Source: a virus
Virus genome (UHGV): UHGV-1460059
Length of the DNA: 41,456 nucleotides
Direction: 5' to 3' (one strand)
Shown: positions 1 to 41,456 of the stretch, piece after piece
Numbering within the stretch: position 1 is the first letter of the stretch
How the letters are laid out: each line of letters begins with the position of its first letter
The notes under the pieces: generated by a model
Told to the model about the DNA's origin: nothing
Databases searched by the model: none
What the model saw: the letters and a program-made list of their open reading frames with translations, nothing else
Position numbers and translations under genes: made by a program

Positions 1-612
1 CGTGGTGCCTGTAAAACTTTCCAGAGTCTGGTCGTTAGTTCGTGAAGTCCAGATTCCCCAATAGTGGTTATGACTGACAATCGCACCGTCCTGAAGCGTT
101 AATAATCCCCTTCCGTTATCCACTCCACGTCCGTCATCCCAGCCACGAATAAACTCACCGCGTAAATCAGGCAATTTATTTGTCGGGTAAGCCTTTGCCA
201 GTTCCGGGTATTCTTCAGCAGAAAAAGCCGCACCATTGCATTTCAGCCAGCCTGTCGGCGGAGTGGCGGAAGGCCACGGAACAGGCACACCAACAGGTAA
301 TGCAGAGCCTTCTCCCAAACCAAGGTTTTCGAGAGCCGTTTTCACCGTGCCATCCGATTTGATATCGCCAAACGGATTCTTGCGGCTTAACAGCAGCGCA
401 CGAAGCGCGGTAAGCAGCTGGTCGTGCCGCGCCTTCTCCAGACTGGCACCGGATGCCTCAACAACGCTACAAAGTTCTTCCTGCAGCATGTCAAAGTAGT
501 CATCATCCAGATCGGTGGCAGGCGTGCCAGTCTGGGGGTTACCACGGGTAAAACCGTTCTTACCCGCGCCGAACTTATCCTTCTGCGCGGTTTTCGTGTC
601 TATACGATGCAT
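1..612 (-). CDS. Tail fiber protein, N-terminal part (ATG at 612; gene runs off the window start, 3' end not in window)
   Basis: Own translation of the minus strand from ATG 612..610: [50 protein letters not shown]...[19 protein letters not shown], open to position 1. Recalled as a typical lambdoid side tail fiber N-terminus with a tail-collar-like motif. Absent from the ORF track because no stop lies in the window. Confidence 0.6.
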
Positions 613-615
613 GGA

Positions 616-1200
616 TTACTCCGGATATTTAAAAATTACGTAGGTATGCGACGGGCAGAGTTTGTTAAGCACACACTCGACAACGGTGTCACCCCAGATA
701 CGCAGTGCGGAATCACAGGGATCGCCACATGTCATCCAGGTGGTGTTGGTGGTGGCTGGCATGTTGACCTGCCAGTAATACCGCCATTCCGGCGCATTCA
801 CCGCGTCAGTACAGGCCGATGAGCAGGTGAACGTGCTTTTGTCGTATCGCGTGATGGTGGCATCTGGTCTGCCCAGGGCAGCAAGCTGTGCAAGATAAAA
901 ATCCTCGTTGATGCCGCCCGCCAGGTTAACCTTCGCATCCAGTCGTTGCTGACGCTGGCGAAGGGTCTGTGTCCCTGCGGGAATACATTCATCCGGCAGG
1001 CCGCACAGACGCTCCCAGCGATTTATCAGTTCGGTGGTGGTGCGCGGATCCAGCTCCCGCATCAGGGCATCCGCACGCTGATGAATGCGGGTTAATGACG
1101 GTGCCGCACCGGCAATCGCCGGATCGCTGGCTGACCACGCCGGACCGGGGGGCAACAGTGCCGACAACAGACGGATGTAATCATCGTTTGTCACGTCCAT
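616..1200 (-). CDS. Tail/baseplate protein, Mu gp48-like (DUF2313-type)
   Basis: 194-aa ORF between the baseplate J-like gene and the tail fiber, the gp48 position in a Mu-like tail module. Stop is 3 nt from the fiber ATG. Confidence 0.5.
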
Positions 1201-2249
1201 GAAATCGTCCCCAGTACCGCCAGTTCATTTTTTGCAATGGAGATATTGTCTGCCGGTGCAAGCAACTGATGGCTGTATTCCCCGTTCGCACCGGAAATCG
1301 CCTCACTGATACGCGACACCTTCAGTTCTCCCTGCGGATAACCATCACGCAGCAGGAACGAACGCAACTCGGCGGTGATGGCAGCCCGTATTTCCGGTGT
1401 GTCCGGCGTCACGCGGATATGAAAATCCACTTTATGCGCCACCGGCCTGAATACATACAAATCAGAGCCTGCCACCGGGGCCAGTGGCTCAATGTGTTGT
1501 CTTGCCGCCGTTTCCGTTGATTCTTCCGGAATGGGATTAATCAGGTCACTGCTGGCAATCATCACACCGACAGTTCCCGTTCCCATCCAGTGACGGTATG
1601 TCCATGCGCGGGTAATGCCGGGCACTTCTTTAGCCCAGACAACATAGTCCCCGTCAGCCCCGCCCTGAGGCGTCCAGTAATACCGCTCAATGACGCGGGC
1701 GCGCCACGTTTCCAGATCTTCAGTATCGAATCCGCCAGTCAGGGTATCTGCAACACCGGAAGACGGCAGACCATTCACCGGCGTGACCAGGATTAATGCC
1801 GTACCGTCGTCAGCGTTACCGACCGCGCCTGCACTTGAGCAGGCGATCGGCACGCGCAGGACACCACCGGAGCTGGTTGCATCAGCAGTTGCCGTGTACT
1901 GAACCAGGTCATCGCGCTGAATCACGCTCCCGGCGGTCACCTTCAGGCCATCGCTGACACCTTCCCAGCGCATATACCCGCTGGCAGCCGTGGCCCCCTT
2001 GCGCGGACACCGTTTCATCGCAGCATGTCGCGCCAGCCAGGACTCATCGCACAGGTCAGGCAGCATGTTCATTGCCAGATAATCGATGTAACCGTAAACC
2101 GTATGCAGCGCCGCCGCATACACCTTTGCCCGCACGTCTTCATCCATGCGCCGGAGCGTGTCGCTGACGTCCAGCCTGGCGAATAAATCGTTACGGAGCA
2201 TACTGATATTTTCTGCCAGCGTCGGGCGCTGAAATTCACTGTCCGCCAT
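1191..2249 (-). CDS. Baseplate J-like protein (Mu gp47-like)
   Basis: 352-aa ORF in conserved order after the gp46-like gene, overlapping its neighbours by a few nt. Size and position fit a baseplate wedge protein. Confidence 0.6.
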
Positions 2250-2664
2250 GCGTTATCGCACTCCACAGATCATCAAAAGAAATCATTACCGGTCCGTCAC
2301 GACGCCAGAGGGTGATACTGTTACCCAGCTCATTAATCCCGGTGCGGCGGATATCCAGATCAATACGGGACACCACGCCGTCATCAATCATCCATTGCAG
2401 GCATTCGCGGATATACCCCCTTACTGTCTGCACCAGCTGATTGGTCAGTTTGCTGCGCTGAAGCAGCCACAGTCGTGAGCCGTAACGGTCATTCTGTACC
2501 GCAGGCCAGGTATCCCCCCACCATCCCATCGGGACGTCGGCGTTGTCATCAGGCTCCGCCCGCCGCCAGGTAAACAGGGAAATCACCACGGCGCGGGTCA
2601 GCGGATCCAGCGGTGCGCTGGCGCAGGTGCGTTTACCGTTCACCGTCAGCCACAGTTCCATCAT
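2236..2664 (-). CDS. Baseplate protein, Mu gp46-like
   Basis: 142-aa ORF between the spike and J-like genes with overlapping stop/start junctions. Confidence 0.5.
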   Translation of the reverse strand: MMELWLTVNGKRTCASAPLDPLTRAVVISLFTWRRAEPDDNADVPMGWWGDTWPAVQNDRYGSRLWLLQRSKLTNQLVQTVRGYIRECLQWMIDDGVVSRIDLDIRRTGINELGNSITLWRRDGPVMISFDDLWSAITHGGQ

Positions 2665-3209
2665 GCCTCCATCGCTTTATCCGGTTTGTCGGTGTTACTG
2701 CCCTGACCGTTCTCTCTGTGACGATGCCCGTTATAGGCAAGCCGCATCGCTGACATGGTAGTGCCGCTGGAGTCGCACAGGTCTTTCACCTGTCCTGTCA
2801 CTTCCAGGTCCATTTCAAAACGTGCTTTAGGTGAATTGCGAAACGTGATCGTTTTACCTGCACCGTCCACCACGATCCCCTCCCGGGTCAGCGTCACAGA
2901 CTGCCCCTGATCGTCATAGACAGCCACCTCACCCGTCTGCAACCCTTTCAGGCGGTAGCGCCGGTCCGACACCGTAACAACCACCGCATGAGAACGGTCG
3001 CCATCCGGAAACAACACCACCGCTTCCGCGCCGCTGTTTGCCCTTGCGGTAAAACCGTAGGGTTCAAGATGTTCAACCCCGGCTTTGGGTTCACCGGCAA
3101 TCAGGGACACATCCACGGTCTGACATTTCGTGGCGGCACTGATGCTTTTCACCACTGCCCGCGCAATCAGGCCGAGAAGTTGTCGCTGCATGGCTTCAAT
3201 CGTCCTCAT
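2661..3209 (-). CDS. Baseplate assembly protein V-like / central spike (Mu gp45-like)
   Basis: 182-aa ORF in the gp45 position; length and position fit a gpV-type spike. Confidence 0.55.
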   Translation of the reverse strand: MRTIEAMQRQLLGLIARAVVKSISAATKCQTVDVSLIAGEPKAGVEHLEPYGFTARANSGAEAVVLFPDGDRSHAVVVTVSDRRYRLKGLQTGEVAVYDDQGQSVTLTREGIVVDGAGKTITFRNSPKARFEMDLEVTGQVKDLCDSSGTTMSAMRLAYNGHRHRENGQGSNTDKPDKAMEA

Positions 3210-4288
3210 CAGAACGGGTCCTCCTGTACTCTGGCTTTTTTCTTTTTCCGCGCGCCGGGGGCTTCGGGTTCAGGCAGATAAGCATCAGGCGGGCCGACAC
3301 GGATTTCCGTCAGGGTGCCGTTCTGGTCCTGAGTAAACGTGACTTCCGAGACAAGCAGTTCGGTATTGTCGAAACCACAGACTGGATCGAAGACAATCAC
3401 CCGCTGGTTGGGCTGCCACAGCGTACCGTTACCCTGTCGCCAGCCCTGCACCACATAGGTGGTTTCATCCGTCCGCGCCGCCCGTTGTCGGGCTTCAAAG
3501 TCAGCACGCGCAATACAGCCTGCCCCCGTGGCCTGCCCTGTCTGCCTGATATACATCGGACGGTAACGGGCAATAAATGCGTCCTCTGTGCGGGCCCGCA
3601 GCGCGGTGGTGGTGACCTCACCGAAATCATCGTCGTTTCCGGCACGCTGCCCCGCCACCTGGTAAACAGAAAACCGCTCCCGGATACTCTTCTCCGTATC
3701 ACAGGAAAGGATGTTTTCCCCAAGTACCAGCGCGGTATGTGCCCGCGTTGAGCCAATACCGCCAATCACCAGCCTGCCGTGCGGATCGTCGTAAGCCAGC
3801 GCCTGCTGCTGACCGAGTATTTTGTTGATAACCTCAATCACCGTTTCACCGTGATCAGGCTGAACATCAGGAATAACACCCGACGGCGCACCGCTGTTCA
3901 CCACCTCAATGCCGAAAGGCGCAGCAAGCGCCTGCGCAATCTGCACCAGCGAGCGTCCGTTAAACTGTGTCGGTTCGGCTGCACAGTCAATCAGGTCAGC
4001 CGTCAGACTACGTCCGGCAATACCGGTGCTGACCGAACGGGCATCGTAACGAACGGGAGTCGCCTCCACCCAGCCGGTGATCACCAGCTCATCACCAATC
4101 AGCACTTCCACTTTTGAACCGTTTTTAATGCGCGGCTGAAGCGTGGTGATACCCTCATCTCCCGGCCACTGGCGAGTGATCTCCACACTGAAATCCCGCG
4201 CCAGCCGTTCAATACCGGCACCGATGCGCACCGATGTCCAGCCATTCCACTCCCGGCCATTTACCCGTAGCGTGACATTGTCGTTCAT
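3209..4288 (-). CDS. Baseplate hub protein (Mu gp44/P-like)
   Basis: 359-aa ORF between the DNA-circulation-like gene and the spike gene. Confidence 0.5.
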   Translation of the reverse strand: MNDNVTLRVNGREWNGWTSVRIGAGIERLARDFSVEITRQWPGDEGITTLQPRIKNGSKVEVLIGDELVITGWVEATPVRYDARSVSTGIAGRSLTADLIDCAAEPTQFNGRSLVQIAQALAAPFGIEVVNSGAPSGVIPDVQPDHGETVIEVINKILGQQQALAYDDPHGRLVIGGIGSTRAHTALVLGENILSCDTEKSIRERFSVYQVAGQRAGNDDDFGEVTTTALRARTEDAFIARYRPMYIRQTGQATGAGCIARADFEARQRAARTDETTYVVQGWRQGNGTLWQPNQRVIVFDPVCGFDNTELLVSEVTFTQDQNGTLTEIRVGPPDAYLPEPEAPGARKKKKARVQEDPF

Positions 4289-5655
4289 TGCACTGGCACC
4301 TTCAGAGGGATCACCGGCACAAAGCCGGGATGCGTAATGGCATTACGCCGGATAATGTCCGCGTCACGCGCCGCGTTATCAAACCAGGTCGCCGCCAGCA
4401 CCAGCGCGGGTAAAACCTCATCCGGCGTGCGCTGAATGATCCGTGCAGACTGTTCAAGGCGCGTGTTGATATCCGCATTCAGATCTGCTTTCACCCGGCG
4501 CAGCGCCAGAAACAGCGCATCACTGGTTGTACGGGACAACTCCTTATCAATTGCCGTATTCAGTGTGTCGCGAATGTCGGTCAGTTCTTCCCACGTTGGC
4601 AGGTCAACCGTGTTTTTCACCGCCGGTGCATTGTTCAGTGCCGGATGCGTGACAGAAGGCCAGCCGGTGCTCTGCGCGGGTGTTGTTGACTGCCCTACTG
4701 TGGCATTCTGCATCACCGCGGAAGTTGTGGGCGCAGGCAATCGTGTGACGGCATACGCCGCTTCGCTGATTGCGGTCGTACGAAGGGTGCTGGCAACCAC
4801 GTTACGCTGCTGCGTCGCCGTGGCGGTAGTTTTACTGTCCGTTTTCCAGACGCCGCGCGGTTGCAGATCGCTGCCGAGGCTGACACCGGAAAGCGTTTTG
4901 ATCATGGTGACCAGGTCGCTGGCGTTACCATAAAGGCGTTTCCCGGTACGCCACATTTTCTGCACCTGCTCAACGAAATTTTTGCCTGACGATGGTGGCG
5001 GCAGAAGTACCGAGATATCCCCCTGCAACAGCCTGGCGGCATCCGATACGGCAGAATCCACCACTTTCATCGCATCAGAAACATACCCAAGCATTGTGCT
5101 GGCATTACCGACGACGTCGTTCTGCACAAAATCTGCCACGCCATCGATACTGAAACCACTGAAGCTGTCACTGATGCAGTCATCCAGTGCAGAACAGGAT
5201 GACATCAGCGTCTGCGCCGTCGCCGCACCTGAAGTGGGGTAAGAGAGTTCTCCCGCTTCGACAAACTTCAGGTCAAAGCGGACAATACGCCCTTCACTCT
5301 TCGATGTGCTGACCCGAACTTCCCCGTCAACACAGACTTTCAGCTCACCGTAAGTCGGATGGACAAGCGTGCCGGGACCGGGTTTATTCAGCGCGTCAAT
5401 CAGGCGATCGCGCTGGTCAAAGCAGTCATCTCCCACCACATAAGCTGTGATGGACGGGCGGAAAGTGATTTTCCCCAGGTCTTCGGTATAGGGTTTGTCG
5501 CGGTTCGGGTATTCGTGCGTTTCCACACGACGACCGGTTCCCGCACTTTCTTCTTCAACCTTAAACGGCACACCGCGAAATGACGCGTCCTGAAGTCTGT
5601 CTTTCCACGTCATATAAACTCCGTACATAAAAAATCCCACCGGAGTGGGACTCAT
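4285..5655 (-). CDS. Tail protein, Mu gp43 (DNA circulation protein N)-like
   Basis: 456-aa ORF immediately downstream of the tape measure gene, as in Mu-like myovirus tails. Confidence 0.5.
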   Translation of the reverse strand: MSPTPVGFFMYGVYMTWKDRLQDASFRGVPFKVEEESAGTGRRVETHEYPNRDKPYTEDLGKITFRPSITAYVVGDDCFDQRDRLIDALNKPGPGTLVHPTYGELKVCVDGEVRVSTSKSEGRIVRFDLKFVEAGELSYPTSGAATAQTLMSSCSALDDCISDSFSGFSIDGVADFVQNDVVGNASTMLGYVSDAMKVVDSAVSDAARLLQGDISVLLPPPSSGKNFVEQVQKMWRTGKRLYGNASDLVTMIKTLSGVSLGSDLQPRGVWKTDSKTTATATQQRNVVASTLRTTAISEAAYAVTRLPAPTTSAVMQNATVGQSTTPAQSTGWPSVTHPALNNAPAVKNTVDLPTWEELTDIRDTLNTAIDKELSRTTSDALFLALRRVKADLNADINTRLEQSARIIQRTPDEVLPALVLAATWFDNAARDADIIRRNAITHPGFVPVIPLKVPVQ

Positions 5656-5673
5656 TAACAGATTAATTTTTCA

Positions 5674-7509
5674 TTACCTGCCAAAGCGCGTATAGCCAAC
5701 ATCATGGCTGACATCAAAACCGCTGGATCGCGTTTCCATAACCCGCATACCCGGAGGCGAATTCACAAAAGAGACCTTGATCTCACCATCAACTTTTGGC
5801 GCAGAAGCTTTGTTAATCATGAAGGGATTCGGGCCTGTGGCACCGGAGGCGTTGTTTGACTGAGCCGGATCTACCGCCTGATAAGGTGTGTATCCCCGTG
5901 CCGGTATTCCCGTCCCATAAGCATCATAAGCACCCGCGCCCCACTGCGCAGAGTTAATGGCATCGACCGTGTCACCGGAACTGTCGGTAAACCACTCAAT
6001 AATTGGCTTCAGTTTGTCCCACATATCCTGAAACCACTTAACAACCGGTCCCCAGTTATTGATTACCATCCCCAGCGGCGACCAGGCAAAAACCTTCTTC
6101 AGAAGTTCCCAGCCAGCCTCAAAATAAGGACCAATGGTTTCCCAGAGCTTCTTGAAATAAGGTCCGACAACATCCCAGTTAGTGATAATTAATCCCGCAG
6201 CCAGGGCTATCGCCGTCGCAATCATTCCAATCGGCGTCATCGACATGATCCTGCTGACAATACTGATGGCACCGCCAACGCCCATCAATCCCAGTTTCAG
6301 AATCGCAAGACCGGCAGCAAGCCCGACGACGCCGCGAATAACCCGGGGATTTTCATCCGCAAACTTCGTGAATTTTTCCCCTAACTCCCCCAGCCATTGC
6401 GTGATATTTTTGGCGTCACCAGAAAATGCGCCGCCAATAGCCGCAAGGCCGTTAGTTGCGGTCCCCGTCATTGCCTCCCACAGGTTGGACAGCGTACCAA
6501 GCTGGGCCTGAACACGTTTATTCAGGCTGGCCTGTTTATTCATCTTCTGCTGGATCTGATCGTAGCCATCCTTTCCTTTATCGATTAGTGCATTGACCAC
6601 CTGAAGGGTTTCGGCATCATCACCAAATATTGCCTTAAGTACACCTGTTCGCTTAACGTCGGTCAGTTTTCGCAGCTTTGCCAGTTGCCTGAACATGTTA
6701 TCAAGACCGCCAAAACTTCCTTTGCCGTCAGTAAAATCGAGCTGTACCCCGAGTTTCTGGCGGGCCATGATTTTATTGACGTCCCTGATTTTCTTAACGC
6801 TTAATCCGGACTGGATAACTTTTCGCAGGGCGTTACCTGCCGACTCCCCGTTCATCCCCATCTGATCCATCATGACGCTGATGGGGGCAAGGCTCTGTGC
6901 AGCCTGAAGACCGTCCTTGTTCACCATCTTCAGAACAGAGCTGGTTTTAGTGAAGAAGGACAACATGTTGGTATCGTCAACACCCAGATAAAACGCCTTC
7001 TGGATAGTGTCGAACAGCCCCATCATGTCTTCTGACGCCGTTCCGGTAGCATCCTGCATCTTTGCAGCAAACTCAGCAGCCGCTTCCGGTGTTTTTTTCA
7101 GTTGTACCGCAAGATAAGCTGTCGCTTTACCCACACCGCCAAGAATGTTTTCTGCCGGGATCCCCTGACGCACCAGCATCTGCATCATGTTCTGGAAATC
7201 AGCCGTTGTACCGGGTAGCTGGTTACCCAGGCCAATAGCCAGTTTATTGATGTCCTGAAAGCTCTTTCCAACCTCGCCGTTCGCATCCATCATGGCGACT
7301 TTCAGCCCGGTGGCGGCGTTTTCCTGATCGGCATAAGATTTCAGGGAAAGCGTCAGACCCGCTGCCAGTCCGCCACCAAGCGCCAGCCCACCCTGTGACG
7401 CTTCTTCCGCCTGGCGTTTAAATCCCCGGATTTTCTTTTGCATTTTCGACAGCGCGGGAGAAAGCCTGTCGACACCGGTGATCAACGCCTTAAGCTCAAA
7501 TTCCGCCAT
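5674..7509 (-). CDS. Tail tape measure protein
   Basis: 611-aa ORF, Ala/Gly-rich with a hydrophobic Gly-rich central segment, downstream of the tail chaperone pair. Confidence 0.75.
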   Translation of the reverse strand: MAEFELKALITGVDRLSPALSKMQKKIRGFKRQAEEASQGGLALGGGLAAGLTLSLKSYADQENAATGLKVAMMDANGEVGKSFQDINKLAIGLGNQLPGTTADFQNMMQMLVRQGIPAENILGGVGKATAYLAVQLKKTPEAAAEFAAKMQDATGTASEDMMGLFDTIQKAFYLGVDDTNMLSFFTKTSSVLKMVNKDGLQAAQSLAPISVMMDQMGMNGESAGNALRKVIQSGLSVKKIRDVNKIMARQKLGVQLDFTDGKGSFGGLDNMFRQLAKLRKLTDVKRTGVLKAIFGDDAETLQVVNALIDKGKDGYDQIQQKMNKQASLNKRVQAQLGTLSNLWEAMTGTATNGLAAIGGAFSGDAKNITQWLGELGEKFTKFADENPRVIRGVVGLAAGLAILKLGLMGVGGAISIVSRIMSMTPIGMIATAIALAAGLIITNWDVVGPYFKKLWETIGPYFEAGWELLKKVFAWSPLGMVINNWGPVVKWFQDMWDKLKPIIEWFTDSSGDTVDAINSAQWGAGAYDAYGTGIPARGYTPYQAVDPAQSNNASGATGPNPFMINKASAPKVDGEIKVSFVNSPPGMRVMETRSSGFDVSHDVGYTRFGR

Positions 7510-7669
7510 GTGTGCGTTTCTCCTGCTCTATCCTGTTTGCCTGACTGACCAGCAAGGGAATTTCACTGATCGGCATATTCAGCAATTCGAAAGGATTAAT
7601 GCGCCAGTAGCTGGCGCAGTCAAAGAAGCGATCAGTGAGGTATTCAGCCGTCAGGCCTGGAGGAAAAAA
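7496..7669 (-). CDS. -1 frameshift extension of the tail assembly chaperone
   Basis: The -1 frame is open from the slippery heptamer at 7663-7669 down to 7496, ending across the tape-measure start. Same arrangement as the lambda G/GT and P2 E/E' chaperones. Confidence 0.45.
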   Translation of the reverse strand, partial: FFPPGLTAEYLTDRFFDCASYWRINPFELLNMPISEIPLLVSQANRIEQEKRTHGGI

Positions 7670-7920
7670 CCAGCCACAAGCCACGCCGCTGCATTCAGGT
7701 CTGCCGGAGACATCTGGTCGACAGAGCTTTGCGGCACTTTCGCCAGCCGCACAATGTATTTCGACACCACATGCGCCAGAAGTCTGACTGACTCATCCTG
7801 ATTCATCTGGTAGGGATACCCCAGCTCGCGGACATCCTTCCCGGTGGGTTCATCAAACTCCAGTACGGAGAGTGTCTCGCCATGAGCAGTAATCGGTTTC
7901 TTTAACTCAAGCTCTTTCAT
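7651..7920 (-). CDS. Tail assembly chaperone (0-frame product)
   Basis: 89-aa ORF between the tube and tape measure genes. Its 3' end carries a U UUU UUC heptamer (minus-strand complement of 7663-7669) and is overlapped by a -1 frame ORF. Confidence 0.5.
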   Translation of the reverse strand: MKELELKKPITAHGETLSVLEFDEPTGKDVRELGYPYQMNQDESVRLLAHVVSKYIVRLAKVPQSSVDQMSPADLNAAAWLVAGFFLQA

Positions 7921-8276
7921 TACTGGTAATCCCCTTCTTCACCGTGGAACTCAAGATCAACCGTGCCTTCTTCGGCATTATGGTTCGCTTCGCCGTGCAG
8001 CCAGGCAGACGACAGTACATAGACCTGACCGTTCGCCAGCTCGGCAGTGATGGTCATCTCATCAGACGAGGTGATTTTGCTTACCGGAAAATTCTTCGGC
8101 ACCTTGAAGGTCCCTTTGACATAAGGCGCACGGTGAGTTTCCTTGCGGTCCACTGAACCGTCCAGGCCGATGATGTCATCGTTAACCGTTTTGTTCATGG
8201 GCACCTCAATGCCGCCGGTCAGCGATAGCTGCTGACCGTCAATTTTGAAATAACAGGTTCCCCCGATACGGGCCAT
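7920..8276 (-). CDS. Tail tube protein
   Basis: 118-aa ORF directly downstream of the sheath gene with an overlapping stop/start. Confidence 0.6.
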   Translation of the reverse strand: MARIGGTCYFKIDGQQLSLTGGIEVPMNKTVNDDIIGLDGSVDRKETHRAPYVKGTFKVPKNFPVSKITSSDEMTITAELANGQVYVLSSAWLHGEANHNAEEGTVDLEFHGEEGDYQ

Positions 8277-9772
8277 TATGCAGACTCCTCTGAATACTGA
8301 AGACGGAATTGATTAACCACGGCAAAGACACGCAGCTGGTTAACATAGTCAGGCGGGAACAGCGTGTTCAGGCGGTTCGGATCGCTGGCATCACGCTCCA
8401 CAACCAGGTACTGCTTAAACAGTTCGTAGTTTTCCACGATCCCCGCACGCTCAAGCTGACGGTAGGTTGCCAGCAGTTCCCCTTTGATCACCGCCGGGGT
8501 GACAATCGCCTGACCGGGACCAAAGCGGGTACCGTCACTGGCAAGCTTGTGACGCCCGTACTTACTGGTAATGACGGATTTCAGTTTGCGCAGTACATAC
8601 GCGCTGGTATGCAGCGTCTCACTGTCGAGGTAACTGTTATCCGCAACCCCGTAAGCGTTTTTCCTGTACGTGGTGACATCACGCTGAATGCGTAGTACCC
8701 CGCTTTCGACATACGCCGTTGCCACGCCATGAGACAGCAGGGTCTGTTGTTCGGTCATCGTGAACCGTTTCCCCTTCGGCGCAGGCAGCATACCCACCAG
8801 CTCACCGGTCTGCGTGGGACGTGCCGGATCGTTGCGGATAAACACCGCTGCGCGGGCGGTACGGCTTGCCGCCAGCTCGTCGGCAGGCGTCTGGGTCTCT
8901 TTTTCGTACCCCGCCAGGGTAATGTGCTGCTGGTTAAACTGGTCACCTGCGGTCACCAGTTCTGACAGCGTGCCGATCTTTGCCGTATACACATGACCAT
9001 ACAGCTGACGCGCATAGCTCCAGCGACCGCTGGTATCGTTCATCTCGGTCACCAGCGTGTTAACGGAGGCCGTGTCGTTGAACGGCAGGCCGATATAATC
9101 AAACGGCTCATCCGCCATTGCAGCCACCGCGCCGGTGAGAACCGGAGCACCCGTTCCGGCGGTACCCGTCGCCACGGCAATCTGTACGCCCGCTGGCAGC
9201 ACTTCGCCCCCACCAAAGCCGTAGTAATTGAGGCTGACAGGAATTTCATTCCCACAAAGCCCCTTATGACGCGCGGTCAGTGTGACCACGCCTGCCAAAG
9301 ATGAAGCCGTAAACGGCAGGGTCGGAACGGCATTGATGGCATCCTGGATACTGCTGGCAATCATCGTGACGTTATCGCCGTTAGTCACCGGTGCCTGCAC
9401 GCGGGTACGTCCTACATACACATTCACCGTGCCGGTTTCGGTTGCCGCCCCGGTCACCGTCAGCGTAACTGTTGCCGCCGCACCTGTGGATTCAGGAACG
9501 GCAATCACATACAGCTCGCCAAACGGGTCAGTCTGGCGATAAGCCTCGACCATACGCGCCAGCTGACTTCCCGCACCACAAATCTGGCGTGCATAGTCTG
9601 CCGACGACATCAGTACCAGACTGTTGGCAACAATCTCTGCACCGTTATTGGCATGACCAATCAGCAGCGATGCTCCGCTGTCCTGTGCAGTATTCGCCGC
9701 CTGGTTATCCATTTCCGCATAAAACAACGGAACCAGCGTATTCGACGGAATGGTGTTAAAGCTTATCGTCAT
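8276..9772 (-). CDS. Contractile tail sheath protein
   Basis: 498-aa ORF with sheath-like composition in the expected position before the tube gene. Confidence 0.8.
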   Translation of the reverse strand: MTISFNTIPSNTLVPLFYAEMDNQAANTAQDSGASLLIGHANNGAEIVANSLVLMSSADYARQICGAGSQLARMVEAYRQTDPFGELYVIAVPESTGAAATVTLTVTGAATETGTVNVYVGRTRVQAPVTNGDNVTMIASSIQDAINAVPTLPFTASSLAGVVTLTARHKGLCGNEIPVSLNYYGFGGGEVLPAGVQIAVATGTAGTGAPVLTGAVAAMADEPFDYIGLPFNDTASVNTLVTEMNDTSGRWSYARQLYGHVYTAKIGTLSELVTAGDQFNQQHITLAGYEKETQTPADELAASRTARAAVFIRNDPARPTQTGELVGMLPAPKGKRFTMTEQQTLLSHGVATAYVESGVLRIQRDVTTYRKNAYGVADNSYLDSETLHTSAYVLRKLKSVITSKYGRHKLASDGTRFGPGQAIVTPAVIKGELLATYRQLERAGIVENYELFKQYLVVERDASDPNRLNTLFPPDYVNQLRVFAVVNQFRLQYSEESA

Positions 9773-9926
9773 CGGTGTTCACCTTTTTATTCACGCGCCG
9801 GATATCACCCGCTGCTTCACGGCGCAGCCAGTAGTTGTTCTCGTCAACATTTCGCCCTTCGGCGGGCAAAAGGTCGCCGCGGGCAGGGTCAGGCACTGAC
9901 CGCCCTTTAACAGGTTTGACAAACAT
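9756..9926 (-). CDS. Small protein (56 aa) upstream of the sheath gene (Mu gp38 position)
   Basis: Own translation from ATG 9926..9924: MFVKPVKGRSVPDPARGDLLPAEGRNVDENNYWLRREAAGDIRRVNKKVNTDDDKL. GAGGA lies 5 nt upstream and the stop overlaps the sheath start. Below the 60-aa cut-off of the ORF track. Confidence 0.35.
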   Translation of the reverse strand: MFVKPVKGRSVPDPARGDLLPAEGRNVDENNYWLRREAAGDIRRVNKKVNTDDDKL

Positions 9927-9934
9927 GAGGATCC

Positions 9935-10495
9935 TCAGGAAGGAAGGGTTATTTCGGTGTGATGTTCGATATCGCCGTCAGGCCCGTTACCGGGCTCGAG
10001 ATAATCAACATCAATCGCCAGCGTTTGCAGTTCATCCAGACTGTTCAGATCATCCTGCTGGCGGGTATCGTCTTCAGTCAGCTCGCTGATGACCGAAAAA
10101 TCGAACTGATAAATCAGCTCATGACGATTCAGATCCAGCAGCGTGCCGCCGTCATAGGTAATCGGGTTACCGCACGCTTCCGGGTTCCAGCCCAGCAAGG
10201 CCTTAAAGAGCATCTGCCGGACATCGTCCACCACATCATACGAAGCAAACTGACCGAGCTCATCACGCCCGTTACTCAGTATGACAACCACGGAGAAGCC
10301 CTCTTTCAGCTCCTGCCAGTAGTCGGTCTGGCTTTTGTTTTCTCCCGGAGAGTCATCACCCGGTACCACATACGCCGCCGGGAGTCTCAGCTTTCCGACC
10401 TCCGGCAGATTTTTGAACTGTGCCGCGCCTGCCACCCGGTTTTCAAAATACGGGCAGCGGGCACGCAGTGCAGCAATAACAGGCGTCAGTTTCAT
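9935..10495 (-). CDS. Virion protein, Mu gp37-like (tail completion/terminator candidate)
   Basis: 186-aa ORF between the head-tail joining genes and the sheath gene. Confidence 0.4.
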   Translation of the reverse strand: MKLTPVIAALRARCPYFENRVAGAAQFKNLPEVGKLRLPAAYVVPGDDSPGENKSQTDYWQELKEGFSVVVILSNGRDELGQFASYDVVDDVRQMLFKALLGWNPEACGNPITYDGGTLLDLNRHELIYQFDFSVISELTEDDTRQQDDLNSLDELQTLAIDVDYLEPGNGPDGDIEHHTEITLPS

Positions 10496-10998
10496 CTGTG
10501 TCGTCGCTCCGGCTTCAGTGATTTACGCAATTCCCGCGCCAGAAAATAGCGTGTCCAGCTGCGGTTCTTTTCAAGCGTTTCCACCATAAAGTTATTACGT
10601 GGAGCCAGCCGCCAGCCGCTGCCACCGGATGCACCACGATGATGACTACGACGACGTTTTGCTCCTCCCCGGACACCAAAAAACAGAAACGCCGGATAGA
10701 AGTCACCAGAGATCATCCGGTTCCCCTTCCCGTTGCGCTGGTTAGGGGCAATGCGTGTCATAAAACCGGCTCGCTTTTTACTGGCTCTCGGCACCATGTA
10801 ACCAATCGAACGAGCCAGGCGTCCGGTCTGATAACCGGGGTTTTCACCCTGTGCCGACCGCGCACGGCGCATCACCAGCCGACGGGCATCACGCATATGA
10901 CGCTGCCCAATCGTGACAAACGCCCGCCGGACACGGGCGCGGTTAAAGCGCATCTCGGCGGGCTGCTGAACATCAACGTGAAAAAAGGGAGTCGCCAT
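10492..10998 (-). CDS. Head-tail joining protein, HK97 gp10-like
   Basis: 168-aa basic protein in the head-tail joining block, coupled to its neighbours by overlapping stops and starts. Confidence 0.45.
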   Translation of the reverse strand: MATPFFHVDVQQPAEMRFNRARVRRAFVTIGQRHMRDARRLVMRRARSAQGENPGYQTGRLARSIGYMVPRASKKRAGFMTRIAPNQRNGKGNRMISGDFYPAFLFFGVRGGAKRRRSHHRGASGGSGWRLAPRNNFMVETLEKNRSWTRYFLARELRKSLKPERRHR

Positions 10999-11383
10999 TG
11001 CTGCCTCCGTGACTCTGCGTAAATTCGCCCAGTTCCGTACACTCCAGCAGCAGAAAGCGCCGCGCCCCGTTCAGATCGCGCTGACGTTTCACCCGGTACA
11101 CACTGTCATCACAGACCACCTCATAATCAGCAGTGATCCCGCGGCGGTAGCGAATGGTGATGTAATGGGTGATGGCGTCCCCGGTCTGCGCGGTTTCCTG
11201 CCAGGTGGTGGCACTGGTCTGGATAACCTTCGCCCATGCCCGGAACGCAACCGGGTATTGAGGCTCCACGCCAAAGTTATCCGCGGGCATATCCACCCGC
11301 TGGCGGATCAGGACGCGTTTATTCAGTTCGCCGGGGTCCGGCAGTATGTAGGTTGCGCTGGTCTGCGCCTGACGAATTTTCAT
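10973..11383 (-). CDS. Head closure / head-tail adaptor protein
   Basis: 136-aa ORF following the connector gene with an ATGA-type overlap. Confidence 0.45.
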   Translation of the reverse strand: MKIRQAQTSATYILPDPGELNKRVLIRQRVDMPADNFGVEPQYPVAFRAWAKVIQTSATTWQETAQTGDAITHYITIRYRRGITADYEVVCDDSVYRVKRQRDLNGARRFLLLECTELGEFTQSHGGSNGDSLFSR

Positions 11384-11703
11384 AGTGGTATAAGGCGATA
11401 AGGAGCAACCAACCAGTTAAAACTCATTGGCAACTCCATTTTCTCAACGTCTGTAACCGTTGAGCGGTTTTCGTAGAAATGGCTGACAAGTAGCAGAAGT
11501 GCCAGCTTCACATCATCAGATATCACAAGCCCATCAGGATCATCCGCAGGCCTGTCATCTGCGGTTGCATACAACTTACGGTTAAGGAAGTTTTCCGTAC
11601 GACTCTGAGCGGCCTTACCAAGCAGTTCAAGCAACTCATCTTCATCAGAGAAATCATCATCCAGACGGAGCTGAAGCTTAATCTCTTCCATTTTTAACAG
11701 CAT
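11380..11703 (-). CDS. Head-tail connector (gp6-like)
   Basis: ORF 11380..11748 trimmed to the ATG at 11703, which has GGAGG 4 nt upstream. Acidic product (MLLKMEEIKLQLRLDDDFSDEDELLELL...). Confidence 0.5.
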   Translation of the reverse strand: MLLKMEEIKLQLRLDDDFSDEDELLELLGKAAQSRTENFLNRKLYATADDRPADDPDGLVISDDVKLALLLLVSHFYENRSTVTDVEKMELPMSFNWLVAPYRLIPL

Positions 11704-11712
11704 AAAACCTCC

Positions 11713-11736
11713 TGTGCCCGCCAGAACGCGGGCACA
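11713..11736 (-). other. Perfect 9-bp stem-loop between the major capsid gene and the connector RBS
   Basis: tgtgcccgc-cagaac-gcgggcaca. On the minus-strand mRNA the U-run precedes the stem, so it is not a canonical intrinsic terminator; more likely an mRNA stability or processing hairpin. Confidence 0.35.
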
Positions 11737-11781
11737 AAAAAACCGCATTACGCGGCGTGCTGTATTACGTAAAAAGACTAA

Positions 11782-13011
11782 TCAACCACCAACGCTACCT
11801 TTCCCCACCAGCGCTTTAATGGCAGAGGTGTCTTCCAGGATACAGTCAAAACGATGGAAGGCCAGAAAACCGGTCTGATCATATTCCGCGTAACGCTCAA
11901 CCAGACGTTTAAGAATCATGTATCGCACACGACGGATAATGAAGCGATCAAAGTCACCACAGAACATGAATTTTTTACCCGCCCCGATATCATCAATTTC
12001 CTGATCAATGACATACGGTACATTCAACACTGAAGCAGGTGCCACACCAACAATATCCGGCAACCATAAAGGGCGTCCCTGACCGTCTTCCATCTCACTG
12101 ATCAGTTTCAGCGTATTATCGTTAAACGCCAGGCGGAATTTCGGTCCGCGACGATATGCAGGATCAATGCTGTGTTTCAGAGCCAGAATTTCCTGCCACT
12201 TCACCGTATTTGCCGCGGCAGTCTGTGTTGTGCCGGTCACAGATGCGACCAGCCCTTTGGGTTGTTTAGGCGTACCAGCACCAGTTCCCTGAATCAGATA
12301 ACGGGCTTCACCACGACCAATACGTTCAGCAATGCGACGGGCAAGATAAGCTTCCATATCGATCGCACTGTCCTGCAGCAACTCATTAGACACACGAATT
12401 ATTTTCGATGTCATTTTGAGCGCCCCAAGGCTTCCCATACCGAAATCGGTGTCTTCTTCACCGGCTTCTTCATTTTCGCCCAGCAGAACACCAACTTCGG
12501 AAGTACCATCAGCTGTTGCCCACTCCATAGTGCGACCGTCAGAAGTGGTAAGAATCTGCGCCACACTGGCGATGCCACCGTAGGATTTCATCTTCTCAAC
12601 AACTTTCGCCAGGAATGTTTCTGGTACGGTATATCCGCCCTTTTCATCCTGAGCTACGCCCTGGGCACGAAGTTCACGCAACGCCTTTCGTTCTTCTGAT
12701 GTCAGCTCACTGGCACCGTGACGCATCCACTTATCAAAAACCTGAGCTCGTTTCTCATCCTGTTGTGGATTGTTTTCCGGATCAAGATTCTGACGCTGCT
12801 CTTCCTCATTGCTTTCAATGTACGCCTGATCCTGACGACGCAGTTCTTCTTCGCGTGCAATTCGTTCATCAAGCGCTTCCAGTTCGGATTTTGCTTTGTT
12901 CCACTCAGTGCGCTGCTCTTCCGTCCATGCGTTATCACCAATTTTTTCATTCAGGGCGCGCATGTCAGTTGCGATAGTATTACGTTTCTGTTTCAGTTCA
13001 TGCAGTTTCAT
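11782..13011 (-). CDS. Major capsid protein, HK97 family (with N-terminal coiled-coil delta domain)
   Basis: 409-aa ORF with a charged coiled-coil N-terminal ~100 aa (…LDERIAREEELRRQDQAYIESNEEEQRQ…) followed by a capsid-like domain, located after the protease gene. Confidence 0.85.
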   Translation of the reverse strand: MKLHELKQKRNTIATDMRALNEKIGDNAWTEEQRTEWNKAKSELEALDERIAREEELRRQDQAYIESNEEEQRQNLDPENNPQQDEKRAQVFDKWMRHGASELTSEERKALRELRAQGVAQDEKGGYTVPETFLAKVVEKMKSYGGIASVAQILTTSDGRTMEWATADGTSEVGVLLGENEEAGEEDTDFGMGSLGALKMTSKIIRVSNELLQDSAIDMEAYLARRIAERIGRGEARYLIQGTGAGTPKQPKGLVASVTGTTQTAAANTVKWQEILALKHSIDPAYRRGPKFRLAFNDNTLKLISEMEDGQGRPLWLPDIVGVAPASVLNVPYVIDQEIDDIGAGKKFMFCGDFDRFIIRRVRYMILKRLVERYAEYDQTGFLAFHRFDCILEDTSAIKALVGKGSVGG

Positions 13012-13021
13012 GATGTTTCCT

Positions 13022-13624
13022 TTACGCGTTAAGAAGGGTCAGGACGCGTTCACGCGCCATACGTTGATTAATGGCTTTCTGTAGCGCGCCGCTGTTGCGC
13101 GCCTCCTGCCATGCTTTCATGGAGCGAACAGCCGAGTCAGCCTCCTGATAGGCAGGATATGTCACAGGACTGACATCCAGCAGACGGGAAAAGCGGGTTA
13201 TCTCGCGAATAACAACCCCGTCCTCATCCTGATACCACTCCTCGCCGTCACGGGCGACACGGAAAGCAAAAGATGACTGGTTAATATCTCCACGTTGCAT
13301 CGGGGCCAGCACCAGATCACGAATGGTCTGTGTCTCCGGAGCCTGGATGTCATAGCGCAATCCGCGCTCATCAACTGAAAGATTCAGCGTGCCTGCTGCA
13401 CTACGCCCAAGAATAAAATTAGGATCGTGGTTAAACAGTGCGCGTACATCATCACCAAGCACATCGTCAAAAGCGCCGGGCCGGATGATTTCGCGGAATG
13501 AACCAAATATCAGCTCAGAACGACAGTCAAACACCGATCCATAACCGATAATGTGCGCAGGGTTATCGTCATGCCGCTCAGCACGCACCTCACCGCTGTA
13601 ACAACGGATTTCACGGTCATTCAT
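13022..13624 (-). CDS. Prohead protease, HK97 family
   Basis: ORF 13022..13681 trimmed to the ATG at 13624 (MNDREIRCYSG…), which has GAGGG upstream and overlaps the portal stop. Confidence 0.75.
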   Translation of the reverse strand: MNDREIRCYSGEVRAERHDDNPAHIIGYGSVFDCRSELIFGSFREIIRPGAFDDVLGDDVRALFNHDPNFILGRSAAGTLNLSVDERGLRYDIQAPETQTIRDLVLAPMQRGDINQSSFAFRVARDGEEWYQDEDGVVIREITRFSRLLDVSPVTYPAYQEADSAVRSMKAWQEARNSGALQKAINQRMARERVLTLLNA

Positions 13625-14843
13625 TGGTTTTTCCCTCATCATTTTTTGGGGGCTTAAAATCTCCTGCCGGGTTAGCAGCATTCACGCTTACCAGCATCTC
13701 ATCCAGCCCTTCAACCGGATTCATATCCTCGAATGCGCGGGCTTCATTACGGCTCATCCATCCATCGGTAATAGCGAAGTGATAGAATTGCGCGCGCTCC
13801 TGCGGAGTTCCGCGTAAAAGCCCCGTCAGATTGAACCTAACGTAATACCCGGCGGCTAACTCAGCGCGGGTAAACAAGCGACGGTTAAGCTCCTGCTCCC
13901 AGTTCGTTACCCACGGCATCATCGTGTAGCGGACAAACTGAATCGCCTGCGCAGAAATATTGGAGAAGGTGGCTTTTTCGAGGTCATTAATCATGTGCGC
14001 AGGAATATTGAAAATACCGGCAATCATTGAACGGTTCAGTTTCATCATGTCAATGATCTGAGCGTCAACTGGCGACACAGTCAGTGCCTTGTAATCCAGA
14101 TCGGCTGGCAGCAGCATGGTTTTGTTTTCCTGGCTGCGTAACGCCTGCGATGCCTTCTGCCACTGATCTTTAAGCCAGCCCCAGCTGTCCTTATTGAGTC
14201 CGCTTTTAACGGATACTATCCCCGCCGGACGGGCATTACCGCTGAAGAAGCTTTCTGTGTATTTCTGACCGCTCATCCCCATGCCTATTGTTTCGGCATG
14301 TTGCATAATCGGACTCAGCCCCATCTTCTGATTATTACCCAGCGCACGGATGTGGATCATATCGTCGGGGCTGATCGCAAACGCCCCATATTCGTTGTAC
14401 AAACCGTAGGTGTATCGGCCACCAGTATTCATCAGCGTCGTTTCCCACGGCATACAGCAATCCAGGGATATGACTTCACCGCGACGATTACGTTTCACCC
14501 AGGTATACCCATTCCCCCAGCCAAGGATGTGACGTTGCTTCAGTTCGCGCCATTTGTAACTGGTTTGCCAGGTATTGGGCTCATCATGAACCAGATAAAA
14601 CGCCGGATGATCGCGTGCGGGCTCAACCTTCCCATTGTGCCTGCGCATAACATGCAACGGCATCTGGGCAAGGCTGGAAGACAGGACATAGATACAGGAA
14701 TACACCGCAGCCAGTTTCATCGCAGTTTCAGGACTGACATAAACGTCTGTCCGGAACAGCCCATCAGTATCAACGGCATCCCCGGTTATCGGGGTGGAAG
14801 GATTCTCCAGTGATTTACTTCTGAACAGAGCATCAAGCAGCAC
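13617..14843 (-). CDS. Portal protein, HK97 family
   Basis: 408-aa ORF between the terminase and the protease genes. Confidence 0.85.
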   Translation of the reverse strand: MLLDALFRSKSLENPSTPITGDAVDTDGLFRTDVYVSPETAMKLAAVYSCIYVLSSSLAQMPLHVMRRHNGKVEPARDHPAFYLVHDEPNTWQTSYKWRELKQRHILGWGNGYTWVKRNRRGEVISLDCCMPWETTLMNTGGRYTYGLYNEYGAFAISPDDMIHIRALGNNQKMGLSPIMQHAETIGMGMSGQKYTESFFSGNARPAGIVSVKSGLNKDSWGWLKDQWQKASQALRSQENKTMLLPADLDYKALTVSPVDAQIIDMMKLNRSMIAGIFNIPAHMINDLEKATFSNISAQAIQFVRYTMMPWVTNWEQELNRRLFTRAELAAGYYVRFNLTGLLRGTPQERAQFYHFAITDGWMSRNEARAFEDMNPVEGLDEMLVSVNAANPAGDFKPPKNDEGKTNE

Positions 14844-14994
14844 GCGTCCCCCTTCTGGCCATAGCCAGTGCGCCCACCAGCAGTAAACCGCCGGACAGCA
14901 TCAGAGCCGGAGCCATACCAAACTGCAGGTAAAACCCGCACGTAAGCAGGCCAAAACCAGCCAGCCCGATAACATCAGCAATTAGTGATTTCAT
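14833..14994 (-). CDS. Small hydrophobic protein (53 aa) between terminase and portal
   Basis: Own translation: [57 protein letters not shown] overlap with the terminase stop and 3' overlap with the portal start. Below the ORF-track cut-off. Confidence 0.3.
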
Positions 14995-16724
14995 AGAATT
15001 AAGAGAGCATCGTCCGGATCAAGAGATGAGAGGAAATCGTCGGGTTCTTTGAGCATTGCCCGACCGATCGCCATAATCAGCGCAACCGCACCATCGATTT
15101 TGTTTTCCGCCTGCTCCTTGACAGGCTTCACCACATCATCGTTACCCGGAATGGTTTTGCCGACCACGTTGCCGATACACCAGGTCATGATGGGATTGCC
15201 GTCATGATGAAAGCGCCCCGATTCAATCGCCGCTTCCAGCTCTTTCATCGGATCGGACATGTTGGTGTAGTTCTGAATGATGGTGATGGGGTTCAGGTCT
15301 TCATCAGCAAGGTCATGCGACAGCCCGGTCGCCCCGAAGGGGTCGATGGGTGACTCACTGACCGGGCTGATTTTGTTCGCCGCTTTGGCCTCCTCGAGGA
15401 TGTACCGATAATCCACCTCCGCACCAGCGGTAACAGTCAGAACGCCCATTTCCACCCATTTCTGAAAGCGTTCGGCTGTCCGGCGATCTTCATTTTTCTC
15501 GACGCTGTACACCGTGTCATACGGTACCCAGAAACGCGGGGCCACACTGTAGTAATGCGTTTTACCGTCAATCTCGCGGGTATAAAGTCGCGCCATGCTG
15601 TTCATATCCAGCTTACGCGCCAGGTCAAAGGCCAGAATGCACGGCTGCCCCTCGAACTGCTCAAGGGTCAGTGATTTATCCTCGCAGCTCTGCCAGCTCA
15701 CCAGGTTGAAATACGCCGAACGCGCCGACACCCAGATATTGAGGTGTTTTGTTTTAAAGACGTTTGCCAGACGGGCGTTATTTTTCGCACGCTGCTGCTG
15801 ACTTAACAAAAATTCGCGATAAACCGACACGCCAATATTTGGATTGGCTTTTTCCAGCACCTGCGGGTCGGTCCAGTCGTCACCTTCATCAACGGTATAG
15901 ATGATCCCGAACAGTTCATCGTTGGGTACCGAACCGTTGAGCATCTCGATAACTTCCCGCCGCTTGTCGTAGCACGGCCCCTCAATGTTGTACCCGGCGG
16001 TGGTGATGGCCCACATCAGTGGCTGACGTCGCGCCCCCATCCCGGTAAGCATCGTGGTATAAAGCGCATCGGTGGCGTGCTCGTGATATTCATCCACCAC
16101 CGCACAGTGGGGTGATGAACCATCACCAGGGTTACCGATCAGCGGTTCAAACCGCGCACCATCCTCCGGACGGTTCATGTTTGAGGCGTTAACCTCAATC
16201 CCGAACGCTTCCGTCAGCATGGGTGTGCGTTTACACATCAGTCGTGCCGGACGAAAGACTTCCCATGCCTGTTTCTCCGTCGTGGCACCGGAATACACTT
16301 CCGCGCCGAACTCGTTATCACAGGCAAAACAATACAGGGCGACACCGGCAGAGATTGCCGATTTGCCGTTCTTACGGGGGATTTCGGTATACACCTCCCG
16401 GAAGCGGCGCAGCCGGGAGCCTTTATTGACCCAGCCAAACGCGCAGCAGATCACAAAGAGCTGCCACGGCTCCAGCGTGATGGGCATCCGTTTGAATGCC
16501 CACTCACCCTTGGTGTGCGGCAACAGCTGAATAAATTTCGCGGCCCGTTCAGCCAGGTCCTTGTCGAAGCGGTAACGAAACGACTTACTTTTTTCCGCCA
16601 TCAGGTCATCAAGATGGCGCTGGCAGGCCTGAATCACAAACTGGCAGGCCACAATCTTTCCGCGCACGACATCACGGGCATACTGATTTGCAGCATTTAC
16701 GTTGGGGTAAGATTTCCGGCTCAT
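14991..16724 (-). CDS. Terminase large subunit
   Basis: 577-aa ORF downstream of the small terminase with an overlapping junction; size and position typical. Confidence 0.85.
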
Positions 16725-17224
16725 GATTCGATAATTTTCAGAAACGGGTTAGTGGCTTTCTTCTGCCCCGCCAGGCCAATCAGACGCTGGCGGCTGCTGG
16801 GGTCGAGTCCGAGCATTGCCCCCGTACTGCTCATCTCGGACTCCTGTTCTTTTTTGGCGGTCAGCTCCGGATTTTTGACCATGCCGCCCATTGCACCGGT
16901 GATGGTGTTGCCCTGTCTGGCAATATTTTTCACGGCACGTCGCCAGAACTCATAGGCCACGCACCACCGCTCAAGCACCGCGAGGTCAGTCACGCACAGC
17001 AGGCCCTGACCGCAGAGTTCTTTGGTTGTCAGTTGCCACATGATCGTGGCGAGAGGGAGATCTTCTTCAGCGAACCACTCCGGTGGCTCAACACCTTTGA
17101 TGGGCGTAAAAACAGGTTCATCTTTGTTCAGGGCTCGCTTGCCGGGGTTTCCGGCCAGCGCCTTGCGCGCCGTTGGCTTGGGGCGACGCCCGGAACGCCC
17201 CGCCGTTCCAGCCATATGCGGCAC
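16721..17224 (-). CDS. Terminase small subunit (P27-family-like)
   Basis: 167-aa ORF with a basic N-terminus ([30 protein letters not shown]…) immediately upstream of the large terminase. Confidence 0.7.
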
Positions 17225-17340
17225 TCCTGGTTAAATTTCATTTTTCGCGGGTATAAAAAAACGATGGGGCGGGCAGTCCGGAAGACGTCAGGTCACAGGG
17301 ATTTGACCCGCCCCTCCCCTCTGGCTGTGGGAACTGGTTC

Positions 17341-17691
17341 TTACTTCAACCGTTCACGGGCCGTCTTCGCCTTATGACATGGCCAGCACAGGCTCTGCAG
17401 ATTACTGTCAGCGTCAGTGCCGCCATGCGCCTTAGGGATAATGTGGTCAACGGTTTTCGCCTCACGCACCACACCGGCACGCAGACATAACTGACACAGG
17501 CCTTTGTCACGCTTCAGCACACGTTCACGGATGGTATCCCACTTCGAACCGTAACCGCGCTGATGACGTGACAGGCCTGGTTTGTATTGCTTCCAGCCTT
17601 CGCTTTTGTGGCTTTCGCAATAGCCTGACGGGTCAGTAGTGGTATTGCGGCAACCGCGAACGCGGCAGGCTTTTGGTGTACGTGGTGGCAT
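17341..17691 (-). CDS. HNH endonuclease (packaging-associated)
   Basis: HNH motifs CRVRGC…CESH…VDHIIP…H…N…CWPCH. Start placed at the ATG at 17691 (AAGGAA upstream) rather than the ORF-track start at 17778. Confidence 0.75.
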   Translation of the reverse strand: MPPRTPKACRVRGCRNTTTDPSGYCESHKSEGWKQYKPGLSRHQRGYGSKWDTIRERVLKRDKGLCQLCLRAGVVREAKTVDHIIPKAHGGTDADSNLQSLCWPCHKAKTARERLK

Positions 17692-17764
17692 TAATTGTTT
17701 CCTTAAGCCATTACGATGCGTCTGAAAATGAGTTAATCTGAAAATTCCTTCACTATGCGAGAGC

Positions 17765-18070
17765 ATGACAATGGTCATAGGACAAGAAGATCAGAAATGC
17801 TGCCCGGCTTGCAATTCAGATGCGACCTGGCAGAACCGTGATACCGCTTGGTTAATTAGATGCCCGATGTGTGAAACATTTCTCATCAGGAATTCCACCA
17901 TTGAAATTTTGCGAAGTGACGTTGTGTATCGGACATTAGCTGGTGACCTTCTCAAACAAGAAGGTGGGTGTGACTACATGCTTACAAGAGGAAGGCTTGC
18001 GAACTTCGCGAAAACCCAGCTCCCAAAATCAAAGTTTCAGGAATACTTCCCTGGTGACAACTACGAATAA
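17765..18070 (+). CDS. Hypothetical Cys-rich small protein (101 aa), opposite strand to the surrounding late genes
   Basis: Two CxxC pairs (CCPACNSD…CPMCETF). Fills the only minus-strand coding gap between the HNH and Rz1 genes; a 13-bp hairpin follows its stop. Confidence 0.35.
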   Translation: MTMVIGQEDQKCCPACNSDATWQNRDTAWLIRCPMCETFLIRNSTIEILRSDVVYRTLAGDLLKQEGGCDYMLTRGRLANFAKTQLPKSKFQEYFPGDNYE

Positions 18071-18110
18071 GCCATTACAAAGCCCACCCGCAGATGAGCT
18101 TTGTAATGGC
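18071..18110. terminator. Hairpin between convergent genes (candidate bidirectional terminator)
   Basis: Perfect 13-bp inverted repeat gccattacaaagc / gctttgtaatggc with a 14-nt loop, between the plus-strand ORF stop (18070) and the Rz1 stop (18110). Flanking U-tracts are weak. Confidence 0.4.
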
Positions 18111-18367
18111 TACTGTGAGTTGCGTGACGTTTCTATCTTCCTGATACTGGCCTTGTCGATGTTGCACTGGCCCAGCGCCGAAAGCAGGCTCACATTCAGA
18201 TCCAGACTGGCCCCATAGGTCAGCGGGTCGGGAATGACTGGCTGGGGCGTTTCAGTGGTCAGGCTTGTTGGCAGCGGTACCGCCGGAACCGGCACGTAAA
18301 CTGTTCGCGTACTTCCGCAACCGGTCAGCAGCGGCAGCAGGCACATGACGTGAAGCACAATCATCAT
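18110..18367 (-). CDS. Rz1-like o-spanin lipoprotein
   Basis: Lipobox LLTGC after a hydrophobic signal (MMIVLHVMCLLPLLTGC) and a Pro-rich mature part, in an alternative frame overlapping the Rz 3' end. Start chosen at the internal Met. Confidence 0.55.
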   Translation of the reverse strand: MMIVLHVMCLLPLLTGCGSTRTVYVPVPAVPLPTSLTTETPQPVIPDPLTYGASLDLNVSLLSALGQCNIDKASIRKIETSRNSQ

Positions 18368-18644
18368 CCGCAACAGCCACTTTGATATCTTCCTGGGTTC
18401 TCTGTGACTCCAGTGCGATCTGCTGTTTTGCATGCTGGTTAGCCTCTATAACTGTATTGATGATTTGCAGTGATTGCAGAACGTTACGGGTAATGGCAGT
18501 TGCTGATTCAGCATTTCGTACAGCCTCATCAGCACGCTCCTTTTCGTGCTGATATTTGCTGTAGTAATGTCCAGCAGACCAGATGAAGGAACCAATGACG
18601 CTAACAACGAAGGCAACAATAACCAGCTTATATCTCAGCTTCAT
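18252..18644 (-). CDS. Rz-like i-spanin
   Basis: N-terminal TM helix (KLVIVAFVVSVIGSFIW) followed by a coiled-coil region; immediately downstream of the endolysin gene. Confidence 0.6.
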   Translation of the reverse strand: MKLRYKLVIVAFVVSVIGSFIWSAGHYYSKYQHEKERADEAVRNAESATAITRNVLQSLQIINTVIEANQHAKQQIALESQRTQEDIKVAVADDDCASRHVPAAAADRLRKYANSLRAGSGGTAANKPDH

Positions 18645-19104
18645 TTACTACCCCACCAGCTTTTTTAAATCGGGCAATCAGGTCACCGATTTTATGTTCA
18701 TACTGACCGTAACCTGCACCAGGTAACGACGCCCAGATATTGCTGCAACGGTCGATTGCCTGACGAATACTGCCGCGGTCAATCATCGGTAAAGCACCAC
18801 GCTCTTTAATCTGCTGCAGAGCTACAGCGTCCTGGCTTTCTGGAGAAAAATCTTTCAGGCCAAGCTGTTTACGGTAAGCATCCCACCAGCGTGAAAGAAG
18901 CTGGTAACGTCCGGCAGCTGTTGATTTGAGTTTGGGGTTTAGCGTGACAAGTTTGCGAGGGTGATCGGAGTAATCAGTGAACAGTTCGCCACCAACAATA
19001 ACATCATAACCGTGGTTACGTGTCGGTTGTCGCCCGTTATCCGTTCCTTCTGACCATGCCACCATATCCAGGAAAGCTTTACGCTGGGAATTTAGTGCCT
19101 GCAT
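18628..19104 (-). CDS. R: Endolysin, lambda R-type lytic transglycosylase
   Basis: 158-aa product (…QRKAFLDMVAWSEGTDNGRQPTRNHGYDVIVGGELFTDYSDHPRKLVTLNPKLKSTAAGRYQLLSRWWDAYRKQLGLKDF…) is near-identical over most of its length to the phage lambda R protein as I recall it. Confidence 0.9.
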   Translation of the reverse strand: MQALNSQRKAFLDMVAWSEGTDNGRQPTRNHGYDVIVGGELFTDYSDHPRKLVTLNPKLKSTAAGRYQLLSRWWDAYRKQLGLKDFSPESQDAVALQQIKERGALPMIDRGSIRQAIDRCSNIWASLPGAGYGQYEHKIGDLIARFKKAGGVVNEAEI

Positions 19105-19107
19105 AAA

Positions 19108-19443
19108 TTACTCCTTCGAGCTACCAAATTTGTTACCGATTACTCGCATTGCAGCCCCACGAATAGCATCGACACCGATCAGCCCCACGCCACCACCAAT
19201 GGCAACAGAAAGCGATTTAGGCCATCCGACATATTCAAGAGCGGATGCAAAGGTCAGCGTCAGAGCGCCACATAGCAAAATCTCGAGCGTTTTTCGCTTC
19301 CAGCCACCACCACCGCCAAAATAGGCGATGCGCAAACCAGCCATAACGATCGACATAATCACTGCACCCAGCGGTGTGTCTCCACGCCACCAGCTCTGAA
19401 ACAACTCCAGCCAGTCCGGCCAGGTATTTGGGTTATGAGGCAT
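19108..19443 (-). CDS. Putative holin
   Basis: 111-aa protein with 2-3 hydrophobic Gly-rich segments and a charged C-terminus, immediately upstream of the endolysin. ORF trimmed to the ATG at 19443, which has GAGGTGAGAG upstream. Confidence 0.5.
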   Translation of the reverse strand: MPHNPNTWPDWLELFQSWWRGDTPLGAVIMSIVMAGLRIAYFGGGGGWKRKTLEILLCGALTLTFASALEYVGWPKSLSVAIGGGVGLIGVDAIRGAAMRVIGNKFGSSKE

Positions 19444-19519
19444 TTCGTCATCTCTCACCTCGCGATATTTGCGGGTGCTGTGTTGGAAATAAAAAGGCCA
19501 CGCAACGTGGCCACCAGAA

Positions 19520-20572
19520 TTATTTCCCCACCAGTTCACTTACCTCTTTCACCGTCTGATTAAACCGCTCTGACTCAAGTTCAACACCTAACGCCCGACG
19601 CCCCAGCGCCATTGCTGCTTTTATTGTGGAACCGGATCCCATAAAGAAATCAGCAACCAGATCACCAGGTCGACTACTGGCATTGATTATTTGCCGGAGC
19701 ATATCCGCCGGTTTCTCGCACGGATGTTTACCCGGGTAGAACTGAACGGGCTTATGCGTCCAGACATCGGTATAAGGCACGGAGACTGATACGGAGAAAT
19801 AGCGCCGGAGAGATTTAAACTCATCCAGCAATTCAGAATATTTGCGATTCAGTGAATCATAAGATGCCACCAGCTGGTGGTGTGGTTGTTCCAGTTGTTG
19901 TTCCTGAAACTTCTCTGCCGCTATACGGGAAAACAGTGCCTGTAACTTCCGATAGTCAGCCTCATTCGGCAACTGCCACTGACTGGCACCAAACCAGTGG
20001 GAAACCATATTTTTCTTACCTGTGGCTTCGGCAATTTGTTTTGCCGTTATACCCAGTTCGGCACGAGCATCCCTGAAATACGATATCAGCGGTGCCATTA
20101 TGTGCTGTTTGAGTTCCCTTTCTTTTGCCGCATAGCCGTCACTTTTGCCGCGATATGGCCCCTGGTAATGTTCAGCAAACAGAACGCGCTCTGTGGCAGG
20201 AAAATATGCGCGCAGACTTTCTTTATTACACCCATTCCAACGTCCGGACGGCTTCGCCCAGATGATATGGTTAAGCACGTTGAAACGTTCACGCATCATG
20301 ATCTCAATATCAGATGCCAGGCGATGCCCACAGAACAGGTAAAGGCTTCCGGCAGGTTTCAACACCCGCCAGAACTGGGCCAGACAGTGGTCCAGCCACT
20401 TAAGGTAATCTTCGTCCCCTTTCCACTGATTGTCCCAACCGTTAGGTTTCACCTTGAAGTAAGGCGGATCGGTAACAATCAGGTCAATGGAATCATCAGG
20501 CAGGGACTGAATAAAATGCAGGCAATCAGCGTTGATTAAATCAACACTGTTTATTTTTACAGTATTTTTCAT
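19520..20572 (-). CDS. DNA methyltransferase (amino-MTase, beta class: DPPY then FxGxG)
   Basis: Motif IV LIVTDPPYF near the N-terminus and motif I DFFMGSGST near the C-terminus. Located between the late promoter region and the lysis genes. Confidence 0.8.
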   Translation of the reverse strand: MKNTVKINSVDLINADCLHFIQSLPDDSIDLIVTDPPYFKVKPNGWDNQWKGDEDYLKWLDHCLAQFWRVLKPAGSLYLFCGHRLASDIEIMMRERFNVLNHIIWAKPSGRWNGCNKESLRAYFPATERVLFAEHYQGPYRGKSDGYAAKERELKQHIMAPLISYFRDARAELGITAKQIAEATGKKNMVSHWFGASQWQLPNEADYRKLQALFSRIAAEKFQEQQLEQPHHQLVASYDSLNRKYSELLDEFKSLRRYFSVSVSVPYTDVWTHKPVQFYPGKHPCEKPADMLRQIINASSRPGDLVADFFMGSGSTIKAAMALGRRALGVELESERFNQTVKEVSELVGK

Positions 20573-20722
20573 GGATCAGTAAGCGTAACTCTGGTAGGCT
20601 CACTCTGCTTTTGCGCTAAAGCAGTGGGCCGTGGTTCGCTTGTGACCAGTAAGCATGAGCGAATGGCTGGCAGGTGCTACCAACACCCACCAGCCGCCCA
20701 TTTTCACAGCAGGAAACCGCCA

Positions 20723-20950
20723 TTACTGGCAGCGTCTGAATTTATTCCCGTACCCGCCGTTATCCTTCGCCAGACCCGCCAGAACTAACTGAGTCAGTAT
20801 TAACTGGCACCGGGCTTCGCTTACTCCGGTAGTTCTCGTCATCATGCGTGGCGTTACCCACTTGTCAGCAGGTAAGAAATGAAGGACTGCGGCGGCGGTT
20901 TCTGTCATATCTTGCTGTTTTAGCATGTCTTTTTCCCTTCTGGTTAACAT
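20723..20950 (-). CDS. Hypothetical small protein (first ORF downstream of the late terminator)
   Basis: 75-aa ORF, no recognised motif. Confidence 0.3.
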   Translation of the reverse strand: MLTRREKDMLKQQDMTETAAAVLHFLPADKWVTPRMMTRTTGVSEARCQLILTQLVLAGLAKDNGGYGNKFRRCQ

Positions 20951-21046
20951 GACATACCAATAACTCTTGTCTAAAAATCCAGCAAGATAAAAAGTCAGTA
21001 TTCACGACCACCAGCGTGTTTACTGTACTGCACCAAGTTTACAGGT

Positions 21047-21073
21047 ACAAAAAACCCGCTCAGTGGCGGGTTC
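21047..21073 (-). terminator. Intrinsic terminator downstream of the late promoter (tR'-like)
   Basis: On the minus strand: stem AACCCGC, loop CACTGA, stem GCGGGTT, followed by TTTTTTGT. Confidence 0.55.
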
Positions 21074-21118
21074 TTAAATCTTATCAACGGTAGACATACA
21101 AAGCCCATCGTTGGGAAA

Positions 21119-21147
21119 ATCTTATCCATGTTTTTTGAAAAATGCAA
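21119..21147 (-). promoter_or_regulatory. Candidate late promoter (PR'-like) just downstream of Q
   Basis: Minus strand TTGCAT (21147-21142), 17-nt spacer, TAAGAT (21124-21119), about 45-70 nt upstream of the terminator. Confidence 0.45.
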
Positions 21148-21178
21148 GCATCATGTCGCCATCTTCGGCGAAAATCAT

Positions 21179-21937
21179 TTATTTTGTCACTTTTCTCAAT
21201 TGTGTCTCTGCATATGCTTCTTCCTGCCAGCACTTTGTAACCAGTTTATCAATGACATCTGCATATCCTTTGTACCACTGATAATCCGTCAGATCCGGTA
21301 CCAGCTTCTGGACATGATGCCGCGCCAGTGTGGTTGGTAAACGGCTAAACCGGTTTCCATTGCAACGCCCACAAATCTTATAAACAGGCGTGCCATGAAG
21401 CCGGGTCCTTTTTTCATCCAGGACAATACCTTTACCCTTACACCCTCTGCACGCTGTGCTGACTTCTCCCTTACCATGACAATGCTGACATAGTTCCTTC
21501 ACCCACTCCTCCTTGATAACAGATTCACCGCTTCTGGAGTGTTTCACCACTTCGCGCAATACATTATGAAATCCAGTACCTGCACAATGCTCACAGCGAG
21601 CCTTACTTGCCGCAGACCTGGAATAATCAGCAAAGGCAAAATTCACAAGGTAAGGGATGATCTGTAACCGGGTTTCTTCACTCAATTTATTCAATGTCGG
21701 GTTATCCAGTGCCATCGCGTAATTGAGCAGACCTTCAATCGCAAACTGAGGATCCTGAACACCAACTTTTGCCAGGAATAAGGCAAAACCCAGTGGTGCT
21801 TTCGACTGCACCATCCCCTGCGCAGCCATCACATCCGTAATCGTTAAACCACCAGAGCCTGTCGCCGGTGCGTCATCGCTCAATTTTGGAGATTTTGGGG
21901 AGTAATATTTTGGTAAGGCTTCAAGGTTCATGCTCAT
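21179..21937 (-). CDS. Late-gene antiterminator Q-like protein
   Basis: 252-aa protein with clustered Cys/His zinc motifs (CEHCAGTGF…CQHCHGKGE…CRGCKGKG…CGRCNGN), positioned immediately upstream of a promoter/terminator pair and the lysis genes. Confidence 0.6.
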   Translation of the reverse strand: MSMNLEALPKYYSPKSPKLSDDAPATGSGGLTITDVMAAQGMVQSKAPLGFALFLAKVGVQDPQFAIEGLLNYAMALDNPTLNKLSEETRLQIIPYLVNFAFADYSRSAASKARCEHCAGTGFHNVLREVVKHSRSGESVIKEEWVKELCQHCHGKGEVSTACRGCKGKGIVLDEKRTRLHGTPVYKICGRCNGNRFSRLPTTLARHHVQKLVPDLTDYQWYKGYADVIDKLVTKCWQEEAYAETQLRKVTK

Positions 21938-21944
21938 TCTCCAC

Positions 21945-22940
21945 TTACGCCAGTACGCCTATTGCCAGCGCACGATCGATAAAACGAAATATCAGCTCCA
22001 GCTGGGAGCCATACTTCTCTTCAAATGCCACGGTATCCGCATGCAGCTCGTCGTGATGCTTTCTGCACAAAGGCAACACAAAGAGGTCATGCGCTTTTGT
22101 ACCCATTCCCCCCTGACCGTGGCCTATCAGGTGGTGGGGATCATCAGCGGGCTTTCCACAACATGCACACGGCTGTGTCTTAACCCAGCGCGTGTACTTT
22201 TCATTAACCCAGCGGCGACGTTTTGGGCGTAACATAAAAGACTCCGGCGACTCCGGATCCACTTTCAGCGCCAGCACCTTTTTTGCCTTATCCTGGATGA
22301 TGCTGGTGGCAGGAACCGAAGGCACAAGGTCACTTTCCCGGGTGACAGACGGCACAACAGGCTTTGGTAATCTCAGTGCCTTACGGGCTGCACTTTCCGG
22401 TAAGGCATCCGCCAGGTCATTACGAATCAGCCACCAGCACAGTTCCGGCATTGTCACAACGTGACTATCATCAAAACCGAGATCCCGACGCACAACAGAC
22501 AACACCCAGCGGGCACAGTTATCCGTTGCCATTGATTCCAGCCGTTCCGTGAACTGATCGCGCAGCTGGTTATCACAGTGCCAGCACAGACGGATTGCGC
22601 CCGGAGCGTGTCGCATTGTGGTCATGTTCTCGCTGTGCCAGTCGGAATGAGGCCACTGGCAGCCTTTTTCACGAAGTAACCAGCTTTCAAGACATTCCAC
22701 GCCACCAGCACGACGGATCACTGCCTCATTGCGGAACACGGCCCGAACGGCAGGATCATCCGCCAGCGGTTGTGATGCCGCCGGAACGGCACCACTGGAG
22801 AAAGATGAATAACGCTCCGGCTCAGGCTCCAGCAGGACACGCCCCTGCATAAACAGGGGCATCAGCTCTGAACCGGGTCTGAACAATACGATCCCCATAC
22901 GCGGGGCTATTTCAGGGGTCAGTAGTGCTCTCACGGTCAC
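21945..22940 (-). CDS. DUF968-type prophage protein (YdfU-like)
   Basis: 331-aa; C-terminal CACCGKPADDPHHLIGHG…LCRKHHDELH motif recalled from DUF968/YdfU proteins of lambdoid prophages. Confidence 0.5.
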   Translation of the reverse strand: MTVRALLTPEIAPRMGIVLFRPGSELMPLFMQGRVLLEPEPERYSSFSSGAVPAASQPLADDPAVRAVFRNEAVIRRAGGVECLESWLLREKGCQWPHSDWHSENMTTMRHAPGAIRLCWHCDNQLRDQFTERLESMATDNCARWVLSVVRRDLGFDDSHVVTMPELCWWLIRNDLADALPESAARKALRLPKPVVPSVTRESDLVPSVPATSIIQDKAKKVLALKVDPESPESFMLRPKRRRWVNEKYTRWVKTQPCACCGKPADDPHHLIGHGQGGMGTKAHDLFVLPLCRKHHDELHADTVAFEEKYGSQLELIFRFIDRALAIGVLA

Positions 22941-22941
22941 C

Positions 22942-23751
22942 TCAATGAACGGTATCGAGCAGCTTTAACAGCTCAGGGAATCGGGATTCGAAGAAATGCG
23001 GCTGCGTCTCACGCGGATTTGCGGGACTGGTAATGTTCTTGCCGAACATGCAACCTTTCGCTGTCAGCGACCAGAATTTTTTGATGTTGTTAATCGCGGT
23101 ACGGCTGTATCGTTCGCGTTGTTCAACGATCCCCAGCTTCGCCATCTGGTGATATGCCTGATTAGCCGTCAGGCGGATACCATACTGCTTCAGCAGTGCA
23201 CTCAGCGACAGCGTCGGGCGGCTTGAGCCATCAGGCGCGTCAGCAGGTGCATCAATGGCATAGCGCGGTGCCAGATTCGGTAAGCCAACAGCCTCCTGGA
23301 GTTTCTGACAGGCCCCAAGCACTGAAGAGTTAGACAGGTTTAACTCCCTGCGCATAAAGTCCAGCAGAATCACTCCAGCCTGCATCTTGTCAGCAGCCTG
23401 CCCGGATAATTTTTCCGGTACGCTGGTTACCATATCGAAAGTACGGATCACCTTCAGATGGAATGACGGGCTGATCCACATTGCATAGGCATACACCAGT
23501 TCTTTGCAGACATACGTCCCCTGGTTATTTCCGCCATTAATGACGCTAACTGGTTGATTTTGTTCCAGAGGCGGAATTCCACCCTCGGTGAAAAGTTGTT
23601 CAATCAATTCACAGGTTTGCTTATTGGAGAGCCAGTATTTCGGGCGGTTTTTTTGTTCTCCCCCGGCTGCCCTGTGCAGATCGTTCAGGCTGTAACGCCC
23701 ATAAGCATCACGACGAACTTCAATACCATCAATGACCATCAGATTATTCAT
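22942..23751 (-). CDS. KilA-N domain protein
   Basis: 269-aa early-region protein whose N-terminal region resembles KilA-N domains by recall. Confidence 0.5.
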   Translation of the reverse strand: MNNLMVIDGIEVRRDAYGRYSLNDLHRAAGGEQKNRPKYWLSNKQTCELIEQLFTEGGIPPLEQNQPVSVINGGNNQGTYVCKELVYAYAMWISPSFHLKVIRTFDMVTSVPEKLSGQAADKMQAGVILLDFMRRELNLSNSSVLGACQKLQEAVGLPNLAPRYAIDAPADAPDGSSRPTLSLSALLKQYGIRLTANQAYHQMAKLGIVEQRERYSRTAINNIKKFWSLTAKGCMFGKNITSPANPRETQPHFFESRFPELLKLLDTVH

Positions 23752-23770
23752 ACTTCGTTTCTCCTCTTAA

Positions 23771-24160
23771 TCAGGCGGCTGCACCCGCCGTTTTCTCGTA
23801 CTTACTGATAGTGATCTCGACCTTCCCTCCCGGGATAACCGGTCCCCACTCCACCAGCATTCTTTTCACCTGACTGTCGTCTTCCCACACACCCGCGTGG
23901 GTCAGGGCGTCAAACAGCGCCTTGTTATAGTTGTCCAGATCGCGGATCCGGTTATCCGGAGGAAACAACACGATCTCCACTGAAGCAGGTGCCGACGTTG
24001 GTTTCGGCAGACGACGTAACTGCTCAACTATTGCTGCGCACGCCGCGCTCTGGAATTTTCGCCCCGCCGCGCTTATCAGACTCTTACCAGCAAACGCCCC
24101 TTTGTTGGGGTGTCGCCAGTACGTGTTCACGCTGGGCGGGAAAGGCAAGATCAGCTTCAT
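23771..24160 (-). CDS. rusA: Holliday junction resolvase RusA
   Basis: 129-aa protein; …RDLDNYNKALFDALTHAGVWEDDSQV… matches the RusA catalytic region (RDLDN…DALT…DD). Confidence 0.7.
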   Translation of the reverse strand: MKLILPFPPSVNTYWRHPNKGAFAGKSLISAAGRKFQSAACAAIVEQLRRLPKPTSAPASVEIVLFPPDNRIRDLDNYNKALFDALTHAGVWEDDSQVKRMLVEWGPVIPGGKVEITISKYEKTAGAAA

Positions 24161-24162
24161 AC

Positions 24163-24483
24163 TTACAGGCCTCTCTCATGTAACCAGTGGGCTGCACGCA
24201 GCCTGGCGTTTTCCTCACCGGCAAGCAGTGTGCGGATAATCCCGACCGCCTCGCTGTCGTCGTCCTTCACCGCGGTATGAAGCGTTATCCCCCGGGCCAC
24301 GCCACGCTTTATCGTGATGACGCCTTTTTTCTCCAGTGCACGAAGATGCTCTACCGCTGCATTCACTGAACGGTATCCCAGCATGGTTGCCACCTCCTGA
24401 TTGGTTGGCGGAAAGCCACGCTCTTTCTGGTAAGAAATCAGCATATCCAGCACCTGCTGCTGGCATTGAGTTAACGTCGTCAT
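24163..24483 (-). CDS. LexA N-terminal DNA-binding-domain-like protein
   Basis: LTQCQQQVLDMLISYQKERGFPPTNQEVATMLGYRSVNAAVEHLRALEKKGVI resembles the LexA winged-HTH domain. Confidence 0.45.
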   Translation of the reverse strand: MTTLTQCQQQVLDMLISYQKERGFPPTNQEVATMLGYRSVNAAVEHLRALEKKGVITIKRGVARGITLHTAVKDDDSEAVGIIRTLLAGEENARLRAAHWLHERGL

Positions 24484-25133
24484 GCCGCCATCTCCCTGAC
24501 CAGTTTTTCCGCCTGCTGGCGAACCTGCACCAGAAAGGCTTCACCACATGCCTCAAGTTCATCGCGCCCGATGTAGCTGATTGCCGGTCCCTTCCAGGTC
24601 TTGTCGAAAACAGCAATAGCACCAGCGAAGAAAGCGCCTGTCGGCACCTGCTTCTCATCCTTCGGGATAAACCAGGCAGGCAGTTCAAAACCAATACGCC
24701 CGCGAATAAAAGCAATATGGTCCGCATCTTCCGGCCACCACACTTCGCTGGTGGCAGCTTTGATCAGGAAAACATAGCGCCCGCCCTTATCACGCATGGC
24801 ACTGGCATGTTTCATGATGTAACGCATGCCGGTGATGTATTGCCCCTCATGCTGACTGGCGCGGCTGTATGGGGGATTACCAAAGGCAGCACCTTTAAGC
24901 TCCGCAAGACGTTCTGACCAGTCATGCGCCAGCGCGTTGTCTTCCGCCGTGTAATACGCGGCACATTTGGCGTTATCACCGTCAGTGAACAGATCCAGAA
25001 CAAACGGACCAAACAGGGTGTTAATTCCCCAGAAAATGTTATCCGGCGTGCGCCACTGATCTCCCACTTCCTTCAGTTCATGGGCTGGTTTATTCCGCAG
25101 TTCCACCAGCGCCTGGCAATATTTATTACTCAT
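24480..25133 (-). CDS. Phage N6-adenine DNA methyltransferase (Dam-like)
   Basis: NPPY motif (FGNPPYS). Start placed at the ATG at 25133 (MSNKYCQALV…), which overlaps the upstream stop. Confidence 0.7.
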   Translation of the reverse strand: MSNKYCQALVELRNKPAHELKEVGDQWRTPDNIFWGINTLFGPFVLDLFTDGDNAKCAAYYTAEDNALAHDWSERLAELKGAAFGNPPYSRASQHEGQYITGMRYIMKHASAMRDKGGRYVFLIKAATSEVWWPEDADHIAFIRGRIGFELPAWFIPKDEKQVPTGAFFAGAIAVFDKTWKGPAISYIGRDELEACGEAFLVQVRQQAEKLVREMAA

Positions 25134-25627
25134 TAAGCCCCCACGTAATTCCCTGACAGATACCACTCTTCACCCGATGCAGCGTGCTTGCTGCTTTTCC
25201 GTAAGCACCGCTCACGACGCGCCAGAAAATTGTTTCGTTCTGGCTGGGAGTGGCTTTCACGGAATGCCGCCATCCACACGGTTGCAGCACGACGGTATAA
25301 GCCCCTTGACTCCAGTTCTTCCGCCTGGCGGGTCAGGCACAAAATCACCCGGGGATCGTTAGTGCCGACATAGAAATTGCGCGCAGGTCTGGTTTCACGA
25401 ACTGGTTGTGGTTCCGGCTCCTGCGCTCTCTCAGTCAGGCGCGGGAAATGTCTGCGTGTATCCCCTTCACAACGGTGAGCCACACGCCCACTCTGACGTA
25501 ACTTGCTTGCTGACTGCAGAACGCGCTGCCGTGAGTAACCAGCAAAAGCATCCGCAATGTCTCCGGAAGTACACCCCGGATGGGCTTCAATGAATTTCTG
25601 AACGTCATTTAACAGACTCATGATCAC
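25133..25627 (-). CDS. PerC/ANR-like small regulator (tentative)
   Basis: LTRQAEELESRGLYRRAATVWMAAF resembles the PerC-family signature as recalled. Coupled to the replication gene by an overlapping stop/start. Confidence 0.35.
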   Translation of the reverse strand: MIMSLLNDVQKFIEAHPGCTSGDIADAFAGYSRQRVLQSASKLRQSGRVAHRCEGDTRRHFPRLTERAQEPEPQPVRETRPARNFYVGTNDPRVILCLTRQAEELESRGLYRRAATVWMAAFRESHSQPERNNFLARRERCLRKSSKHAASGEEWYLSGNYVGA

Positions 25628-26565
25628 CCCCTGAATCCTGCCGGGATCTGGCTGTAGTCCACGTTGTCGTAACTGGATTTGAAGTACGGGTCTTCGCGTT
25701 TTTCAGTGTACGTGCTTACGGACGGCGATAAGCGCAGGGAAAGCTCATCCCATTTTTCCCGCAGCTTCGACGGGCTGAGCACGTTACGGCACCAGAACGG
25801 ATCGCGGCTGACGCGGCTGTACATCTCGCAGATTTGTTTGTGAGTACGACCATCCTGCACACACATCAGGCGAATTTCGTTTGCCCAGGCTGTCCAGTTC
25901 GGTTCTTTGGGACGAACCACCTCGCCGTCACATTCGGCGGCCTGCTCGTACAGGGCGATGATTTTTTTCCAGAGCCACTGTGCGCAGGTCAAATCATCCT
26001 GCGTTCCCCACTGGCGCTTTTTAGGGCTGAATACAACCGCATCAGGATGGCGAGTTAAAAAATCCTGTTCATCCGTCTGCGTGTCCGGTTGCGAAGCGTC
26101 CGGACGAGAAGTTTTTTTATCTGACGGATCATGTTTTGATTTTACTGACGGATCCCCGCCAGATTCTGACGGGTGAAAACCCGCTTTTTTGCCAGATTTC
26201 GACGCATCAAATTTTGACGGGTCAGATTTTGATGCGTCAGATTTTGACGGGTCAGAATCTGACAGTTGAGAAAATGCCGCTGCCTGAAGCTTCGCAACGT
26301 TAAGCTGATAAACATTCGACGCATTGCGGTTACCCTGGCGACGCGCCTTACGCGTTAACCAGCCTTCTGCTTCCAGCCGTGCGATAGCCGTTCTGACGGT
26401 ACTCATCCCCGCGCCAATCTGGCGGGCAATGGTTTCAATTGATGGCCAGCACACACCTTCGTCATTACTGAAATCAGCCAGGCGGGCCATAATTGCCACG
26501 CTGGATAATTTCATGCCTGATGCAGCGCAACCATCCCATACATAGCCGGTTAATTTAGTGCTCAT
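25624..26565 (-). CDS. Replication initiator (lambda O analogue) with N-terminal winged HTH
   Basis: 313-aa protein; N-terminal HTH (…SIETIARQIGAGMSTVRTAIARLEAEGWL…); central low-complexity DPSKSDASKSDPSKFDASKS linker encoded by a DNA iteron array. Confidence 0.5.
   Translation of the reverse strand: MSTKLTGYVWDGCAASGMKLSSVAIMARLADFSNDEGVCWPSIETIARQIGAGMSTVRTAIARLEAEGWLTRKARRQGNRNASNVYQLNVAKLQAAAFSQLSDSDPSKSDASKSDPSKFDASKSGKKAGFHPSESGGDPSVKSKHDPSDKKTSRPDASQPDTQTDEQDFLTRHPDAVVFSPKKRQWGTQDDLTCAQWLWKKIIALYEQAAECDGEVVRPKEPNWTAWANEIRLMCVQDGRTHKQICEMYSRVSRDPFWCRNVLSPSKLREKWDELSLRLSPSVSTYTEKREDPYFKSSYDNVDYSQIPAGFRG
26119..26265. repeat. Iteron array (candidate origin of replication) inside the initiator gene
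   Basis: Tandem ~15-bp units TTTTGACGGGTCAGA / TTTTGATGCGTCAGA / TTTTGACGGGTCAGA plus degenerate copies (ATCTGACGGATCATG, TTACTGACGGATCCC, ATTCTGACGGGTGAA), flanked by T-runs. Confidence 0.55.
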
Positions 26566-26574
26566 GACCGACCT

Positions 26575-26913
26575 CTATTTCCCTGAATTTACGACGAAAC
26601 TGTTCGAGCGGGCTGAAGCACTCATGCTCATAGCCTTCGCGGAGGTAGATAACCCGTTGTGTTTCCGGCTCCCAACGAATGACTCTGACGGGCACTCCGT
26701 AGTGATCTTTGAACCAGCGGTTAACTTGTCGCAAAGGACTGTCTCCTTCTGCCGGTTGAAATCACCCACAGCCCACTCTGCAAAGCTGTGGGTTACAATT
26801 TCCCTGTCACCTGGTACATTTACTGCATAGCAATACTCCACCTTCGCTTTTCCACCCGGTACAGGAAGCGCAATCAGTTGCGAGCGACGGTAGTGTGTTG
26901 TTAAACTGTTCAT
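26575..26913 (-). CDS. Hypothetical early protein
   Basis: 112-aa ORF whose start has an ATGA overlap with the stop of the upstream gene. Confidence 0.4.
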
Positions 26914-27461
26914 GCGTTAGTTTCTCCACAGTCACGACACGCCACGGCGCCCGGAGCTGCACACTCGCGGGCGTCATTACTTTCTGAAATGCAAAAAATT
27001 TTGTAGACCAGTGCTGCATGCTCCTGCAGCTTCGAAATTGAGAGGTACAGCTCGTCGTTAATTGCTGTCTTCTCATGCGGTTCCACTACACCGTCTTCAA
27101 TTGCTGAACGAATCTGTTTTGAATAACTGCCGATCTGTTCAATGACTTCCAGCAGGCGCTGGTTAATATCGGCGTTGTCCACATCCTCGACGTCAGGAAG
27201 AGACACAAAGACGCCATTTGCAGACTGCGCCACAGCGTCAGCAATGAAGTGAGTTCCACCAGCACGTTGCAAAATCATTGCCCATCCCAGCGGGAAAATC
27301 TGATCGCCATCGGCACGAAGGCGGTTAAATAATGCGTTCTCTGTTACATCCAGCCAGTCAGCAGCTTCAGCGTACCCCCCCGGCAACGCTGCGATAGTTT
27401 TTCTGACAGCTTTCACGTACCACTCAGGCTGTTTTTCTACTTTCCAGTGATGCTTACCCAC
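26910..27461 (-). CDS. CII-like early regulatory protein (tentative)
   Basis: 183-aa ORF immediately downstream of cro, overlapping its stop; Cys-rich C-terminus. Confidence 0.4.
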
Positions 27462-27714
27462 GGTTCACCTCCTGTTCCTGTGGTTTAAACCCATTCTGAT
27501 TTTGGCTAGATTGAAAACGTGCCGGATAAAGAATCTGCATTTCGCTGACTTCACCCTTAAAAAAATTGGCTAAACGTTCTGCAAGCTCGATAGATGGAAT
27601 CTGCTCCAGCCTCTCAATACGACTCAACGTCGCTGGATTGACTTGAACACCCGCAGCAACATGCTGCAAAGTGAAACCATGCGCCTTACGCACATTTCGT
27701 AATGGTGATTGCAT
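27454..27714 (-). CDS. Cro-like HTH (XRE-family) repressor
   Basis: 86-aa HTH protein divergent from cI; GGAGGA 5 nt upstream of the ATG. Confidence 0.6.
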   Translation of the reverse strand: MQSPLRNVRKAHGFTLQHVAAGVQVNPATLSRIERLEQIPSIELAERLANFFKGEVSEMQILYPARFQSSQNQNGFKPQEQEVNRG

Positions 27715-27811
27715 ATGTCCTCCAGATATTGCGCGTTATGCATGTTATTTCACGCAATTATTTTGCGCAAGTTGATTTGCTTATCACGCAATAAAGAAAT
27801 GTAATAAACGC
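27715..27811. promoter_or_regulatory. Divergent cI/cro switch region: operators with PR-like and PRM-like promoters
   Basis: TTGC-N7-GCAA-type sites at 27729-27743 and 27777-27791, plus GCAA-ttatt-TTGC at 27755-27768. Candidate PRM: TTGCTT (27777-27782), 17 nt, TGTAAT (27800-27805), 6 nt to the cI ATG with no SD. Confidence 0.55.
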
Positions 27812-28504
27812 ATGAACATAGGAAACCGAGTCAGACAACTTCGCCAAGCGAAGAACATGAAAATCGCCGATCTCGCTGAAGCAATAGGAGTAGATGCGGC
27901 GAACATCTCGCGCTTAGAAACGGGTAAGCAAAAACAATTTACCGAACAAACACTGAGTAATATTGCCAAGAGCTTAGGTGTTGATATTGCTGATCTCTTT
28001 ACCTCTGCCCACAAAAGTAATACTGTATATAAAAACAGTAATAATGAGGATGTTGCGCAGGTGAAGGATGTGTTCCGTATTGAAATGCTGGATATCAGTG
28101 CCAGTGCGGGAAATGGCCTTATCCAGGGCGGTGATGTCATTGATGTGATTCATGCCATCGAATACAGAACTGATAATGCTGTATCAATGTTCGGCGGACG
28201 ACCAGCCAATCACATCAAAGTTATCAACGTTCGTGGGGACAGTATGTGTCCAACCATTGAGCCAGGAGATCTCATCTTCGTTGATGTCAGCATCAATCAG
28301 TTTGATGGTGATGGTATATATGTCTTTGGTTTTGATGACAAAATATACGTTAAAAGACTTCAAATGATTCCTGACAAACTGCTGGTGATTTCTGATAACC
28401 AGATTTACCGTGAATGGGGAATTACTAGCGAAAACGAACACCGATTCATGGTCTTTGGAAAGGTCTTAATCAGTCAGTCGCAAACCCTTAAGAGACATAA
28501 TTAA
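27812..28504 (+). CDS. cI: CI-type repressor (HTH + S24 LexA-like autopeptidase domain)
   Basis: N-terminal XRE-type HTH; C-terminal GDSMCPT (Ser) and VKRL (Lys) peptidase S24 motifs. Confidence 0.85.
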   Translation: MNIGNRVRQLRQAKNMKIADLAEAIGVDAANISRLETGKQKQFTEQTLSNIAKSLGVDIADLFTSAHKSNTVYKNSNNEDVAQVKDVFRIEMLDISASAGNGLIQGGDVIDVIHAIEYRTDNAVSMFGGRPANHIKVINVRGDSMCPTIEPGDLIFVDVSINQFDGDGIYVFGFDDKIYVKRLQMIPDKLLVISDNQIYREWGITSENEHRFMVFGKVLISQSQTLKRHN

Positions 28505-28523
28505 CCTCAATATCCCATCCATC

Positions 28524-28546
28524 GGCCACCGAAAGGTGGCTTTTTA
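28524..28546 (+). terminator. Intrinsic terminator downstream of cI
   Basis: GGCCACC-GAAA-GGTGGC followed by TTTTTA. Confidence 0.65.
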
Positions 28547-28558
28547 TTACCTATAAAT

Positions 28559-28595
28559 TTGCATATTTCGCAAAAATAACTTGCATATATCGCAA
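28559..28595. promoter_or_regulatory. Second operator cluster (OL-like) with a candidate leftward early promoter
   Basis: Two copies of TTGCATAT(T/A)TCGCAA (28559-28573, 28581-28595), the same half-site family as the cI/cro operators. Possible -35 TTGCAT (28581-28586) and -10 TATCTT (28604-28609). Confidence 0.4.
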
Positions 28596-28785
28596 TTTAA
28601 TTTTATCTTTTGTTCCAGACCAACTACAGGATTACAACAAAATCTGGTTGCAACACGGTGCATGTGTCGTAAGCAGTCAGTAAATGTCAAAAACGAACAG
28701 GCAGGACGCCCACGAAGTAGCCGCCTGGGGCATATGAAGTCCAGGATGATTCGTTAGCAACAAAAAAGCGCCCTACAGGACGCTT

Positions 28786-28800
28786 AGCTCTTTAACAATC
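28786..28800 (+). promoter_or_regulatory. boxA-like element (nut-like) in the leader of the plus-strand early operon
   Basis: AGCTCTTTAACAATC closely resembles the rrn/lambdoid boxA consensus (GCTCTTTAACAA). No convincing boxB hairpin follows it. Confidence 0.35.
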
Positions 28801-28843
28801 TGGTCCCCATCAACAAGTAACTGATAACTTGAGGAGATGTGAA

Positions 28844-29050
28844 ATGCACAAAACAGAACCCAAAATCGTCGCGCCTGGCTACACAGATGAGGAAATTTAT
28901 GAGTGGATGACAAAGAAGCTGGCAGCTATAAACCAGCTTCGTGAAGTGCTGTCTTATCGACAGGAAACAATAGACTCCTTAAAAAAACTGGATCAGGAAA
29001 TCACGGTTTTATCACAGGATGTTACTTTAGATATTGTGCAGACAAATTAG
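28844..29050 (+). CDS. Hypothetical small protein (68 aa), first gene after the OL-like region
   Basis: ATG at 28844 with GAGGAG 7 nt upstream (MHKTEPKIVAPGYTDEEIYEWMTKKL…). 3' end overlaps a convergent gene. Confidence 0.35.
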   Translation: MHKTEPKIVAPGYTDEEIYEWMTKKLAAINQLREVLSYRQETIDSLKKLDQEITVLSQDVTLDIVQTN

Positions 29051-29456
29051 GATCCCATTCATTTTCGTCAAAATCATCAAAGTGATGAATTTGTGATCTC
29101 CAGTCTCGATAATCTAAAAATTTCTGGGCGGTTACGCTTATTTTATCAAGTGTGAGTTCATCCTGAATTGAAAGAAGAAGTTCATCAAATTTCATCTCAT
29201 TAATCTGTTTTGGCATCCAGTGATGCTTCATCAGAATAAGGTGAACCAGAGCCTTTTTCCCATTCAACTGATTATAGGGAGTGCCGAATTTCTTCCGGTG
29301 CTCATGTAAGACAAGGTCCAAAAGAGTAAGTAATGTTGCCCTTGATTCAACTTTGCTTATTTCGACTGATGACACTACCCCACTGATTTCAATGCCCCGA
29401 TACTTTCCAACATTTTCACAGTGGGATTTGTACAGCGTATAGATATTACCGGACAT
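29022..29456 (-). CDS. Hypothetical protein (144 aa), AT-rich, in the immunity region
   Basis: Long ORF in AT-rich DNA with AAGGA-like SD; no recognised motif. Tandem direct repeats lie in its upstream region. Confidence 0.45.
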   Translation of the reverse strand: MSGNIYTLYKSHCENVGKYRGIEISGVVSSVEISKVESRATLLTLLDLVLHEHRKKFGTPYNQLNGKKALVHLILMKHHWMPKQINEMKFDELLLSIQDELTLDKISVTAQKFLDYRDWRSQIHHFDDFDENEWDPNLSAQYLK

Positions 29457-29471
29457 TTCTTTTCCTTTTGC

Positions 29472-29523
29472 GTTGTTGGGGATAACCAGATTAACCGAAT
29501 CCTTGTTGTTGGGGAATAACCAG
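29472..29523. repeat. Tandem direct repeat upstream of the 144-aa gene (candidate regulator binding sites)
   Basis: gttgttggggataaccag (29472-29489) and gttgttggggaataaccag (29505-29523), about 33 bp centre to centre. Confidence 0.5.
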
Positions 29524-29597
29524 GTCCACCTCGCCTGATGTGGCTAAAAGCAGGCACATAACAGCTAAGTATTTTCAACCAGAGAGAATCCTTAGCG

Positions 29598-29876
29598 TTG
29601 TGGTGAATGCGGCTCAGCGCACGCGGGTTAAGGTTGAGGCTGACAGTCGACCTTCTGTGGATACCCACCCGCCTGGTGTGCAACCTTCGCCAGGCACCGG
29701 GAGGCACCCGGCACCACAACTTTATGCTGTGTGTAGTCCTGGCGGTACCAGCTTGTACCCTTGCTTCCGGCTGGTACCGTCCTTTTTACAAAACAGAGAA
29801 GAGCATCACCGGACGACGGGCTCATAACCCAATCCATCCGGGCGGCAGTCACCGCAGGTGTTCTTCTCTGTTTTGT
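29598..29876. other. GC-rich, ORF-poor, hairpin-dense non-coding element (candidate structured RNA or recombination/regulatory site)
   Basis: Perfect 15-bp inverted repeat 29788-29802 / 29862-29876; 9-10-bp IR 29744-29752 / 29770-29778; GCCTGG/CCAGGC 29671-29695; CCGGG/CCCGG 29697-29711; long-range TTGTGGTG/CACCACAA 29598-29605 / 29712-29719. All frames give Arg/Pro/Gly-rich non-protein-like ORFs. Confidence 0.4.
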
Positions 29877-29924
29877 GGAGAAACTAACCGACCTTGCAGG
29901 GTCGATATGATGAGGAGCAGCAAA

Positions 29925-30287
29925 ATGGCTAGCGAACGCAGTACTGATGTGCAGGCATTTATCGGGGAGCTGGACGGCGGCGTATTTGAAACCAAAATCG
30001 GCGCAGTTCTCAGTGAAGTCGCTTCCGGTGTGATGAACACGAAAACCAAAGGTAAGGTCTCGCTCAACCTGGAAATCGAACCGTTTGATGAGAACCGTGT
30101 GAAAATCAAACACAAACTCTCATATGTTCGCCCAACTAACCGCGGGAAAATTTCCGAAGAAGACACCACCGAAACGCCGATGTATGTCAATCGCGGTGGT
30201 CGCCTGACTATTCTGCAGGAAGACCAGGGACAATTACTGACTCTTGCCGGTGAACCTGACGGAAAACTCCGCGCAGCAGGTCGTTAA
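29925..30287 (+). CDS. yfdP: YfdP-like prophage protein
   Basis: ATG at 29925 with GAGGAG 7 nt upstream gives 120 aa. Size and the following gene neighbours match the K-12 CPS-53 yfdP-yfdQ-yfdR block as recalled. Confidence 0.45.
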   Translation: MASERSTDVQAFIGELDGGVFETKIGAVLSEVASGVMNTKTKGKVSLNLEIEPFDENRVKIKHKLSYVRPTNRGKISEEDTTETPMYVNRGGRLTILQEDQGQLLTLAGEPDGKLRAAGR

Positions 30288-30352
30288 TATCGTTCGTAAT
30301 AAACTGATTATTTATCTCATCACTGAATATCTTTATATAGTGAGGACTTATT

Positions 30353-31177
30353 ATGTCTCAGAACTTAGACGCAACCGCAATTAATCAAATCCATGCCCTT
30401 ATTTCTGCTCAGGGTGTTAATGAAATTATCAGTAAGATTGGTGCCGATGCTGTGGCATTGCCTGAGAATTTCCGCATTCATGATCTGGAAAAATTTAATT
30501 TAAATCGCTTCCGTTTCCGTGGTGCACTTTCCACTGCCAGCATCGATGATTTTACCCGTTATTCTAAAGATCTTGCAGATGAAGGCACCCGCTGCTTTAT
30601 CGATGCCGATAATATGCGTGCCGTCAGTGTGCTTAACCTGGGTACTATTGATGAGCCAGGTCACGCAGATAACACTGCCACTCTCAAACTGAAAAAGACA
30701 GCACCGTTCTCTGCTCTGTTGTCTGTTAACGGCGAGCGTAACTCCCAGAAGTCACTGGCAGAATGGATCGAAGACTGGGCCGACTACCTTGTGGGCTTTG
30801 ATGCTAATGGTGACACCATTCAGGCAACAAAAGCGGCTGCGGCGGTCCGTAAAATCACGATTGAAGCAAACCAGACTGCTGATTTTGAAGATAATGACTT
30901 CAGCGGCAAACGCTCCCTGATGGAGTCTGTCGAAGCGAAGACCAAAGACATTATGCCAGTGGCATTTGAGTTTAAATGCGTTCCGTTTGAAGGTCTGAAA
31001 GAACGTCCGTTTAAATTACGCCTCAGCATTATCACTGGCGATCGTCCTGTACTGGTTCTGCGCATTATTCAGCTGGAAGCGGTGCAGGAAGATATGGCTA
31101 ACGAATTTCGTGATCTGCTTGTTGAGAAATTCAAGGACAGCAAAGTAGAAACCTTTATTGGGACTTTCACCGCCTGA
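30353..31177 (+). CDS. yfdQ: YfdQ-like (DUF2303-type) prophage protein
   Basis: 274 aa, the same length as YfdQ, with the conserved neighbour order. Confidence 0.55.
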
Positions 31178-31188
31178 TTTCATTACTG

Positions 31189-31212
31189 CAAATGCCCCTG
31201 CGGGGGCATTTA
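31189..31212 (+). other. Perfect hairpin between the yfdQ-like and yfdR-like genes
   Basis: aaatgcccc-tgc-gggggcattt (9-bp stem, 3-nt loop), not followed by a U-tract. Confidence 0.35.
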
Positions 31213-31305
31213 TGGAAACGTAATTGACTCAATAATCGCCTGAAGGCGAGGGTTTTCTTTAACCAAAATTCAGCGCGGTGCAGCGCATATAACGTGGAGA
31301 ACAAA

Positions 31306-31830
31306 ATGTCATTTATTAAAACTTTTTCCGGGAAACATTTTTATTATGACAGGATAAATAAAGACAACATCGATATTAACGATATCGCGGTTTCCCTTTC
31401 AAATATCTGTCGCTTTGCCGGCCATCTTTCACACTTCTACAGCGTCGCCCAACATGCGGTGCTTTGCAGCCAGCTGGTACCGCAGGAATTTGCTTTTGAA
31501 GCGTTAATGCATGATGCAACAGAAGCGTATTGCCAGGACATCCCGGCTCCACTGAAACGCCTTCTTCCTGACTATAAACGGATGGAAGAAAAAATAGACG
31601 CCGTAATCCGTGAGAAATACGGGTTACCCCCGGTTATGAGTACGCCCGTGAAATATGCCGATCTCATCATGCTGGCAACCGAACGCCGCGATCTCGGGCT
31701 TGATGATGGCTCTTTCTGGCCCGTACTGGAAGGTATCCCGGCAACAGAGATGTTCAAAGTTATTCCACTGTCGCCAGGCCATACCTATGGGATGTTTATG
31801 GAACGCTTTAAAGAGTTAACTGAGTCGTAA
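31306..31830 (+). CDS. yfdR: HD-domain phosphohydrolase, YfdR-like 5'-deoxynucleotidase
   Basis: HD motif (…EALMHDATEAY…) with upstream His (SVAQHAVL). ATG at 31306 has GGAGA upstream; the GTG at 31294 would give 178 aa. Confidence 0.65.
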   Translation: MSFIKTFSGKHFYYDRINKDNIDINDIAVSLSNICRFAGHLSHFYSVAQHAVLCSQLVPQEFAFEALMHDATEAYCQDIPAPLKRLLPDYKRMEEKIDAVIREKYGLPPVMSTPVKYADLIMLATERRDLGLDDGSFWPVLEGIPATEMFKVIPLSPGHTYGMFMERFKELTES

Positions 31831-31938
31831 AAATCAGCACGTACGAATTCAAACTCTGCCATAAAAGAACATATAAGTAATTTATTAACATATAGATATA
31901 GGTTATATTACAAATTGAAAAATTATTGGAGAGCAACA

Positions 31939-32805
31939 ATGAATCAAAATCCATTCTCATTCTATGACTTTCTTGGATATTTAATACCAGGTGGTTTTTT
32001 TATCCTATTAATGTATTTCTGTGGTTTGACATTCGATCTAGATATTGTTATTGACTTAAGTGAATTGCTCAGAGGTCAAAGTCAAATCTTTGGCATTTTG
32101 AACTACGCTTCAATAGTTATTATATCTTATATAGCTGGACATTTTATTTCTATCACGTCAGCATTTTTTATCGAAAAATACATGAATAAAGAATTAGGAT
32201 ATCCTTCCAAATATCTATTTAAAAAATTGATAGATACCTCAGAAAGCATTTGTAGCCCATCATGCGATGAGAGAAGCGCTGATAAAAAAACAAAAATAAA
32301 GAATCGCATAATCAAATGCGTATTATGCCCAATAATACTATGGGATTTTATAACACAAAAACTATGTTATTCTCAATCTCTACCATTTCATTTAGCTAAT
32401 ACAACATGGTTAATGATCAAAGAAGGTTATGAGAAAAAGTTCATAACAAATCGCCAATTATTACAAGATAAAAACGGACTTGATGATGATCTCTTCAGAT
32501 TGGCATATCATTATGTTTATGAGTTTTCAAAACAACATCAAACAAAAATTCAAAACTATGTTGCATTATATGGTTTTTGCAGAAACATATGTTTAATCTT
32601 TATAATTTCATTTTGGGTATCAGTTCCAACCTTTATTTATCGATTATGTACTCATAGTGATTATCTTTATAGTTTACTTTCAATAATGCTTAGCTTTTTC
32701 TTCGTCTATGTTTTCTATGTTGGTTTTGTTAAATTTTATAGAAGATATACTTTAGAAGTATTAATGGCATTTGCTGTACTTCAAAGTAACGACACTATTC
32801 GTTAA
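31939..32805 (+). CDS. Polytopic membrane protein, very AT-rich (accessory gene upstream of xis/int)
   Basis: ATG at 31939 with GGAGAG upstream. Several hydrophobic segments (LGYLIPGGFFILLMYFCGL; IFGILNYASIVIISYIAGHFISI; ICLIFIISFWVSVPTFIY; LLSIMLSFFFVYVFYVGFV). GC content is far below the flanking phage genes. Confidence 0.45.
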   Translation: MNQNPFSFYDFLGYLIPGGFFILLMYFCGLTFDLDIVIDLSELLRGQSQIFGILNYASIVIISYIAGHFISITSAFFIEKYMNKELGYPSKYLFKKLIDTSESICSPSCDERSADKKTKIKNRIIKCVLCPIILWDFITQKLCYSQSLPFHLANTTWLMIKEGYEKKFITNRQLLQDKNGLDDDLFRLAYHYVYEFSKQHQTKIQNYVALYGFCRNICLIFIISFWVSVPTFIYRLCTHSDYLYSLLSIMLSFFFVYVFYVGFVKFYRRYTLEVLMAFAVLQSNDTIR

Positions 32806-32846
32806 TAATGTTGCTCCCGTGTGCAGACGGGATAATGGAGAAACGT

Positions 32847-33053
32847 ATGCTGAACCTCGATTGTGTTCCTATCTCAACTTATTGCAAAGAAACTGGCGAA
32901 ACTCCTGAAGCAATAAACAAACGTGTACAGCGCGGTGTTTGGCGTGAAGGTGTTCAGGTTTTAAAGGTTGAAGGCGTTAAGGAGAGGTGGATTGATCTTA
33001 GTGAGGTTGCAAAATGGGCCAGACAAAACTGCTCAAACTACCGCGCGGCGTAA
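32847..33053 (+). CDS. Excisionase-like small DNA-binding protein
   Basis: 68-aa basic protein whose 3' end overlaps the int start by 40 nt. ATG at 32847 has GGAG upstream; the alternative start is 32835. Confidence 0.45.
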   Translation: MLNLDCVPISTYCKETGETPEAINKRVQRGVWREGVQVLKVEGVKERWIDLSEVAKWARQNCSNYRAA

Positions 33054-34186
33054 CAATCAGGAAACACCGCCAGGGAGAAACGATCAATATAACTTTCACC
33101 TACAAAGGAGTTAGATGTCGTGAGCCGCTTTCCAATCTGGAAGTAACACCAAAGAACATTAAATACGCCGAGCGTACACTCGGCGAAATCCATAATAAGA
33201 TCGAAAGGGGAACATTCATTTATGCAGAATATTTTCCCCGTTCTGCTCGTTTGAAAATTTTTGGTAATGCTGCTGCAGGCAAAACGGTAAAGATGTACCT
33301 GGACGAATATCTTGAAATCTGCGAAACAAGAAAACTTTCACCCTCTACGATTGGTGGCTATAAAAAATGCCGTAGTGCGTTAGCCTCACTTCACATTTGC
33401 CCTGCAAGTGAATTAACACCAGCAACCCTGAAAGCGTGGATTCAAAATCAGAAAACGACCTTAAAAACAATTCGCAACCAGTTATCTTTCCTGCGGTCAG
33501 CACTTGATGAAGCCGTGACCGATGGGGTACTTCAAATTAACCCCGTATCGTTAGTAACAGCTTCGCGCTACCAAAGTGATAAGTCAGAAGCAGAAAGCAG
33601 CTACGTAGTTGATCCGCTATCACCAGCAGAAGTTGATGCATTACTAGCAGCAGCCGGAAACAAACAATGGGAAAATCTGTTCCGGTTCGCTATACATACA
33701 GGCCTGCGTAGTTCTGAATTATGTGCCCTTCGATGGCGTGATATCGACTTTGTTGGAAAAACTGCCCATGTCCAGAGCGCAAGTGTTGTCGGTGTTATCA
33801 AAGGGACAAAGACAAAAGCAGGTACTCGGAAAGTTGAACTGACAGAAGAGGCAATGTTGGCGCTGATAAATCAGAAGCCATTTACATTCATGAAGGATAC
33901 TACTGTCTTTGAAGATCCAAAGACCAATAAGCCTTGGGCAAGTGCTGATGCAATCAGGAAAAAAGCATGGGTGCCAACATTGCGAAAAGCAGGTATTCGT
34001 TACAGAAATCCATATCAAACTAGGCATACATTCGCCACCCGCCATATCAGCCGGGGAGCAAACCTGTTTTGGCTTGCAGCTCAAATGGGGCATAAAGGGC
34101 CGGAAATGTTATTTCGTCATTATGGTTCATATTTAAAGGAATATGACGGTAATACGACCAGCAATATCACAAAAAAAGCCACTTAA
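33014..34186 (+). CDS. Tyrosine integrase (lambda-type, with arm-binding N-terminal domain)
   Basis: 390 aa; C-terminal catalytic signature including …HTFATRHISRGANLFWLAAQMGHKGPEMLFRHYGSYL… (R, HxxR, Y). Confidence 0.9.
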   Translation: MGQTKLLKLPRGVTIRKHRQGETINITFTYKGVRCREPLSNLEVTPKNIKYAERTLGEIHNKIERGTFIYAEYFPRSARLKIFGNAAAGKTVKMYLDEYLEICETRKLSPSTIGGYKKCRSALASLHICPASELTPATLKAWIQNQKTTLKTIRNQLSFLRSALDEAVTDGVLQINPVSLVTASRYQSDKSEAESSYVVDPLSPAEVDALLAAAGNKQWENLFRFAIHTGLRSSELCALRWRDIDFVGKTAHVQSASVVGVIKGTKTKAGTRKVELTEEAMLALINQKPFTFMKDTTVFEDPKTNKPWASADAIRKKAWVPTLRKAGIRYRNPYQTRHTFATRHISRGANLFWLAAQMGHKGPEMLFRHYGSYLKEYDGNTTSNITKKAT

Positions 34187-34195
34187 GTGGCTTTA
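34175..34195. terminator. Bidirectional intrinsic terminator straddling the int stop codon
   Basis: aaagccact-TAA-agtggcttt (perfect 9-bp stem). On the minus strand it is followed by a U7 run, ending the int-distal operon; on the plus strand it ends int. Confidence 0.6.
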
Positions 34196-34199
34196 TCAA

Positions 34200-34583
34200 T
34201 TAGGAGGCTCTCGATTTAAGCATTTCCGTACACTTAGCAAAGAGCCTCTCAGTTGTTAGAATCGCAACTTCAGACTGTTTAGAAGTGACCGATTGATCAA
34301 GTCGATAGTCTGCAACAATCCTCTGAGCTTTAAGTTGACTCAGGATAAAACTAATCCCTTTTAGATATCTAGCTTCATATACTTCACTTCCTCTTGAAGC
34401 ATCGCCCTGCAAATAATTGATTAGCCCCTGATGACTGTCTTTCGGCCCGTTTACCATACAAGGCAAGACATGATGGTAAGCGCCATAGTAGGATCTTGCT
34501 ATAGCATTTCGATAGCCGATTTCGTCATTACGTTGATGACAGTCTTTTGCAAAACCGAGAAAATCTTGACTATTAACCGGCAT
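34200..34583 (-). CDS. Hypothetical protein with R-x6-H motif (HEPN-like candidate), distal gene of the int-att operon
   Basis: ATG at 34583 with GGAGGG 7 nt upstream; 127 aa; motif RSYYGAYHH; 11-nt overlap with the upstream gene. Confidence 0.4.
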   Translation of the reverse strand: MPVNSQDFLGFAKDCHQRNDEIGYRNAIARSYYGAYHHVLPCMVNGPKDSHQGLINYLQGDASRGSEVYEARYLKGISFILSQLKAQRIVADYRLDQSVTSKQSEVAILTTERLFAKCTEMLKSRAS

Positions 34584-35388
34584 GTGCAACCCTCCGGGTA
34601 ATCAGACCTAATTCGGAGATAGCATTCTGCTCAATATGTGTGTCTTTACATTCAAACCAAACAGCAAAATCTTTACCGACTAAACAATCGTGCTCAGCCA
34701 TTGAAAAAGCAAGCTCAATATTCATATCAGCGATTTGTTCAGCATCAGAAGACTTTGTCATGAATACAATCGCATTCACTTTCTCTTCCGAAATATTATA
34801 AAAACGCATTCCCGAAAGATGAACCTTCTGAGAATCCATGACATTGGCTACATTATTGAAAATAAGTTCATATTCTAAACCAGAAAGATCGGCACGTTGC
34901 TTAAAGGATTCGACCTGGGAAACAACTTCATCAAAATTGTTGTCCATTTTTTCAGGCTCCTTATCTCCGAACAATTTAGAGTATGACTGGAAATACTTCT
35001 CCGCCAACGCCATCTTCCCCATAAAGAGGGAGTTTTCATAAGCTTGAAGATAAATAAACGGGGATATGAAGCTTTCAGCAAGCTTAATGCTTGTTTCAAA
35101 GCTTTTCTTCAACGTACCGTAATCTGACAAGAAAACAAGAAAATTCTTTGCAACAACCTCATTATGGCATACCTGCAAGGAACGCTCAAAGAAGCCTATC
35201 GCCTCATTCACTTGGCCATGTGCACCATAGACCAACGCTAAAAGATAGTCCTCAGAGACAGGATCTCTAAGTGCTTCAATCTCACGTAACATCCTTCTAA
35301 AGCTAAAGTCATCAATCCTCACTCCATCTTTGAGGTATTTAGTTAGCCGCGCGCTAATAACTGATGCTTTTTTTGCTGGCTGCAACAT
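34573..35388 (-). CDS. Hypothetical protein (271 aa), AT-rich, first gene of the int-att operon
   Basis: Long ORF in AT-rich DNA; helical-repeat-like N-terminal half; no recognised catalytic motif. Confidence 0.45.
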   Translation of the reverse strand: MLQPAKKASVISARLTKYLKDGVRIDDFSFRRMLREIEALRDPVSEDYLLALVYGAHGQVNEAIGFFERSLQVCHNEVVAKNFLVFLSDYGTLKKSFETSIKLAESFISPFIYLQAYENSLFMGKMALAEKYFQSYSKLFGDKEPEKMDNNFDEVVSQVESFKQRADLSGLEYELIFNNVANVMDSQKVHLSGMRFYNISEEKVNAIVFMTKSSDAEQIADMNIELAFSMAEHDCLVGKDFAVWFECKDTHIEQNAISELGLITRRVAHAG

Positions 35389-35815
35389 TAAAAACCTTAT
35401 CTTACAAATAGTTGGTAATGATGTTGAATTATTTTTTGTTCTTTATGGCTAATAAGATTACATGAAGGGACAACTTCTGACCACCTTAGAAAACACTCAC
35501 TTTAGTAACAAGAGTCAATAATATTGTTGACAAATCACAAAAAAACAAACTTATCCAAAACAATCTGGTTTATCACAAAGCCTCTGTGCATAAATCTGTG
35601 CATAACATCATTTTTACACACATTTTTTTATAAAAATATTTTTTAGCAAAAAATGCTATCTATCTCCGAAACTGCAACCACAAACCATTAATTCCAAATG
35701 AAACTATTTTAAAATAAATAGTAAGACAGTAACAGGACAGAAAAAGTTCCGCAAAAGAGCCGCTTGTAAAATCAACAATATTTGGCTATTTAAATTCAAT
35801 GAATTACATAACTAT

Positions 35816-35847
35816 GGACACGGGTTCAACTCCCGCCAGCTCCACCA
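35816..35847 (+). other. ssrA (tmRNA) 3'-end-like fragment: attachment-site core / junction between two integrative elements
   Basis: GGACACGGGTTCAACTCCCGCCAGCTCCACCA matches the recalled E. coli tmRNA 3' terminus with one mismatch. Upstream sequence is AT-rich and unlike ssrA, so only the terminal ~32 nt are present. Confidence 0.6.
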
Positions 35848-36012
35848 CTTTTTAGTTGTTTGAAGTTCAATGAAGTCTACTAAGCCCACACAGCACAAGC
35901 TCTGCGGGCTTTTTTACGTCTATTGTCGTCCAGTGAGAATTGCTGAGAACTACGAGTTATGGCACCCTGAATGGGACCCACTAAGAAGGGTCCAAAAACC
36001 GAGGGTCCCAAA

Positions 36013-37242
36013 ATGGCAAAAATCGCTAAGAAGCTCACTGACACTGAAATCAAAAGCACCAAGCCAGCCGATAAAGAAATCAACTTGTTTGACGGTGATG
36101 GTCTGATTCTACGAATCGCTCCTTTGGCGAAAGGAGGCAAGAAAAATTGGTATTTCAGGTATGCAGTACCAGTGAGCAAGAAAAGAACCAAAATGAGCCT
36201 TGGGACATATCCTCACCTTACCCTTGCAAGAGCCAGAGCCTTACGTGATGAATATCTCTCCTTTCTGGCAAATGGTGTTGATCCCCAAATCCATAACAAC
36301 GATAAGGCGAAGGCATTAAAGAGTGCTACTGAGCACACTCTCCAAGCCGTAGCGCGGAAATGGTTAGATGAGAAGGTAAAGACATCAGGTATCTCACAAG
36401 ACCATGCAGCAGACATCTGGCGCAGCTTAGAGAGAAATGTCTTTCCCGGTCTGGGTAATGTCCCTATCAATGAGATCCGACCTAAGCTCTTAAAACAACA
36501 CCTTGATCCTATTGAGCAACGAGGCGTATTGGAAACTCTACGCCGTATCATTTCACGTCTGAATGAAATCTTCCGGTGGGCAGCTACTGAAGAACTTATT
36601 GAGTTCAACCCGGCTGACAACCTTGGTCAAAGATTCAGTAAACCAAAAAAGCAAAATATGCCTGCCCTTCCCCCAAGCGAATTGCCAAGGTTTATGGAAT
36701 CTTTGACGAATGCGTCAATCCGGTTGGAAACACGTATGCTAATTGAATGGCAATTGTTGACATGGGTTCGTCCGGGTGAAGCCGTTCGCGCAAGGTGGTC
36801 TGATATTGATACAACCAACAGCATTTGGAACATTCCTGCTGATTTCATGAAAATGAAAAAGCTTCACAAAGTTCCTTTGAGTAAAGAAGCTTTGCGCATC
36901 CTTGAATTAATGAAATCAATAAGTGGGCATAGAGAATGGGTTTTCCCCAGCATAAAAGCGCCTCTTAATCATATGCATGAACAAACAGCCAACGCAGCTA
37001 TCATCCGAATGGGGTTCGGAGGCGAGCTTGTAGCTCACGGTATGCGTTCTATTGCACGAACAGCGGCAGAGGAGTCTGGTAAATTCAGAGCTGAAGTTCT
37101 TGAGGCAGCGCTTGCCCACTCGAAAAAAGATGAAATTATCGCAGCATACAATCGTGCAGAATATCTGATAGAGCGACAGAGTTTGATGCAATGGTGGAGT
37201 GATTACGTTCAAGCTCAAAGATCAAATGCTCTGGTAGCCTAA
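36013..37242 (+). CDS. P4-type tyrosine integrase (IntA-like)
   Basis: ATG at 36013 with GAGGG upstream. N-terminus MAKIAKKLTDTEIKSTKPADKEINLFDGDGLILRI… is typical of P4-family integrases; lies ~165 bp downstream of the ssrA-like fragment. Confidence 0.85.
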   Translation: MAKIAKKLTDTEIKSTKPADKEINLFDGDGLILRIAPLAKGGKKNWYFRYAVPVSKKRTKMSLGTYPHLTLARARALRDEYLSFLANGVDPQIHNNDKAKALKSATEHTLQAVARKWLDEKVKTSGISQDHAADIWRSLERNVFPGLGNVPINEIRPKLLKQHLDPIEQRGVLETLRRIISRLNEIFRWAATEELIEFNPADNLGQRFSKPKKQNMPALPPSELPRFMESLTNASIRLETRMLIEWQLLTWVRPGEAVRARWSDIDTTNSIWNIPADFMKMKKLHKVPLSKEALRILELMKSISGHREWVFPSIKAPLNHMHEQTANAAIIRMGFGGELVAHGMRSIARTAAEESGKFRAEVLEAALAHSKKDEIIAAYNRAEYLIERQSLMQWWSDYVQAQRSNALVA

Positions 37243-37280
37243 GTATCAGAATAGCTAATATAATCCTGAAGGTAAAGAAA

Positions 37281-37697
37281 ATGGAAACCCTATTCAAAGT
37301 TTTTGAAAAATTTAGTTCCAGACCACTTTTTTTTATTTTTTTCGGACTCTCACTTTGTGAATTTTTTCAGAAACAATCTGTTCTGATGAATCCATCAGCA
37401 GATAACATCGCGAAATTATTCGCAGCCATGATATTAGTTGTTTTTTTTACTTGGGGATTTGAATGGCTAATCTTCAAGTTCAATGTAAACCTTGAACCTC
37501 ATGATCAAGGCGATATTGGACCAACAATTGGAACGGCTACTTTAGCTGTATACTTAGTTTATGCCTTTCACTTTCTCAGTGAAAATCCTGAAGCATTAAA
37601 TTTAAAGTTATTAACTAACTCTGGCTTTATATACAGCACAACTCTATTATTATTCTCATTAGAATGCATGAAGCTTAGAAGACTTAAACAAAAATAA
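37281..37697 (+). CDS. Small membrane protein (138 aa), AT-rich island cargo
   Basis: Hydrophobic segments (PLFFIFFGLSLCEFF; LFAAMILVVFFTWGFEWLIF; TIGTATLAVYLVYAFHFL; FIYSTTLLLFSL). Confidence 0.4.
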   Translation: METLFKVFEKFSSRPLFFIFFGLSLCEFFQKQSVLMNPSADNIAKLFAAMILVVFFTWGFEWLIFKFNVNLEPHDQGDIGPTIGTATLAVYLVYAFHFLSENPEALNLKLLTNSGFIYSTTLLLFSLECMKLRRLKQK

Positions 37698-37728
37698 ACA
37701 ACATCATTGTGATGATAAATATAAAATA

Positions 37729-37755
37729 GGCATGGCGAAAAAAAATCACCACGCC
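37729..37755. terminator. Imperfect hairpin between convergent genes (candidate terminator)
   Basis: ggcatggcga-aaaaaaa-tcaccacgcc (8 of 10 pairs); U-rich on the minus strand after the stem. Confidence 0.35.
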
Positions 37756-37768
37756 TAAAATATAATAA

Positions 37769-39517
37769 TTATGGTAGCATCATTGATACATAATCCACAC
37801 CAATCCTTGAGCTATACTGAGACGCTATAGCCTGATATCTTTCTGCATAACCAGTTCTCAGTTGAGATTTAAGTTTGAGTCGGACAGGAACATTTTGCAC
37901 GTTGCCATCCATATTACTTAAAAACACGGCAGAAATAATATTTTTTTCTTCGCCATCAACTGTTGTTCCATGATTCAACACCACCATATAATCAACAACA
38001 GGAAGCGTTTTATCCCCTTCGAAAATAGAGAGATATTTTCTTTGATTTTTATGCATTACATATATATATTTCGAATGTTCAGCAAATGGCAATGCTTTAC
38101 TCTGACTGGCGTTAAAAAGCTCCAGAACTTTAATGAGCCTGTGCGGACTTAATCTTACATGGTGAGGGTCGTTACCCTGAGTAGGAACCAAATCACATGC
38201 CGCAGATACACATAAATACCATTTGTTCGACTCTGTATCAAAGAAAATAGTGCCAGTAGAAATATGACCATCTTCAAAATTCTTTGAAGACAAATTCATA
38301 TTTAAAGCATGATACATTTCGTGATAAGTATCATTATTTGATGGCAGATCCATTTTTGAAGAGCAATATTGGAGCAATGCAGCAACTCCGCTGTTAGCGT
38401 ATTCATTTGAATAGCTATCAAAAACACTTTTGATAAATTCATCCAGCGTATTATTATTTTTAAGTCTTTGATAAAGCTCTTCTGATAAATTACCAAATAC
38501 AAAGTCAATATTTCTACATCTAATATCAGGCGAGTCTGATTTTAATATCTCATTTAACCACGCAGCTTGACCGTAATGATCGTTAGCAAAATGATTTACA
38601 AAAGATAAAGCCTCAGCTTCGATTGCATTCTGAATTTCAGATTTTATTAACTGATAATAAGATGGTTTCCATTCAATGAGAGAATCATTGAGAGTTTGCC
38701 AAATCCTATCTCCATCGTTTTCATGATCATCTTGAACCTTATGAAATAGGGAGACAAAGATATTACCACATTGAATCCATTTTACTCCGCTTTCATCACC
38801 CCGAATGACATTGCCAGATGTGTTGCTAGAAATAATTGCATTTCTAGACACAGCATATTCTGCAATCATTTTTGCAATGAAGTTTTTATCCTTTTGATCC
38901 TCCAACACAGCATCATCATGTATTAATCTTTTAATTCTTCTACAAGGCTTACTGTCTTTAATATAGGCTATTGTTTCATCTCTTGTGAGAGCTTTATTAC
39001 CATTATCATTTAAGTTCGGTAATACAACGTCTTCCCAATAACTTTGGACATCTTCATTATCGTAGTCAATGATCAAGCTGTTGATATCCAGAGCACCTTT
39101 GAGAGTCGATGATATCTGCATCCAAACCGTTTCTAAATTCTCTCTAGTATATATTACAATCATATTTAAATGATCGGAGTCTTTCAAATCTTGTAATAGT
39201 TTAAGTGTTTTATCAGGTGCATTATTATCAAGATGATAATCTACAATAATAAGATCTGATTTTCTAATCCGATCCACATCGAAATTAACAGAACCATTGT
39301 CAACATCACAAATCATATTTTTAGATTGAAAAAAGCTCTCAAGAGTAGCGGCTCGTTTAGATGAGTCAATTTTGTTGTAGTCTAAATCAACTTCGTTATT
39401 CAACGCCCTGATTGATTCAGAATACGTCAGAAAATCGTCATCAATCATGACAACGGAACGAATTGCATTTTCGCAGAAAGTTTTCTGGACAAGAGAATTA
39501 TAATTTGCCACTGTCAT
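37769..39517 (-). CDS. Receiver (REC)-domain protein with ~450-aa uncharacterised C-terminal domain
   Basis: N-terminal REC-like signature: VVMIDDDF (acidic pocket), LIIVDYHL (phospho-acceptor Asp), NMIVIYT (Thr). Start preferred at ATG 39517, 1 nt after the upstream stop; ATG 39535 is the alternative. Very AT-rich. Confidence 0.5.
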   Translation of the reverse strand: MTVANYNSLVQKTFCENAIRSVVMIDDDFLTYSESIRALNNEVDLDYNKIDSSKRAATLESFFQSKNMICDVDNGSVNFDVDRIRKSDLIIVDYHLDNNAPDKTLKLLQDLKDSDHLNMIVIYTRENLETVWMQISSTLKGALDINSLIIDYDNEDVQSYWEDVVLPNLNDNGNKALTRDETIAYIKDSKPCRRIKRLIHDDAVLEDQKDKNFIAKMIAEYAVSRNAIISSNTSGNVIRGDESGVKWIQCGNIFVSLFHKVQDDHENDGDRIWQTLNDSLIEWKPSYYQLIKSEIQNAIEAEALSFVNHFANDHYGQAAWLNEILKSDSPDIRCRNIDFVFGNLSEELYQRLKNNNTLDEFIKSVFDSYSNEYANSGVAALLQYCSSKMDLPSNNDTYHEMYHALNMNLSSKNFEDGHISTGTIFFDTESNKWYLCVSAACDLVPTQGNDPHHVRLSPHRLIKVLELFNASQSKALPFAEHSKYIYVMHKNQRKYLSIFEGDKTLPVVDYMVVLNHGTTVDGEEKNIISAVFLSNMDGNVQNVPVRLKLKSQLRTGYAERYQAIASQYSSRIGVDYVSMMLP

Positions 39518-39518
39518 A

Positions 39519-41237
39519 TTAGAACTCCACTTCATTGAACTGGATCACAAAATTAGCGCCATCTTTTATTAAATAGTTATCGCCTTCATCAGGTTCTGAA
39601 TACCATATTTTATGATGTGCAACAGCAAGGTTTTCTCGACATAGATACAGACCTACCCCATGTCCATTTGCTCTTTTGCTATAAAATAGTTCAAATAGTC
39701 GCGGGATATCATCGGTATCAATTGCCGGACCAGAATTTGCTATGATAACCAAAGAATTCACAAAACCAATCTTTATGAGCCTATTATTTGACAGACTGAC
39801 CCAATACATTGCATTGTTGATAATATTAGTAAAAACAGGATAGATCCTTGATGGTATATCTGTTATTGCGATTTGCTTAAACTCTTCACTAAATTCAATA
39901 GTTATTCGTTGCCGTTCGAAACGCTCCCCAAAGAACTTCAGGACATAATCCATGATATTTTTTCCAGTTATTCTCTGCCTGGATTGATAACCTGATATTT
40001 TCAAAGGTGATAAGAAACGTATTTGTTGAGTAAGCGATCTGTGAGCATTTAACGCCAATGAAAAACCAGGGTGTTCTTTTACAGAAGTAGGAAGAGAGTT
40101 TAGTCCTCTGGTTACCATAGAATCCATTTCTTCAAGTTCATGAGATATTATCTCAACACTAATACCTAACTGTGCAAGCGCGTTTAAACTTTTAGCTTTT
40201 TCTTCAAAATATGAGCGTTCTTCTTCAGATAATGAGAATGCTGAATCTAAGTTTATACCTTCAAATAATCTATCGAGACCTTTTATTATTGATTGATATT
40301 TGAAAGTTAGGGTATCAACTGACTCAACATATAAACTATCGAGCAAATTAAACACATTTTCAATTTGTGAATCATTATCTATTGAATCAACAACTGATAT
40401 AGTTTTAGCATAATAATCACTTCGATCAACCTTTATTTCATCGGCCCATTTTTTTAAAAGAGAATGTATCTTCTCCTCTATCGTGTTATTAAACTTAGTT
40501 AGTTTAGAATTAATAATACCTTGATTTTTTTCAAGGTGATTTTTCGCTGACAATGAAGGCTCAAGTTTATTTAATTCAGAATCAAGTTTATTAATTGCTA
40601 ACTTCATTTGTAGAATATACGCAGAGAACTCATTAAATTTATCTCTGTAGTCTCTATATTTCTCTTCATACATTCCAAGTTTTGGAGGTTTGATAGGCGT
40701 TTTAATTTCACTGCGCAACGCATCTAAGTTTGTAAGATCACTGTCTATAATTTTAAGATAGTTTAAATCTAACGAACCATCAGTTTTATCAAGCTTAGTT
40801 TTCAGCCTTTTAACAGCCTCCAAGGAAGCATCAAGAACTGGTGTCTGATTCTTCAAAGCTTCTGAAAAACTTTTTTGTGTTGATTTTCGAGCTTGTTGTT
40901 GAGCAGATTTTCTTAACTCTTTTTCACGCTTAACTTGTTCTAAAAGCTCTTTACGGTCATCAGAACGTGAACCAAAAAATCTATCAGCAAGTTCAGTTAA
41001 CAAATTAGATATAATAGTTTTCAGTTCTCTTGCAGCCTGGTTTCTTATGAATCCCTCTCTCCCCGACTTATCTTTCAGCTCTTTATTACTGGATTGAGTA
41101 ATTCCAATATAACCAAAAATCCTTCTATTAGACCAATAATATCGCCCTGCATTCCATGAACGTCTTTCTTCTATCTGGAAGAAATCATTATCTACTCGAC
41201 CATAAGGTAATACTCTCAAGCTATCCCTAAAAATCAT
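39519..41237 (-). CDS. Soluble histidine-kinase-like protein (coiled-coil N-terminal region + HisKA/HATPase-like C-terminus), apparently 5'-truncated
   Basis: H-box-like ISHELEEM, N-box NIINNAMYW, G1 NSGPAID, G2 GHGVGLYLC; no TM segments. The reading frame stays open upstream of the first ATG to 41363 inside the IS end, with no start codon. Confidence 0.5.
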   Translation of the reverse strand: MIFRDSLRVLPYGRVDNDFFQIEERRSWNAGRYYWSNRRIFGYIGITQSSNKELKDKSGREGFIRNQAARELKTIISNLLTELADRFFGSRSDDRKELLEQVKREKELRKSAQQQARKSTQKSFSEALKNQTPVLDASLEAVKRLKTKLDKTDGSLDLNYLKIIDSDLTNLDALRSEIKTPIKPPKLGMYEEKYRDYRDKFNEFSAYILQMKLAINKLDSELNKLEPSLSAKNHLEKNQGIINSKLTKFNNTIEEKIHSLLKKWADEIKVDRSDYYAKTISVVDSIDNDSQIENVFNLLDSLYVESVDTLTFKYQSIIKGLDRLFEGINLDSAFSLSEEERSYFEEKAKSLNALAQLGISVEIISHELEEMDSMVTRGLNSLPTSVKEHPGFSLALNAHRSLTQQIRFLSPLKISGYQSRQRITGKNIMDYVLKFFGERFERQRITIEFSEEFKQIAITDIPSRIYPVFTNIINNAMYWVSLSNNRLIKIGFVNSLVIIANSGPAIDTDDIPRLFELFYSKRANGHGVGLYLCRENLAVAHHKIWYSEPDEGDNYLIKDGANFVIQFNEVEF

Positions 41238-41358
41238 TAGTCCTGCATACTTTTTGGCCTTAAGATCAAAGTGGGAATGTTCACGTTCAGTATGTGATGT
41301 ATTTTGTGAAAGGAATTCAAACGTTCCTATCTGAAGCTCAAATGGGCCGACCCCTGCG

Positions 41359-41456
41359 TGATCCTACCCACGTAATATGGACACAGGCCTAAGCGAGGTT
41401 CTTGTTTTCAAATTGTTCCGGACTGAGGCCGCCACACCAACTGTGCCGCCGCCACC
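41359..41456 (-). mobile_element. IS3-family insertion sequence, terminal ~100 bp (inverted repeat plus 3' end of the transposase gene), continuing beyond the window
   Basis: Terminus TGATCCTACCCACGTAATATGGACACAGGCC. Minus-strand translation of 41454..41387 gives …WRRHSWCGGLSPEQFENKNLA*, the conserved C-terminus of IS3-family OrfB. Matches the IS3 right end as recalled. Confidence 0.7.

Follow-up and report, generated by a model that had tools for sequence, protein, structure and literature searches.

Csx27, the accessory protein of type VI-B1 loci (NF040557; PADLOC PDLC01605), was named in 2017, and its single phenotype, seen in a foreign host, is that Cas13b is repressed. In E. coli it was reported to act as a repressor, not an enhancer, lowering Cas13b interference as much as 10^5-fold (Smargon et al.). 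The superfamily has been described as an "expansive family of 4-TM proteins" (Makarova et al. 2019) and, as that study is summarized in citing papers, predicted operons combine Csx27-family genes with components of natural transformation, and the encoded proteins are predicted ssDNA channels. The accessory protein of type VI-B2 loci, Csx28, is a membrane pore that is activated after Cas13b and depolarises the inner membrane once immunity has been triggered. Csx28 provides a functional analogy only, as a guide to the possible action of a Csx27-like effector; it differs in having one TM helix and a HEPN-like domain, forms an octamer, enhances Cas13b defence and is unrelated in sequence and fold.

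A further relative is known from temperate phages. The P2 old/tin site between gpQ and gpA is a validated anti-phage defence hotspot (PMC9122126), where "DUF4760 + 4TM" is cassette #3, the third commonest, with 1,102 occurrences (Rousset et al. 2022, Table S5B, PMC9122126). None of the systems given as tested in Table S2 of that paper, which only catalogues the cassette, contains the family motifs described below. A literature search for WP_001075212, "Csx27-like" proteins or DUF4760 found nothing relevant.

Our analysis concerns a 288-aa membrane protein encoded in an E. coli lambdoid prophage (UHGV virus genome UHGV-1460059); the window is the whole stretch of DNA that was analysed, 41,456 nucleotides in length. 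The results show that a far larger, stand-alone sister family of Csx27 occupies accessory slots in temperate phages, which makes an obscure Bacteroidota CRISPR protein accessible to ordinary E. coli phage genetics.

The gene and its four-helix product

The gene and its immediate surroundings comprise the following features.

31306-31830, + strand: yfdR, the upstream neighbour, encoding an HD-domain 5'-deoxynucleotidase and closing the conserved cI-yfdP-yfdQ-yfdR module
31831-31938, + strand: AT-rich 108-bp spacer from the yfdR stop codon to the gene, with a GGAGAG ribosome-binding site at 31928-31933
31939-32805, + strand: CDS of the four-TM protein, 288 aa, stop codon included in the coordinates (ATG 31939, TAA 32805; PHROG 12528; RefSeq WP_001075212)
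32815-32832, + strand: stem-loop TCCCGT-GTGCAG-ACGGGA, between the stop codon of the gene and the xis ribosome-binding site (GGAG, 32837-32840), marked by compensatory stem changes
32847-34186, + strand: downstream gene neighbourhood of an xis-like gene (32847-33053) and the tyrosine integrase gene int (33014-34186)

The first-pass annotation had proposed a very AT-rich gene, with GC well under that of the prophage backbone, placed between the early-left genes and xis/int and encoding a polytopic membrane protein with at least four hydrophobic helices. Each part of this description agrees with our results. The GC content of the gene is 0.285 and its GC3 is 0.218 (~0.22), against 0.488 (~0.49) window-wide, and a scan of the window limited the drop to 31800-32800. 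Because GC3 is also low, the composition does not merely reflect a hydrophobic amino-acid bias. The start codon is fixed by the homologs, all of which begin M-(N/S/T)-Q-N-P-F-S, and the identical 288-aa frame is present in RefSeq as a "hypothetical protein" (WP_001075212). An intact family member was found in 492 of 5,426 complete E. coli genomes (~9%, or about 1 in 11). A frameshifted or pseudogenised state, named in the first-pass annotation as evidence that would count against its proposal, was not seen: all 205 full-length E. coli copies are intact, and dN/dS between alleles is 0.19-0.24.

The protein has exactly four TM helices. Hydropathy placed these at ~10-31, 52-76, 207-232 and 243-264, with a domain of ~130 aa between the two hairpins, and the same arrangement was obtained from an AF2 model and from a charge analysis of the family. 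The AF2 model was built from a 141-sequence alignment (pLDDT 90.4) and replaced an earlier run on a shallow 11-sequence alignment (pLDDT 69.7). The product is an inner-membrane protein with two TM hairpins, and both of its termini as well as the ~130-aa helical domain are cytoplasmic. Its parts are as follows.

31948-31992, + strand: N-terminal signature N4-P-F-S-x-Y-D-F-L-G-Y-L-I-P-G18 at the cytoplasmic entry of TM1; a family motif
31966-32166, + strand: first TM hairpin, made of TM1 (aa 10-31), an acidic, short periplasmic loop (aa 32-51) and TM2 (aa 52-76)
32167-32556, + strand: cytoplasmic, all-helical central domain (aa 77-206), ~70 aa longer than that of Csx27
32557-32730, + strand: second TM hairpin, made of TM3 (aa 207-232, starting Y-V-A-L-Y-G-F-x-R215), a short periplasmic loop and TM4 (aa 243-264)
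32731-32802, + strand: basic cytoplasmic C-tail with the conserved motif K265-F-Y-R-R-x-x-L-E273-x-x-M276

Positive-inside analysis of 141 family members showed that all conserved motifs face the cytoplasm. Conservation is densest at the cytoplasmic interface, not along the TM helices, and the periplasmic loops of the family are short and unconserved. Residues Y64, G67, H68 and S74 are invariant at the cytoplasmic end of TM2. The central domain, which has a family-wide net charge of +5.6, carries E79, Y88-P-S90, P131 and D184-x-x-R-x-x-Y-H191-Y-x-x-E195-x-x-x-x-H200-x-x-K203-x-x-N206; its residues 100-115 are variable and of low confidence. The gross topology, hairpin-cytoplasmic domain-hairpin-tail, is also that of the MotA/PomA/ExbB stators, to which ZorA of Zorya is related. 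These stators appeared among the weak Foldseek matches, which were insignificant (probability <=0.28, TM-score <=0.27, E >1); sequence similarity and a MotB-like partner are both absent, and no relationship is claimed.

Relationship to Csx27

The first-pass annotation recognised no family, which proved wrong: the protein falls in PHROG 12528, is homologous to protein 2 of P2-hotspot cassette #3 and is a remote homolog of Csx27. The family is large, with 953 clusters at 50% identity across many bacterial phyla. The remote-homology search that the first-pass annotation had recommended revealed a full-length relationship: in hhalign, the family matched bona fide Csx27 with 95.8% probability and E=7e-9 over 198 columns spanning all four TM helices. 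The PADLOC Csx27 model matched 101 of 141 family members (best 2.2e-10), and NCBIfam CAS_Csx27 matched 25 of the 141. In the opposite direction, a family HMM run against the 1,057 ORFs of type VI-B loci picked just six, and every one was verified as Csx27 (113-209 bits) and adjoins a verified Cas13b in metagenomic VI-B loci. A Csx27 HMM built in this analysis recovered the window protein (E=6.5e-7) and 97/141 family members, so that the two profiles find one another reciprocally. No match was obtained in this homology test among 282 decoys or among 1,050 non-family ORFs, 85 of which are multi-TM, and these controls rule out an artefact of TM composition as the source of the Csx27 match. On this profile evidence, the assignment of the 288-aa protein as a stand-alone member of the Csx27 superfamily, and as its full-length remote homolog, is solid; the protein shows both whole-protein profile homology and the four TM helices.

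Csx27 and the window protein share the same 2+2 TM plan with a cytoplasmic insert. The strongest common motif is N-terminal, FSxYDF...PG before TM1 (in Csx27, K-F-S-L-Y-D-F-x-S-F-x-L-P-G). Also shared are YPS after TM2, D-x-LF-x-x-AY-x-Y-x-E...K-x-x-Q-x-x-Y-x-F-x-RN leading into TM3, and YR after TM4. The window protein is longer, at 288 aa vs 206-229 aa, with ~70 extra residues in the cytoplasmic domain. Unlike Csx27, it is stand-alone and phage-borne, and is accompanied by neither Cas13b nor a CRISPR array. The proposal that it is Csx27 proper was rejected, as it scored 14.9 bits (E=0.02) against the curated cutoff of 65 for NF040557 and Cas13b is absent. A Cas13b-sized neighbour was found at 0/80 genome loci of the branch, and the largest ORF in the window encodes 611 aa. 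The sole reported activity of Csx27, Cas13b repression, cannot apply to the E. coli-borne protein. The partners associated with the superfamily in the accounts of Makarova et al. available to us, namely natural-transformation components, ubiquitin-system fusions and WYL-HTH, do not figure among the Pfam families that recur in the 147 flanking genes.

Searches beyond Csx27 gave little. In PADLOC v2.0.0, the window protein matched Csx27 (1.4e-5) and tm_4 (1.3e-3) and none of the other defence models; six family members gave weak matches to PDC-M48A. Homology to a conserved phage structural or lysis protein, which would have spoken against the first-pass proposal, was not found: PHROG 12528 is annotated as "unknown function", a Pfam search of the protein returned nothing even at E<=10, sequence-profile searches of PDB gave chance matches only, and fold searches of BFVD and PDB were empty of significant relatives. 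The prophage has its lysis cassette at another location.

Accessory slots and candidate functions

The gene is accessory cargo of temperate phages. In related phages with the same cI-yfdP-yfdQ-yfdR module, homology ends at the yfdR stop codon and the slot between yfdR and xis/int holds different cargo, including the early-left accessory genes EaE and Ea22. This comparison, also recommended by the first-pass annotation, bears on its claim that the gene is a moron. The claim stands insofar as the gene is accessory cargo of foreign composition in a variable temperate-phage slot; a moron in the strict sense, equipped with a promoter and a terminator of its own, is not supported, and consensus scans found neither. 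The gene is co-oriented and tightly packed in the string yfdP-yfdQ-yfdR-gene-xis-int, and may therefore be transcribed together with the early-left operon. Neighbouring genes of the window had zero matches in PADLOC.

The family is carried by temperate phages of E. coli, Salmonella, Klebsiella, Enterobacter and Serratia. The position just before xis/int is its commonest phage slot (48/76 viral contigs) and is used on three different enterobacterial prophage backbones; the upstream gap is 39 bp in Enterobacter and Klebsiella prophages. In Serratia, the gene is found within the nin region, flanked by the replication genes and Q. Nine of the 76 viral contigs carry the gene at the P2 hotspot, where protein 2 of cassette #3 is a full-length homolog of the window protein, with 43% identity and all family motifs, between gpQ and gpA; the 4TM sequence of Table S5B is identical to L002:5001-5840. 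Both genes are accessory cargo in temperate E. coli phages. A DUF4760 protein with one TM helix stands at -1 in 9/9 P2-like loci and only there, and ~700 bp of non-coding DNA lies upstream of the cassette; in the window, by contrast, DUF4760 is absent, the slot is yfdR-xis/int and the backbone is lambdoid.

In 79 of 80 species, the AT content of the gene exceeds that of the flanking DNA. Its chromosomal neighbours recurrently include integrases, Dcm, HsdM/HsdS and MADS genes, although recognisable defence genes are a minority among them. A conserved partner gene was rejected, with the best neighbour cluster reaching 9/80 loci. Prophage association beyond the enterics is weak: an integrase lies within 8 kb at 11/80 non-enteric loci, and in the other 69 species the gene is chromosomal without one. 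A patatin phospholipase gene and an AEP-like gene are linked to the family gene at two diverged loci that differ in gene order; this trio is real but rare and was not adopted as a family rule. Long operons rich in glycosyltransferases contain or adjoin the gene at ~8/80 loci, most of them from gut Bacteroidales. Membership in capsule loci was downgraded, as the association involves one clade remote from that of the window, and the Pfam-labelled example has the gene at the locus edge in an operon with patatin and AEP-like genes.

These data, including the homolog in the validated P2 defence hotspot, are compatible with phage exclusion or lysogenic conversion. The reading that we favour is that the protein is a membrane-acting effector of phage exclusion, with a defensive role to which we give a probability of roughly 45%. 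Points in its favour are the hotspot homolog, the recurrent slot before xis/int, the chromosomal neighbours named above and the two patatin/AEP-like loci, the AT-rich composition without a conserved neighbour, the dN/dS values, the intact copies in E. coli genomes and the precedent of Csx28. According to this model, the conserved cytoplasm-facing site beside the membrane would sense an infection-associated cue, and the four-helix bundle, which is probably oligomeric, would switch state. The switched bundle could then de-energise or permeabilise the inner membrane, in the manner of abortive infection; defence by such disruption is possible, though we put it forward tentatively. It seems less likely, and is to our minds rather improbable, that the protein would defend by stopping incoming phage DNA from crossing. 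In either event, competing phages would be excluded by the lysogen. Lambda RexB, SieB, T4 Imm and HK97 gp15 are prophage inner-membrane exclusion proteins at accessory positions, and RexB is an abortive-infection channel with four TM helices. Sequence similarity to these four proteins was found neither in Pfam nor in PADLOC, and they are narrowly distributed, whereas the family of the window protein is present in many phyla and its cytoplasmic motifs are invariant.

A broader proposal, about which we are doubtful, is that the whole family constitutes a hitherto unrecognised single-gene, CRISPR-independent anti-phage system in which the enlarged cytoplasmic domain senses infection and the membrane is shut down. 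The Csx27 of type VI-B1 would then be a trimmed copy of such an effector that Cas13b recruited, in parallel with the recruitment of Csx28 in VI-B2. If correct, this would overturn the view of Csx27 as a mere repressor and would provide a tractable E. coli model present in ~9% of strains, ST131 among them. Phage exclusion, if true, would add a new class of membrane effector to prophage immunity and explain a very common hotspot cassette. A role in the lytic cycle or in the envelope would still give a first functional handle on the Csx27 superfamily.

Some observations sit uneasily with exclusion. The gene shows no promoter or terminator of its own and belongs to delayed-early operons (early-left in this prophage, nin in Serratia), which are normally repressed in a lysogen. 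Conservation centred on the interface is no less compatible with a site for binding or catalysis than with a pore. Csx27 represses Cas13b interference instead of enhancing it, and one clade of the family adjoins capsule loci. The restriction of PADLOC matches to Csx27 and tm_4, the minority of recognisable defence genes among the neighbours and the scarcity of integrases at non-enteric loci also count against exclusion.

The position in these operons is what a lytic-cycle accessory gene would be expected to show, transcribed as a delayed-early gene after infection or induction and acting at the membrane in counter-defence, host takeover or lytic-growth exclusion. The tight, co-oriented string lacking a consensus promoter or terminator, the 39-bp gaps in Enterobacter and Klebsiella, the nin location in Serratia and the slot-mates EaE and Ea22, which are classic early-left accessory genes, all point this way, as does the up to 10^5-fold repression of Cas13b interference by Csx27 in E. 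coli. A counter-defence protein might, for example, attenuate a membrane or abortive-infection effector of the host in the way that Csx27 damps Cas13b. We nevertheless consider this role unlikely, as the P2 cassette has its ~700-bp non-coding upstream region and sits where the lysogen-expressed old and tin reside, the 69 of 80 species with a chromosomal gene and no integrase within 8 kb ill suit a lytic-only function, and E. coli has no Cas13b to counteract. Alternatively, the protein could be a membrane enzyme or transporter acting on a lipid-linked sugar or phospholipid at the cytoplasmic leaflet, modifying the envelope and thereby altering a receptor of the lysogen. O-antigen-modifying conversion genes, such as those of the gtr and oac phages of Shigella and Salmonella, typically lie beside xis/int, as the gene does here, and the invariant Y14, Y64, H68, S74, E79, H191, H200, K203, N206, R215, K265 and E273 gather at the cytoplasmic interface much as in an active site; the ~8 glycosyltransferase-rich loci agree with this. 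Pfam, NCBIfam and PDB, however, gave no similarity to Gtr, Oac, Wzx, Wzy or lipid-modifying families, and membership in GtrABC/Oac/Wzy was negative in Pfam and NCBIfam for a protein with only four TM helices and a large cytoplasmic domain. The glycosyltransferase context belongs essentially to one clade distant from that of the window, the sole Pfam-labelled locus has the gene at the capsule edge with patatin and AEP-like genes, the periplasmic loops are short and unconserved, and the Csx27 branch has no polysaccharide link. Taken together, these points make envelope modification fairly improbable.

The ssDNA-channel proposal of 2019, as summarized in citing papers, would extend to the window protein through its solid homology with Csx27, and the protein could then be a nucleic-acid conduit or a regulator of DNA uptake, serving the phage's own DNA traffic or acting against incoming DNA. 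We regard this as very unlikely: competence genes, ubiquitin-system fusions and WYL-HTH do not recur among the 147 flanking genes of the branch, the channel is itself a prediction, and E. coli lacks natural competence in ordinary conditions.

Junctions of the gene with its neighbours

In the 108-bp spacer, TATATT at 31904-31909 is accompanied by a weak -35 only, and a consensus promoter is absent. The 78% allele has the same sequence throughout the spacer and over the first ~50 codons, which places a recombination breakpoint within the gene. Downstream, the TGCAG loop of the stem-loop is invariant and its stem changes are compensatory in 4/4 enterobacterial lambdoid alleles. The structure is missing at distant loci and is therefore a feature of the gene-xis junction, not of the protein family.

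The window gene and its slot

The AT-rich 288-aa ORF that the first-pass annotation had reported between the early-left genes and xis/int is confirmed by its coordinates, GC content and neighbours:

31939 (ATG) to 32805 (TAA), plus strand: ORF of the four-TM protein, 288 aa
5 nt 5′ of this start, plus strand: ribosome-binding site GGAGAG
5′ neighbour: yfdR, final gene of the cI-yfdP-yfdQ-yfdR module
3′ neighbours: an xis-like gene, then a tyrosine integrase

The same reading frame is present in RefSeq as WP_001075212, labelled hypothetical protein, and its start codon is confirmed by the N-terminus M-(N/S/T)-Q-N-P-F-S, which every homolog shares. GC content is 0.285 (GC3 0.218) compared to 0.488 across the window, and the trough is restricted to this gene. 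In 50 related phages the match to the window ends at the yfdR stop codon, and other cargo occupies the same slot (EaE, Ea22-like genes, a YafO/YafM toxin-antitoxin pair), indicating that the slot is genuinely variable. The spacer and first ~50 codons (31831-32090) are nucleotide-identical to the 78% allele (L208:5893-6150), while the remainder of the gene is ~82% identical to it, which places a recombination breakpoint inside the gene. Among alleles, dN/dS is 0.19-0.24, and non-synonymous change peaks in the central variable region and in loop 3 plus TM4.

The 78% allele, a 50% Enterobacter allele and a 52% Klebsiella allele also lie immediately 5′ of xis/int, in different backbones, and a Serratia relative occupies the nin region of a lambdoid prophage. 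An integrase is found within three genes downstream of the family gene in 48 of 76 IMG/VR loci. Complete E. coli genomes carry a family member in 492 of 5,426 cases, always annotated as intact (~181 with the window allele and 284 with the P2-type allele, ST131 strains included); plasmid copies are rare. The prophage remnant near zur-dinF-lexA that holds the 78% allele contains another conflict-type module downstream, a SocA/Panacea-domain antitoxin-like gene with a small partner (L208:7450-8438).

A stand-alone branch of the Csx27 superfamily

The first-pass annotation had recognised no family. A Pfam search with the window protein gave no match, but a family can now be named: PHROGs assigns the protein to phrog_12528 (function unknown), and among 1.84 billion cluster representatives a profile search recovered 953 relatives at E≤1e-3, of which 205 reached E≤1e-30; almost all have 260-310 aa and align end to end. 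A scan of one genome per species found 119, and relatives occur in Gamma-, Beta- and Deltaproteobacteria, many Bacteroidota, Bacillota, Chloroflexota, Acidobacteriota and Gemmatimonadota. Aligning 141 diverse members (25-79% identity) reveals polar and aromatic positions that change little or not at all:

N4-G18: NPFSxYDFLGYLIPG
Y64, G67, H68, S74, E79
Y88-P-S90
P131
H191, H200, K203, N206-G212, R215
F263, K265, R268, E273, M276

At least four hydrophobic helices had been noted, and hydropathy gives exactly four. Charge counts over the alignment predict that the N-terminus, a central region of ~127 aa (net charge +5.6) and the C-tail (+2.1) are cytoplasmic, and that two short acidic loops are periplasmic. 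By this topology every conserved motif lies on the cytoplasmic side of the membrane, and the periplasmic half is variable. AlphaFold2 with a deep alignment returned a confident all-helical model (pLDDT 90.4, pTM 0.89) in which TM2, TM3 and TM4 run on into a cytoplasmic helical bundle. Foldseek against solved and viral structures gave no match below E=0.8, and a PDB sequence-profile search was empty.

The relationship to Csx27 was first indicated by the PADLOC Csx27 model, which matches the window protein over nearly its full length (E=1.4e-5); the NCBI CAS_Csx27 score is 14.9 bits against a cutoff of 65. In order to separate homology from transmembrane composition, all 141 members were scanned. 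PADLOC Csx27 was matched by 101 (best 2.2e-10) and the NCBI model by 25 (best 2e-6), and no other recurrent family appeared among the matches. Type VI-B loci were also recovered from metagenomes by their degenerate direct-repeat pattern. From the 1,057 ORFs of these loci the family HMM selected six (E 7e-10 to 0.01), all bona fide Csx27 (113-209 bits), several of them directly adjoining bona fide Cas13b. An HMM built from these six in turn matched 97 of the 141 members (the window protein among them, E=6.5e-7) and none of 282 reversed or shuffled decoys or 1,050 non-family ORFs (85 multi-TM). Profile-profile alignment gave 95.8% probability (E=7e-9) over 198 columns covering all four helices, and the common motifs are recognisable by eye. 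In contrast, Csx27 is ~70 residues shorter, the difference lying within the cytoplasmic domain: its N-terminal and pre-TM3 motifs are 134 residues apart, compared to 205 in the window protein. Since the score is below the equivalog level, Cas13b is absent and the architecture is expanded, the window protein is not Csx27 itself; it is a stand-alone inner-membrane protein of the Csx27 superfamily, carried as phage accessory cargo. A window feature previously without a family can thus be classified, and the experimental path is clear and inexpensive.

Predicted role in phage exclusion

In P2-like phages the 43% allele is flanked by the portal gene Q and the replication gene A, a position that accounts for nine of the 76 IMG/VR loci. 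This locus lies near cos, contains old and tin, and has been shown to be a hotspot for anti-phage systems; 'DUF4760' is listed there as system #3 with 1,102 occurrences (Rousset et al., Table S5B, PMC9122126). Protein 2 ('4 TM') of that system is the 43% homolog; the DUF4760/4TM cassette is absent from the systems tested in that study. In 9 of 9 P2-like loci a DUF4760 protein with one TM helix is encoded 39 bp 5′ of the family gene (L002:4464-4961; L273-L279). DUF4760 had no PADLOC match, and we found it as a family neighbour only in P2-like phages.

Across 80 species no conserved neighbour was found: the best neighbour cluster occurs in nine loci, and as many as 141 different Pfam families are represented among 147 flanking genes. 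The family gene is AT-richer than its flanks in 79 of the 80 loci (0.35 versus 0.62 GC in a Pseudomonas example), with a tyrosine recombinase within 8 kb in only 11. Repeated neighbours are tyrosine recombinases, Dcm and HsdM methylases, HsdS, MADS genes, thioredoxin-like genes and glycosyltransferases.

We infer, with a probability of roughly 0.45, that the window protein is a membrane effector that excludes phages on its own. Four observations favour this reading: the family is abundant in the P2 hotspot; it moves horizontally with no partner gene; its members have neighbours in restriction-modification islands and lie beside integrases and beside patatin; and the whole Csx27 superfamily belongs to immune loci. 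Other Csx27 relatives are reported to have ubiquitin-like and WYL partners, and such partners now count as hallmarks of defence systems. The mechanism of Csx27 is still regarded as unknown in the literature; the enlarged cytoplasmic domain may provide the sensing that Cas13b gives Csx27.

The main weakness of a defence role in the lysogen is that consensus scans found no private promoter or terminator; three promoter-like sites were observed in 2.1 kb compared to 8.0 expected, none positioned to drive the gene. The window gene may therefore be transcribed with the early-left operon, and a role in the lytic cycle or in counter-defence has to be considered here, unlikely as we judge it. Envelope modification, which we hold to be rather more doubtful, recalls the glycosyltransferase neighbours. 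That context is limited to one gut-Bacteroidales clade distant from the window's, and its sole Pfam-labelled locus has the family gene at the edge of a capsule locus, where the gene for a 635-aa patatin phospholipase comes 1 nt after it and an AEP-like gene next. That the protein serves as a DNA conduit seems the least probable of these readings.

Additional loci and features

The trio of a family member, a ~640-aa patatin-like phospholipase and a ~227-aa AEP-like protein occurs in two unrelated contigs (L218:9001-12567, L216:208-3699) at 35-44% identity and in different gene order, and is a candidate multi-gene conflict system of its sub-branch. In a Pseudomonas/Stutzerimonas clade the family gene lies directly 3′ of the nrdA-nrdB operon (L221:3528-8882; L056, L057, L079, L080) with a GC content of 0.35-0.41 against flanks of 0.62, which suggests a recurrent insertion point.

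Between the window gene's stop codon and the xis ribosome-binding site, a stem-loop (TCCCGT-GTGCAG-ACGGGA, 32815-32832) shows compensatory stem changes and an invariant TGCAG loop among the Klebsiella, Enterobacter and 78% E. coli alleles, and is absent from the 80 distant loci. Hairpins of this kind are present in 0.25% of random 70-nt windows. Thermodynamically the stem-loop is modestly supported (z=-1.6), and it may serve to regulate xis/int. Upstream of yfdP, a GC-rich patch (0.56; 29567-29790, plus strand) has long overlapping ORFs on both strands and scores 42.4 bits (gathering score 47; E=1.2e-6) with the sRNA family STnc100, so that it is probably a prophage sRNA rather than coding sequence.

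Immediately beyond int, where the prophage has its edge, lie two unannotated genes of 129 and 271 aa that overlap and share an orientation (34200-35388, minus strand). They are candidate cargo genes; neither had a Pfam or PADLOC match, and strain EC21Z-147 also has them, between int and glaH. Beyond them lie:

35800-35847: tmRNA 3′-end fragment (E=2.4e-5)
35838-35915: IsrM-like stretch
35971-37242: P4-type integrase, preceded by these two
37281-41237: a 138-aa gene, then two large minus-strand genes (588 and 572 aa)

The two large genes had no PADLOC match. The stretch 35800-41237 has the appearance of another island, inserted in tandem at ssrA.

Follow-up and report, generated by a model that had tools for sequence, protein, structure and literature searches.

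A pair of overlapping genes that separates the integrase of this E. coli prophage from its attachment-site remnant is best explained as a prophage-borne abortive-infection or toxin-antitoxin-like module, in which a non-canonical HEPN effector would be controlled by a rapidly diverging TPR partner, a reading to which we give about an even chance of being correct. Throughout, the window denotes the whole stretch of DNA analysed (41,456 nucleotides), and the features on which the argument turns are as follows.

34573..35388, minus strand: large gene, 271 aa, ATG start; proposed partner, antitoxin or sensor.
34200..34583, minus strand: small gene, 127 aa, AF0298/UPF0332-like HEPN fold; proposed RNA-targeting effector or toxin.
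34573..34595, minus strand: gene junction, comprising the 11-nt overlap of large-gene stop and small-gene start (34573-34583, ATGCCGGTTAA) and a Shine-Dalgarno sequence.
34168..34194, minus strand: intrinsic terminator closing the cassette; perfectly palindromic AAAGCCACTT/AAGTGGCTTT (10+10 nt) at 34175-34194, then a T-run.
35389..35799, minus strand: AT-rich leader of the large gene, non-coding and part of the swapped cargo segment.
34150..35815, no strand: variable cargo segment; related E. coli prophages cease to match ~37 nt short of the int stop and match again at the ssrA fragment.
35800..35847, plus strand: ssrA (tmRNA) 3'-terminal fragment, the attachment-site remnant bounding the prophage and common to the next island.
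33014..34186, plus strand: prophage tyrosine integrase (Pfam Arm-DNA-bind_2 9e-24, Phage_integrase 8e-17), convergent with the cassette.
32808-33053: excisionase gene, matched by phrog_2917.

A preliminary description of this DNA had reported two overlapping minus-strand genes of 271 and 127 aa, situated between int and an att remnant and much lower in GC than the phage backbone, and all of these points are upheld here. The pair occupies the positions given above, between int (33014-34186) and the ssrA 3' fragment (35800-35847), and its GC content is 40.3%, compared to 53.5% for phage positions 1-27500 (int has 44%, and the whole swapped segment, 34150-35815, has 37.0%). A large-family gene lies immediately upstream of the small gene on the same strand in 76/76 viral loci and in 18 of 19 genome loci, and given this synteny (94/95 loci in total) and the many homologues found for both proteins, both ORFs are, on comparative grounds, real genes, far beyond chance. 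The sole locus without a detected partner (L019, from Thiotrichaceae) has an overlapping upstream ORF of 266 aa with a weak profile match (hhalign probability 33%).

The small ORF can be read either as 129 aa from a TTG (34200..34589) or as 127 aa from the ATG at 34583. The ATG start is backed by a GGAGGG Shine-Dalgarno sequence at 34590-34595, 6 nt 5' of the ATG, and is in line with the small-protein homologues, which likewise begin MPV... or MSV.... Together with the 11-nt overlap, this Shine-Dalgarno sequence indicates that the large and small genes are translationally coupled. The arrangement resembles the layout of type II toxin-antitoxin pairs, with the partner upstream and an 11-nt overlap, and an overlap (of 1-20 nt) is kept in 66 of the 75 distinct homologous loci.

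The int stop codon (34184-34186) falls inside the 20-nt palindrome (34175-34194), where the preliminary description had placed a perfect bidirectional terminator. The palindrome is indeed perfect, and the hairpin has the form of an intrinsic terminator on the minus strand only, where 7 T follow, but 'bidirectional' termination is unsupported because the plus-strand tail (TTTATCAA) is T-poor. At the other end of the cassette, the leader (35389..35799) presumably holds the promoter; a promoter scan of this leader found nothing on the minus strand that resembles the sigma-70 consensus, and reading its sequence by eye gave weak candidates only. An 18-bp imperfect palindrome in the leader (35514-35531) was considered as an autoregulatory operator and rejected as a conserved element, since it is present in 5 of 68 upstream regions and is confined to near-identical E. 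coli copies.

The boundaries of the variable segment were read from BLAST matches, in which relatives align to query positions 1-1136 (window 33014-34149) and 2803-2887 (window 35816-35900). The ssrA fragment scores 21.1 bits against the Rfam tmRNA model (E 5.5e-6, below gathering), and in BLAST it aligns with ssrA as annotated in other E. coli genomes; ARAGORN found no complete tmRNA in the window. Related prophages with a 96% identical integrase lack the cassette and carry an unrelated 259-aa plus-strand ORF in the same slot, and homologues occur in only 6 of 50,697 deposited phage genomes, in agreement with the earlier view of the pair as accessory cargo and not phage core. Among complete E. 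coli genomes the cassette is present in 97 of 5,426, as two alleles. The preliminary description had asked whether the pair recurs at int-att junctions, and homologous pairs are found there in other prophages.

The small-protein family recovered here is gammaproteobacterial and phage-borne, and its settings are diverse. The cassette adjoins integrases of at least two kinds, lies in some loci between antiterminator Q and the lysis genes, is flanked by Mor and lysozyme genes in Mu-like Aeromonas prophages, stands beside a P22-type antirepressor in one setting and directly after an intact ssrA in another, and is also held by chromosomal islets of Mixta and Gilliamella. The cassette is thus mobile among different accessory-gene sites of unrelated temperate prophages, and it displays the features of an accessory gene ('moron'), namely variable presence, its own terminator, atypical GC and residence at other accessory sites. 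Since related prophages hold a different gene there, the interval separating int from the ssrA attachment site would, if the cassette defends, be an exchangeable cargo position in this prophage lineage.

The small protein is predicted to form an up-and-down four-helix bundle whose second and third helices are separated by an insert, which is the HEPN fold. Its profile matches PDB entries 9xbd (E 2e-5), 9xbc (E 1e-4) and 2hsb (E 0.022), in line with the earlier suggestion of a HEPN-like protein; we found no publication describing 9xbd or 9xbc. PF05168 is matched by 24 of 30 small-protein homologues (best E 2e-5), one homologue has a precomputed PF05168 assignment, and some are named 'UPF0332 family' or 'HEPN domain-containing' by JGI and NCBI; the small protein of the window itself has no Pfam match at E <= 1. 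A PDB profile match to polyubiquitin (E 4e-11) was rejected as an artefact, given that it sums a weak 25-residue resemblance (L.D.R..sDY.l vs LEDGRTLSDYNI) over nine repeats, each with an i-Evalue >100.

Across 56 distinct sequences of 28-74% identity, E21, R25, N26, A27, R30, Y32, Y33, H37, H51, L81, R88 and Y93 are invariant, and D92 is conserved in 98%. In the predicted model helix 2 spans residues 21-42, a short helix beginning at H51 spans 51-59, and helix 3 spans 71-93. HEPN proteins carry their Rx4-6H motif where helix 3 ends, at its C-terminus, and in the loop that comes next (PMC3710099), and no such motif is present there in the small protein: the canonical position reads R88-I-V-A-D92-Y93, aligned to RNRSDY of PDB 9xbd, and the family is thus without the canonical HEPN His. 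In AF0298-like HEPN-T proteins the Arg is kept, the His is lost (often replaced by Asp), and an alternative His is supplied from the insert between helices 2 and 3 (PMC3710099). The same combination is seen here, with invariant R88 and H51, D92 conserved as above, and H51 located in the helix 2/3 insert. While the preliminary description could name neither protein, the small one belongs, on these sequence features, with the UPF0332/AF0298-like, PF05168-type HEPN proteins, and the large one is a TPR protein.

The N-terminal part of the large protein (~1-140) is a TPR-like helical array, that is, a tandem helix-turn-helix solenoid, and its C-terminal part (~150-250) is an alpha-alpha-beta-beta-alpha-beta domain that matches no known family. 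Members of the large-protein family are 255-271 aa long and share no invariant residue, which argues against the large protein being an enzyme, such as an AMPylating antitoxin. The small protein is better conserved than the large in 51 of 51 matched comparisons, with median pairwise identities of 39% and 24%, respectively. We rejected the idea that evolution is quicker in the TPR part than in the C-terminal one: median identity is 24% for both, and as the two domains evolve at the same rate the TPR part is not singled out as a diversifying sensor.

The preliminary description had proposed a sensor or regulator paired with a HEPN-like effector, acting in toxin-antitoxin or abortive-infection fashion, and this arrangement fits the strict synteny, the conserved overlap, and the pairing of a conserved small protein with a fast-evolving large one. 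Under the abortive-infection or toxin-antitoxin-like reading that we favour, the cassette would be mobile accessory cargo of temperate phages, expressed in the lysogen. The HEPN protein, probably a dimer like other HEPN proteins, would bind or cleave RNA through a putative non-canonical site like that suggested for AF0298-like HEPN proteins, with R88 holding the canonical position, D92/Y93 standing where the His would be, and H51 supplied by the helix 2/3 insert; E21/R25/N26 and R30/H37 may contribute too. The TPR protein, made in step with the HEPN protein, would bind it stoichiometrically and keep it inactive, until either a phage-derived protein is bound by the TPR solenoid or the TPR protein is lost during infection. 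Either event would free the HEPN protein, with the result that translation halts and propagation of the infecting phage is blocked. In favour of an active effector, HEPN proteins whose motif is variant can retain activity: AbiV is a reported example (see below), and a genome-scale screen cited in PMC3710099 scored motif-less HEPN proteins as toxins. Counting against the defence reading are the absent canonical HEPN His, with Class II (PF05168) HEPN proteins showing no active RX4H motif and their catalytic function being undefined (PMC7641770); the existence of HEPN domains that are non-catalytic binders; the lack of a match to a validated PADLOC-DB family; the lack of a convincing sigma-70 promoter upstream; and the equal rates of the two domains of the large protein.

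A more far-reaching version is that the pair represents a widespread new anti-phage system of gammaproteobacterial prophages, in which a rapidly diversifying TPR receptor recognises a phage protein directly and releases a HEPN nuclease that dispenses with the canonical Rx4-6H His and uses R88/H51 as an alternative site; we advance this tentatively, and consider it rather doubtful. If true, it would for the first time open the large AF0298/UPF0332 branch of the HEPN proteins (Class II, PF05168) to functional and mechanistic study, and would do so in a tractable E. coli host. The cassette offers an E. coli-borne, phage-associated HEPN protein of AF0298/UPF0332 type with a new kind of partner, and because it occurs in the well-studied E. 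coli strain CFT073, as C_RS15240/C_RS15245, the questions of toxicity, phage defence and active site are directly testable. If the cassette defends, a TPR-controlled HEPN module joins the list of prophage-encoded immunity; if it has no defence role, the pair simply adds to the hypothetical genes of prophages.

Among the alternatives, the one that survives best, though we consider it unlikely, is that the HEPN protein is a non-catalytic nucleotide- or RNA-binding adaptor, and that the pair regulates prophage or host expression or counters a host defence on behalf of the phage. The missing His of the canonical Rx4-6H motif is consistent with such a role, as is the existence of non-catalytic HEPN domains that act as binders (sacsin, MtlR and the C-terminal domains of nucleotidyltransferases; PMC3710099), and neither PMC3710099 nor PMC7641770 reports RNase activity for PF05168/AF0298-type proteins. 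However, twelve invariant residues at 28-74% identity, most of them charged or aromatic, with E21, R25, N26, R30, H37, H51, R88 and Y93 named in this respect, exceed what is usual for a binding scaffold, and they include exactly the Arg and alternative His proposed as a substitute active site (PMC3710099). Moreover, a gene pair with its own terminator, convergent with int and beside att, is typical of cargo expressed in the lysogen, and not of early lytic anti-defence genes.

Somewhat less probable again is a plain addiction module, whereby post-segregational killing would stabilise the prophage or island without any sensing of phage and the TPR protein would be a labile antitoxin. Overlapping bicistrons with the antitoxin first have this layout, HEPN/MNT pairs are classic toxin-antitoxin modules (PMC7641770), and the cassette is found at the ends of integrated elements, including islets with no obvious phage genes. 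Yet a 271-aa two-domain TPR protein is atypical as a simple antitoxin, the searches gave no DNA-binding domain that could serve autoregulation and the lone upstream palindrome is not conserved, and both the placement among accessory genes and the very fast evolution of the partner are more typical of defence cargo. The addiction and defence readings are not mutually exclusive.

Finally, it is improbable that R30-x6-H37 is the HEPN Rx4-6H catalytic motif and the small protein a canonical HEPN RNase, as the preliminary description had implied in noting the active-site spacing of RSYYGAYHH: the R30-SYYGAY-H37 stretch is present, its R30 and H37 are invariant in the 56 distinct homologues and its spacing is within the 4-6 range, but it lies in helix 2 (21-42) and not at the end of helix 3, where the HEPN motif position is occupied by R88-x3-D92-Y93 (helix 71-93), H37 aligns to Tyr in 9xbd and so is not a superfamily-wide residue, and the match alone is not evidence, given that a 127-residue chain containing 9 Arg and 4 His would hold ~0.85 R-x4-6-H matches by chance, against the single one observed.

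Turning to known systems, the pair is not represented in PADLOC, Pfam or NCBIfam. In PADLOC-DB v2.0.0 the large protein has no match, and the small protein matches HEPN_IX only (E 0.0013, 16.8 bits, over 40 residues), which is not significant; an exact-sequence cluster look-up found neither protein. In the literature searched we found no mention of WP_001145022, WP_045171897, WP_000941198, WP_001145023 or WP_001136067, and nothing on UPF0332/COG1895 or on HEPN-TPR pairing, and the same five accessions are not among the rows covered of the DefensePredictor tables.

The closest relatives of the small protein are the AF0298/UPF0332 HEPN-T clade (Anantharaman et al. 2013) and the Class II HEPN/MNT toxins (Yao et al. 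2020). AF0298/UPF0332 HEPN proteins are archaeal or from thermophile chromosomes, whereas the cassette is gammaproteobacterial and phage-borne, and its HEPN protein has additional family-specific invariants (E21, R25, N26 and H37). In Class II HEPN/MNT pairs (PF05168/PF01909) the partner is a minimal nucleotidyltransferase with GSX10DXD; no such gene adjoins the small gene, and a TPR protein takes its place. The type VII HepT/MntA system differs likewise, and neutralisation by AMPylation, as in that system, is not expected here because the small protein has no RX4HXY and lacks an MNT partner.

Among validated E. coli defence systems, DS-28 of DefensePredictor has two genes, for a 163-aa HEPN nuclease and a 252-aa partner, and recalls the cassette in joining a small HEPN protein to a partner of ~250 aa. 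It was nevertheless rejected as a relative, as its gene order is reversed, it has a canonical RNxxxH, and neither of its proteins resembles the profiles of the pair, scores being negative (E 0.2-0.3) when the two sequences were searched. The architecture of the cassette is shared by HEPN families that occur in operons with repeat proteins, namely LA2681 (with TPR, and also fused to TPR) and AbiU2 (with Sel1 repeats; PMC3710099, Table 1), both of which combine HEPN with a solenoid protein of TPR or Sel1 type; these families are set apart by description, in that they keep Rx4-6H and the cassette HEPN protein does not.

AbiV, which is reported to be an rRNA-cleaving RNase (bioRxiv 10.1101/2024.05.05.592566), is like the small protein in having lost the canonical His and in having an alternative His (PMC3710099), yet the small protein does not match the AbiV family model and the abiV2 RNA antitoxin is not part of the cassette. 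Sensing of phage structural proteins by HEPN abortive-infection proteins of prophages is established, for HepS (PMC13043305) and Tha (PMC11087260), and serves as precedent here. HepS of Gifsy-1, Tha of S. aureus prophages and AbiV are all single-protein systems and, like the cassette described here, they present a HEPN effector as cargo of temperate phages.

The two overlapping genes form a translationally coupled, separately terminated and horizontally mobile two-gene unit. Both open reading frames are present as the preliminary description stated and overlap by 11 nt, and the sequence context most likely places the start of the small gene at the ATG at 34583 (product 127 aa), given a GGAGGG at 6-nt spacing and homologues that open with MPV or MSV. 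The lower GC content noted earlier is likewise apparent, the pair standing at 40.3% (37.0% for the whole swapped segment, 44% for int) against 53.5% across the prophage's structural and replication region. A perfect 20-nt palindrome at 34175-34194 lies across the int stop codon and, followed by a T run, qualifies as an intrinsic terminator on the minus strand; its plus-strand tail is T-poor, so that the proposed terminator is supported on the minus strand but not as a bidirectional one. An imperfect 18-bp palindrome, GTCAATAATATTGTTGAC, occurs at 35514-35531, 126 nt upstream of the large gene, and is present solely in near-identical E. coli copies.

Many complete E. coli chromosomes (e.g. strain SFE8) match the interval 33900-35900 at 100% identity, and the annotated neighbourhood there is a lambdoid prophage with a P27-type terminase, followed rightwards by a second integrase island and then by glaH-lhgO-gabDTP. 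The window is arranged as follows:

32808-33053, excisionase gene (phrog_2917)
33014-34186, integrase gene (Pfam), with the pair on the opposite strand
34200-34583, minus strand, small gene
34573-35388, minus strand, large gene (271 aa)
35800-35847, 3' remnant of ssrA, the attachment-site remnant (Rfam tmRNA, 21 bits, E 5.5e-6, under gathering)
35971-37242, P4-type integrase gene, first gene of the second island, after the ssrA remnant
37769-39535 and 39519-41237, both minus strand, overlapping gene pair on that island

From 35816 onward the sequence matches the annotated ssrA of hundreds of E. coli genomes, and no complete tRNA or tmRNA gene is found in the window. A partial Rfam match to the sRNA IsrM at 35838-35915 (plus strand; 52.8 bits against a gathering threshold of 376, with only the two ends of the model aligning) overlaps the end of the ssrA fragment and a terminator-like hairpin at 35897-35911, and is most likely just the ssrA terminator region.

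The proposal that the pair is accessory cargo, rather than a set of conserved phage core genes, is borne out by its distribution. The window allele occurs in 44 of 5,426 complete E. coli genomes, including CFT073 (C_RS15240/C_RS15245), and a second allele (small protein 62%, large protein 35% identical to the window copy) in another 53, at the int-att end of a different prophage with a DUF2971 protein and a recombinase fragment as neighbours. In prophages with a 96% identical integrase, similarity to the window ends at about 34150 and returns at 35816, and the slot between integrase and ssrA fragment is filled by an unrelated 259-aa plus-strand ORF; neither Pfam nor PADLOC gives a match for this further uncharacterised cargo gene of the int-att slot. 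The comparison loci are:

L099:3341-4297 and 4781-5921, both minus strand, second allele (WP_001145023 and WP_001136067) in E. coli ST167, near yejO/narP
L021:4215-4994 and L022:6215-6994, both plus strand, the 259-aa replacement ORF in E. coli strains VTB96816v and ST131-751

A homologue of the small protein is detectable in only 6 of 50,697 deposited phage genomes and 1 of 72,556 plasmids.

Linkage between the two genes is nearly complete. A scan of one genome per species gave 12 loci; with the contigs encoding two homologues taken in, a large-family gene lies directly upstream of the small gene on the same strand in 18 of 19 loci, and it does so in all 76 IMG/VR loci. The single exception, a Thiotrichaceae MAG, has an overlapping upstream ORF of 266 aa with a weak profile match (hhalign probability 33%). 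Of 75 distinct loci, 66 show a gene overlap of 1-20 nt, and a decayed cassette exists in Proteus hauseri (L020:5118-6108), with the large gene split into two ORFs and the small protein detectable at residues 7-42 only.

The pair recurs at int-att junctions, and in about 35 loci it converges on an integrase gene at a distance of 12-250 nt; these include loci of Enterobacter and Pseudocitrobacter, where the integrase is of a different type and the site is beside eco/mqo. Other settings include prophages of Serratia and other hosts (between antiterminator Q and holin/lysozyme), Mu-like Aeromonas prophages (between Mor and lysozyme), the vicinity of a P22-type antirepressor, and chromosomal islets in Mixta (murJ/flgN interval) and Gilliamella (frr on one side, a transporter gene on the other). 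Two distantly related versions (small protein 31-35% identity) have an intact tmRNA gene about 340 nt upstream:

L084, tmRNA 2827-3190, pair 3538-4825
L093, tmRNA 1263-1626, pair 1963-3149

Other lineages thus also carry the pair at ssrA-linked element ends, which probably reflects only that ssrA is a favoured integration site.

Several other genes were also observed. In a Serratia fonticola prophage (L006:1-1589, plus strand), an ApeA-like HEPN protein (ApeA_NTD1 and HEPN_Apea, weak precomputed matches) is encoded in the region of the cassette, ahead of both Q and the pair, indicating that defence-type genes cluster there. In the window, the gene that directly precedes the one for the excisionase (31915-32805, plus strand, about 30% GC) encodes a multi-pass membrane protein of 296 aa, with a match to phrog_12528 (E 9e-174, function unknown) and weak ones to PADLOC models of Csx27, a type VI-B CRISPR accessory protein (E 1.4e-5), and since related prophages carry yfdS and a small gene in its place, the position looks like a second exchangeable cargo slot. 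The overlapping island genes encode a Response_reg_2 protein (PF19192, 588 aa) and a HEF_HK plus HATPase_c protein (PF19191/PF02518, 572 aa); they have no PADLOC match, and the DefensePredictor tables label the ATPase (WP_000577254) a "Predicted novel defense gene". A type II-like N6/N4 DNA methyltransferase (19520-20572 and 21179-21937, both minus strand; PADLOC MTase_II, E 1.6e-152) lies near the prophage Q antiterminator gene, and no partner endonuclease was identified for it.

The small protein, a member of phrog_5176 (function unknown), gave no match in Pfam or NCBIfam as a single query, and only a marginal one, to HEPN_IX, in PADLOC. Its family comprises at least 50 cluster representatives in Enterobacterales, a few of which are labelled "UPF0332 family" or "HEPN domain-containing protein" by their source, one with PF05168. 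A profile built from a 30-sequence alignment, 24 members of which individually match PF05168, retrieved the PDB entries 9xbd (E 2e-5) and 9xbc (E 1e-4), both described as "HEPN domain-containing protein", and 2hsb (AF0298, UPF0332). The AlphaFold2 model is confident (pLDDT 92.9, pTM 0.86) and forms a helical bundle (helices 5-17, 21-42, a short 51-59, 71-93 and 101-126), for which structural comparison further matched TT1696, ST0689, the HEPN domains of sacsin and Roquin, LsoA, HepT, Csx1 and Csm6; Foldseek agreed, with weaker statistics. The fold is thus HEPN, as had been suggested, and in structural terms the protein can be placed in the AF0298/UPF0332 HEPN-T group.

In HEPN proteins the Rx4-6H motif sits where helix 3 ends and the loop leading to helix 4 begins (Anantharaman et al. 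2013, PMC3710099). The corresponding residues of the small protein, R88-I-V-A-D92-Y93, align residue for residue with R-N-R-S-D-Y of 9xbd and include no histidine. In the AF0298-like HEPN-T family and AbiV the arginine is likewise kept and the histidine lost ("conserved D in place of H"), and a second strongly conserved histidine from the helix 2/3 insert could form an alternative active site (PMC3710099). The small protein and the AF0298/UPF0332 group hence miss the signature motif in the same manner, and the short insert helix begins with H51. For "Class II" HEPN toxins (PF05168), Yao et al. 2020 (PMC7641770) likewise describe a conserved tyrosine and no active RX4H motif, and conclude that catalytic function may differ. 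In a set of 56 distinct homologues drawn from genomes and viral contigs (28-74% identity), E21, R25, N26, A27, R30, Y32, Y33, H37, H51, L81, R88 and Y93 are invariant, and D20, Y36, Y57, E67 and D92 at least 90% conserved. The small product therefore combines a HEPN fold with an enzyme-like invariant polar set that fits the AF0298-like alternative-site pattern.

The large protein is a non-enzymatic-looking TPR partner. It belongs to phrog_17809 (function unknown), and Pfam yields sub-threshold TPR matches only, around residues 48-76. Word-indexed searches find few relatives; an exhaustive profile search of 1.84 billion representatives returned 87 clusters at E <= 1e-10, most of 250-265 aa and matching end to end, the remainder long TPR proteins matched via their repeats. 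In the AF2 model (pLDDT 87.3), eight helices in TPR-like pairs (4-139) are followed by a low-confidence linker and a compact C-terminal domain (helices 152-166 and 170-187, strands 191-199 and 204-211, helix 216-231, strand 242-247). Among 63 distinct homologues no residue is invariant and eight reach 90%, which argues against an enzyme, and hence against an AMPylating MntA-like antitoxin, and favours a putative binding protein. The small protein is closer to the window copy than the large one in 51 of 51 matched comparisons (for example 74% vs 58%, 61% vs 34% and 37% vs 19%; median pairwise identity 39% vs 24%), and the two halves of the large protein diverge at equal rate. These comparisons support the small protein as a probable conserved effector and the large one as its fast-evolving partner, without localising a sensing surface.

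We give an even chance to the pair being a HEPN toxin with a silencing TPR partner, causing abortive infection upon release. In this scheme the HEPN protein would be an RNA-directed toxin kept silent in complex with the TPR protein; a ligand from the phage, or disappearance of the partner brought on by infection, would free it, leading to translational arrest and abortive infection. Many toxin-antitoxin and abortive-infection systems use a HEPN protein as their toxin, and toxicity can also occur in HEPN proteins that lack the motif (PMC3710099); AbiV, which has lost the canonical histidine as here, is reported to cleave rRNA (bioRxiv 10.1101/2024.05.05.592566); and the prophage-encoded HEPN proteins HepS (PMC13043305) and Tha (PMC11087260) are triggered by phage tail proteins. 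The main alternatives, both considerably less probable, are that the HEPN protein is non-catalytic, with some other role, and, slightly less probable again, that the pair is a plain addiction module. Least credible is R30-x6-H37 as the canonical HEPN dyad: the string exists as first described, but it lies in helix 2, H37 aligns with a tyrosine of 9xbd, and one such match compares with about 0.85 expected by chance (127 residues, with 9 Arg and 4 His). HEPN was the correct call, though on grounds that do not stand; R30 and H37 are family-specific invariants, not a HEPN signature, and may line the predicted site.

Operons joining HEPN families with TPR or Sel1 proteins have been on record since 2013 (PMC3710099). 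Because the partner is not a nucleotidyltransferase, the pair is not a HEPN/MNT system of either class. Neither AbiV nor DS-28 of DefensePredictor fits as its identity, PADLOC v2 systems gave no match, and its accession numbers went unmentioned in the papers and tables covered by a limited search (openly available papers and partly truncated DefensePredictor tables). Uncharacterised candidate defence pairs are common in prophages; the present one has good support as a unit, occurs in a strain that is easy to work with, and is relevant to a little-understood branch of the HEPN superfamily. Its novelty lies in the TPR partner and the non-canonical site of what is probably a HEPN effector module.

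Follow-up and report, generated by a model that had tools for sequence, protein, structure and literature searches.

The window analysed here, a stretch of 41,456 nucleotides from the virus genome UHGV-1460059, contains the following features around a short match to the tmRNA gene ssrA (ΦNP is a phage of Citrobacter rodentium; E14, SFE8 and LY180 are among the E. coli genomes compared below).

32847..33053, plus strand: excisionase gene xis, overlapping the start of int; 93% amino acid identity to the annotated ΦNP excisionase
33014..34186, plus strand: prophage tyrosine integrase of the ΦNP type, ssrA-specific; 93% amino acid identity to ΦNP Int
34200..35388, minus strand: cargo, two open reading frames (129 and 271 aa) with no assigned function, in the slot between int and attR
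35389..35815, plus strand: int-proximal arm of the prophage attachment site, non-coding and AT-rich, identical in E14
35816..35847, plus strand: hybrid core, ssrA nt 332-363, read as prophage attR and island attL (BLAST, Rfam, shuffles)
35848..36012, plus strand: island left arm (core-to-integrase spacer), found directly after intact ssrA in island-only genomes
35882..35915, plus strand: island-borne intrinsic terminator, hairpin and T-run (inverted repeat I1, terminator scan, fold)
35972..36009, plus strand: three GGGWCC(C) copies, TGGGACCC inverted, then GGGTCCA and GGGTCCC direct
36013..37242, plus strand: island integrase of the P4/IntA type (domains, NCBIfam, identity to IntA and P4 Int)
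from 37281, plus strand: island cargo (whole cargo span 37281..41237), gene for a 138-aa hypothetical protein (open reading frames, SFE8 annotation, Pfam)
37769..39535, minus strand: island cargo, Response_reg_2 protein, one of a two-gene pair
39519..41237, minus strand: island cargo, HEF_HK/HATPase_c protein, the other member of the pair
41359..41456, no strand assigned: terminal part of an IS3 element, by which the island is truncated, with the terminal sequence TGATCCTACCCACG... at 41359

Positions 35816-35847 on the plus strand read GGACACGGGTTCAACTCCCGCCAGCTCCACCA and match the last 32 nt of E. coli ssrA (nt 332-363) at 31 of 32 positions. BLAST of the K-12 gene (363 nt) against the window aligned these same nucleotides with an E value of 2e-10, and all other matches were noise of 11-15 nt, so the remainder of ssrA is absent from the window. 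The sequence GGACACGGGTTCAACTCCCGCCAGCTCCACCA occurs once in the window, and none of 100 dinucleotide shuffles matched the ssrA end with three or fewer mismatches. No tmRNA gene was found in the window by ARAGORN or by an Rfam scan at the gathering threshold, and a permissive scan with RF00023 aligned the 3' tRNA-like end alone (21.1 bits versus a gathering score of 47). The stretch is an ssrA fragment and not a tmRNA gene. Its single mismatch is at position 35820, which is A in the fragment and G in ssrA; in the permissive scan this A and its partner C form a non-standard pair at the first position of the T-stem. A preliminary description of this DNA had proposed just such a ~32-nt 3' end with one mismatch that would disrupt the T-stem, and had named the absence of the match on alignment to tmRNA as grounds for abandoning its reading; the match is present, and the pairing defect lies where it was expected. 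The distances it gave, ~1.6 kb to the upstream prophage integrase and ~165 bp to the downstream P4-family integrase, agree with the end of int at 34186, 1630 nt before the core, and with the ATG at 36013, 166 nt past it. The interval it delimited, 35812-36013, spans the core and the entire core-to-integrase spacer.

Two features sought by Islander are present in the prophage: a tyrosine integrase within the element (33014-34186, with the Pfam domains Arm-DNA-bind_2 and Phage_integrase) and a distal 3' fragment of the target gene beyond chance expectation. The two cargo genes at 34200-35388 are annotated as hypothetical in SFE8, and neither Pfam nor PADLOC gave them a convincing match. Within the int-proximal arm lies a conserved block, 35735-35763 (GGACAGAAAAAGTTCCGCAAAAGAGCCGC); when the right arms of the window and ΦNP are compared, no other long stretch ahead of the ssrA copy is conserved. 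A similar block occurs in the left arm after ssrA, and 35735-35763 is a candidate site for arm-type protein binding. TTTAAATTCAATGAA and TTGAAGTTCAATGAA form a direct repeat that flanks the core at a distance of 12 nt on each side; with one copy belonging to the phage and one to the island, it was treated as chance. The prophage had been called lambdoid, a label that suits its regulatory and lysis modules (the near-identical SFE8 prophage has lambda-like cI/cro-like repressors, Q, RusA and a lambda-family holin) but not its tail modules, which are Mu-like and contractile as in ΦNP (sheath, tube, Mu Gp45/46/48 and baseplate J). It is a mosaic myovirus of the ΦNP type. The phage collection held no free-phage record with an exactly matching attP; ΦNP alone matched (83% nucleotide identity over int), apart from short matches to the core.

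The gene at 36013-37242 encodes a P4-type integrase, as first described. Its Arm-DNA-bind_3, Phage_int_M and Phage_integrase domains all scored above the Pfam cutoffs, NCBIfam model NF007246 matched at 440.6 bits (cutoff 434), and the protein is 48% identical to K-12 IntA and 34% identical to P4 Int over the full length (E 2e-82, 416 aligned positions, residues 7-407 of 409). The three domains together with full-length similarity to P4 Int are those of a P4-type (IntA-like) integrase. At the other end of the island, SFE8 and LY180 have an IS3 transposase annotated at the corresponding place and a truncated ygaQ after it. Neither the window nor the two relatives inspected showed a right-end repeat of the island, and a search of the window and of the downstream SFE8 sequence gave no third copy of the ssrA core (three or fewer mismatches in 16 nt). 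Given the missing right-hand repeat and the IS3 end, the island is probably a truncated remnant that is immobile and fixed in place. The locus does hold two elements, each with its own integrase, as had been proposed, but only the prophage still looks mobile.

We compared the locus with 5426 complete E. coli genomes, using as a probe the last 200 nt of ssrA joined to the first 250 nt of the island. This ssrA-island probe was matched at a coverage of at least 80% in 962 of the 5426 genomes, in many of them at 100%. LY180, the island-only genome inspected, has an identical integrase (WP_001341819.1) behind ssrA and shares the cargo, IS3 and the truncated ygaQ. The tandem ssrA-prophage-island junction occurred in 21 genomes and the same phage arm beside a different downstream flank in 18; the island is absent beside the phage arm in E14, the one of these 18 inspected. 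The strains lacking either element with which the preliminary description had wished to compare the locus therefore exist, with E14 as the prophage-only case. Its expectation of an intact ssrA at the far prophage end was borne out in all five prophage carriers inspected (SFE8, 1500, MY203L1, W409 and E14). The source genome itself is absent from the collections, so it is from these relatives that we infer an intact ssrA ~4-6 kb beyond position 1 of the window.

Megablast of window positions 1-24000 against the same 5426 genomes gave no full-length match, and the best matches were ~98-99% identical and mosaic. Exact-protein matches (YmfQ-like and baseplate-J proteins) occurred in many prophages, most of which, among the matches listed, are not at ssrA; the L028 and L030 prophages, from the exact-protein matches listed, adjoin smpB. 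L015, the best match, is 99.9% identical from position 309 on and lies at a different chromosomal site. Prophages with a common int-att module carry different tail modules in different strains. Such tail-module swaps are a counterpoint to fresh integration, and some arrangements could stem from homologous recombination.

The fragment is very probably a hybrid attachment site, formed when a ΦNP-like prophage inserted between ssrA and an island that was older, truncated and equipped with a P4-type integrase. That the prophage had integrated at ssrA upstream of a resident ssrA island, leaving the copy as a displaced att core, was already suggested from the window, and the strain comparison supports it. 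In the starting host, a small island with a P4/IntA-type integrase and a far end cut by IS3 would have adjoined ssrA on its 3' side. The attP of a ΦNP-like temperate phage, holding its own ssrA 3' end with A at the first T-stem position and a left arm that bears a terminator, would then have recombined with the 3' end of the intact gene. At the distant attL, ssrA would have been rebuilt from its bacterial 5' part (with G) and the phage left arm with its terminator. The former ssrA end, together with the island terminator, arm and integrase, would have been displaced ~40 kb downstream and fused to the phage right arm, which would supply the A, so that the fragment would be the attR of the prophage and simultaneously the old attL of the island. 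The ssrA gene of the source genome is accordingly predicted to end in ...GGACGCGGGTTCAACTCCCGCCAGCTCCACCA, with 'atcatgattgg...' and a terminator after it. With int and xis intact and repeats on both flanks, the prophage should be able to excise and restore the ssrA-island junction. The predicted attP circle junction is '...cataactat GGACACGGG...CCACCA atcatgattgg...' (right arm, GGACA...CCACCA and 'atcatgattgg'), and the chromosome would return to ssrA (G) followed by 'ctttttagttgtttgaag...' ('ctttttagttg'); a circular form of the island would not be expected.

The mismatch at 35820 bears on where the crossover took place. In the junction table, all intact ssrA copies have G and all copies adjoining the phage arm 'cataactat' have A, whichever follows downstream, the island or the 'atcatgattgg' flank. 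Since the A accompanies the phage arm regardless of the downstream sequence, it is best read as derived from the phage, and it is probably part of attP. In tyrosine-recombinase integration, the attR bases 5' of the crossover derive from attP; applied to position 35820, this rule would give the A an attP origin. With the A so assigned, the crossover would fall within the 27 identical bases to its right (CGGGTTCAACTCCCGCCAGCTCCACCA). The copy had been called degenerate, which implies that the G-to-A change arose by decay in situ of a functionless displaced fragment. Selection for tmRNA function would be absent on such a fragment and drift would yield one substitution, but decay would not account for the same A wherever the phage arm occurs, in two unrelated downstream contexts, or for a junction ~100% identical across 19 genomes. 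The related ΦNP, moreover, has a different mismatch on the same T-stem strand in its own copy, and the attP rule would already cover bases on this side of the crossover. We therefore regard decay as highly improbable and 'degenerate' as a misnomer, the A most likely belonging to the phage-derived side of the hybrid attR.

The A does not discriminate between the two possible orders of arrival, for which we relied on parsimony (962 versus 21 genomes, and the shared IS3 boundary). If the prophage had come first at ssrA, the P4-type island could later have entered the copy at the prophage attR, which keeps 27 nt identical to ssrA and is in principle a possible secondary attB. Either order is seen at this locus, CP4-57 in K-12 lying upstream of a phage-like remnant. 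However, the island of LY180, with the identical integrase and the same IS3/truncated-ygaQ boundary, sits directly behind intact ssrA, and the ssrA-island junction occurs in up to 962 genomes while the tandem occurs in only 21. The reverse order would thus require a later IS3 truncation and then widespread precise loss of the prophage, and it is the distal element that is truncated, whereas the prophage, proximal to ssrA, looks complete. We consider this order very unlikely. Alternatively, the whole ssrA region might have been gained as a segment by homologous recombination or transduction rather than by integration in this lineage, a history suggested by the ~100% identity of the junction in strains from very different hosts and by the mosaic prophages with their swapped tail modules. 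This would explain only the spread of the arrangement, however. The anatomy of the junction is still exactly site-specific: it breaks cleanly at CCACCA, and attL and attR form a pair. Segment transfer, itself unlikely, would therefore not replace site-specific insertion beside an older island as the main explanation.

The spacer at 35848-36012 is homologous in layout to the ssrA-intA spacer of K-12, and its hairpin (35882-35915) is homologous to the one after K-12 ssrA and also to the IsrM model of Rfam at the model's 3' end. In island-only strains this terminator is the first after ssrA; in the window it is preceded by the fragment only. At the place corresponding to the three GGGWCC copies, CP4-57 of K-12 has TAGGCCCA twice and one inverted copy, and in the P4 record attP arm repeats are annotated between the core and the int ATG. 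Shuffled sequences were equally good in ~2% of cases (p ~0.02), and given this modest support the copies at 35972-36009 are presented as candidate arm-type sites for the island integrase. It is extremely unlikely that the spacer encodes an IsrM-like small RNA starting in the ssrA fragment. The IsrM model (RF02763) did align to 35838-35915 with an E value of 2.7e-13, but only through its positions 1-20 and 274-329, which amount to the ssrA tail and the terminator, and with 52.8 bits against a gathering score of 376. The fold was no better than those of shuffles (z = -0.9), and no promoter-like site was found just upstream, the promoter scan giving none that would make the fragment a transcription start. 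By eye, the sole candidate is ATTACA, 17 nt and TCAACT, with key -10 bases missing. We rejected IsrM as a gene at this position, since 253 model positions are deleted and only the model ends remain. Both ends of Salmonella IsrM thus have counterparts in the ssrA-copy tail and the pre-integrase terminator, whereas its 253-nt body is absent from the window; the comparison suggests that IsrM may be located in an equivalent core-to-integrase spacer.

A regulatory role for the displaced fragment, island terminator and repeat-bearing spacer as one module, acting through a transcript or an integrase switch, seems exceedingly doubtful. A short transcript resembling IsrM could come from read-through or from a weak promoter within the phage arm. 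Insertion of the phage could, alternatively, uncouple the island integrase from ssrA read-through, in which case the presence or excision of the prophage could switch expression of that integrase.

The seam sets exact boundaries, with the right end of the prophage at 35847 and the island running from 35848 to ~41358, and accessory genes can therefore be assigned to their carriers. The genes at 34200-35388 belong to the phage and the HEF_HK/receiver pair to what is probably a fixed island remnant, and the seam would make the phage the younger of the two. We predict that horizontal mobility is retained by the phage-borne cargo only. The arrangement itself is well known and ordinary: tandem elements at the tmRNA gene, its restoration by the arriving element and the targeting of ssrA by this type of integrase are all documented already, and nothing here is new beyond the bookkeeping of boundaries.

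Tandem arrays at tRNA and tmRNA genes, the general principle of such integration and the tmRNA gene as the most enriched target have been described with Islander/TIGER (PMC4383910). As in those arrays, a regenerated target gene, predicted for the source genome from the relatives, and a displaced 3' fragment in the same orientation would mark the ends of the elements. Because the repeat begins at the T-stem, the crossover would belong to their combined class J (T loop or T/acceptor-stem junction; PMC4383910). An Islander tandem array calls for a fragment and an integrase in each member, whereas the second element in the window has its own integrase but has lost its distal tDNA fragment.

For ΦNP, the closest known phage, experiments have demonstrated integration into the 25-bp ssrA 3' end of E. 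coli K-12, with ssrA being rebuilt (PMC6456863). It shares with the window prophage the target at the ssrA 3' end and Int and Xis (each 93% identical in amino acids), and its record (GenBank OR565852) begins and ends with a 25-nt ssrA core, GGTTCAACTCCCGCCAGCTCCACCA. In both phages the homologous left arm carries a terminator, the right arm has the conserved block, cargo occupies a slot between int and att, and the tail is contractile. The two differ in the int region, where 40% of the query aligns at only 83% nucleotide identity, in the remainder of the right arm, and in the cargo slot, which holds an AAA ATPase gene in ΦNP versus two unannotated genes in the window. The T-stem mismatch in the right-end core copy of ΦNP is T at position 7, compared with A at position 5 in the window. 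As ΦNP lysogenises K-12, which carries CP4-57 behind ssrA, the same tandem of phage and then P4-type island would be expected in those lysogens.

Like the window island, CP4-57 has a P4-type integrase (48% identity between the two) located ~200 bp past the ssrA end, with a homologous terminator hairpin and three short repeats in front of it. Unlike the 5.5-kb window island, which has different cargo and an IS3 end without a repeat, it spans 22 kb, keeps a degenerate right-end repeat, psaA (CTCCGCCAGC-CCACCA), and adjoins intact ssrA. The int-attP module of P4 has the same integrase architecture (34% full-length identity), a core ~150 bp upstream of int and arm repeats between core and ATG. The host target of P4 is the tRNA-Leu gene leuX. 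The P4 core differs from the ssrA 3' end, the P4 replication and helper-exploitation genes are lacking from the window island, and the P4 arm repeat is GGGGGCAT versus GGGTCCC in the island.

The only trace of ssrA (the tmRNA gene) in the window is its 3'-terminal 32 nt, GGACACGGGTTCAACTCCCGCCAGCTCCACCA, which occurs once, at 35816-35847 on the + strand. When the 363-nt K-12 ssrA was compared with the window by BLAST, only nt 332-363 aligned (31 of 32 identical), the remaining matches being 11-15-nt noise, and none of 100 dinucleotide-preserving shuffles matched the 32-mer with three mismatches allowed. ARAGORN and an Rfam scan at the gathering threshold found no tmRNA or tRNA gene across the whole window. 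A permissive Rfam scan recovered the 3' tRNA-like end only (21.1 bits, gathering score 47) and set A at 35820 against C, a non-standard pair at the first T-stem position. The preliminary description of a tmRNA 3'-end remnant of about 32 nt, with one mismatch disrupting the T-stem, therefore holds on alignment to tmRNA, and its distances to the two flanking tyrosine integrases are correct (one ends at 34186 upstream, the other starts at 36013 downstream). This core serves as attR of a ΦNP-like prophage to its left and as attL of an island to its right, with the following features around it:

31915-32805, +: 296-aa ORF just upstream of the excisionase and integrase genes, in the kilobase where prophage GC is lowest (0.32)
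32847-33053: small excisionase-like ORF, upstream of and overlapping the prophage integrase gene; 93% identical to the annotated ΦNP excisionase
33014-34186: prophage integrase (Arm-DNA-bind_2 and catalytic domains)
34200-35388, −: overlapping pair of cargo genes (129 and 271 aa) separating the phage integrase gene from attR
35882-35915: terminator hairpin, homologous to the K-12 hairpin after ssrA
35972-36009: GGGWCC(C) motif in triplicate, with an inverted copy and two direct ones, ending just before the island integrase ATG
36013-37242: island integrase (Arm-DNA-bind_3, Phage_int_M and catalytic domains)
37281-37697: 138-aa gene, no matches
37769-41237, −: gene pair for a HEF_HK/HATPase_c protein (572 aa) and a Response_reg_2 protein (588 aa)
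41359-41456: IS3, whose terminal inverted repeat begins at 41359 and truncates the island

The segment 34000-37400 is about 100% identical in 19 complete E. coli chromosomes and matches two more at about 91%, so that 21 genomes (coverage of this segment at least 80%) share the tandem configuration with the window. No complete genome is identical to the window, and its late-gene region is mosaic, 97-99% identical to several prophages. In the orientation of the window, the annotation of strain SFE8 runs from prophage through a site-specific integrase and two hypothetical genes to the core, then through an 'integrase domain-containing protein', a hypothetical protein, a receiver-domain protein and an ATP-binding protein to IS3, truncated ygaQ and glaH-lhgO-gabDTP. 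The locus is thus the classical E. coli ssrA-to-gab interval, occupied by CP4-57 in K-12.

Strains lacking one or the other element exist, as the comparison proposed at first reading called for. To detect the island-only configuration, a probe was built that joins the terminal 200 nt of ssrA directly to the 250 nt following the core. Of 5426 genomes, 962 covered this probe to 80% or more, many of them with a 100% match. One of these island-only strains, LY180, has the order smpB, ssrA, integrase WP_001341819.1 (identical to the island integrase of the window), the same cargo, IS3 and truncated ygaQ. In the phage-only strain E14, the same phage right arm and 32-mer lead into 'atcatgattgg...', behind which come ypjA, a pinH remnant, ileY and ygaQ; 18 genomes cover this phage/'atcatgattgg' junction. 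All five prophage-carrying genomes inspected (SFE8, 1500, MY203L1, W409 and E14) have an intact annotated ssrA at the far prophage end, adjoining smpB and oriented like the fragment. Strain 1500 can be aligned over the whole of window 1-4000 (97.4%), and from the point that matches window position 1 the distance outward to the 3' end of ssrA is 4.3 kb in 1500 and 6.0 kb in SFE8. By analogy with these relatives, an intact ssrA would be expected beyond position 1 of the window.

The island with its IS3 boundary directly behind ssrA is very common and the tandem form is rare; moreover, the ssrA-proximal prophage looks complete, whereas the distal island is truncated. On these observations the most parsimonious order would be insertion of the island, then truncation by IS3, and arrival of the phage last, which supports the original proposal that the prophage inserted between ssrA and a resident island. 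The reverse order, with the prophage in place before the island, is highly improbable. Spread of the arrangement through homologous recombination is unlikely, and the identity of the fragment is unaffected by either alternative. The first interpretation of the locus as a whole is supported, with qualifications concerning the origin of the mismatch, the truncation of the island and the placing of ssrA from relatives. It is already known that target genes are regenerated, that a 3' fragment is displaced and that elements form tandem arrays at the tmRNA gene (PMC4383910), and experiments have shown that this type of integrase uses the ssrA site (PMC6456863). The value of the seam lies in the element boundaries it sets for the neighbouring accessory loci; the phenomenon itself is textbook.

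In the junction table of all fetched loci, intact ssrA reads GGACGCGGG in every case, and every copy behind the phage arm (the int-proximal arm, '...aattacataactat') reads GGACACGGG, whether the island arm ('ctttttagttg', the start of the core-to-integrase spacer) or the 'atcatgattgg' flank comes next. In integration by a tyrosine recombinase, attR bases 5' of the crossover derive from attP. A35820 therefore probably belongs to an imperfect ssrA end carried by the phage itself and did not arise by decay of a displaced bacterial fragment; since it tracks the phage arm in both downstream contexts, the term 'degenerate' first applied to this copy is probably not apt. A phage-borne A would place the crossover within the 27 identical bases CGGGTTCAACTCCCGCCAGCTCCACCA, and with the crossover to its right, G would be retained in the rebuilt ssrA. 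ΦNP behaves alike, its right-end copy (tttcGGACGCTGGTTCAAC...) carrying a T-stem mismatch different from that of the window. Because the repeat starts at the T-stem, the crossover falls in combined class J of the Islander paper (T loop, or T/acceptor-stem junction; PMC4383910).

The prophage integrase is 93% identical to that of Citrobacter phage ΦNP, whose record has a 25-nt core, GGTTCAACTCCCGCCAGCTCCACCA, at both start and end. ΦNP is a spontaneously released myovirus with this 25-bp sequence as attP; in E. coli K-12 derivatives it integrates into the ssrA 3' end, duplicating the 25 bp and reconstituting intact ssrA (Magaziner et al., PMC6456863). Since CP4-57, with its P4-type intA, sits directly behind ssrA in K-12, we infer that ΦNP lysogens of K-12 have the same tandem architecture as the window. 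Besides the ssrA copy, right-arm conservation between this prophage and ΦNP falls mainly in a block at 35735-35763, GGACAGAAAAAGTTCCGCAAAAGAGCCGC, the sole long conserved stretch upstream of that copy. It resembles a left-arm block after ssrA in related genomes, and on sequence grounds the two are candidate arm-type Int/Xis sites.

The two cargo genes at 34200-35388 had no Pfam match and only marginal PADLOC matches. In ΦNP the same int-attR slot holds an unrelated AAA ATPase gene, indicating a variable cargo position. The prophage had been called lambdoid, which is apt for its regulatory and lysis modules but not for its Mu-like, contractile tail. MY203L1 (L011) and W409 (L012) have the same int-attR module and island junction with a lambda-type non-contractile tail (gpJ, Lom); such different tails beside one int-att module indicate that the module is exchanged among mosaic prophages. 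The 296-aa ORF, with no Pfam match and a weak PADLOC match to Csx27 (E 1.4e-5), may be a membrane-protein moron. At the other end, window 1-308 (about 300 nt) differs from the comparison prophage L015, which is elsewhere 99.9% identical; this stretch lies in the tail-fibre region, adjoins an invertase in relatives and is consistent with an invertible host-range segment.

The island integrase passes NCBIfam NF007246 and is 48% identical to K-12 IntA and 34% identical to P4 Int (full length, E 2e-82), so that, together with its domain architecture, its earlier assignment to the P4 family is correct. The spacer from core to ATG is 165 nt, and its hairpin at 35882-35915 is the first terminator past ssrA in island-only strains. 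The GGGWCC(C) triplet was equalled in about 2% of shuffles (p about 0.02, modest support). A TAGGCCCA triplet occupies the equivalent position in CP4-57 of K-12, as do annotated attP arm repeats in the P4 record; by this analogy the motifs are candidate arm-type integrase sites. A near-repeat (TTTAAATTCAATGAA at 35789-35803, TTGAAGTTCAATGAA at 35860-35874) flanks the core at a distance of 12 nt on each side, with one copy in phage DNA and the other in island DNA, and probably reflects chance.

With PADLOC 2.0, the kinase-like HEF_HK/HATPase_c protein had no match and the receiver-domain Response_reg_2 protein a marginal, unconvincing one (E 0.003). The island extends to about 41358 (5.5 kb), and a search of the window and of the downstream SFE8 sequence found no further ssrA repeat. 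IS3 abuts truncated ygaQ in relatives, a boundary also present in LY180, which indicates that ypjA-ileY and the island right end were deleted. The island is thus a truncated remnant, with attL and without attR, and is probably immobile.

The Rfam model of IsrM, a Salmonella island-encoded sRNA, aligned at 35838-35915 only through its two ends, 20 positions at the start and 56 at the close (253 model positions deleted; 52.8 bits, gathering 376). An IsrM gene here was rejected, as the 253-nt body is missing and the score is far below gathering; in Salmonella the gene itself may lie at a corresponding place, in the spacer that separates an ssrA copy from a P4-type integrase.

About 4096 of the 5426 E. 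coli genomes have the 'atcatgattgg...' segment (about 150 nt); in most sampled rows it comes directly 3' of ssrA, and in K-12 it also lies past the CP4-57 right end. With its terminator (comparison loci L002 20500-20653, − strand; L003 22987-23140; L009 26-180) it is homologous to the ΦNP left arm, and a pinH invertase remnant lies nearby in K-12. This homology and the nearby remnant suggest that the 'native' downstream flank of ssrA could be what remains, now fixed, of an older ΦNP-like prophage, in which case the ssrA locus would be layered even in 'empty' strains.

Follow-up and report, generated by a model that had tools for sequence, protein, structure and literature searches.

The window (UHGV virus genome UHGV-1460059, the whole stretch of 41,456 nucleotides that was analysed) carries near its end two adjacent minus-strand genes resembling a histidine kinase and a receiver protein, and the question that they raise is whether the pair is a housekeeping two-component system, a phage-defence system of the Detocs kind or something else. 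From sequence comparisons, we consider it rather probable that this pair is the 3' half, left over after decay, of a mobile trio, which would act as a methylation-gated, restriction-like phosphorelay system. The module lies on a P4-type integrase islet at ssrA in the E. coli chromosome. The GC content is 0.32-0.37 over 37-41 kb, compared with 0.50-0.59 over the first 27 kb of the window, and both open reading frames are present, so that the AT-rich minus-strand pair on an integrase islet described in the initial annotation was borne out. The features of the locus are collected in Table 1.

Table 1. Features of the kinase/receiver locus and its islet (positions in the window).
Feature	Position	Strand	Evidence
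ssrA (tmRNA) 3' fragment, attachment-site copy between prophage and islet	35800..35847	+	Rfam RF00023 partial match, E 1.9e-5
P4-type tyrosine integrase of the islet on which the module lies	35971..37242	+	Pfam Arm-DNA-bind_3, Phage_int_M, Phage_integrase
Convergent 138-aa predicted membrane protein	37281..37697	+	ORF; a PHROG of unknown function is the only family match
Terminator-like hairpin (12-bp stem, then T run) between the convergent genes, just 3' of the receiver gene	37727..37757	-	Consensus scan only
Receiver-effector gene, Response_reg_2 family, 582 aa from Met7	37769..39517	-	ORF; Pfam PF19192
C-terminal putative effector module, residues 271-588	37772..38725	-	No sequence family
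Receiver (REC) domain, residues ~25-270, with helical insert between helix 4 and strand 5	38726..39463	-	
3' remnant of paraMORC-histidine-kinase gene	39519..41358	-	Corresponds to residues 381-994 of intact ~990-aa relatives
HATPase_c catalytic domain; N box NxxNN, G1 N-S-G-P-A, G2 GHGVGL	39579..39854	-	Pfam PF02518, 44.9 bits, cut-off 26.4
HEF_HK dimerisation and phospho-acceptor (DHp) domain, His-Glu in SHELEE	39996..40172	-	Pfam PF19191, 26.2 bits, cut-off 24.1
IS3 right end (3' end of transposase gene and terminal inverted repeat), abutting the kinase remnant	41359..41456	-	Sequence, junction alignments

The same integrase adjoins ssrA in other E. coli and in the related locus L003. ARAGORN returned no whole tmRNA gene, and in prophage-free strains ssrA is positioned immediately upstream of the integrase. 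The small convergent membrane protein pointed out at the start is a real ORF that recurs beside the receiver gene in enterobacterial relatives, where it is convergent to that gene in the Salmonella, Citrobacter, Erwinia and Serratia loci (L005-L014), and it is missing from L003, L004 and every distant locus. As a neighbour of the module it is lineage-specific.

The kinase ORF (39519-41237, minus strand) encodes 572 amino acids from its first ATG, and the frame stays open to 41363; in RefSeq, the product is labelled as a 572-aa 'ATP-binding protein' with the ATG at 41237. The H-, N-, G1- and G2-box motifs of a histidine kinase, read from the sequence in the initial annotation, withstood the profile search, in which HEF_HK and HATPase_c both scored above their Pfam cut-offs. 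Alignment column counts revealed that the four boxes are kept in 51 relatives, and the His-Glu motif (H788-E789) is invariant across these relatives and present in the window copy. In the G1 box, Asn replaces Asp in the window copy, as it does in 24 of the 51 relatives, and this replacement could weaken ATP binding. Domain search of the remnant found no transmembrane or sensor domain, in agreement with the earlier description of a soluble kinase.

The longest receiver ORF (37769-39535, minus strand) encodes 588 amino acids. Since homologues and RefSeq, which labels the product as 'response regulator receiver domain' with 582-583 aa, start the protein at Met7 (39517), the kinase and receiver genes abut with a 1-nt gap; the adjacency of the two genes thus stands, and the 17-nt overlap once assigned to them does not. 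The product matches Response_reg_2 with 109.1 bits (cut-off 27) over residues 25-181. Residues D32/D33, D99, T130 and K266 are invariant, and D99 occupies the phospho-acceptor position. The protein had been described as a receiver followed by about 450 residues with no recognisable motif. The receiver and the C-terminus without a family were both recovered, and because the receiver fold with its helical insert reaches about residue 270, the unassigned part comprises about 320 residues and not 450.

This putative effector module is formed by a helical domain (274-416), a beta-rich domain (417-560) and a terminal helix. Beyond Response_reg_2, the receiver protein gave no match in Pfam, NCBIfam or PADLOC. 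For the module itself, no family was obtained from Pfam searches with 34 members, NCBIfam, PADLOC or a PDB profile search, no fold match was obtained when we used Foldseek against PDB, and hhalign gave no match to E. coli MazF. The receiver protein contains no DNA-binding output of the OmpR, NarL, NtrC or LytTR type, which is consistent with the large non-DNA-binding C-terminal module that had been proposed. In a profile search of 1.84 billion proteins, the module occurred solely behind a receiver domain; stand-alone pieces such as L060 were rejected as decayed fragments beside Vsr.

The initial annotation supposed that the kinase gene had lost its 5' end to an IS3 insertion, and the junction, which we mapped to the base, demonstrates this loss: the remnant starts directly at the IS3 end, and its homology to intact kinases begins at their residue 381. 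Identical loci have an annotated IS3 transposase at this spot. The window has lost the C5 DNA methylase gene together with kinase residues 1-380. Because these residues were deleted at the IS3 junction, the window kinase contains no HATPase_c_3 (paraMORC-type) ATPase, which is present in the intact kinase of L003. Similarly, the ORF list and Pfam revealed no C5 methylase gene in the islet of the window, owing to the IS3-associated deletion.

Intact kinase homologues, which were sought to recover the missing N-terminus, were found, and they carry an N-terminal GHKL ATPase. In the intact relatives the genes form a trio of a C5 DNA methylase, a protein of about 990 residues that combines a GHKL ATPase with the kinase core, and the receiver protein, and the order methylase, 990-aa kinase with HATPase_c_3, receiver is seen in L003, L004 and L005-L007. 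At L003, which occupies the same ssrA/integrase site, the receiver protein is 86% identical and the intact kinase (994 aa) shares 88% identity with the remnant from residue 381 on. In the kinase of about 990 residues, the paraMORC-type GHKL ATPase is followed by a conserved middle block and then by a long stretch of poor conservation, which the initial annotation took for a coiled coil, before the kinase core. Its N-terminal GHKL motifs E35, N39, D42, DxGxG and GxKGIGR are conserved, and no part of the family is better conserved than the ATPase that the window has lost.

We compared 50 loci at which the kinase and receiver genes are both full; these loci come from Gamma- and Alphaproteobacteria and from assemblies labelled Acidobacteriaceae, Chthoniobacterales (Verrucomicrobiota), Desulfotalea and Polyangium. 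The methylase adjoins the kinase/receiver pair in 46 of these loci. Vsr is the only other widely recurrent neighbour (17/50), and an HNH family recurs in just 6 loci, indicating that no nuclease gene is conserved across the kinase/receiver family. The relatives are carried by islands of an integrative or mobilisable type, which contain relaxase and integrase genes, and defence genes, for AbiEii and for a ScoMcrA-like HNH protein, are among their neighbours. Plasmid carriage was seen in two distant matches only. Two 'phage' matches were rejected as phage carriage, as they are chromosomal flanks that prophage records include. A housekeeping two-component system, against which the initial annotation had already argued, was rejected: the genes are AT-rich and lie on an ssrA integrase islet, about 10% of E. 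coli carry them, and their relatives are found on mobilisable islands.

We suggest that in the intact trio the methylase would mark host DNA and the GHKL ATPase end of the kinase would sense unmarked, foreign DNA. Such sensing would lead to autophosphorylation of His788, the phosphate would move from this residue to Asp99 of the receiver, and the phosphorylated receiver would free its C-terminal effector, which is probably a nucleic-acid-targeting toxin or nuclease and for which a MazF/CcdB-like barrel is the sole structural lead. Judged from its genomic context, a defence role is plausible. The wider proposal is that the intact trio may be an uncharacterised immune or addiction class, in which a GHKL ATPase reads methylation, His-Asp phosphotransfer follows and an undescribed effector, perhaps a MazF/CcdB-like toxin, is set to work; we put this forward tentatively and with considerable doubt.

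The receiver protein also bears on a different explanation, namely that the intact pair is a two-component regulator of the neighbouring restriction-modification system and that the C-terminal module is a novel DNA- or protein-binding output. Response regulators are for the most part transcription factors, the receiver residues have been kept, and a C-terminal fold without assignment leaves room for a binding role, all of which speak for such a regulator, an explanation that we regard as unlikely. In its favour, signalling cascades that control restriction-modification systems were suggested by the authors of the 2021 description of the gene families (PMC8011034).

It has been known that restriction-modification systems act as addiction modules (PMC8011034), and the intact trio might therefore be chiefly a selfish module that kills after segregation upon loss of the methylase, and not a phage defence. 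Its carriage on islands with relaxase and integrase genes fits this explanation, and so does the loss of the methylase and the sensor end in one deletion in E. coli, a type of loss that addiction modules permit. However, some neighbours of the trio belong to defence, namely AbiEii and ScoMcrA-like HNH, and addiction and defence are not exclusive. Addiction as the chief role seems to us highly improbable.

With the methylation-gated trio as the preferred origin of the pair, we considered what has become of the remnant in E. coli. It is present in about 560 of 5,426 complete genomes (about 10%), and the same truncation boundary is found in these genomes and in CP-1639. An E. coli 'remnant integrative element' beside prophage CP-1639 (GenBank AJ304858.2) is the same locus with 99.7% protein identity, and it shares the kinase truncation point, the 138-aa ORF and the integrase with the window. 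The two copies differ in that the junction of AJ304858.2 is without IS3 and its integrase is cut by insertion sequences, whereas the window has IS3 and a whole integrase. Both reading frames of the remnant are intact in hundreds of genomes and a 582-aa receiver is the norm; a widespread truncated receiver allele was rejected, the 453-aa cluster consisting of contig-end partials. All copies share at least 99% identity, so that visible decay has had little time to arise. When we compared the remnant with an intact relative by a crude branch count, the ratios of non-synonymous to synonymous changes were 17:40 against 11:40 for the receiver gene and 17:69 against 15:56 for the kinase gene, which gives no non-synonymous excess on the E. 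coli branch, a weak count since the copies are very similar.

As judged from its sequence, the window copy is probably inactive, with the kinase core and the receiver-effector uncoupled and silent. Against its inactivity stand the two intact frames and the absence of an excess of amino-acid changes. These same two observations are what a remnant that still functions in E. coli, as an orphan signalling pair or a methylase-independent defence, has on its side, along with an IS3 transposase gene upstream on the same strand, which could provide read-through transcription of the remnant. Against a functional remnant, decay has had scant time to show in such near-identical copies, no promoter-like site was found upstream of the kinase ATG as far as the IS3 end, the lost ATPase is the best-conserved region of the family and occurs in about 83% of HEF_HK proteins, and just about one in ten E. 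coli genomes carries the remnant. Taking both sides together, we find a functional remnant distinctly unlikely. The survival of the remnant without its methylase fits an effector that would depend on the lost sensor, and it hints that a cell tolerates the effector after the joint loss of the sensor end and the methylase. On the wider proposal, E. coli would carry a naturally deleted form, lacking sensor and methylase, which shows that the effector does no harm when its sensor is missing.

Alone, the window locus adds little; remnants truncated in this way are common, and their family is already covered by Pfam and by a publication. The family itself, as a widely spread three-gene module, is worth experiment: our literature search found no experimental characterisation of any HEF_HK/Response_reg_2 member, and the trio is absent from the PADLOC-DB v2.0.0 model library. 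It appears to put a phosphorelay that leads to a private effector domain in the place of the usual paraMORC-type fusion of ATPase and nuclease. If this swap proves real, bacterial immunity would, after Detocs, have a second and independent case of two-component signalling, and the first that is tied to DNA methylation. On the wider proposal, the trio would amount to restriction-modification with an added signalling step, possibly with abortive infection as its output.

BbrUII/HgiDII restriction enzymes have C5 methylases as partners. In the intact relative, residues 13-138, within the GHKL end, match the NCBIfam model 'BbrUII/HgiDII family restriction enzyme' (NF050001) with E 4.5e-14, and the GHKL end matches the PADLOC REase_II model with E 1.6e-9. 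Membership in NF050001 was rejected, since the score was 51.9 bits against a cut-off of 550, the match covered an N-terminal stretch only and the window copy lacks the region. The BbrUII/HgiDII and paraMORC3 enzymes have a homologous GHKL ATPase and the same association with C5 methylase and Vsr as the intact kinase, and in both the paraMORC-type enzymes and the trio the ATPase is thought to control an effector. In the former the ATPase is fused to a nuclease, while in the trio it is fused to a kinase core and the effector lies on the separate receiver protein. ParaMORC3 corresponds to Shedu type I-D, for example VcSduA (PMC2292703, PMC12137116). Compared with the MazF/Kid/CcdB fold, the effector module shows no sequence or profile similarity and no Foldseek match; its conserved residues T429, C447-D448, R560, R577 and D581 form no alignable MazF motif, and the domain sits inside a much larger protein.

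The pair in the window is not new. Both genes belong to Pfam families (PF19191 and PF19192) whose members were described computationally as a 'two-component-like' HEF_HK/Response_reg_2 pair by Bellieny-Rabelo, Pretorius and Moleleki in 2021 (PMC8011034). In that study, the two genes were linked in 91.6%, C5 methylases and restriction-modification genes were enriched nearby, and an N-terminal HATPase_c_3 was frequent but not obligatory in HEF_HK proteins. The window shares with the described pair both families, the adjacent gene order, a soluble kinase, the His-Glu motif and the receiver Asp residues, and its relatives share the C5 methylase linkage and the N-terminal HATPase_c_3. The window copy itself differs in being without the HATPase_c_3 end and the methylase as a result of the IS3-associated deletion. 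It resembles the minority 'group 2' architecture of PMC8011034, which is here an artefact of truncation.

Finally, Detocs consists of DtcA with TPR repeats, the stand-alone receiver DtcB and DtcC, usually with a PNP nucleosidase, and it is detected with three HMMs (bioRxiv 10.1101/2023.01.24.525353). No TPR sensor was found in the kinase remnant or in the intact 994-aa relative, no DtcB-like stand-alone receiver was found in 37200-41456 or among the recurrent neighbours of the 50 loci, and the C-terminal 320 residues of the receiver protein gave no Pfam or PADLOC match to PNP or another known abortive-infection effector. In addition, no PADLOC model matched the kinase core or the receiver protein. 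That the pair is itself a member of Detocs is therefore scarcely credible: the outline of a soluble kinase, a receiver with a non-DNA-binding C-terminus and a mobile island is the same, but the Pfam families are separate and the trio is tied to a methylase. The resemblance to Detocs seen at the outset thus holds by analogy and not as membership, and what the two systems would have in common is their logic, in which a kinase phosphorylates a receiver that bears a toxic effector and not a DNA-binding domain.

The minus strand of the window carries a histidine kinase-like gene next to a receiver-like gene, as the initial annotation had proposed; the pair is confirmed because both ORFs are present, their Pfam scores lie above the cut-offs and receiver residues are invariant. 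The kinase product matched HATPase_c with 44.9 bits (cut-off 26.4) and HEF_HK with 26.2 bits (cut-off 24.1), and residues 25-181 of the receiver product matched Response_reg_2 with 109.1 bits (cut-off 27); D32/D33, D99, T130 and K266 of the receiver are invariant in 34 homologues with 23-86% identity. The two genes had been described as overlapping, but the receiver start is probably Met7 (39517), and they therefore abut. Outside Response_reg_2 the receiver product has no Pfam match, and neither protein gave a specific match in PADLOC or NCBIfam. The large C-terminal part without a family is indeed present, at about 320 aa rather than the earlier estimate of about 450 aa.

Features of the window and domains of the intact kinase protein from the closest relative (L003)
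Feature	Position	Strand	Length or remark
Prophage	1 to ~34,200		ends with tyrosine integrase 33014-34186
ssrA (tmRNA gene) 3' fragment	35800-35847		
P4-type integrase	35971-37242		after ssrA fragment
Receiver ORF	37769-39535	-	588 aa
Kinase ORF	39519-41237	-	572 aa
L003 kinase, HATPase_c_3	residues 31-142		
L003 kinase, HEF_HK	residues 778-836		
L003 kinase, HATPase_c	residues 884-987		

The claim that the kinase gene has a truncated 5' end at IS3 was correct. The kinase frame is open upstream as far as a stop at 41364-41366, and the product aligns to the intact protein from residue 381 on with 88% identity, indicating that the window lacks the N-terminal ATPase of the kinase as well as the methylase and the remaining island. 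The IS3 end lies at 41359; we take minus-strand bases 41456-41359 to be the right end of IS3, and identical loci carry an annotated IS3 transposase at this position, with a fragment of an alpha-amylase-like pseudogene beyond it. In the CP-1639 region (AJ304858.2, ~2736), which is without IS3, the kinase truncation point is base-identical to that of the window (41358/41359), and in the IS3-less E. coli lineages 6 bp of the opposite flank are missing, with 'CG' in their place. Since the kinase boundary is identical and the opposite flank altered in this way, the structures fit a single ancestral deletion associated with IS3, after which some lineages lost IS3 imprecisely. No promoter-like site was found between IS3 and the kinase ATG, and read-through from the same-strand IS3 transposase is possible. 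The E. coli remnant, without sensor and methylase, is probably silent or inactive. We grade this as likely because the remnant contains no frameshifts, its amino-acid change is not in excess of that in the intact relative (receiver gene, 17:40 versus 11:40; kinase gene, 17:69 versus 15:56), and those database entries in which the receiver is short proved to be partial sequences at contig ends.

The window comes from an E. coli chromosome, and its last 21 kb are 99.9% identical to E. coli strain 1500. In prophage-free strains the P4-type integrase directly adjoins ssrA, and the series that comes next matches that of the window, with a 138-aa ORF, the genes for receiver and kinase, and then IS3. 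The GC content is 32-37% across 37-41 kb, compared with 50-59% for the first 27 kb. Among 5,426 complete genomes of E. coli, ~560 carry the remnant at >=99% identity, in every case on the chromosome; strain SE11 is one carrier. Several further features were observed around it. The 138-aa ORF (37281-37697) runs convergently to the receiver gene, and its product is predicted to be a membrane protein; loci of Salmonella, Citrobacter, Erwinia and Serratia have it at this position too, and it is absent in L003, in the Pantoea locus L004 and in every distant relative. In the interval from the prophage integrase to the ssrA fragment, two overlapping minus-strand ORFs (34200-35388) encode 129 aa and 271 aa, with a weak PADLOC HEPN_IX match (E 0.0014) and a weak TPR match, respectively, and fall in PHROGs without an assigned function (phrog_5176, phrog_17809); because they adjoin the integrase, they could be a toxin or defence pair carried by the prophage. 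Four PHROGs (phrog_7659, phrog_30547, phrog_8137 and phrog_6556) match the chromosomal genes of 37769-41357 almost perfectly, which likely reflects the flanking remnant inside prophage records such as CP-1639 and phi467; if so, these are non-phage genes. Adjoining the tmRNA fragment, 35838-35915 gave a partial match to the Rfam IsrM sRNA far under the gathering score (52.8 bits versus 376), which is probably shared attachment-site sequence of ssrA islands and not a real sRNA gene.

The closest intact relative, the Logan assembly locus L003, has a receiver protein 86% identical to that of the window and occupies the same smpB/ssrA-integrase site. Its genes encode, in order, a 195-aa unknown protein, a C5 DNA methylase (389-393 aa), a kinase protein of 991-994 aa and a 582-aa receiver protein, and the same order was found in Pantoea (L004) and Salmonella (L005-L007), in islands with relaxase and integrase genes. 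In Salmonella enterica (L005/L007) the methylase gene spans 7767-9020, the kinase gene 9001-11985 and the receiver gene 11987-13732. When we scanned one genome per species, 58 loci were obtained, and counts were made on the 50 with full-length kinase and receiver genes. The two genes are adjacent in all 50, and 46 loci have a C5 methylase next to them, which shares their strand in 37 upstream and 3 downstream cases and lies downstream on the opposite strand in the remaining 6; no adjacent methylase is present in two loci, and the flanks of another two are too short to tell. The hosts are Gamma- and Alphaproteobacteria, together with assemblies labelled Acidobacteriaceae, Chthoniobacterales (Verrucomicrobiota), Desulfotalea and Polyangium; a Gemmatimonadetes assembly (L037) has the kinase and receiver genes without the methylase. 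Apart from the methylase, Vsr alone recurs widely as a neighbour (17 loci); an HNH family occurs in only 6 loci, and no nuclease gene conserved across the family was found among the recurrent neighbours. Just upstream of the methylase, the enterobacterial intact loci contain a divergent pair of small genes (L003 2478-3715; L004 4406-5711; L005 6377-7699), one of ~195-203 aa co-directional with the methylase and one of ~180-203 aa on the other strand. Their products are 51% and 38% identical between L003 and L004, have no Pfam or PADLOC match and are absent in distant loci; they could be extra components or regulators. The Salmonella islands with an intact trio of methylase, kinase and receiver genes also hold a ScoMcrA-like HNH protein, of a type that restricts modified DNA, or an AbiEii/DUF6088 pair (L006 9836-10711; L005 19269-20715), indicating that the module travels with other defence genes.

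Conservation along the kinase protein was scored across 51 relatives of full length. The N-terminal GHKL motifs (E35, N39, D42, D64xGxG and G107xKGIGR), a middle block at residues 421-490 (RDxLRVxPYG...DKxGREG), H788-E789, the N box and the G2 box are conserved, and residues ~500-770, which the initial annotation had read as a putative coiled coil, are poorly conserved. The G1 box reads D or N, then x-G. The canonical Asp of this box normally contacts adenine, and in about half of the family (24 of 51), the window copy (~39770-39785; L003 residues 923-927) included, it is replaced by Asn (N-S-G-P-A). The GHKL end (residues 13-138) matches NCBIfam NF050001, 'BbrUII/HgiDII family restriction enzyme', with an E-value of 4.5e-14 at a score far under the family cut-off, and also a PADLOC type II restriction-enzyme model. 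The restriction enzymes BbrUII and HgiDII have C5 methylases as partners. ParaMORC ATPases have been described in restriction-modification systems, where they work with nucleases that are either fused to them or encoded next to them (Iyer et al. 2008, PMC2292703), and anti-phage defence by the paraMORC3-type VcSduA requires both ATPase and nuclease (PMC12137116).

Residues 271-588 of the receiver protein, which we call the effector module, gave no match in Pfam, NCBIfam, PADLOC or PDB sequences. A separate structure model (pLDDT 84.8) consists of a helical domain (274-416), a beta-rich domain (417-560) and a last helix. Foldseek of this model against the PDB gave no significant match and hhalign gave none with E. 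coli MazF. We treat similarity to the MazF/CcdB fold as no more than a weak lead. When a profile of the module was compared with 1.84 billion representative proteins, 631 clusters were obtained, in which it lies almost always at about residues 260-600 of 580-640-aa proteins, indicating that it is found solely behind a Response_reg_2 receiver domain; the shorter matches are fragments, such as a decayed piece adjoining Vsr (L060). The invariant polar residues E300, Q302, N303, E306, N412, T429, C447, D448, Q558, R560, R577 and D581 are candidates for an active site or an interface.

This kind of system is already known: it has its own Pfam families, was described in a paper of 2021 and is annotated as a remnant in GenBank. 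Bellieny-Rabelo, Pretorius and Moleleki (Genome Biol Evol 2021, PMC8011034) defined the families HEF_HK (PF19191) and Response_reg_2 (PF19192). They found 91.6% linkage of the genes over 644 regions, soluble kinases, an N-terminal HATPase_c_3 domain in ~83% of HEF_HK proteins, and C5 methylases, Vsr and restriction-modification genes enriched around the pairs, and they proposed an origin from paraMORC ATPases. In AJ304858.2, which covers prophage CP-1639 and its integration site, the E. coli locus bears the label 'remnant integrative element', and one of its products is called a 'histidin kinase-like protein'. Our analysis adds the truncation mapped to base level, counts of the trio in several phyla, a connection between the ATPase end and the BbrUII/HgiDII enzymes, and an effector module private to the family with only a weak lead to a MazF/CcdB-like fold.

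We think that the trio works in the manner of a restriction-modification system to which a signalling step has been added, because the conserved unit comprises only methylase, ATPase-kinase and receiver-effector and its ATPase end is related to ATPase domains of restriction enzymes. Beyond the domain assignments, we infer the following course: the methylase would mark self DNA, the GHKL end would sense unmarked DNA, the kinase core would autophosphorylate on His788, and the phosphate would move to Asp99 of the receiver protein, releasing the effector module. A resemblance to Detocs had been suggested initially. Detocs, represented by three HMMs, consists of DtcA with TPR repeats and a kinase, DtcB as a stand-alone receiver 'buffer', and DtcC with a receiver and a PNP or other effector (bioRxiv 10.1101/2023.01.24.525353). 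In contrast, neither the TPR repeats of DtcA, the stand-alone receiver DtcB nor the PNP effector of DtcC was found here; without any defining Detocs feature, membership is ruled out, and the likeness that stands between the two systems is one of shared logic.

Follow-up and report, generated by a model that had tools for sequence, protein, structure and literature searches.

A probable IS3-bounded deletion behind the 5′ truncation of a histidine-kinase-like gene in an ssrA-associated island

The stretch of DNA analysed here (UHGV virus genome UHGV-1460059, 41,456 nucleotides; hereafter, the window) ends inside an insertion sequence, next to which lies the remnant of a genomic island. This remnant represents the integrase-proximal 5.5 kb of the island and embeds a P4-type tyrosine integrase gene (35971..37242, plus strand; annotated start at 36013), a conserved island gene coding for a 138-aa protein with no family match (37281..37697, plus strand), a gene for a Response_reg_2 protein of 582 aa (37769..39517, minus strand), and a 5′-truncated kinase-like gene. 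The attachment-site end of the island is a copy of the ssrA (tmRNA) 3′ end (35816..35847, plus strand), which is also the left limit of the 99% homology to a Salmonella island; no tRNA or tmRNA gene was found within the window. Positions 1-35400 harbor a contractile-tail prophage with a tail sheath, a large terminase, and an integrase (33014-34186); since the ssrA 3′-end copy follows it, prophage and island remnant look like a tandem array at ssrA.

In the ORF listing of the window, the kinase-like gene appears as a minus-strand ORF of 572 aa (39519..41237), with its first ATG at 41237; it corresponds to residues 417-988 of the full protein and to the RefSeq 'ATP-binding protein' WP_000577251.1. 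The Response_reg_2 gene starts 1 nt after its stop codon and is the next gene of the operon. Translation of the same frame upstream of 41237 revealed 42 sense codons, DHAGVGPFELQIGTFEFLSQNTSHTEREHSHFDLKAKKYAGL, open as far as 41363 and closed by an in-frame TAG (41364-41366, minus strand). The search for ATG, GTG, or TTG in these 42 codons did not retrieve any, as the preliminary description of this locus had reported, and the TAG falls inside the right inverted repeat (IRR) of an IS3 copy starting at 41359, which bears out its further statement that the frame runs into the terminal repeat of an insertion sequence. The first two codons of the stretch (D and H) are built wholly or partly from IS3 bases; the rest (41238..41358, minus strand) is retained native coding sequence, made up of the last base of codon 376 and of codons 377-416 of a 988-codon gene, and contains no start codon. 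At the local base composition (34% G+C), the probability of 42 codons with no stop is ~0.03, and that of neither a stop nor a start is ~0.003. What is decisive is the identity to homologues of 988 aa: in BLASTP alignments, residues 3-42 of the stretch were identical to residues 377-416 of these proteins, that is, every residue derived from native DNA matches. On this alignment, the open stretch is not due to chance.

The last 98 bases of the window (41359..41456, minus strand) are the right end of IS3, cut by the window edge; they include the IRR, starting with TGATCC at 41359, and the last 21 codons and TAG stop of the transposase gene orfB. The terminal sequence TGATCCTACCCACGTAATATGG begins at 41359, the sequence from there onward opening with TGATCCTACCC; the orfB C-terminus (…GGLSPEQFENKNLA, 41389-41454, minus strand) ends in …WRRHSWCGGLSPEQFENKNLA, with its stop at 41389-41391. 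The 3′ end of an IS3-family transposase had been placed here on the minus strand before, and we read the same. Since orfB ends nearby on the minus strand, position 41359 marks the right (IRR) end, and transposase and kinase-like gene share one orientation; a kinase-like/transposase fusion is impossible because orfB lies in a different frame. These 98 bases match 3588 of 5426 complete E. coli genomes, under the RefSeq name 'IS3-like element IS3 family transposase'. A complete copy is available at another locus (L001), which shares the junction of the window and matches it at 99.8-100% over the compared stretches. There, IS3 is 1258 bp long (L001:8460-9717) and has the imperfect terminal inverted repeats of the element (~40 bp, 5′-TG...CA-3′; IRR TGATCCTACCCACGTAATATGGACACAGGCCTAAGCGAGG from 41359 in the window, the opposite end in L001 reading …CTCACTTAGCCGCGTGTCCACTATTGCTGGGTAAGATCA). 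It also has the orfA/orfB arrangement with a programmed -1 frameshift and orfB ending near the IRR (RefSeq annotation 'IS3-like element IS3 family transposase, programmed frameshift'). Thus, in length, in its TGATCC...GATCA repeats, and in its coding organization, it does not differ from IS3 of the IS3 family. The orfB of the L001 copy carries a nonsense codon (…VVIDL*SRAVIGW…) and is flagged as a pseudogene in RefSeq; any later excision would therefore need transposase in trans.

The homologue search retrieved, from Salmonella, Klebsiella, and Serratia, 988-aa proteins sharing 99% identity with the window frame and, with identities falling to 61%, relatives of 975-998 aa; homologues in this size range occur in ten or more genera, including Yersinia, Aeromonas, and Acinetobacter. 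Aligning the window frame (614 aa) with such uninterrupted homologues, as had been proposed, showed that its residues 2-614 cover residues 376-988 of the 988-aa proteins, and that residues 1-375 are missing. A comparison of 23 homologues showed strong conservation of these N-terminal 375 residues, GHKL motifs included. At the nucleotide level, the stretch 35816..41359 matches the Salmonella locus at 99% identity up to the IS3 terminus, where the homology breaks off (give or take one base). The homology with the longer orthologues therefore passes the first start codon and stops at a foreign junction, as in a 5′-truncated pseudogene. In the intact loci, the gene order is dcm-type C5 methylase, 988-aa gene, Response_reg_2 gene, 138-aa gene, P4-type integrase, and ssrA, with the methylase gene overlapping the start of the 988-aa gene by 20 nt and a gap of 1 nt between the 988-aa and Response_reg_2 genes.

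The 572-aa ORF retains part of a beta-rich middle domain, a long coiled coil, a DHp-like HEF_HK domain with the H-box SHELEE, and a HATPase_c kinase domain. In the 614-aa frame, HEF_HK (PF19191) scored 26.2 bits against a cut-off of 24.1 at residues 398-456, the motif SHELEE providing the core histidine followed by an acidic residue, and the C-terminal catalytic domain (HATPase_c, PF02518) scored 44.9 bits against a cut-off of 26.4; the PDB sequence matches of the latter are the CA domains of sensor kinases. The Pfam search of the window protein did not retrieve the HATPase_c_3 domain (paraMORC-type GHKL ATPase), which the 99%-identical 988-aa homologue carries at residues 28-137; it is missing because it was removed with the deletion described below. 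An AlphaFold model of the 988-aa protein (mean pLDDT 63, pTM 0.33) serves for rough domain limits only; in this low-confidence model, the breakpoint and Met417 both fall inside the predicted beta-rich middle domain, at no domain boundary, and are followed by the long coiled coil, the DHp-like helices, and the kinase domain. The Response_reg_2 partner is predicted to have an N-terminal receiver fold and a C-terminal region of ~400 aa with no recognised fold (model pLDDT 85.8), and the fold search found structural relatives for its receiver domain only.

A pair of this kind has been described computationally by Bellieny-Rabelo et al. (2021, PMC8011034) as two-component-like and linked to C5 methylases and paraMORC ATPases; according to their discussion, phosphotransfer from the kinase-like protein to the receiver domain is putative for every member. 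The window shares with that family, whose function is predicted only, the HEF_HK and C-terminal HATPase_c domains, the neighbouring Response_reg_2 gene, and the soluble nature of both proteins. The 99%-identical intact loci have the predominant architecture of the family (HATPase_c_3, HEF_HK, and HATPase_c, termed 'group 1') and the upstream C5 cytosine DNA methyltransferase gene, which is present in the intact loci L006-L011 and was not found in the window. The window copy differs from them in the loss of HATPase_c_3 and of the methylase gene by the IS3-bounded deletion, so that the 'group 2' architecture (no HATPase_c_3; 34 of 222 family members in PMC8011034) is only mimicked. The full-length protein also recalls the GHKL-ATPase restriction enzymes BbrUII and HgiDII, in that its residues 13-138 resemble their GHKL module (E 1.5e-13) and its gene is likewise coupled to a dcm-type methylase gene. 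However, the score of 50 bits is far under the family cut-off of 550, and the remaining protein consists of a coiled coil and a histidine-kinase core, with no nuclease. With PADLOC models, neither the full-length kinase-like protein nor the 138-aa protein matched a defence system, and the partner protein gave a match at chance level only; a literature search by RefSeq protein accessions found no paper. A search of genome contigs with the partner protein returned a single locus, on a 5.6-kb contig labelled as a Bacteroidales MAG (L016:1879-3642), where a Response_reg_2 protein 99% identical to that of E. coli lies next to an ssrA-end repeat; this contig is probably mis-binned enterobacterial DNA.

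The far side of IS3, which lies beyond the window, was read in L001. There, the element abuts a 5′-truncated ygaQ (an alpha-amylase pseudogene), followed by glaH-lhgO-gabDT. Alignment of L001 to K-12 showed that the ygaQ homology at the joint starts 1144 bp inside the K-12 pseudogene, and both homology breakpoints lie within one base of the IS3 termini. (ygaQ is a pseudogene in K-12 and many other strains; in two genomes, of serotypes O55:H7 and O157:H7 [H135, H183], the orthologue is named 'alpha-amylase family glycosyl hydrolase', with no pseudogene label.) The 3-bp target duplication, which it had been proposed to look for at the other IS3 end, is absent, the flanks reading ...CCCTGCG / IS3 / AGATAAC..., with GCG on one side and AGA on the other. 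The missing duplication is no argument against the identity of the element; from the flanks, we read it as a sign that this copy bounds a rearrangement. Unlike ordinary IS3 copies, it has no 3-bp duplication and sits between two unrelated broken genes, at a deletion or recombination joint. Moreover, a megablast search of the 5426 complete E. coli genomes for the 5′ part of the kinase-like gene and for the methylase gene gave no match. Because there is no duplication, the far side is ygaQ, and the 5′ part is absent from the complete genomes, IS3 bounds a deletion reaching from codon 376 of the kinase-like gene to ygaQ. Of the insertional truncation proposed in the preliminary description, then, the 5′ truncation of a longer gene at IS3 stands, and a simple insertion does not.

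From these data, we consider it very likely that an IS3-bounded deletion truncated the kinase-like gene and that the remnant is a non-functional pseudogene. The native element would have been an ssrA-integrated island with a three-gene operon coding for a C5 methyltransferase, the 988-aa histidine-kinase-like protein, and the Response_reg_2 protein. In this E. coli lineage, an IS3-associated event would then have eliminated codons 1-375 of the kinase-like gene along with the methylase gene, whatever else the island held, chromosomal backbone, and ~1.1 kb from the start of ygaQ. Either a deletion occurred next to an IS3 already in place, or two IS3 copies of the same orientation recombined; in both cases, a single IS3 would have been left between two broken genes. 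As for the order of these events, no intermediate stage that would fix it was found among the complete E. coli genomes; with a chimeric query in the present IS3 orientation, 0 genomes had IS3 at the same site in an otherwise continuous ygaQ. With the TAG of the IS3 repeat closing the frame, translation would be possible only from the internal Met417 (41237), and the region upstream of the operon is gone, presumably with its promoter, as is the GHKL ATPase domain. What remains would be a non-functional pseudogene under further erosion driven by insertion sequences. In this account, the truncation, both breakpoints, the missing duplication, the lost genes, the counts of genomes, and the later decay were read from sequences, whereas the sequence of steps and the loss of expression and of function are inferred.

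The 5′ end of the remnant was found in 561 of the 5426 complete E. coli genomes (~10%), and 484 of these 561 share the exact remnant/IS3 junction. Further decay was observed in several of the loci. In the O103:H2 strain CEC12044 (L004:1-2359), another IS3-family element cuts the Response_reg_2 gene after codon 453; the matching 453-aa product (P0128) is the lead entry of a cluster of 1605 database sequences, so that this second truncation is widespread. In strain TCM_B_2 (L015:2250-3040), only 10 nt of the remnant (GACCCCTGCG) separate an IS1 from the IS3 end, everything else of it being deleted back to the prophage gene yfdR. In strain AUSMDU00014361 (L002:2382-4079), a 21-nt in-frame deletion shortens the remnant ORF to 565 aa. 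Between E. coli alleles, 1-3 substitutions were counted per gene (diversity ~0.1-0.2%). The pN/pS values against the Salmonella copy were 0.27-0.40 for the remnant and 0.06-0.13 for the partner gene, ratios that have no power, being based on only 9-12 differences per gene.

Two outcomes had been posed for the truncated gene, a pseudogene or expression from the internal ATG, and the former is favoured. The alternative is that the remnant is still used: IS3 read-through or cryptic AT-rich promoters would drive its transcription, translation would start from Met417, and a sensor-less kinase core would work with the Response_reg_2 protein as an orphan module. IS3 activates neighbouring genes, as the older literature describes. 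The formation of new operons by IS3 together with the IS-excision enhancer (IEE) has been reported as well, as cited in PMC9943667. In line with such use, the 572-aa and partner ORFs are intact in most carriers and annotated as genes in RefSeq, the kinase core is complete (H-box and HATPase_c), an AGGA precedes the ATG, no terminator-like site was found between orfB and the remnant, which makes read-through transcription possible, and an architecture without HATPase_c_3 has been reported ('group 2', PMC8011034). However, a scan of the terminal 98 nt of IS3 and of the 121 nt leading up to the ATG found no sigma-70-like site facing the remnant, the hit counts being those expected by chance; the AGGA preceding the ATG at 41237 is spaced from it by just 3 nt; and, in the low-confidence model, Met417 and the breakpoint lie inside the beta-rich domain. 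The locus, moreover, has been eroded again and again by other insertion sequence events, intact ORFs are expected from recency alone at the allele diversity given above, and truncated genes or miscalled starts may account for some of the 'group 2' entries. We therefore regard continued use as unlikely. A more specific version, in which the core of residues 417-988 and its partner are transcribed by IS3 read-through and have been retained in ~10% of E. coli as an orphan module rewired for signalling or defence and independent of the methylase and the paraMORC ATPase, appears slightly less likely still. The remnant is most likely a promoterless pseudogene, the promoter having presumably been lost with the sequence upstream of the native operon.

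A second alternative reverses the sequence of events, the truncation being older than IS3: an earlier deletion would have joined the remnant to ygaQ, and IS3 would have inserted later at the joint. It is suggested by 70 genomes in which the remnant is fused straight to ygaQ with no IS3. We read out these joints (window position 41358) from six genomes (L002, L003, L004, L005, L013, and L014; e.g., L002:4141-4230) and found four types, namely CCCTGCG-TGATC-TCTAAGG, CCCTGCG-CG-CATCTCT, CCCTGCG-GGAAAACC, and CCCTG-AATGGG. In every joint read, IS3 is gone along with a further 6-24 nt of ygaQ, with 0-3 nt of microhomology or filler, and one joint keeps terminal bases of IS3 (TG/TGATC) that are native to neither flank. 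A single ancestral IS-free joint cannot explain this pattern, whereas independent imprecise excisions can; the differing losses and the kept IS3 bases thus mark these joints as derived, and not as ancestral empty sites. Adding to this the coincidence of the homology breakpoints with the IS3 termini within one base, and the lack of a 3-bp duplication around IS3, an older truncation is very improbable. The IS3-less alleles would fit excision of the IEE type, as described for IS3-family elements in STEC (PMC9943667), with which they share varied small flanking deletions and joints with 0-3 nt of microhomology; of the IS3-less genomes read, those with a stated serotype are O111:H8 and O103:H2, both among the serotypes listed as IEE carriers (PMC9943667).

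A simple IS3 insertion into an otherwise complete gene, with the 5′ part beyond the window and a 3-bp duplication, would be the usual mode of IS3, and the window, ending inside the element, keeps the far side out of view. In L001, however, that side is the truncated ygaQ followed by glaH-lhgO-gabDT, the flanks GCG and AGA form no duplication, and the 5′ part and the methylase gene are unmatched in the 5426 complete genomes; a simple insertion is already refuted for the 484 genomes sharing the junction, and the chance that it applies here is minimal.

As for the annotation of the gene, proteins of 572 aa at 82-84% identity are also listed in Salmonella, Klebsiella, Yersinia, Pectobacterium, and Morganella. 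In two Salmonella loci (L010:3993-6983 and L011:2247-5237), a 572-aa 'ATP-binding protein' is called though the ORF of 994-996 codons is wholly open; the 1.25 kb before the called start is unannotated, and tblastn with a 994-aa homologue gave one unbroken frame over all 994 residues. Judging from these loci, the 572-aa entries in other genera are start-site mis-annotations of intact ORFs, and the start called in Salmonella was probably taken over from the abundant truncated form in E. coli. That the native protein starts at Met 41237, the upstream open frame being coincidental and IS3 merely lying upstream of a complete 572-aa gene, has in its favour just these many database entries of 572 aa and is next to impossible given the identity of upstream residues 3-42 to residues 377-416 of the 988-aa homologues, the uninterrupted 994-residue frames behind the Salmonella entries, and the homologues of 975-998 aa in at least ten genera.

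The IS3-bounded deletion is an ordinary type of event and involves no new biological mechanism; its chief use is practical, in cautioning annotators and in marking lineages. In databases, a poorly understood paraMORC/histidine-kinase-like family is most commonly represented by a truncated E. coli remnant, whose false start has been carried over to genomes with an intact ORF of 994-996 codons, and mis-called starts of this kind can distort surveys of domain architecture, such as the published 'group 2' class (PMC8011034). The locus also offers a natural series of island decay, from the IS3-bounded deletion through independent imprecise excisions to further cuts by insertion sequences, a series with potential for marking lineages among phylogroup-B1-like and STEC strains.
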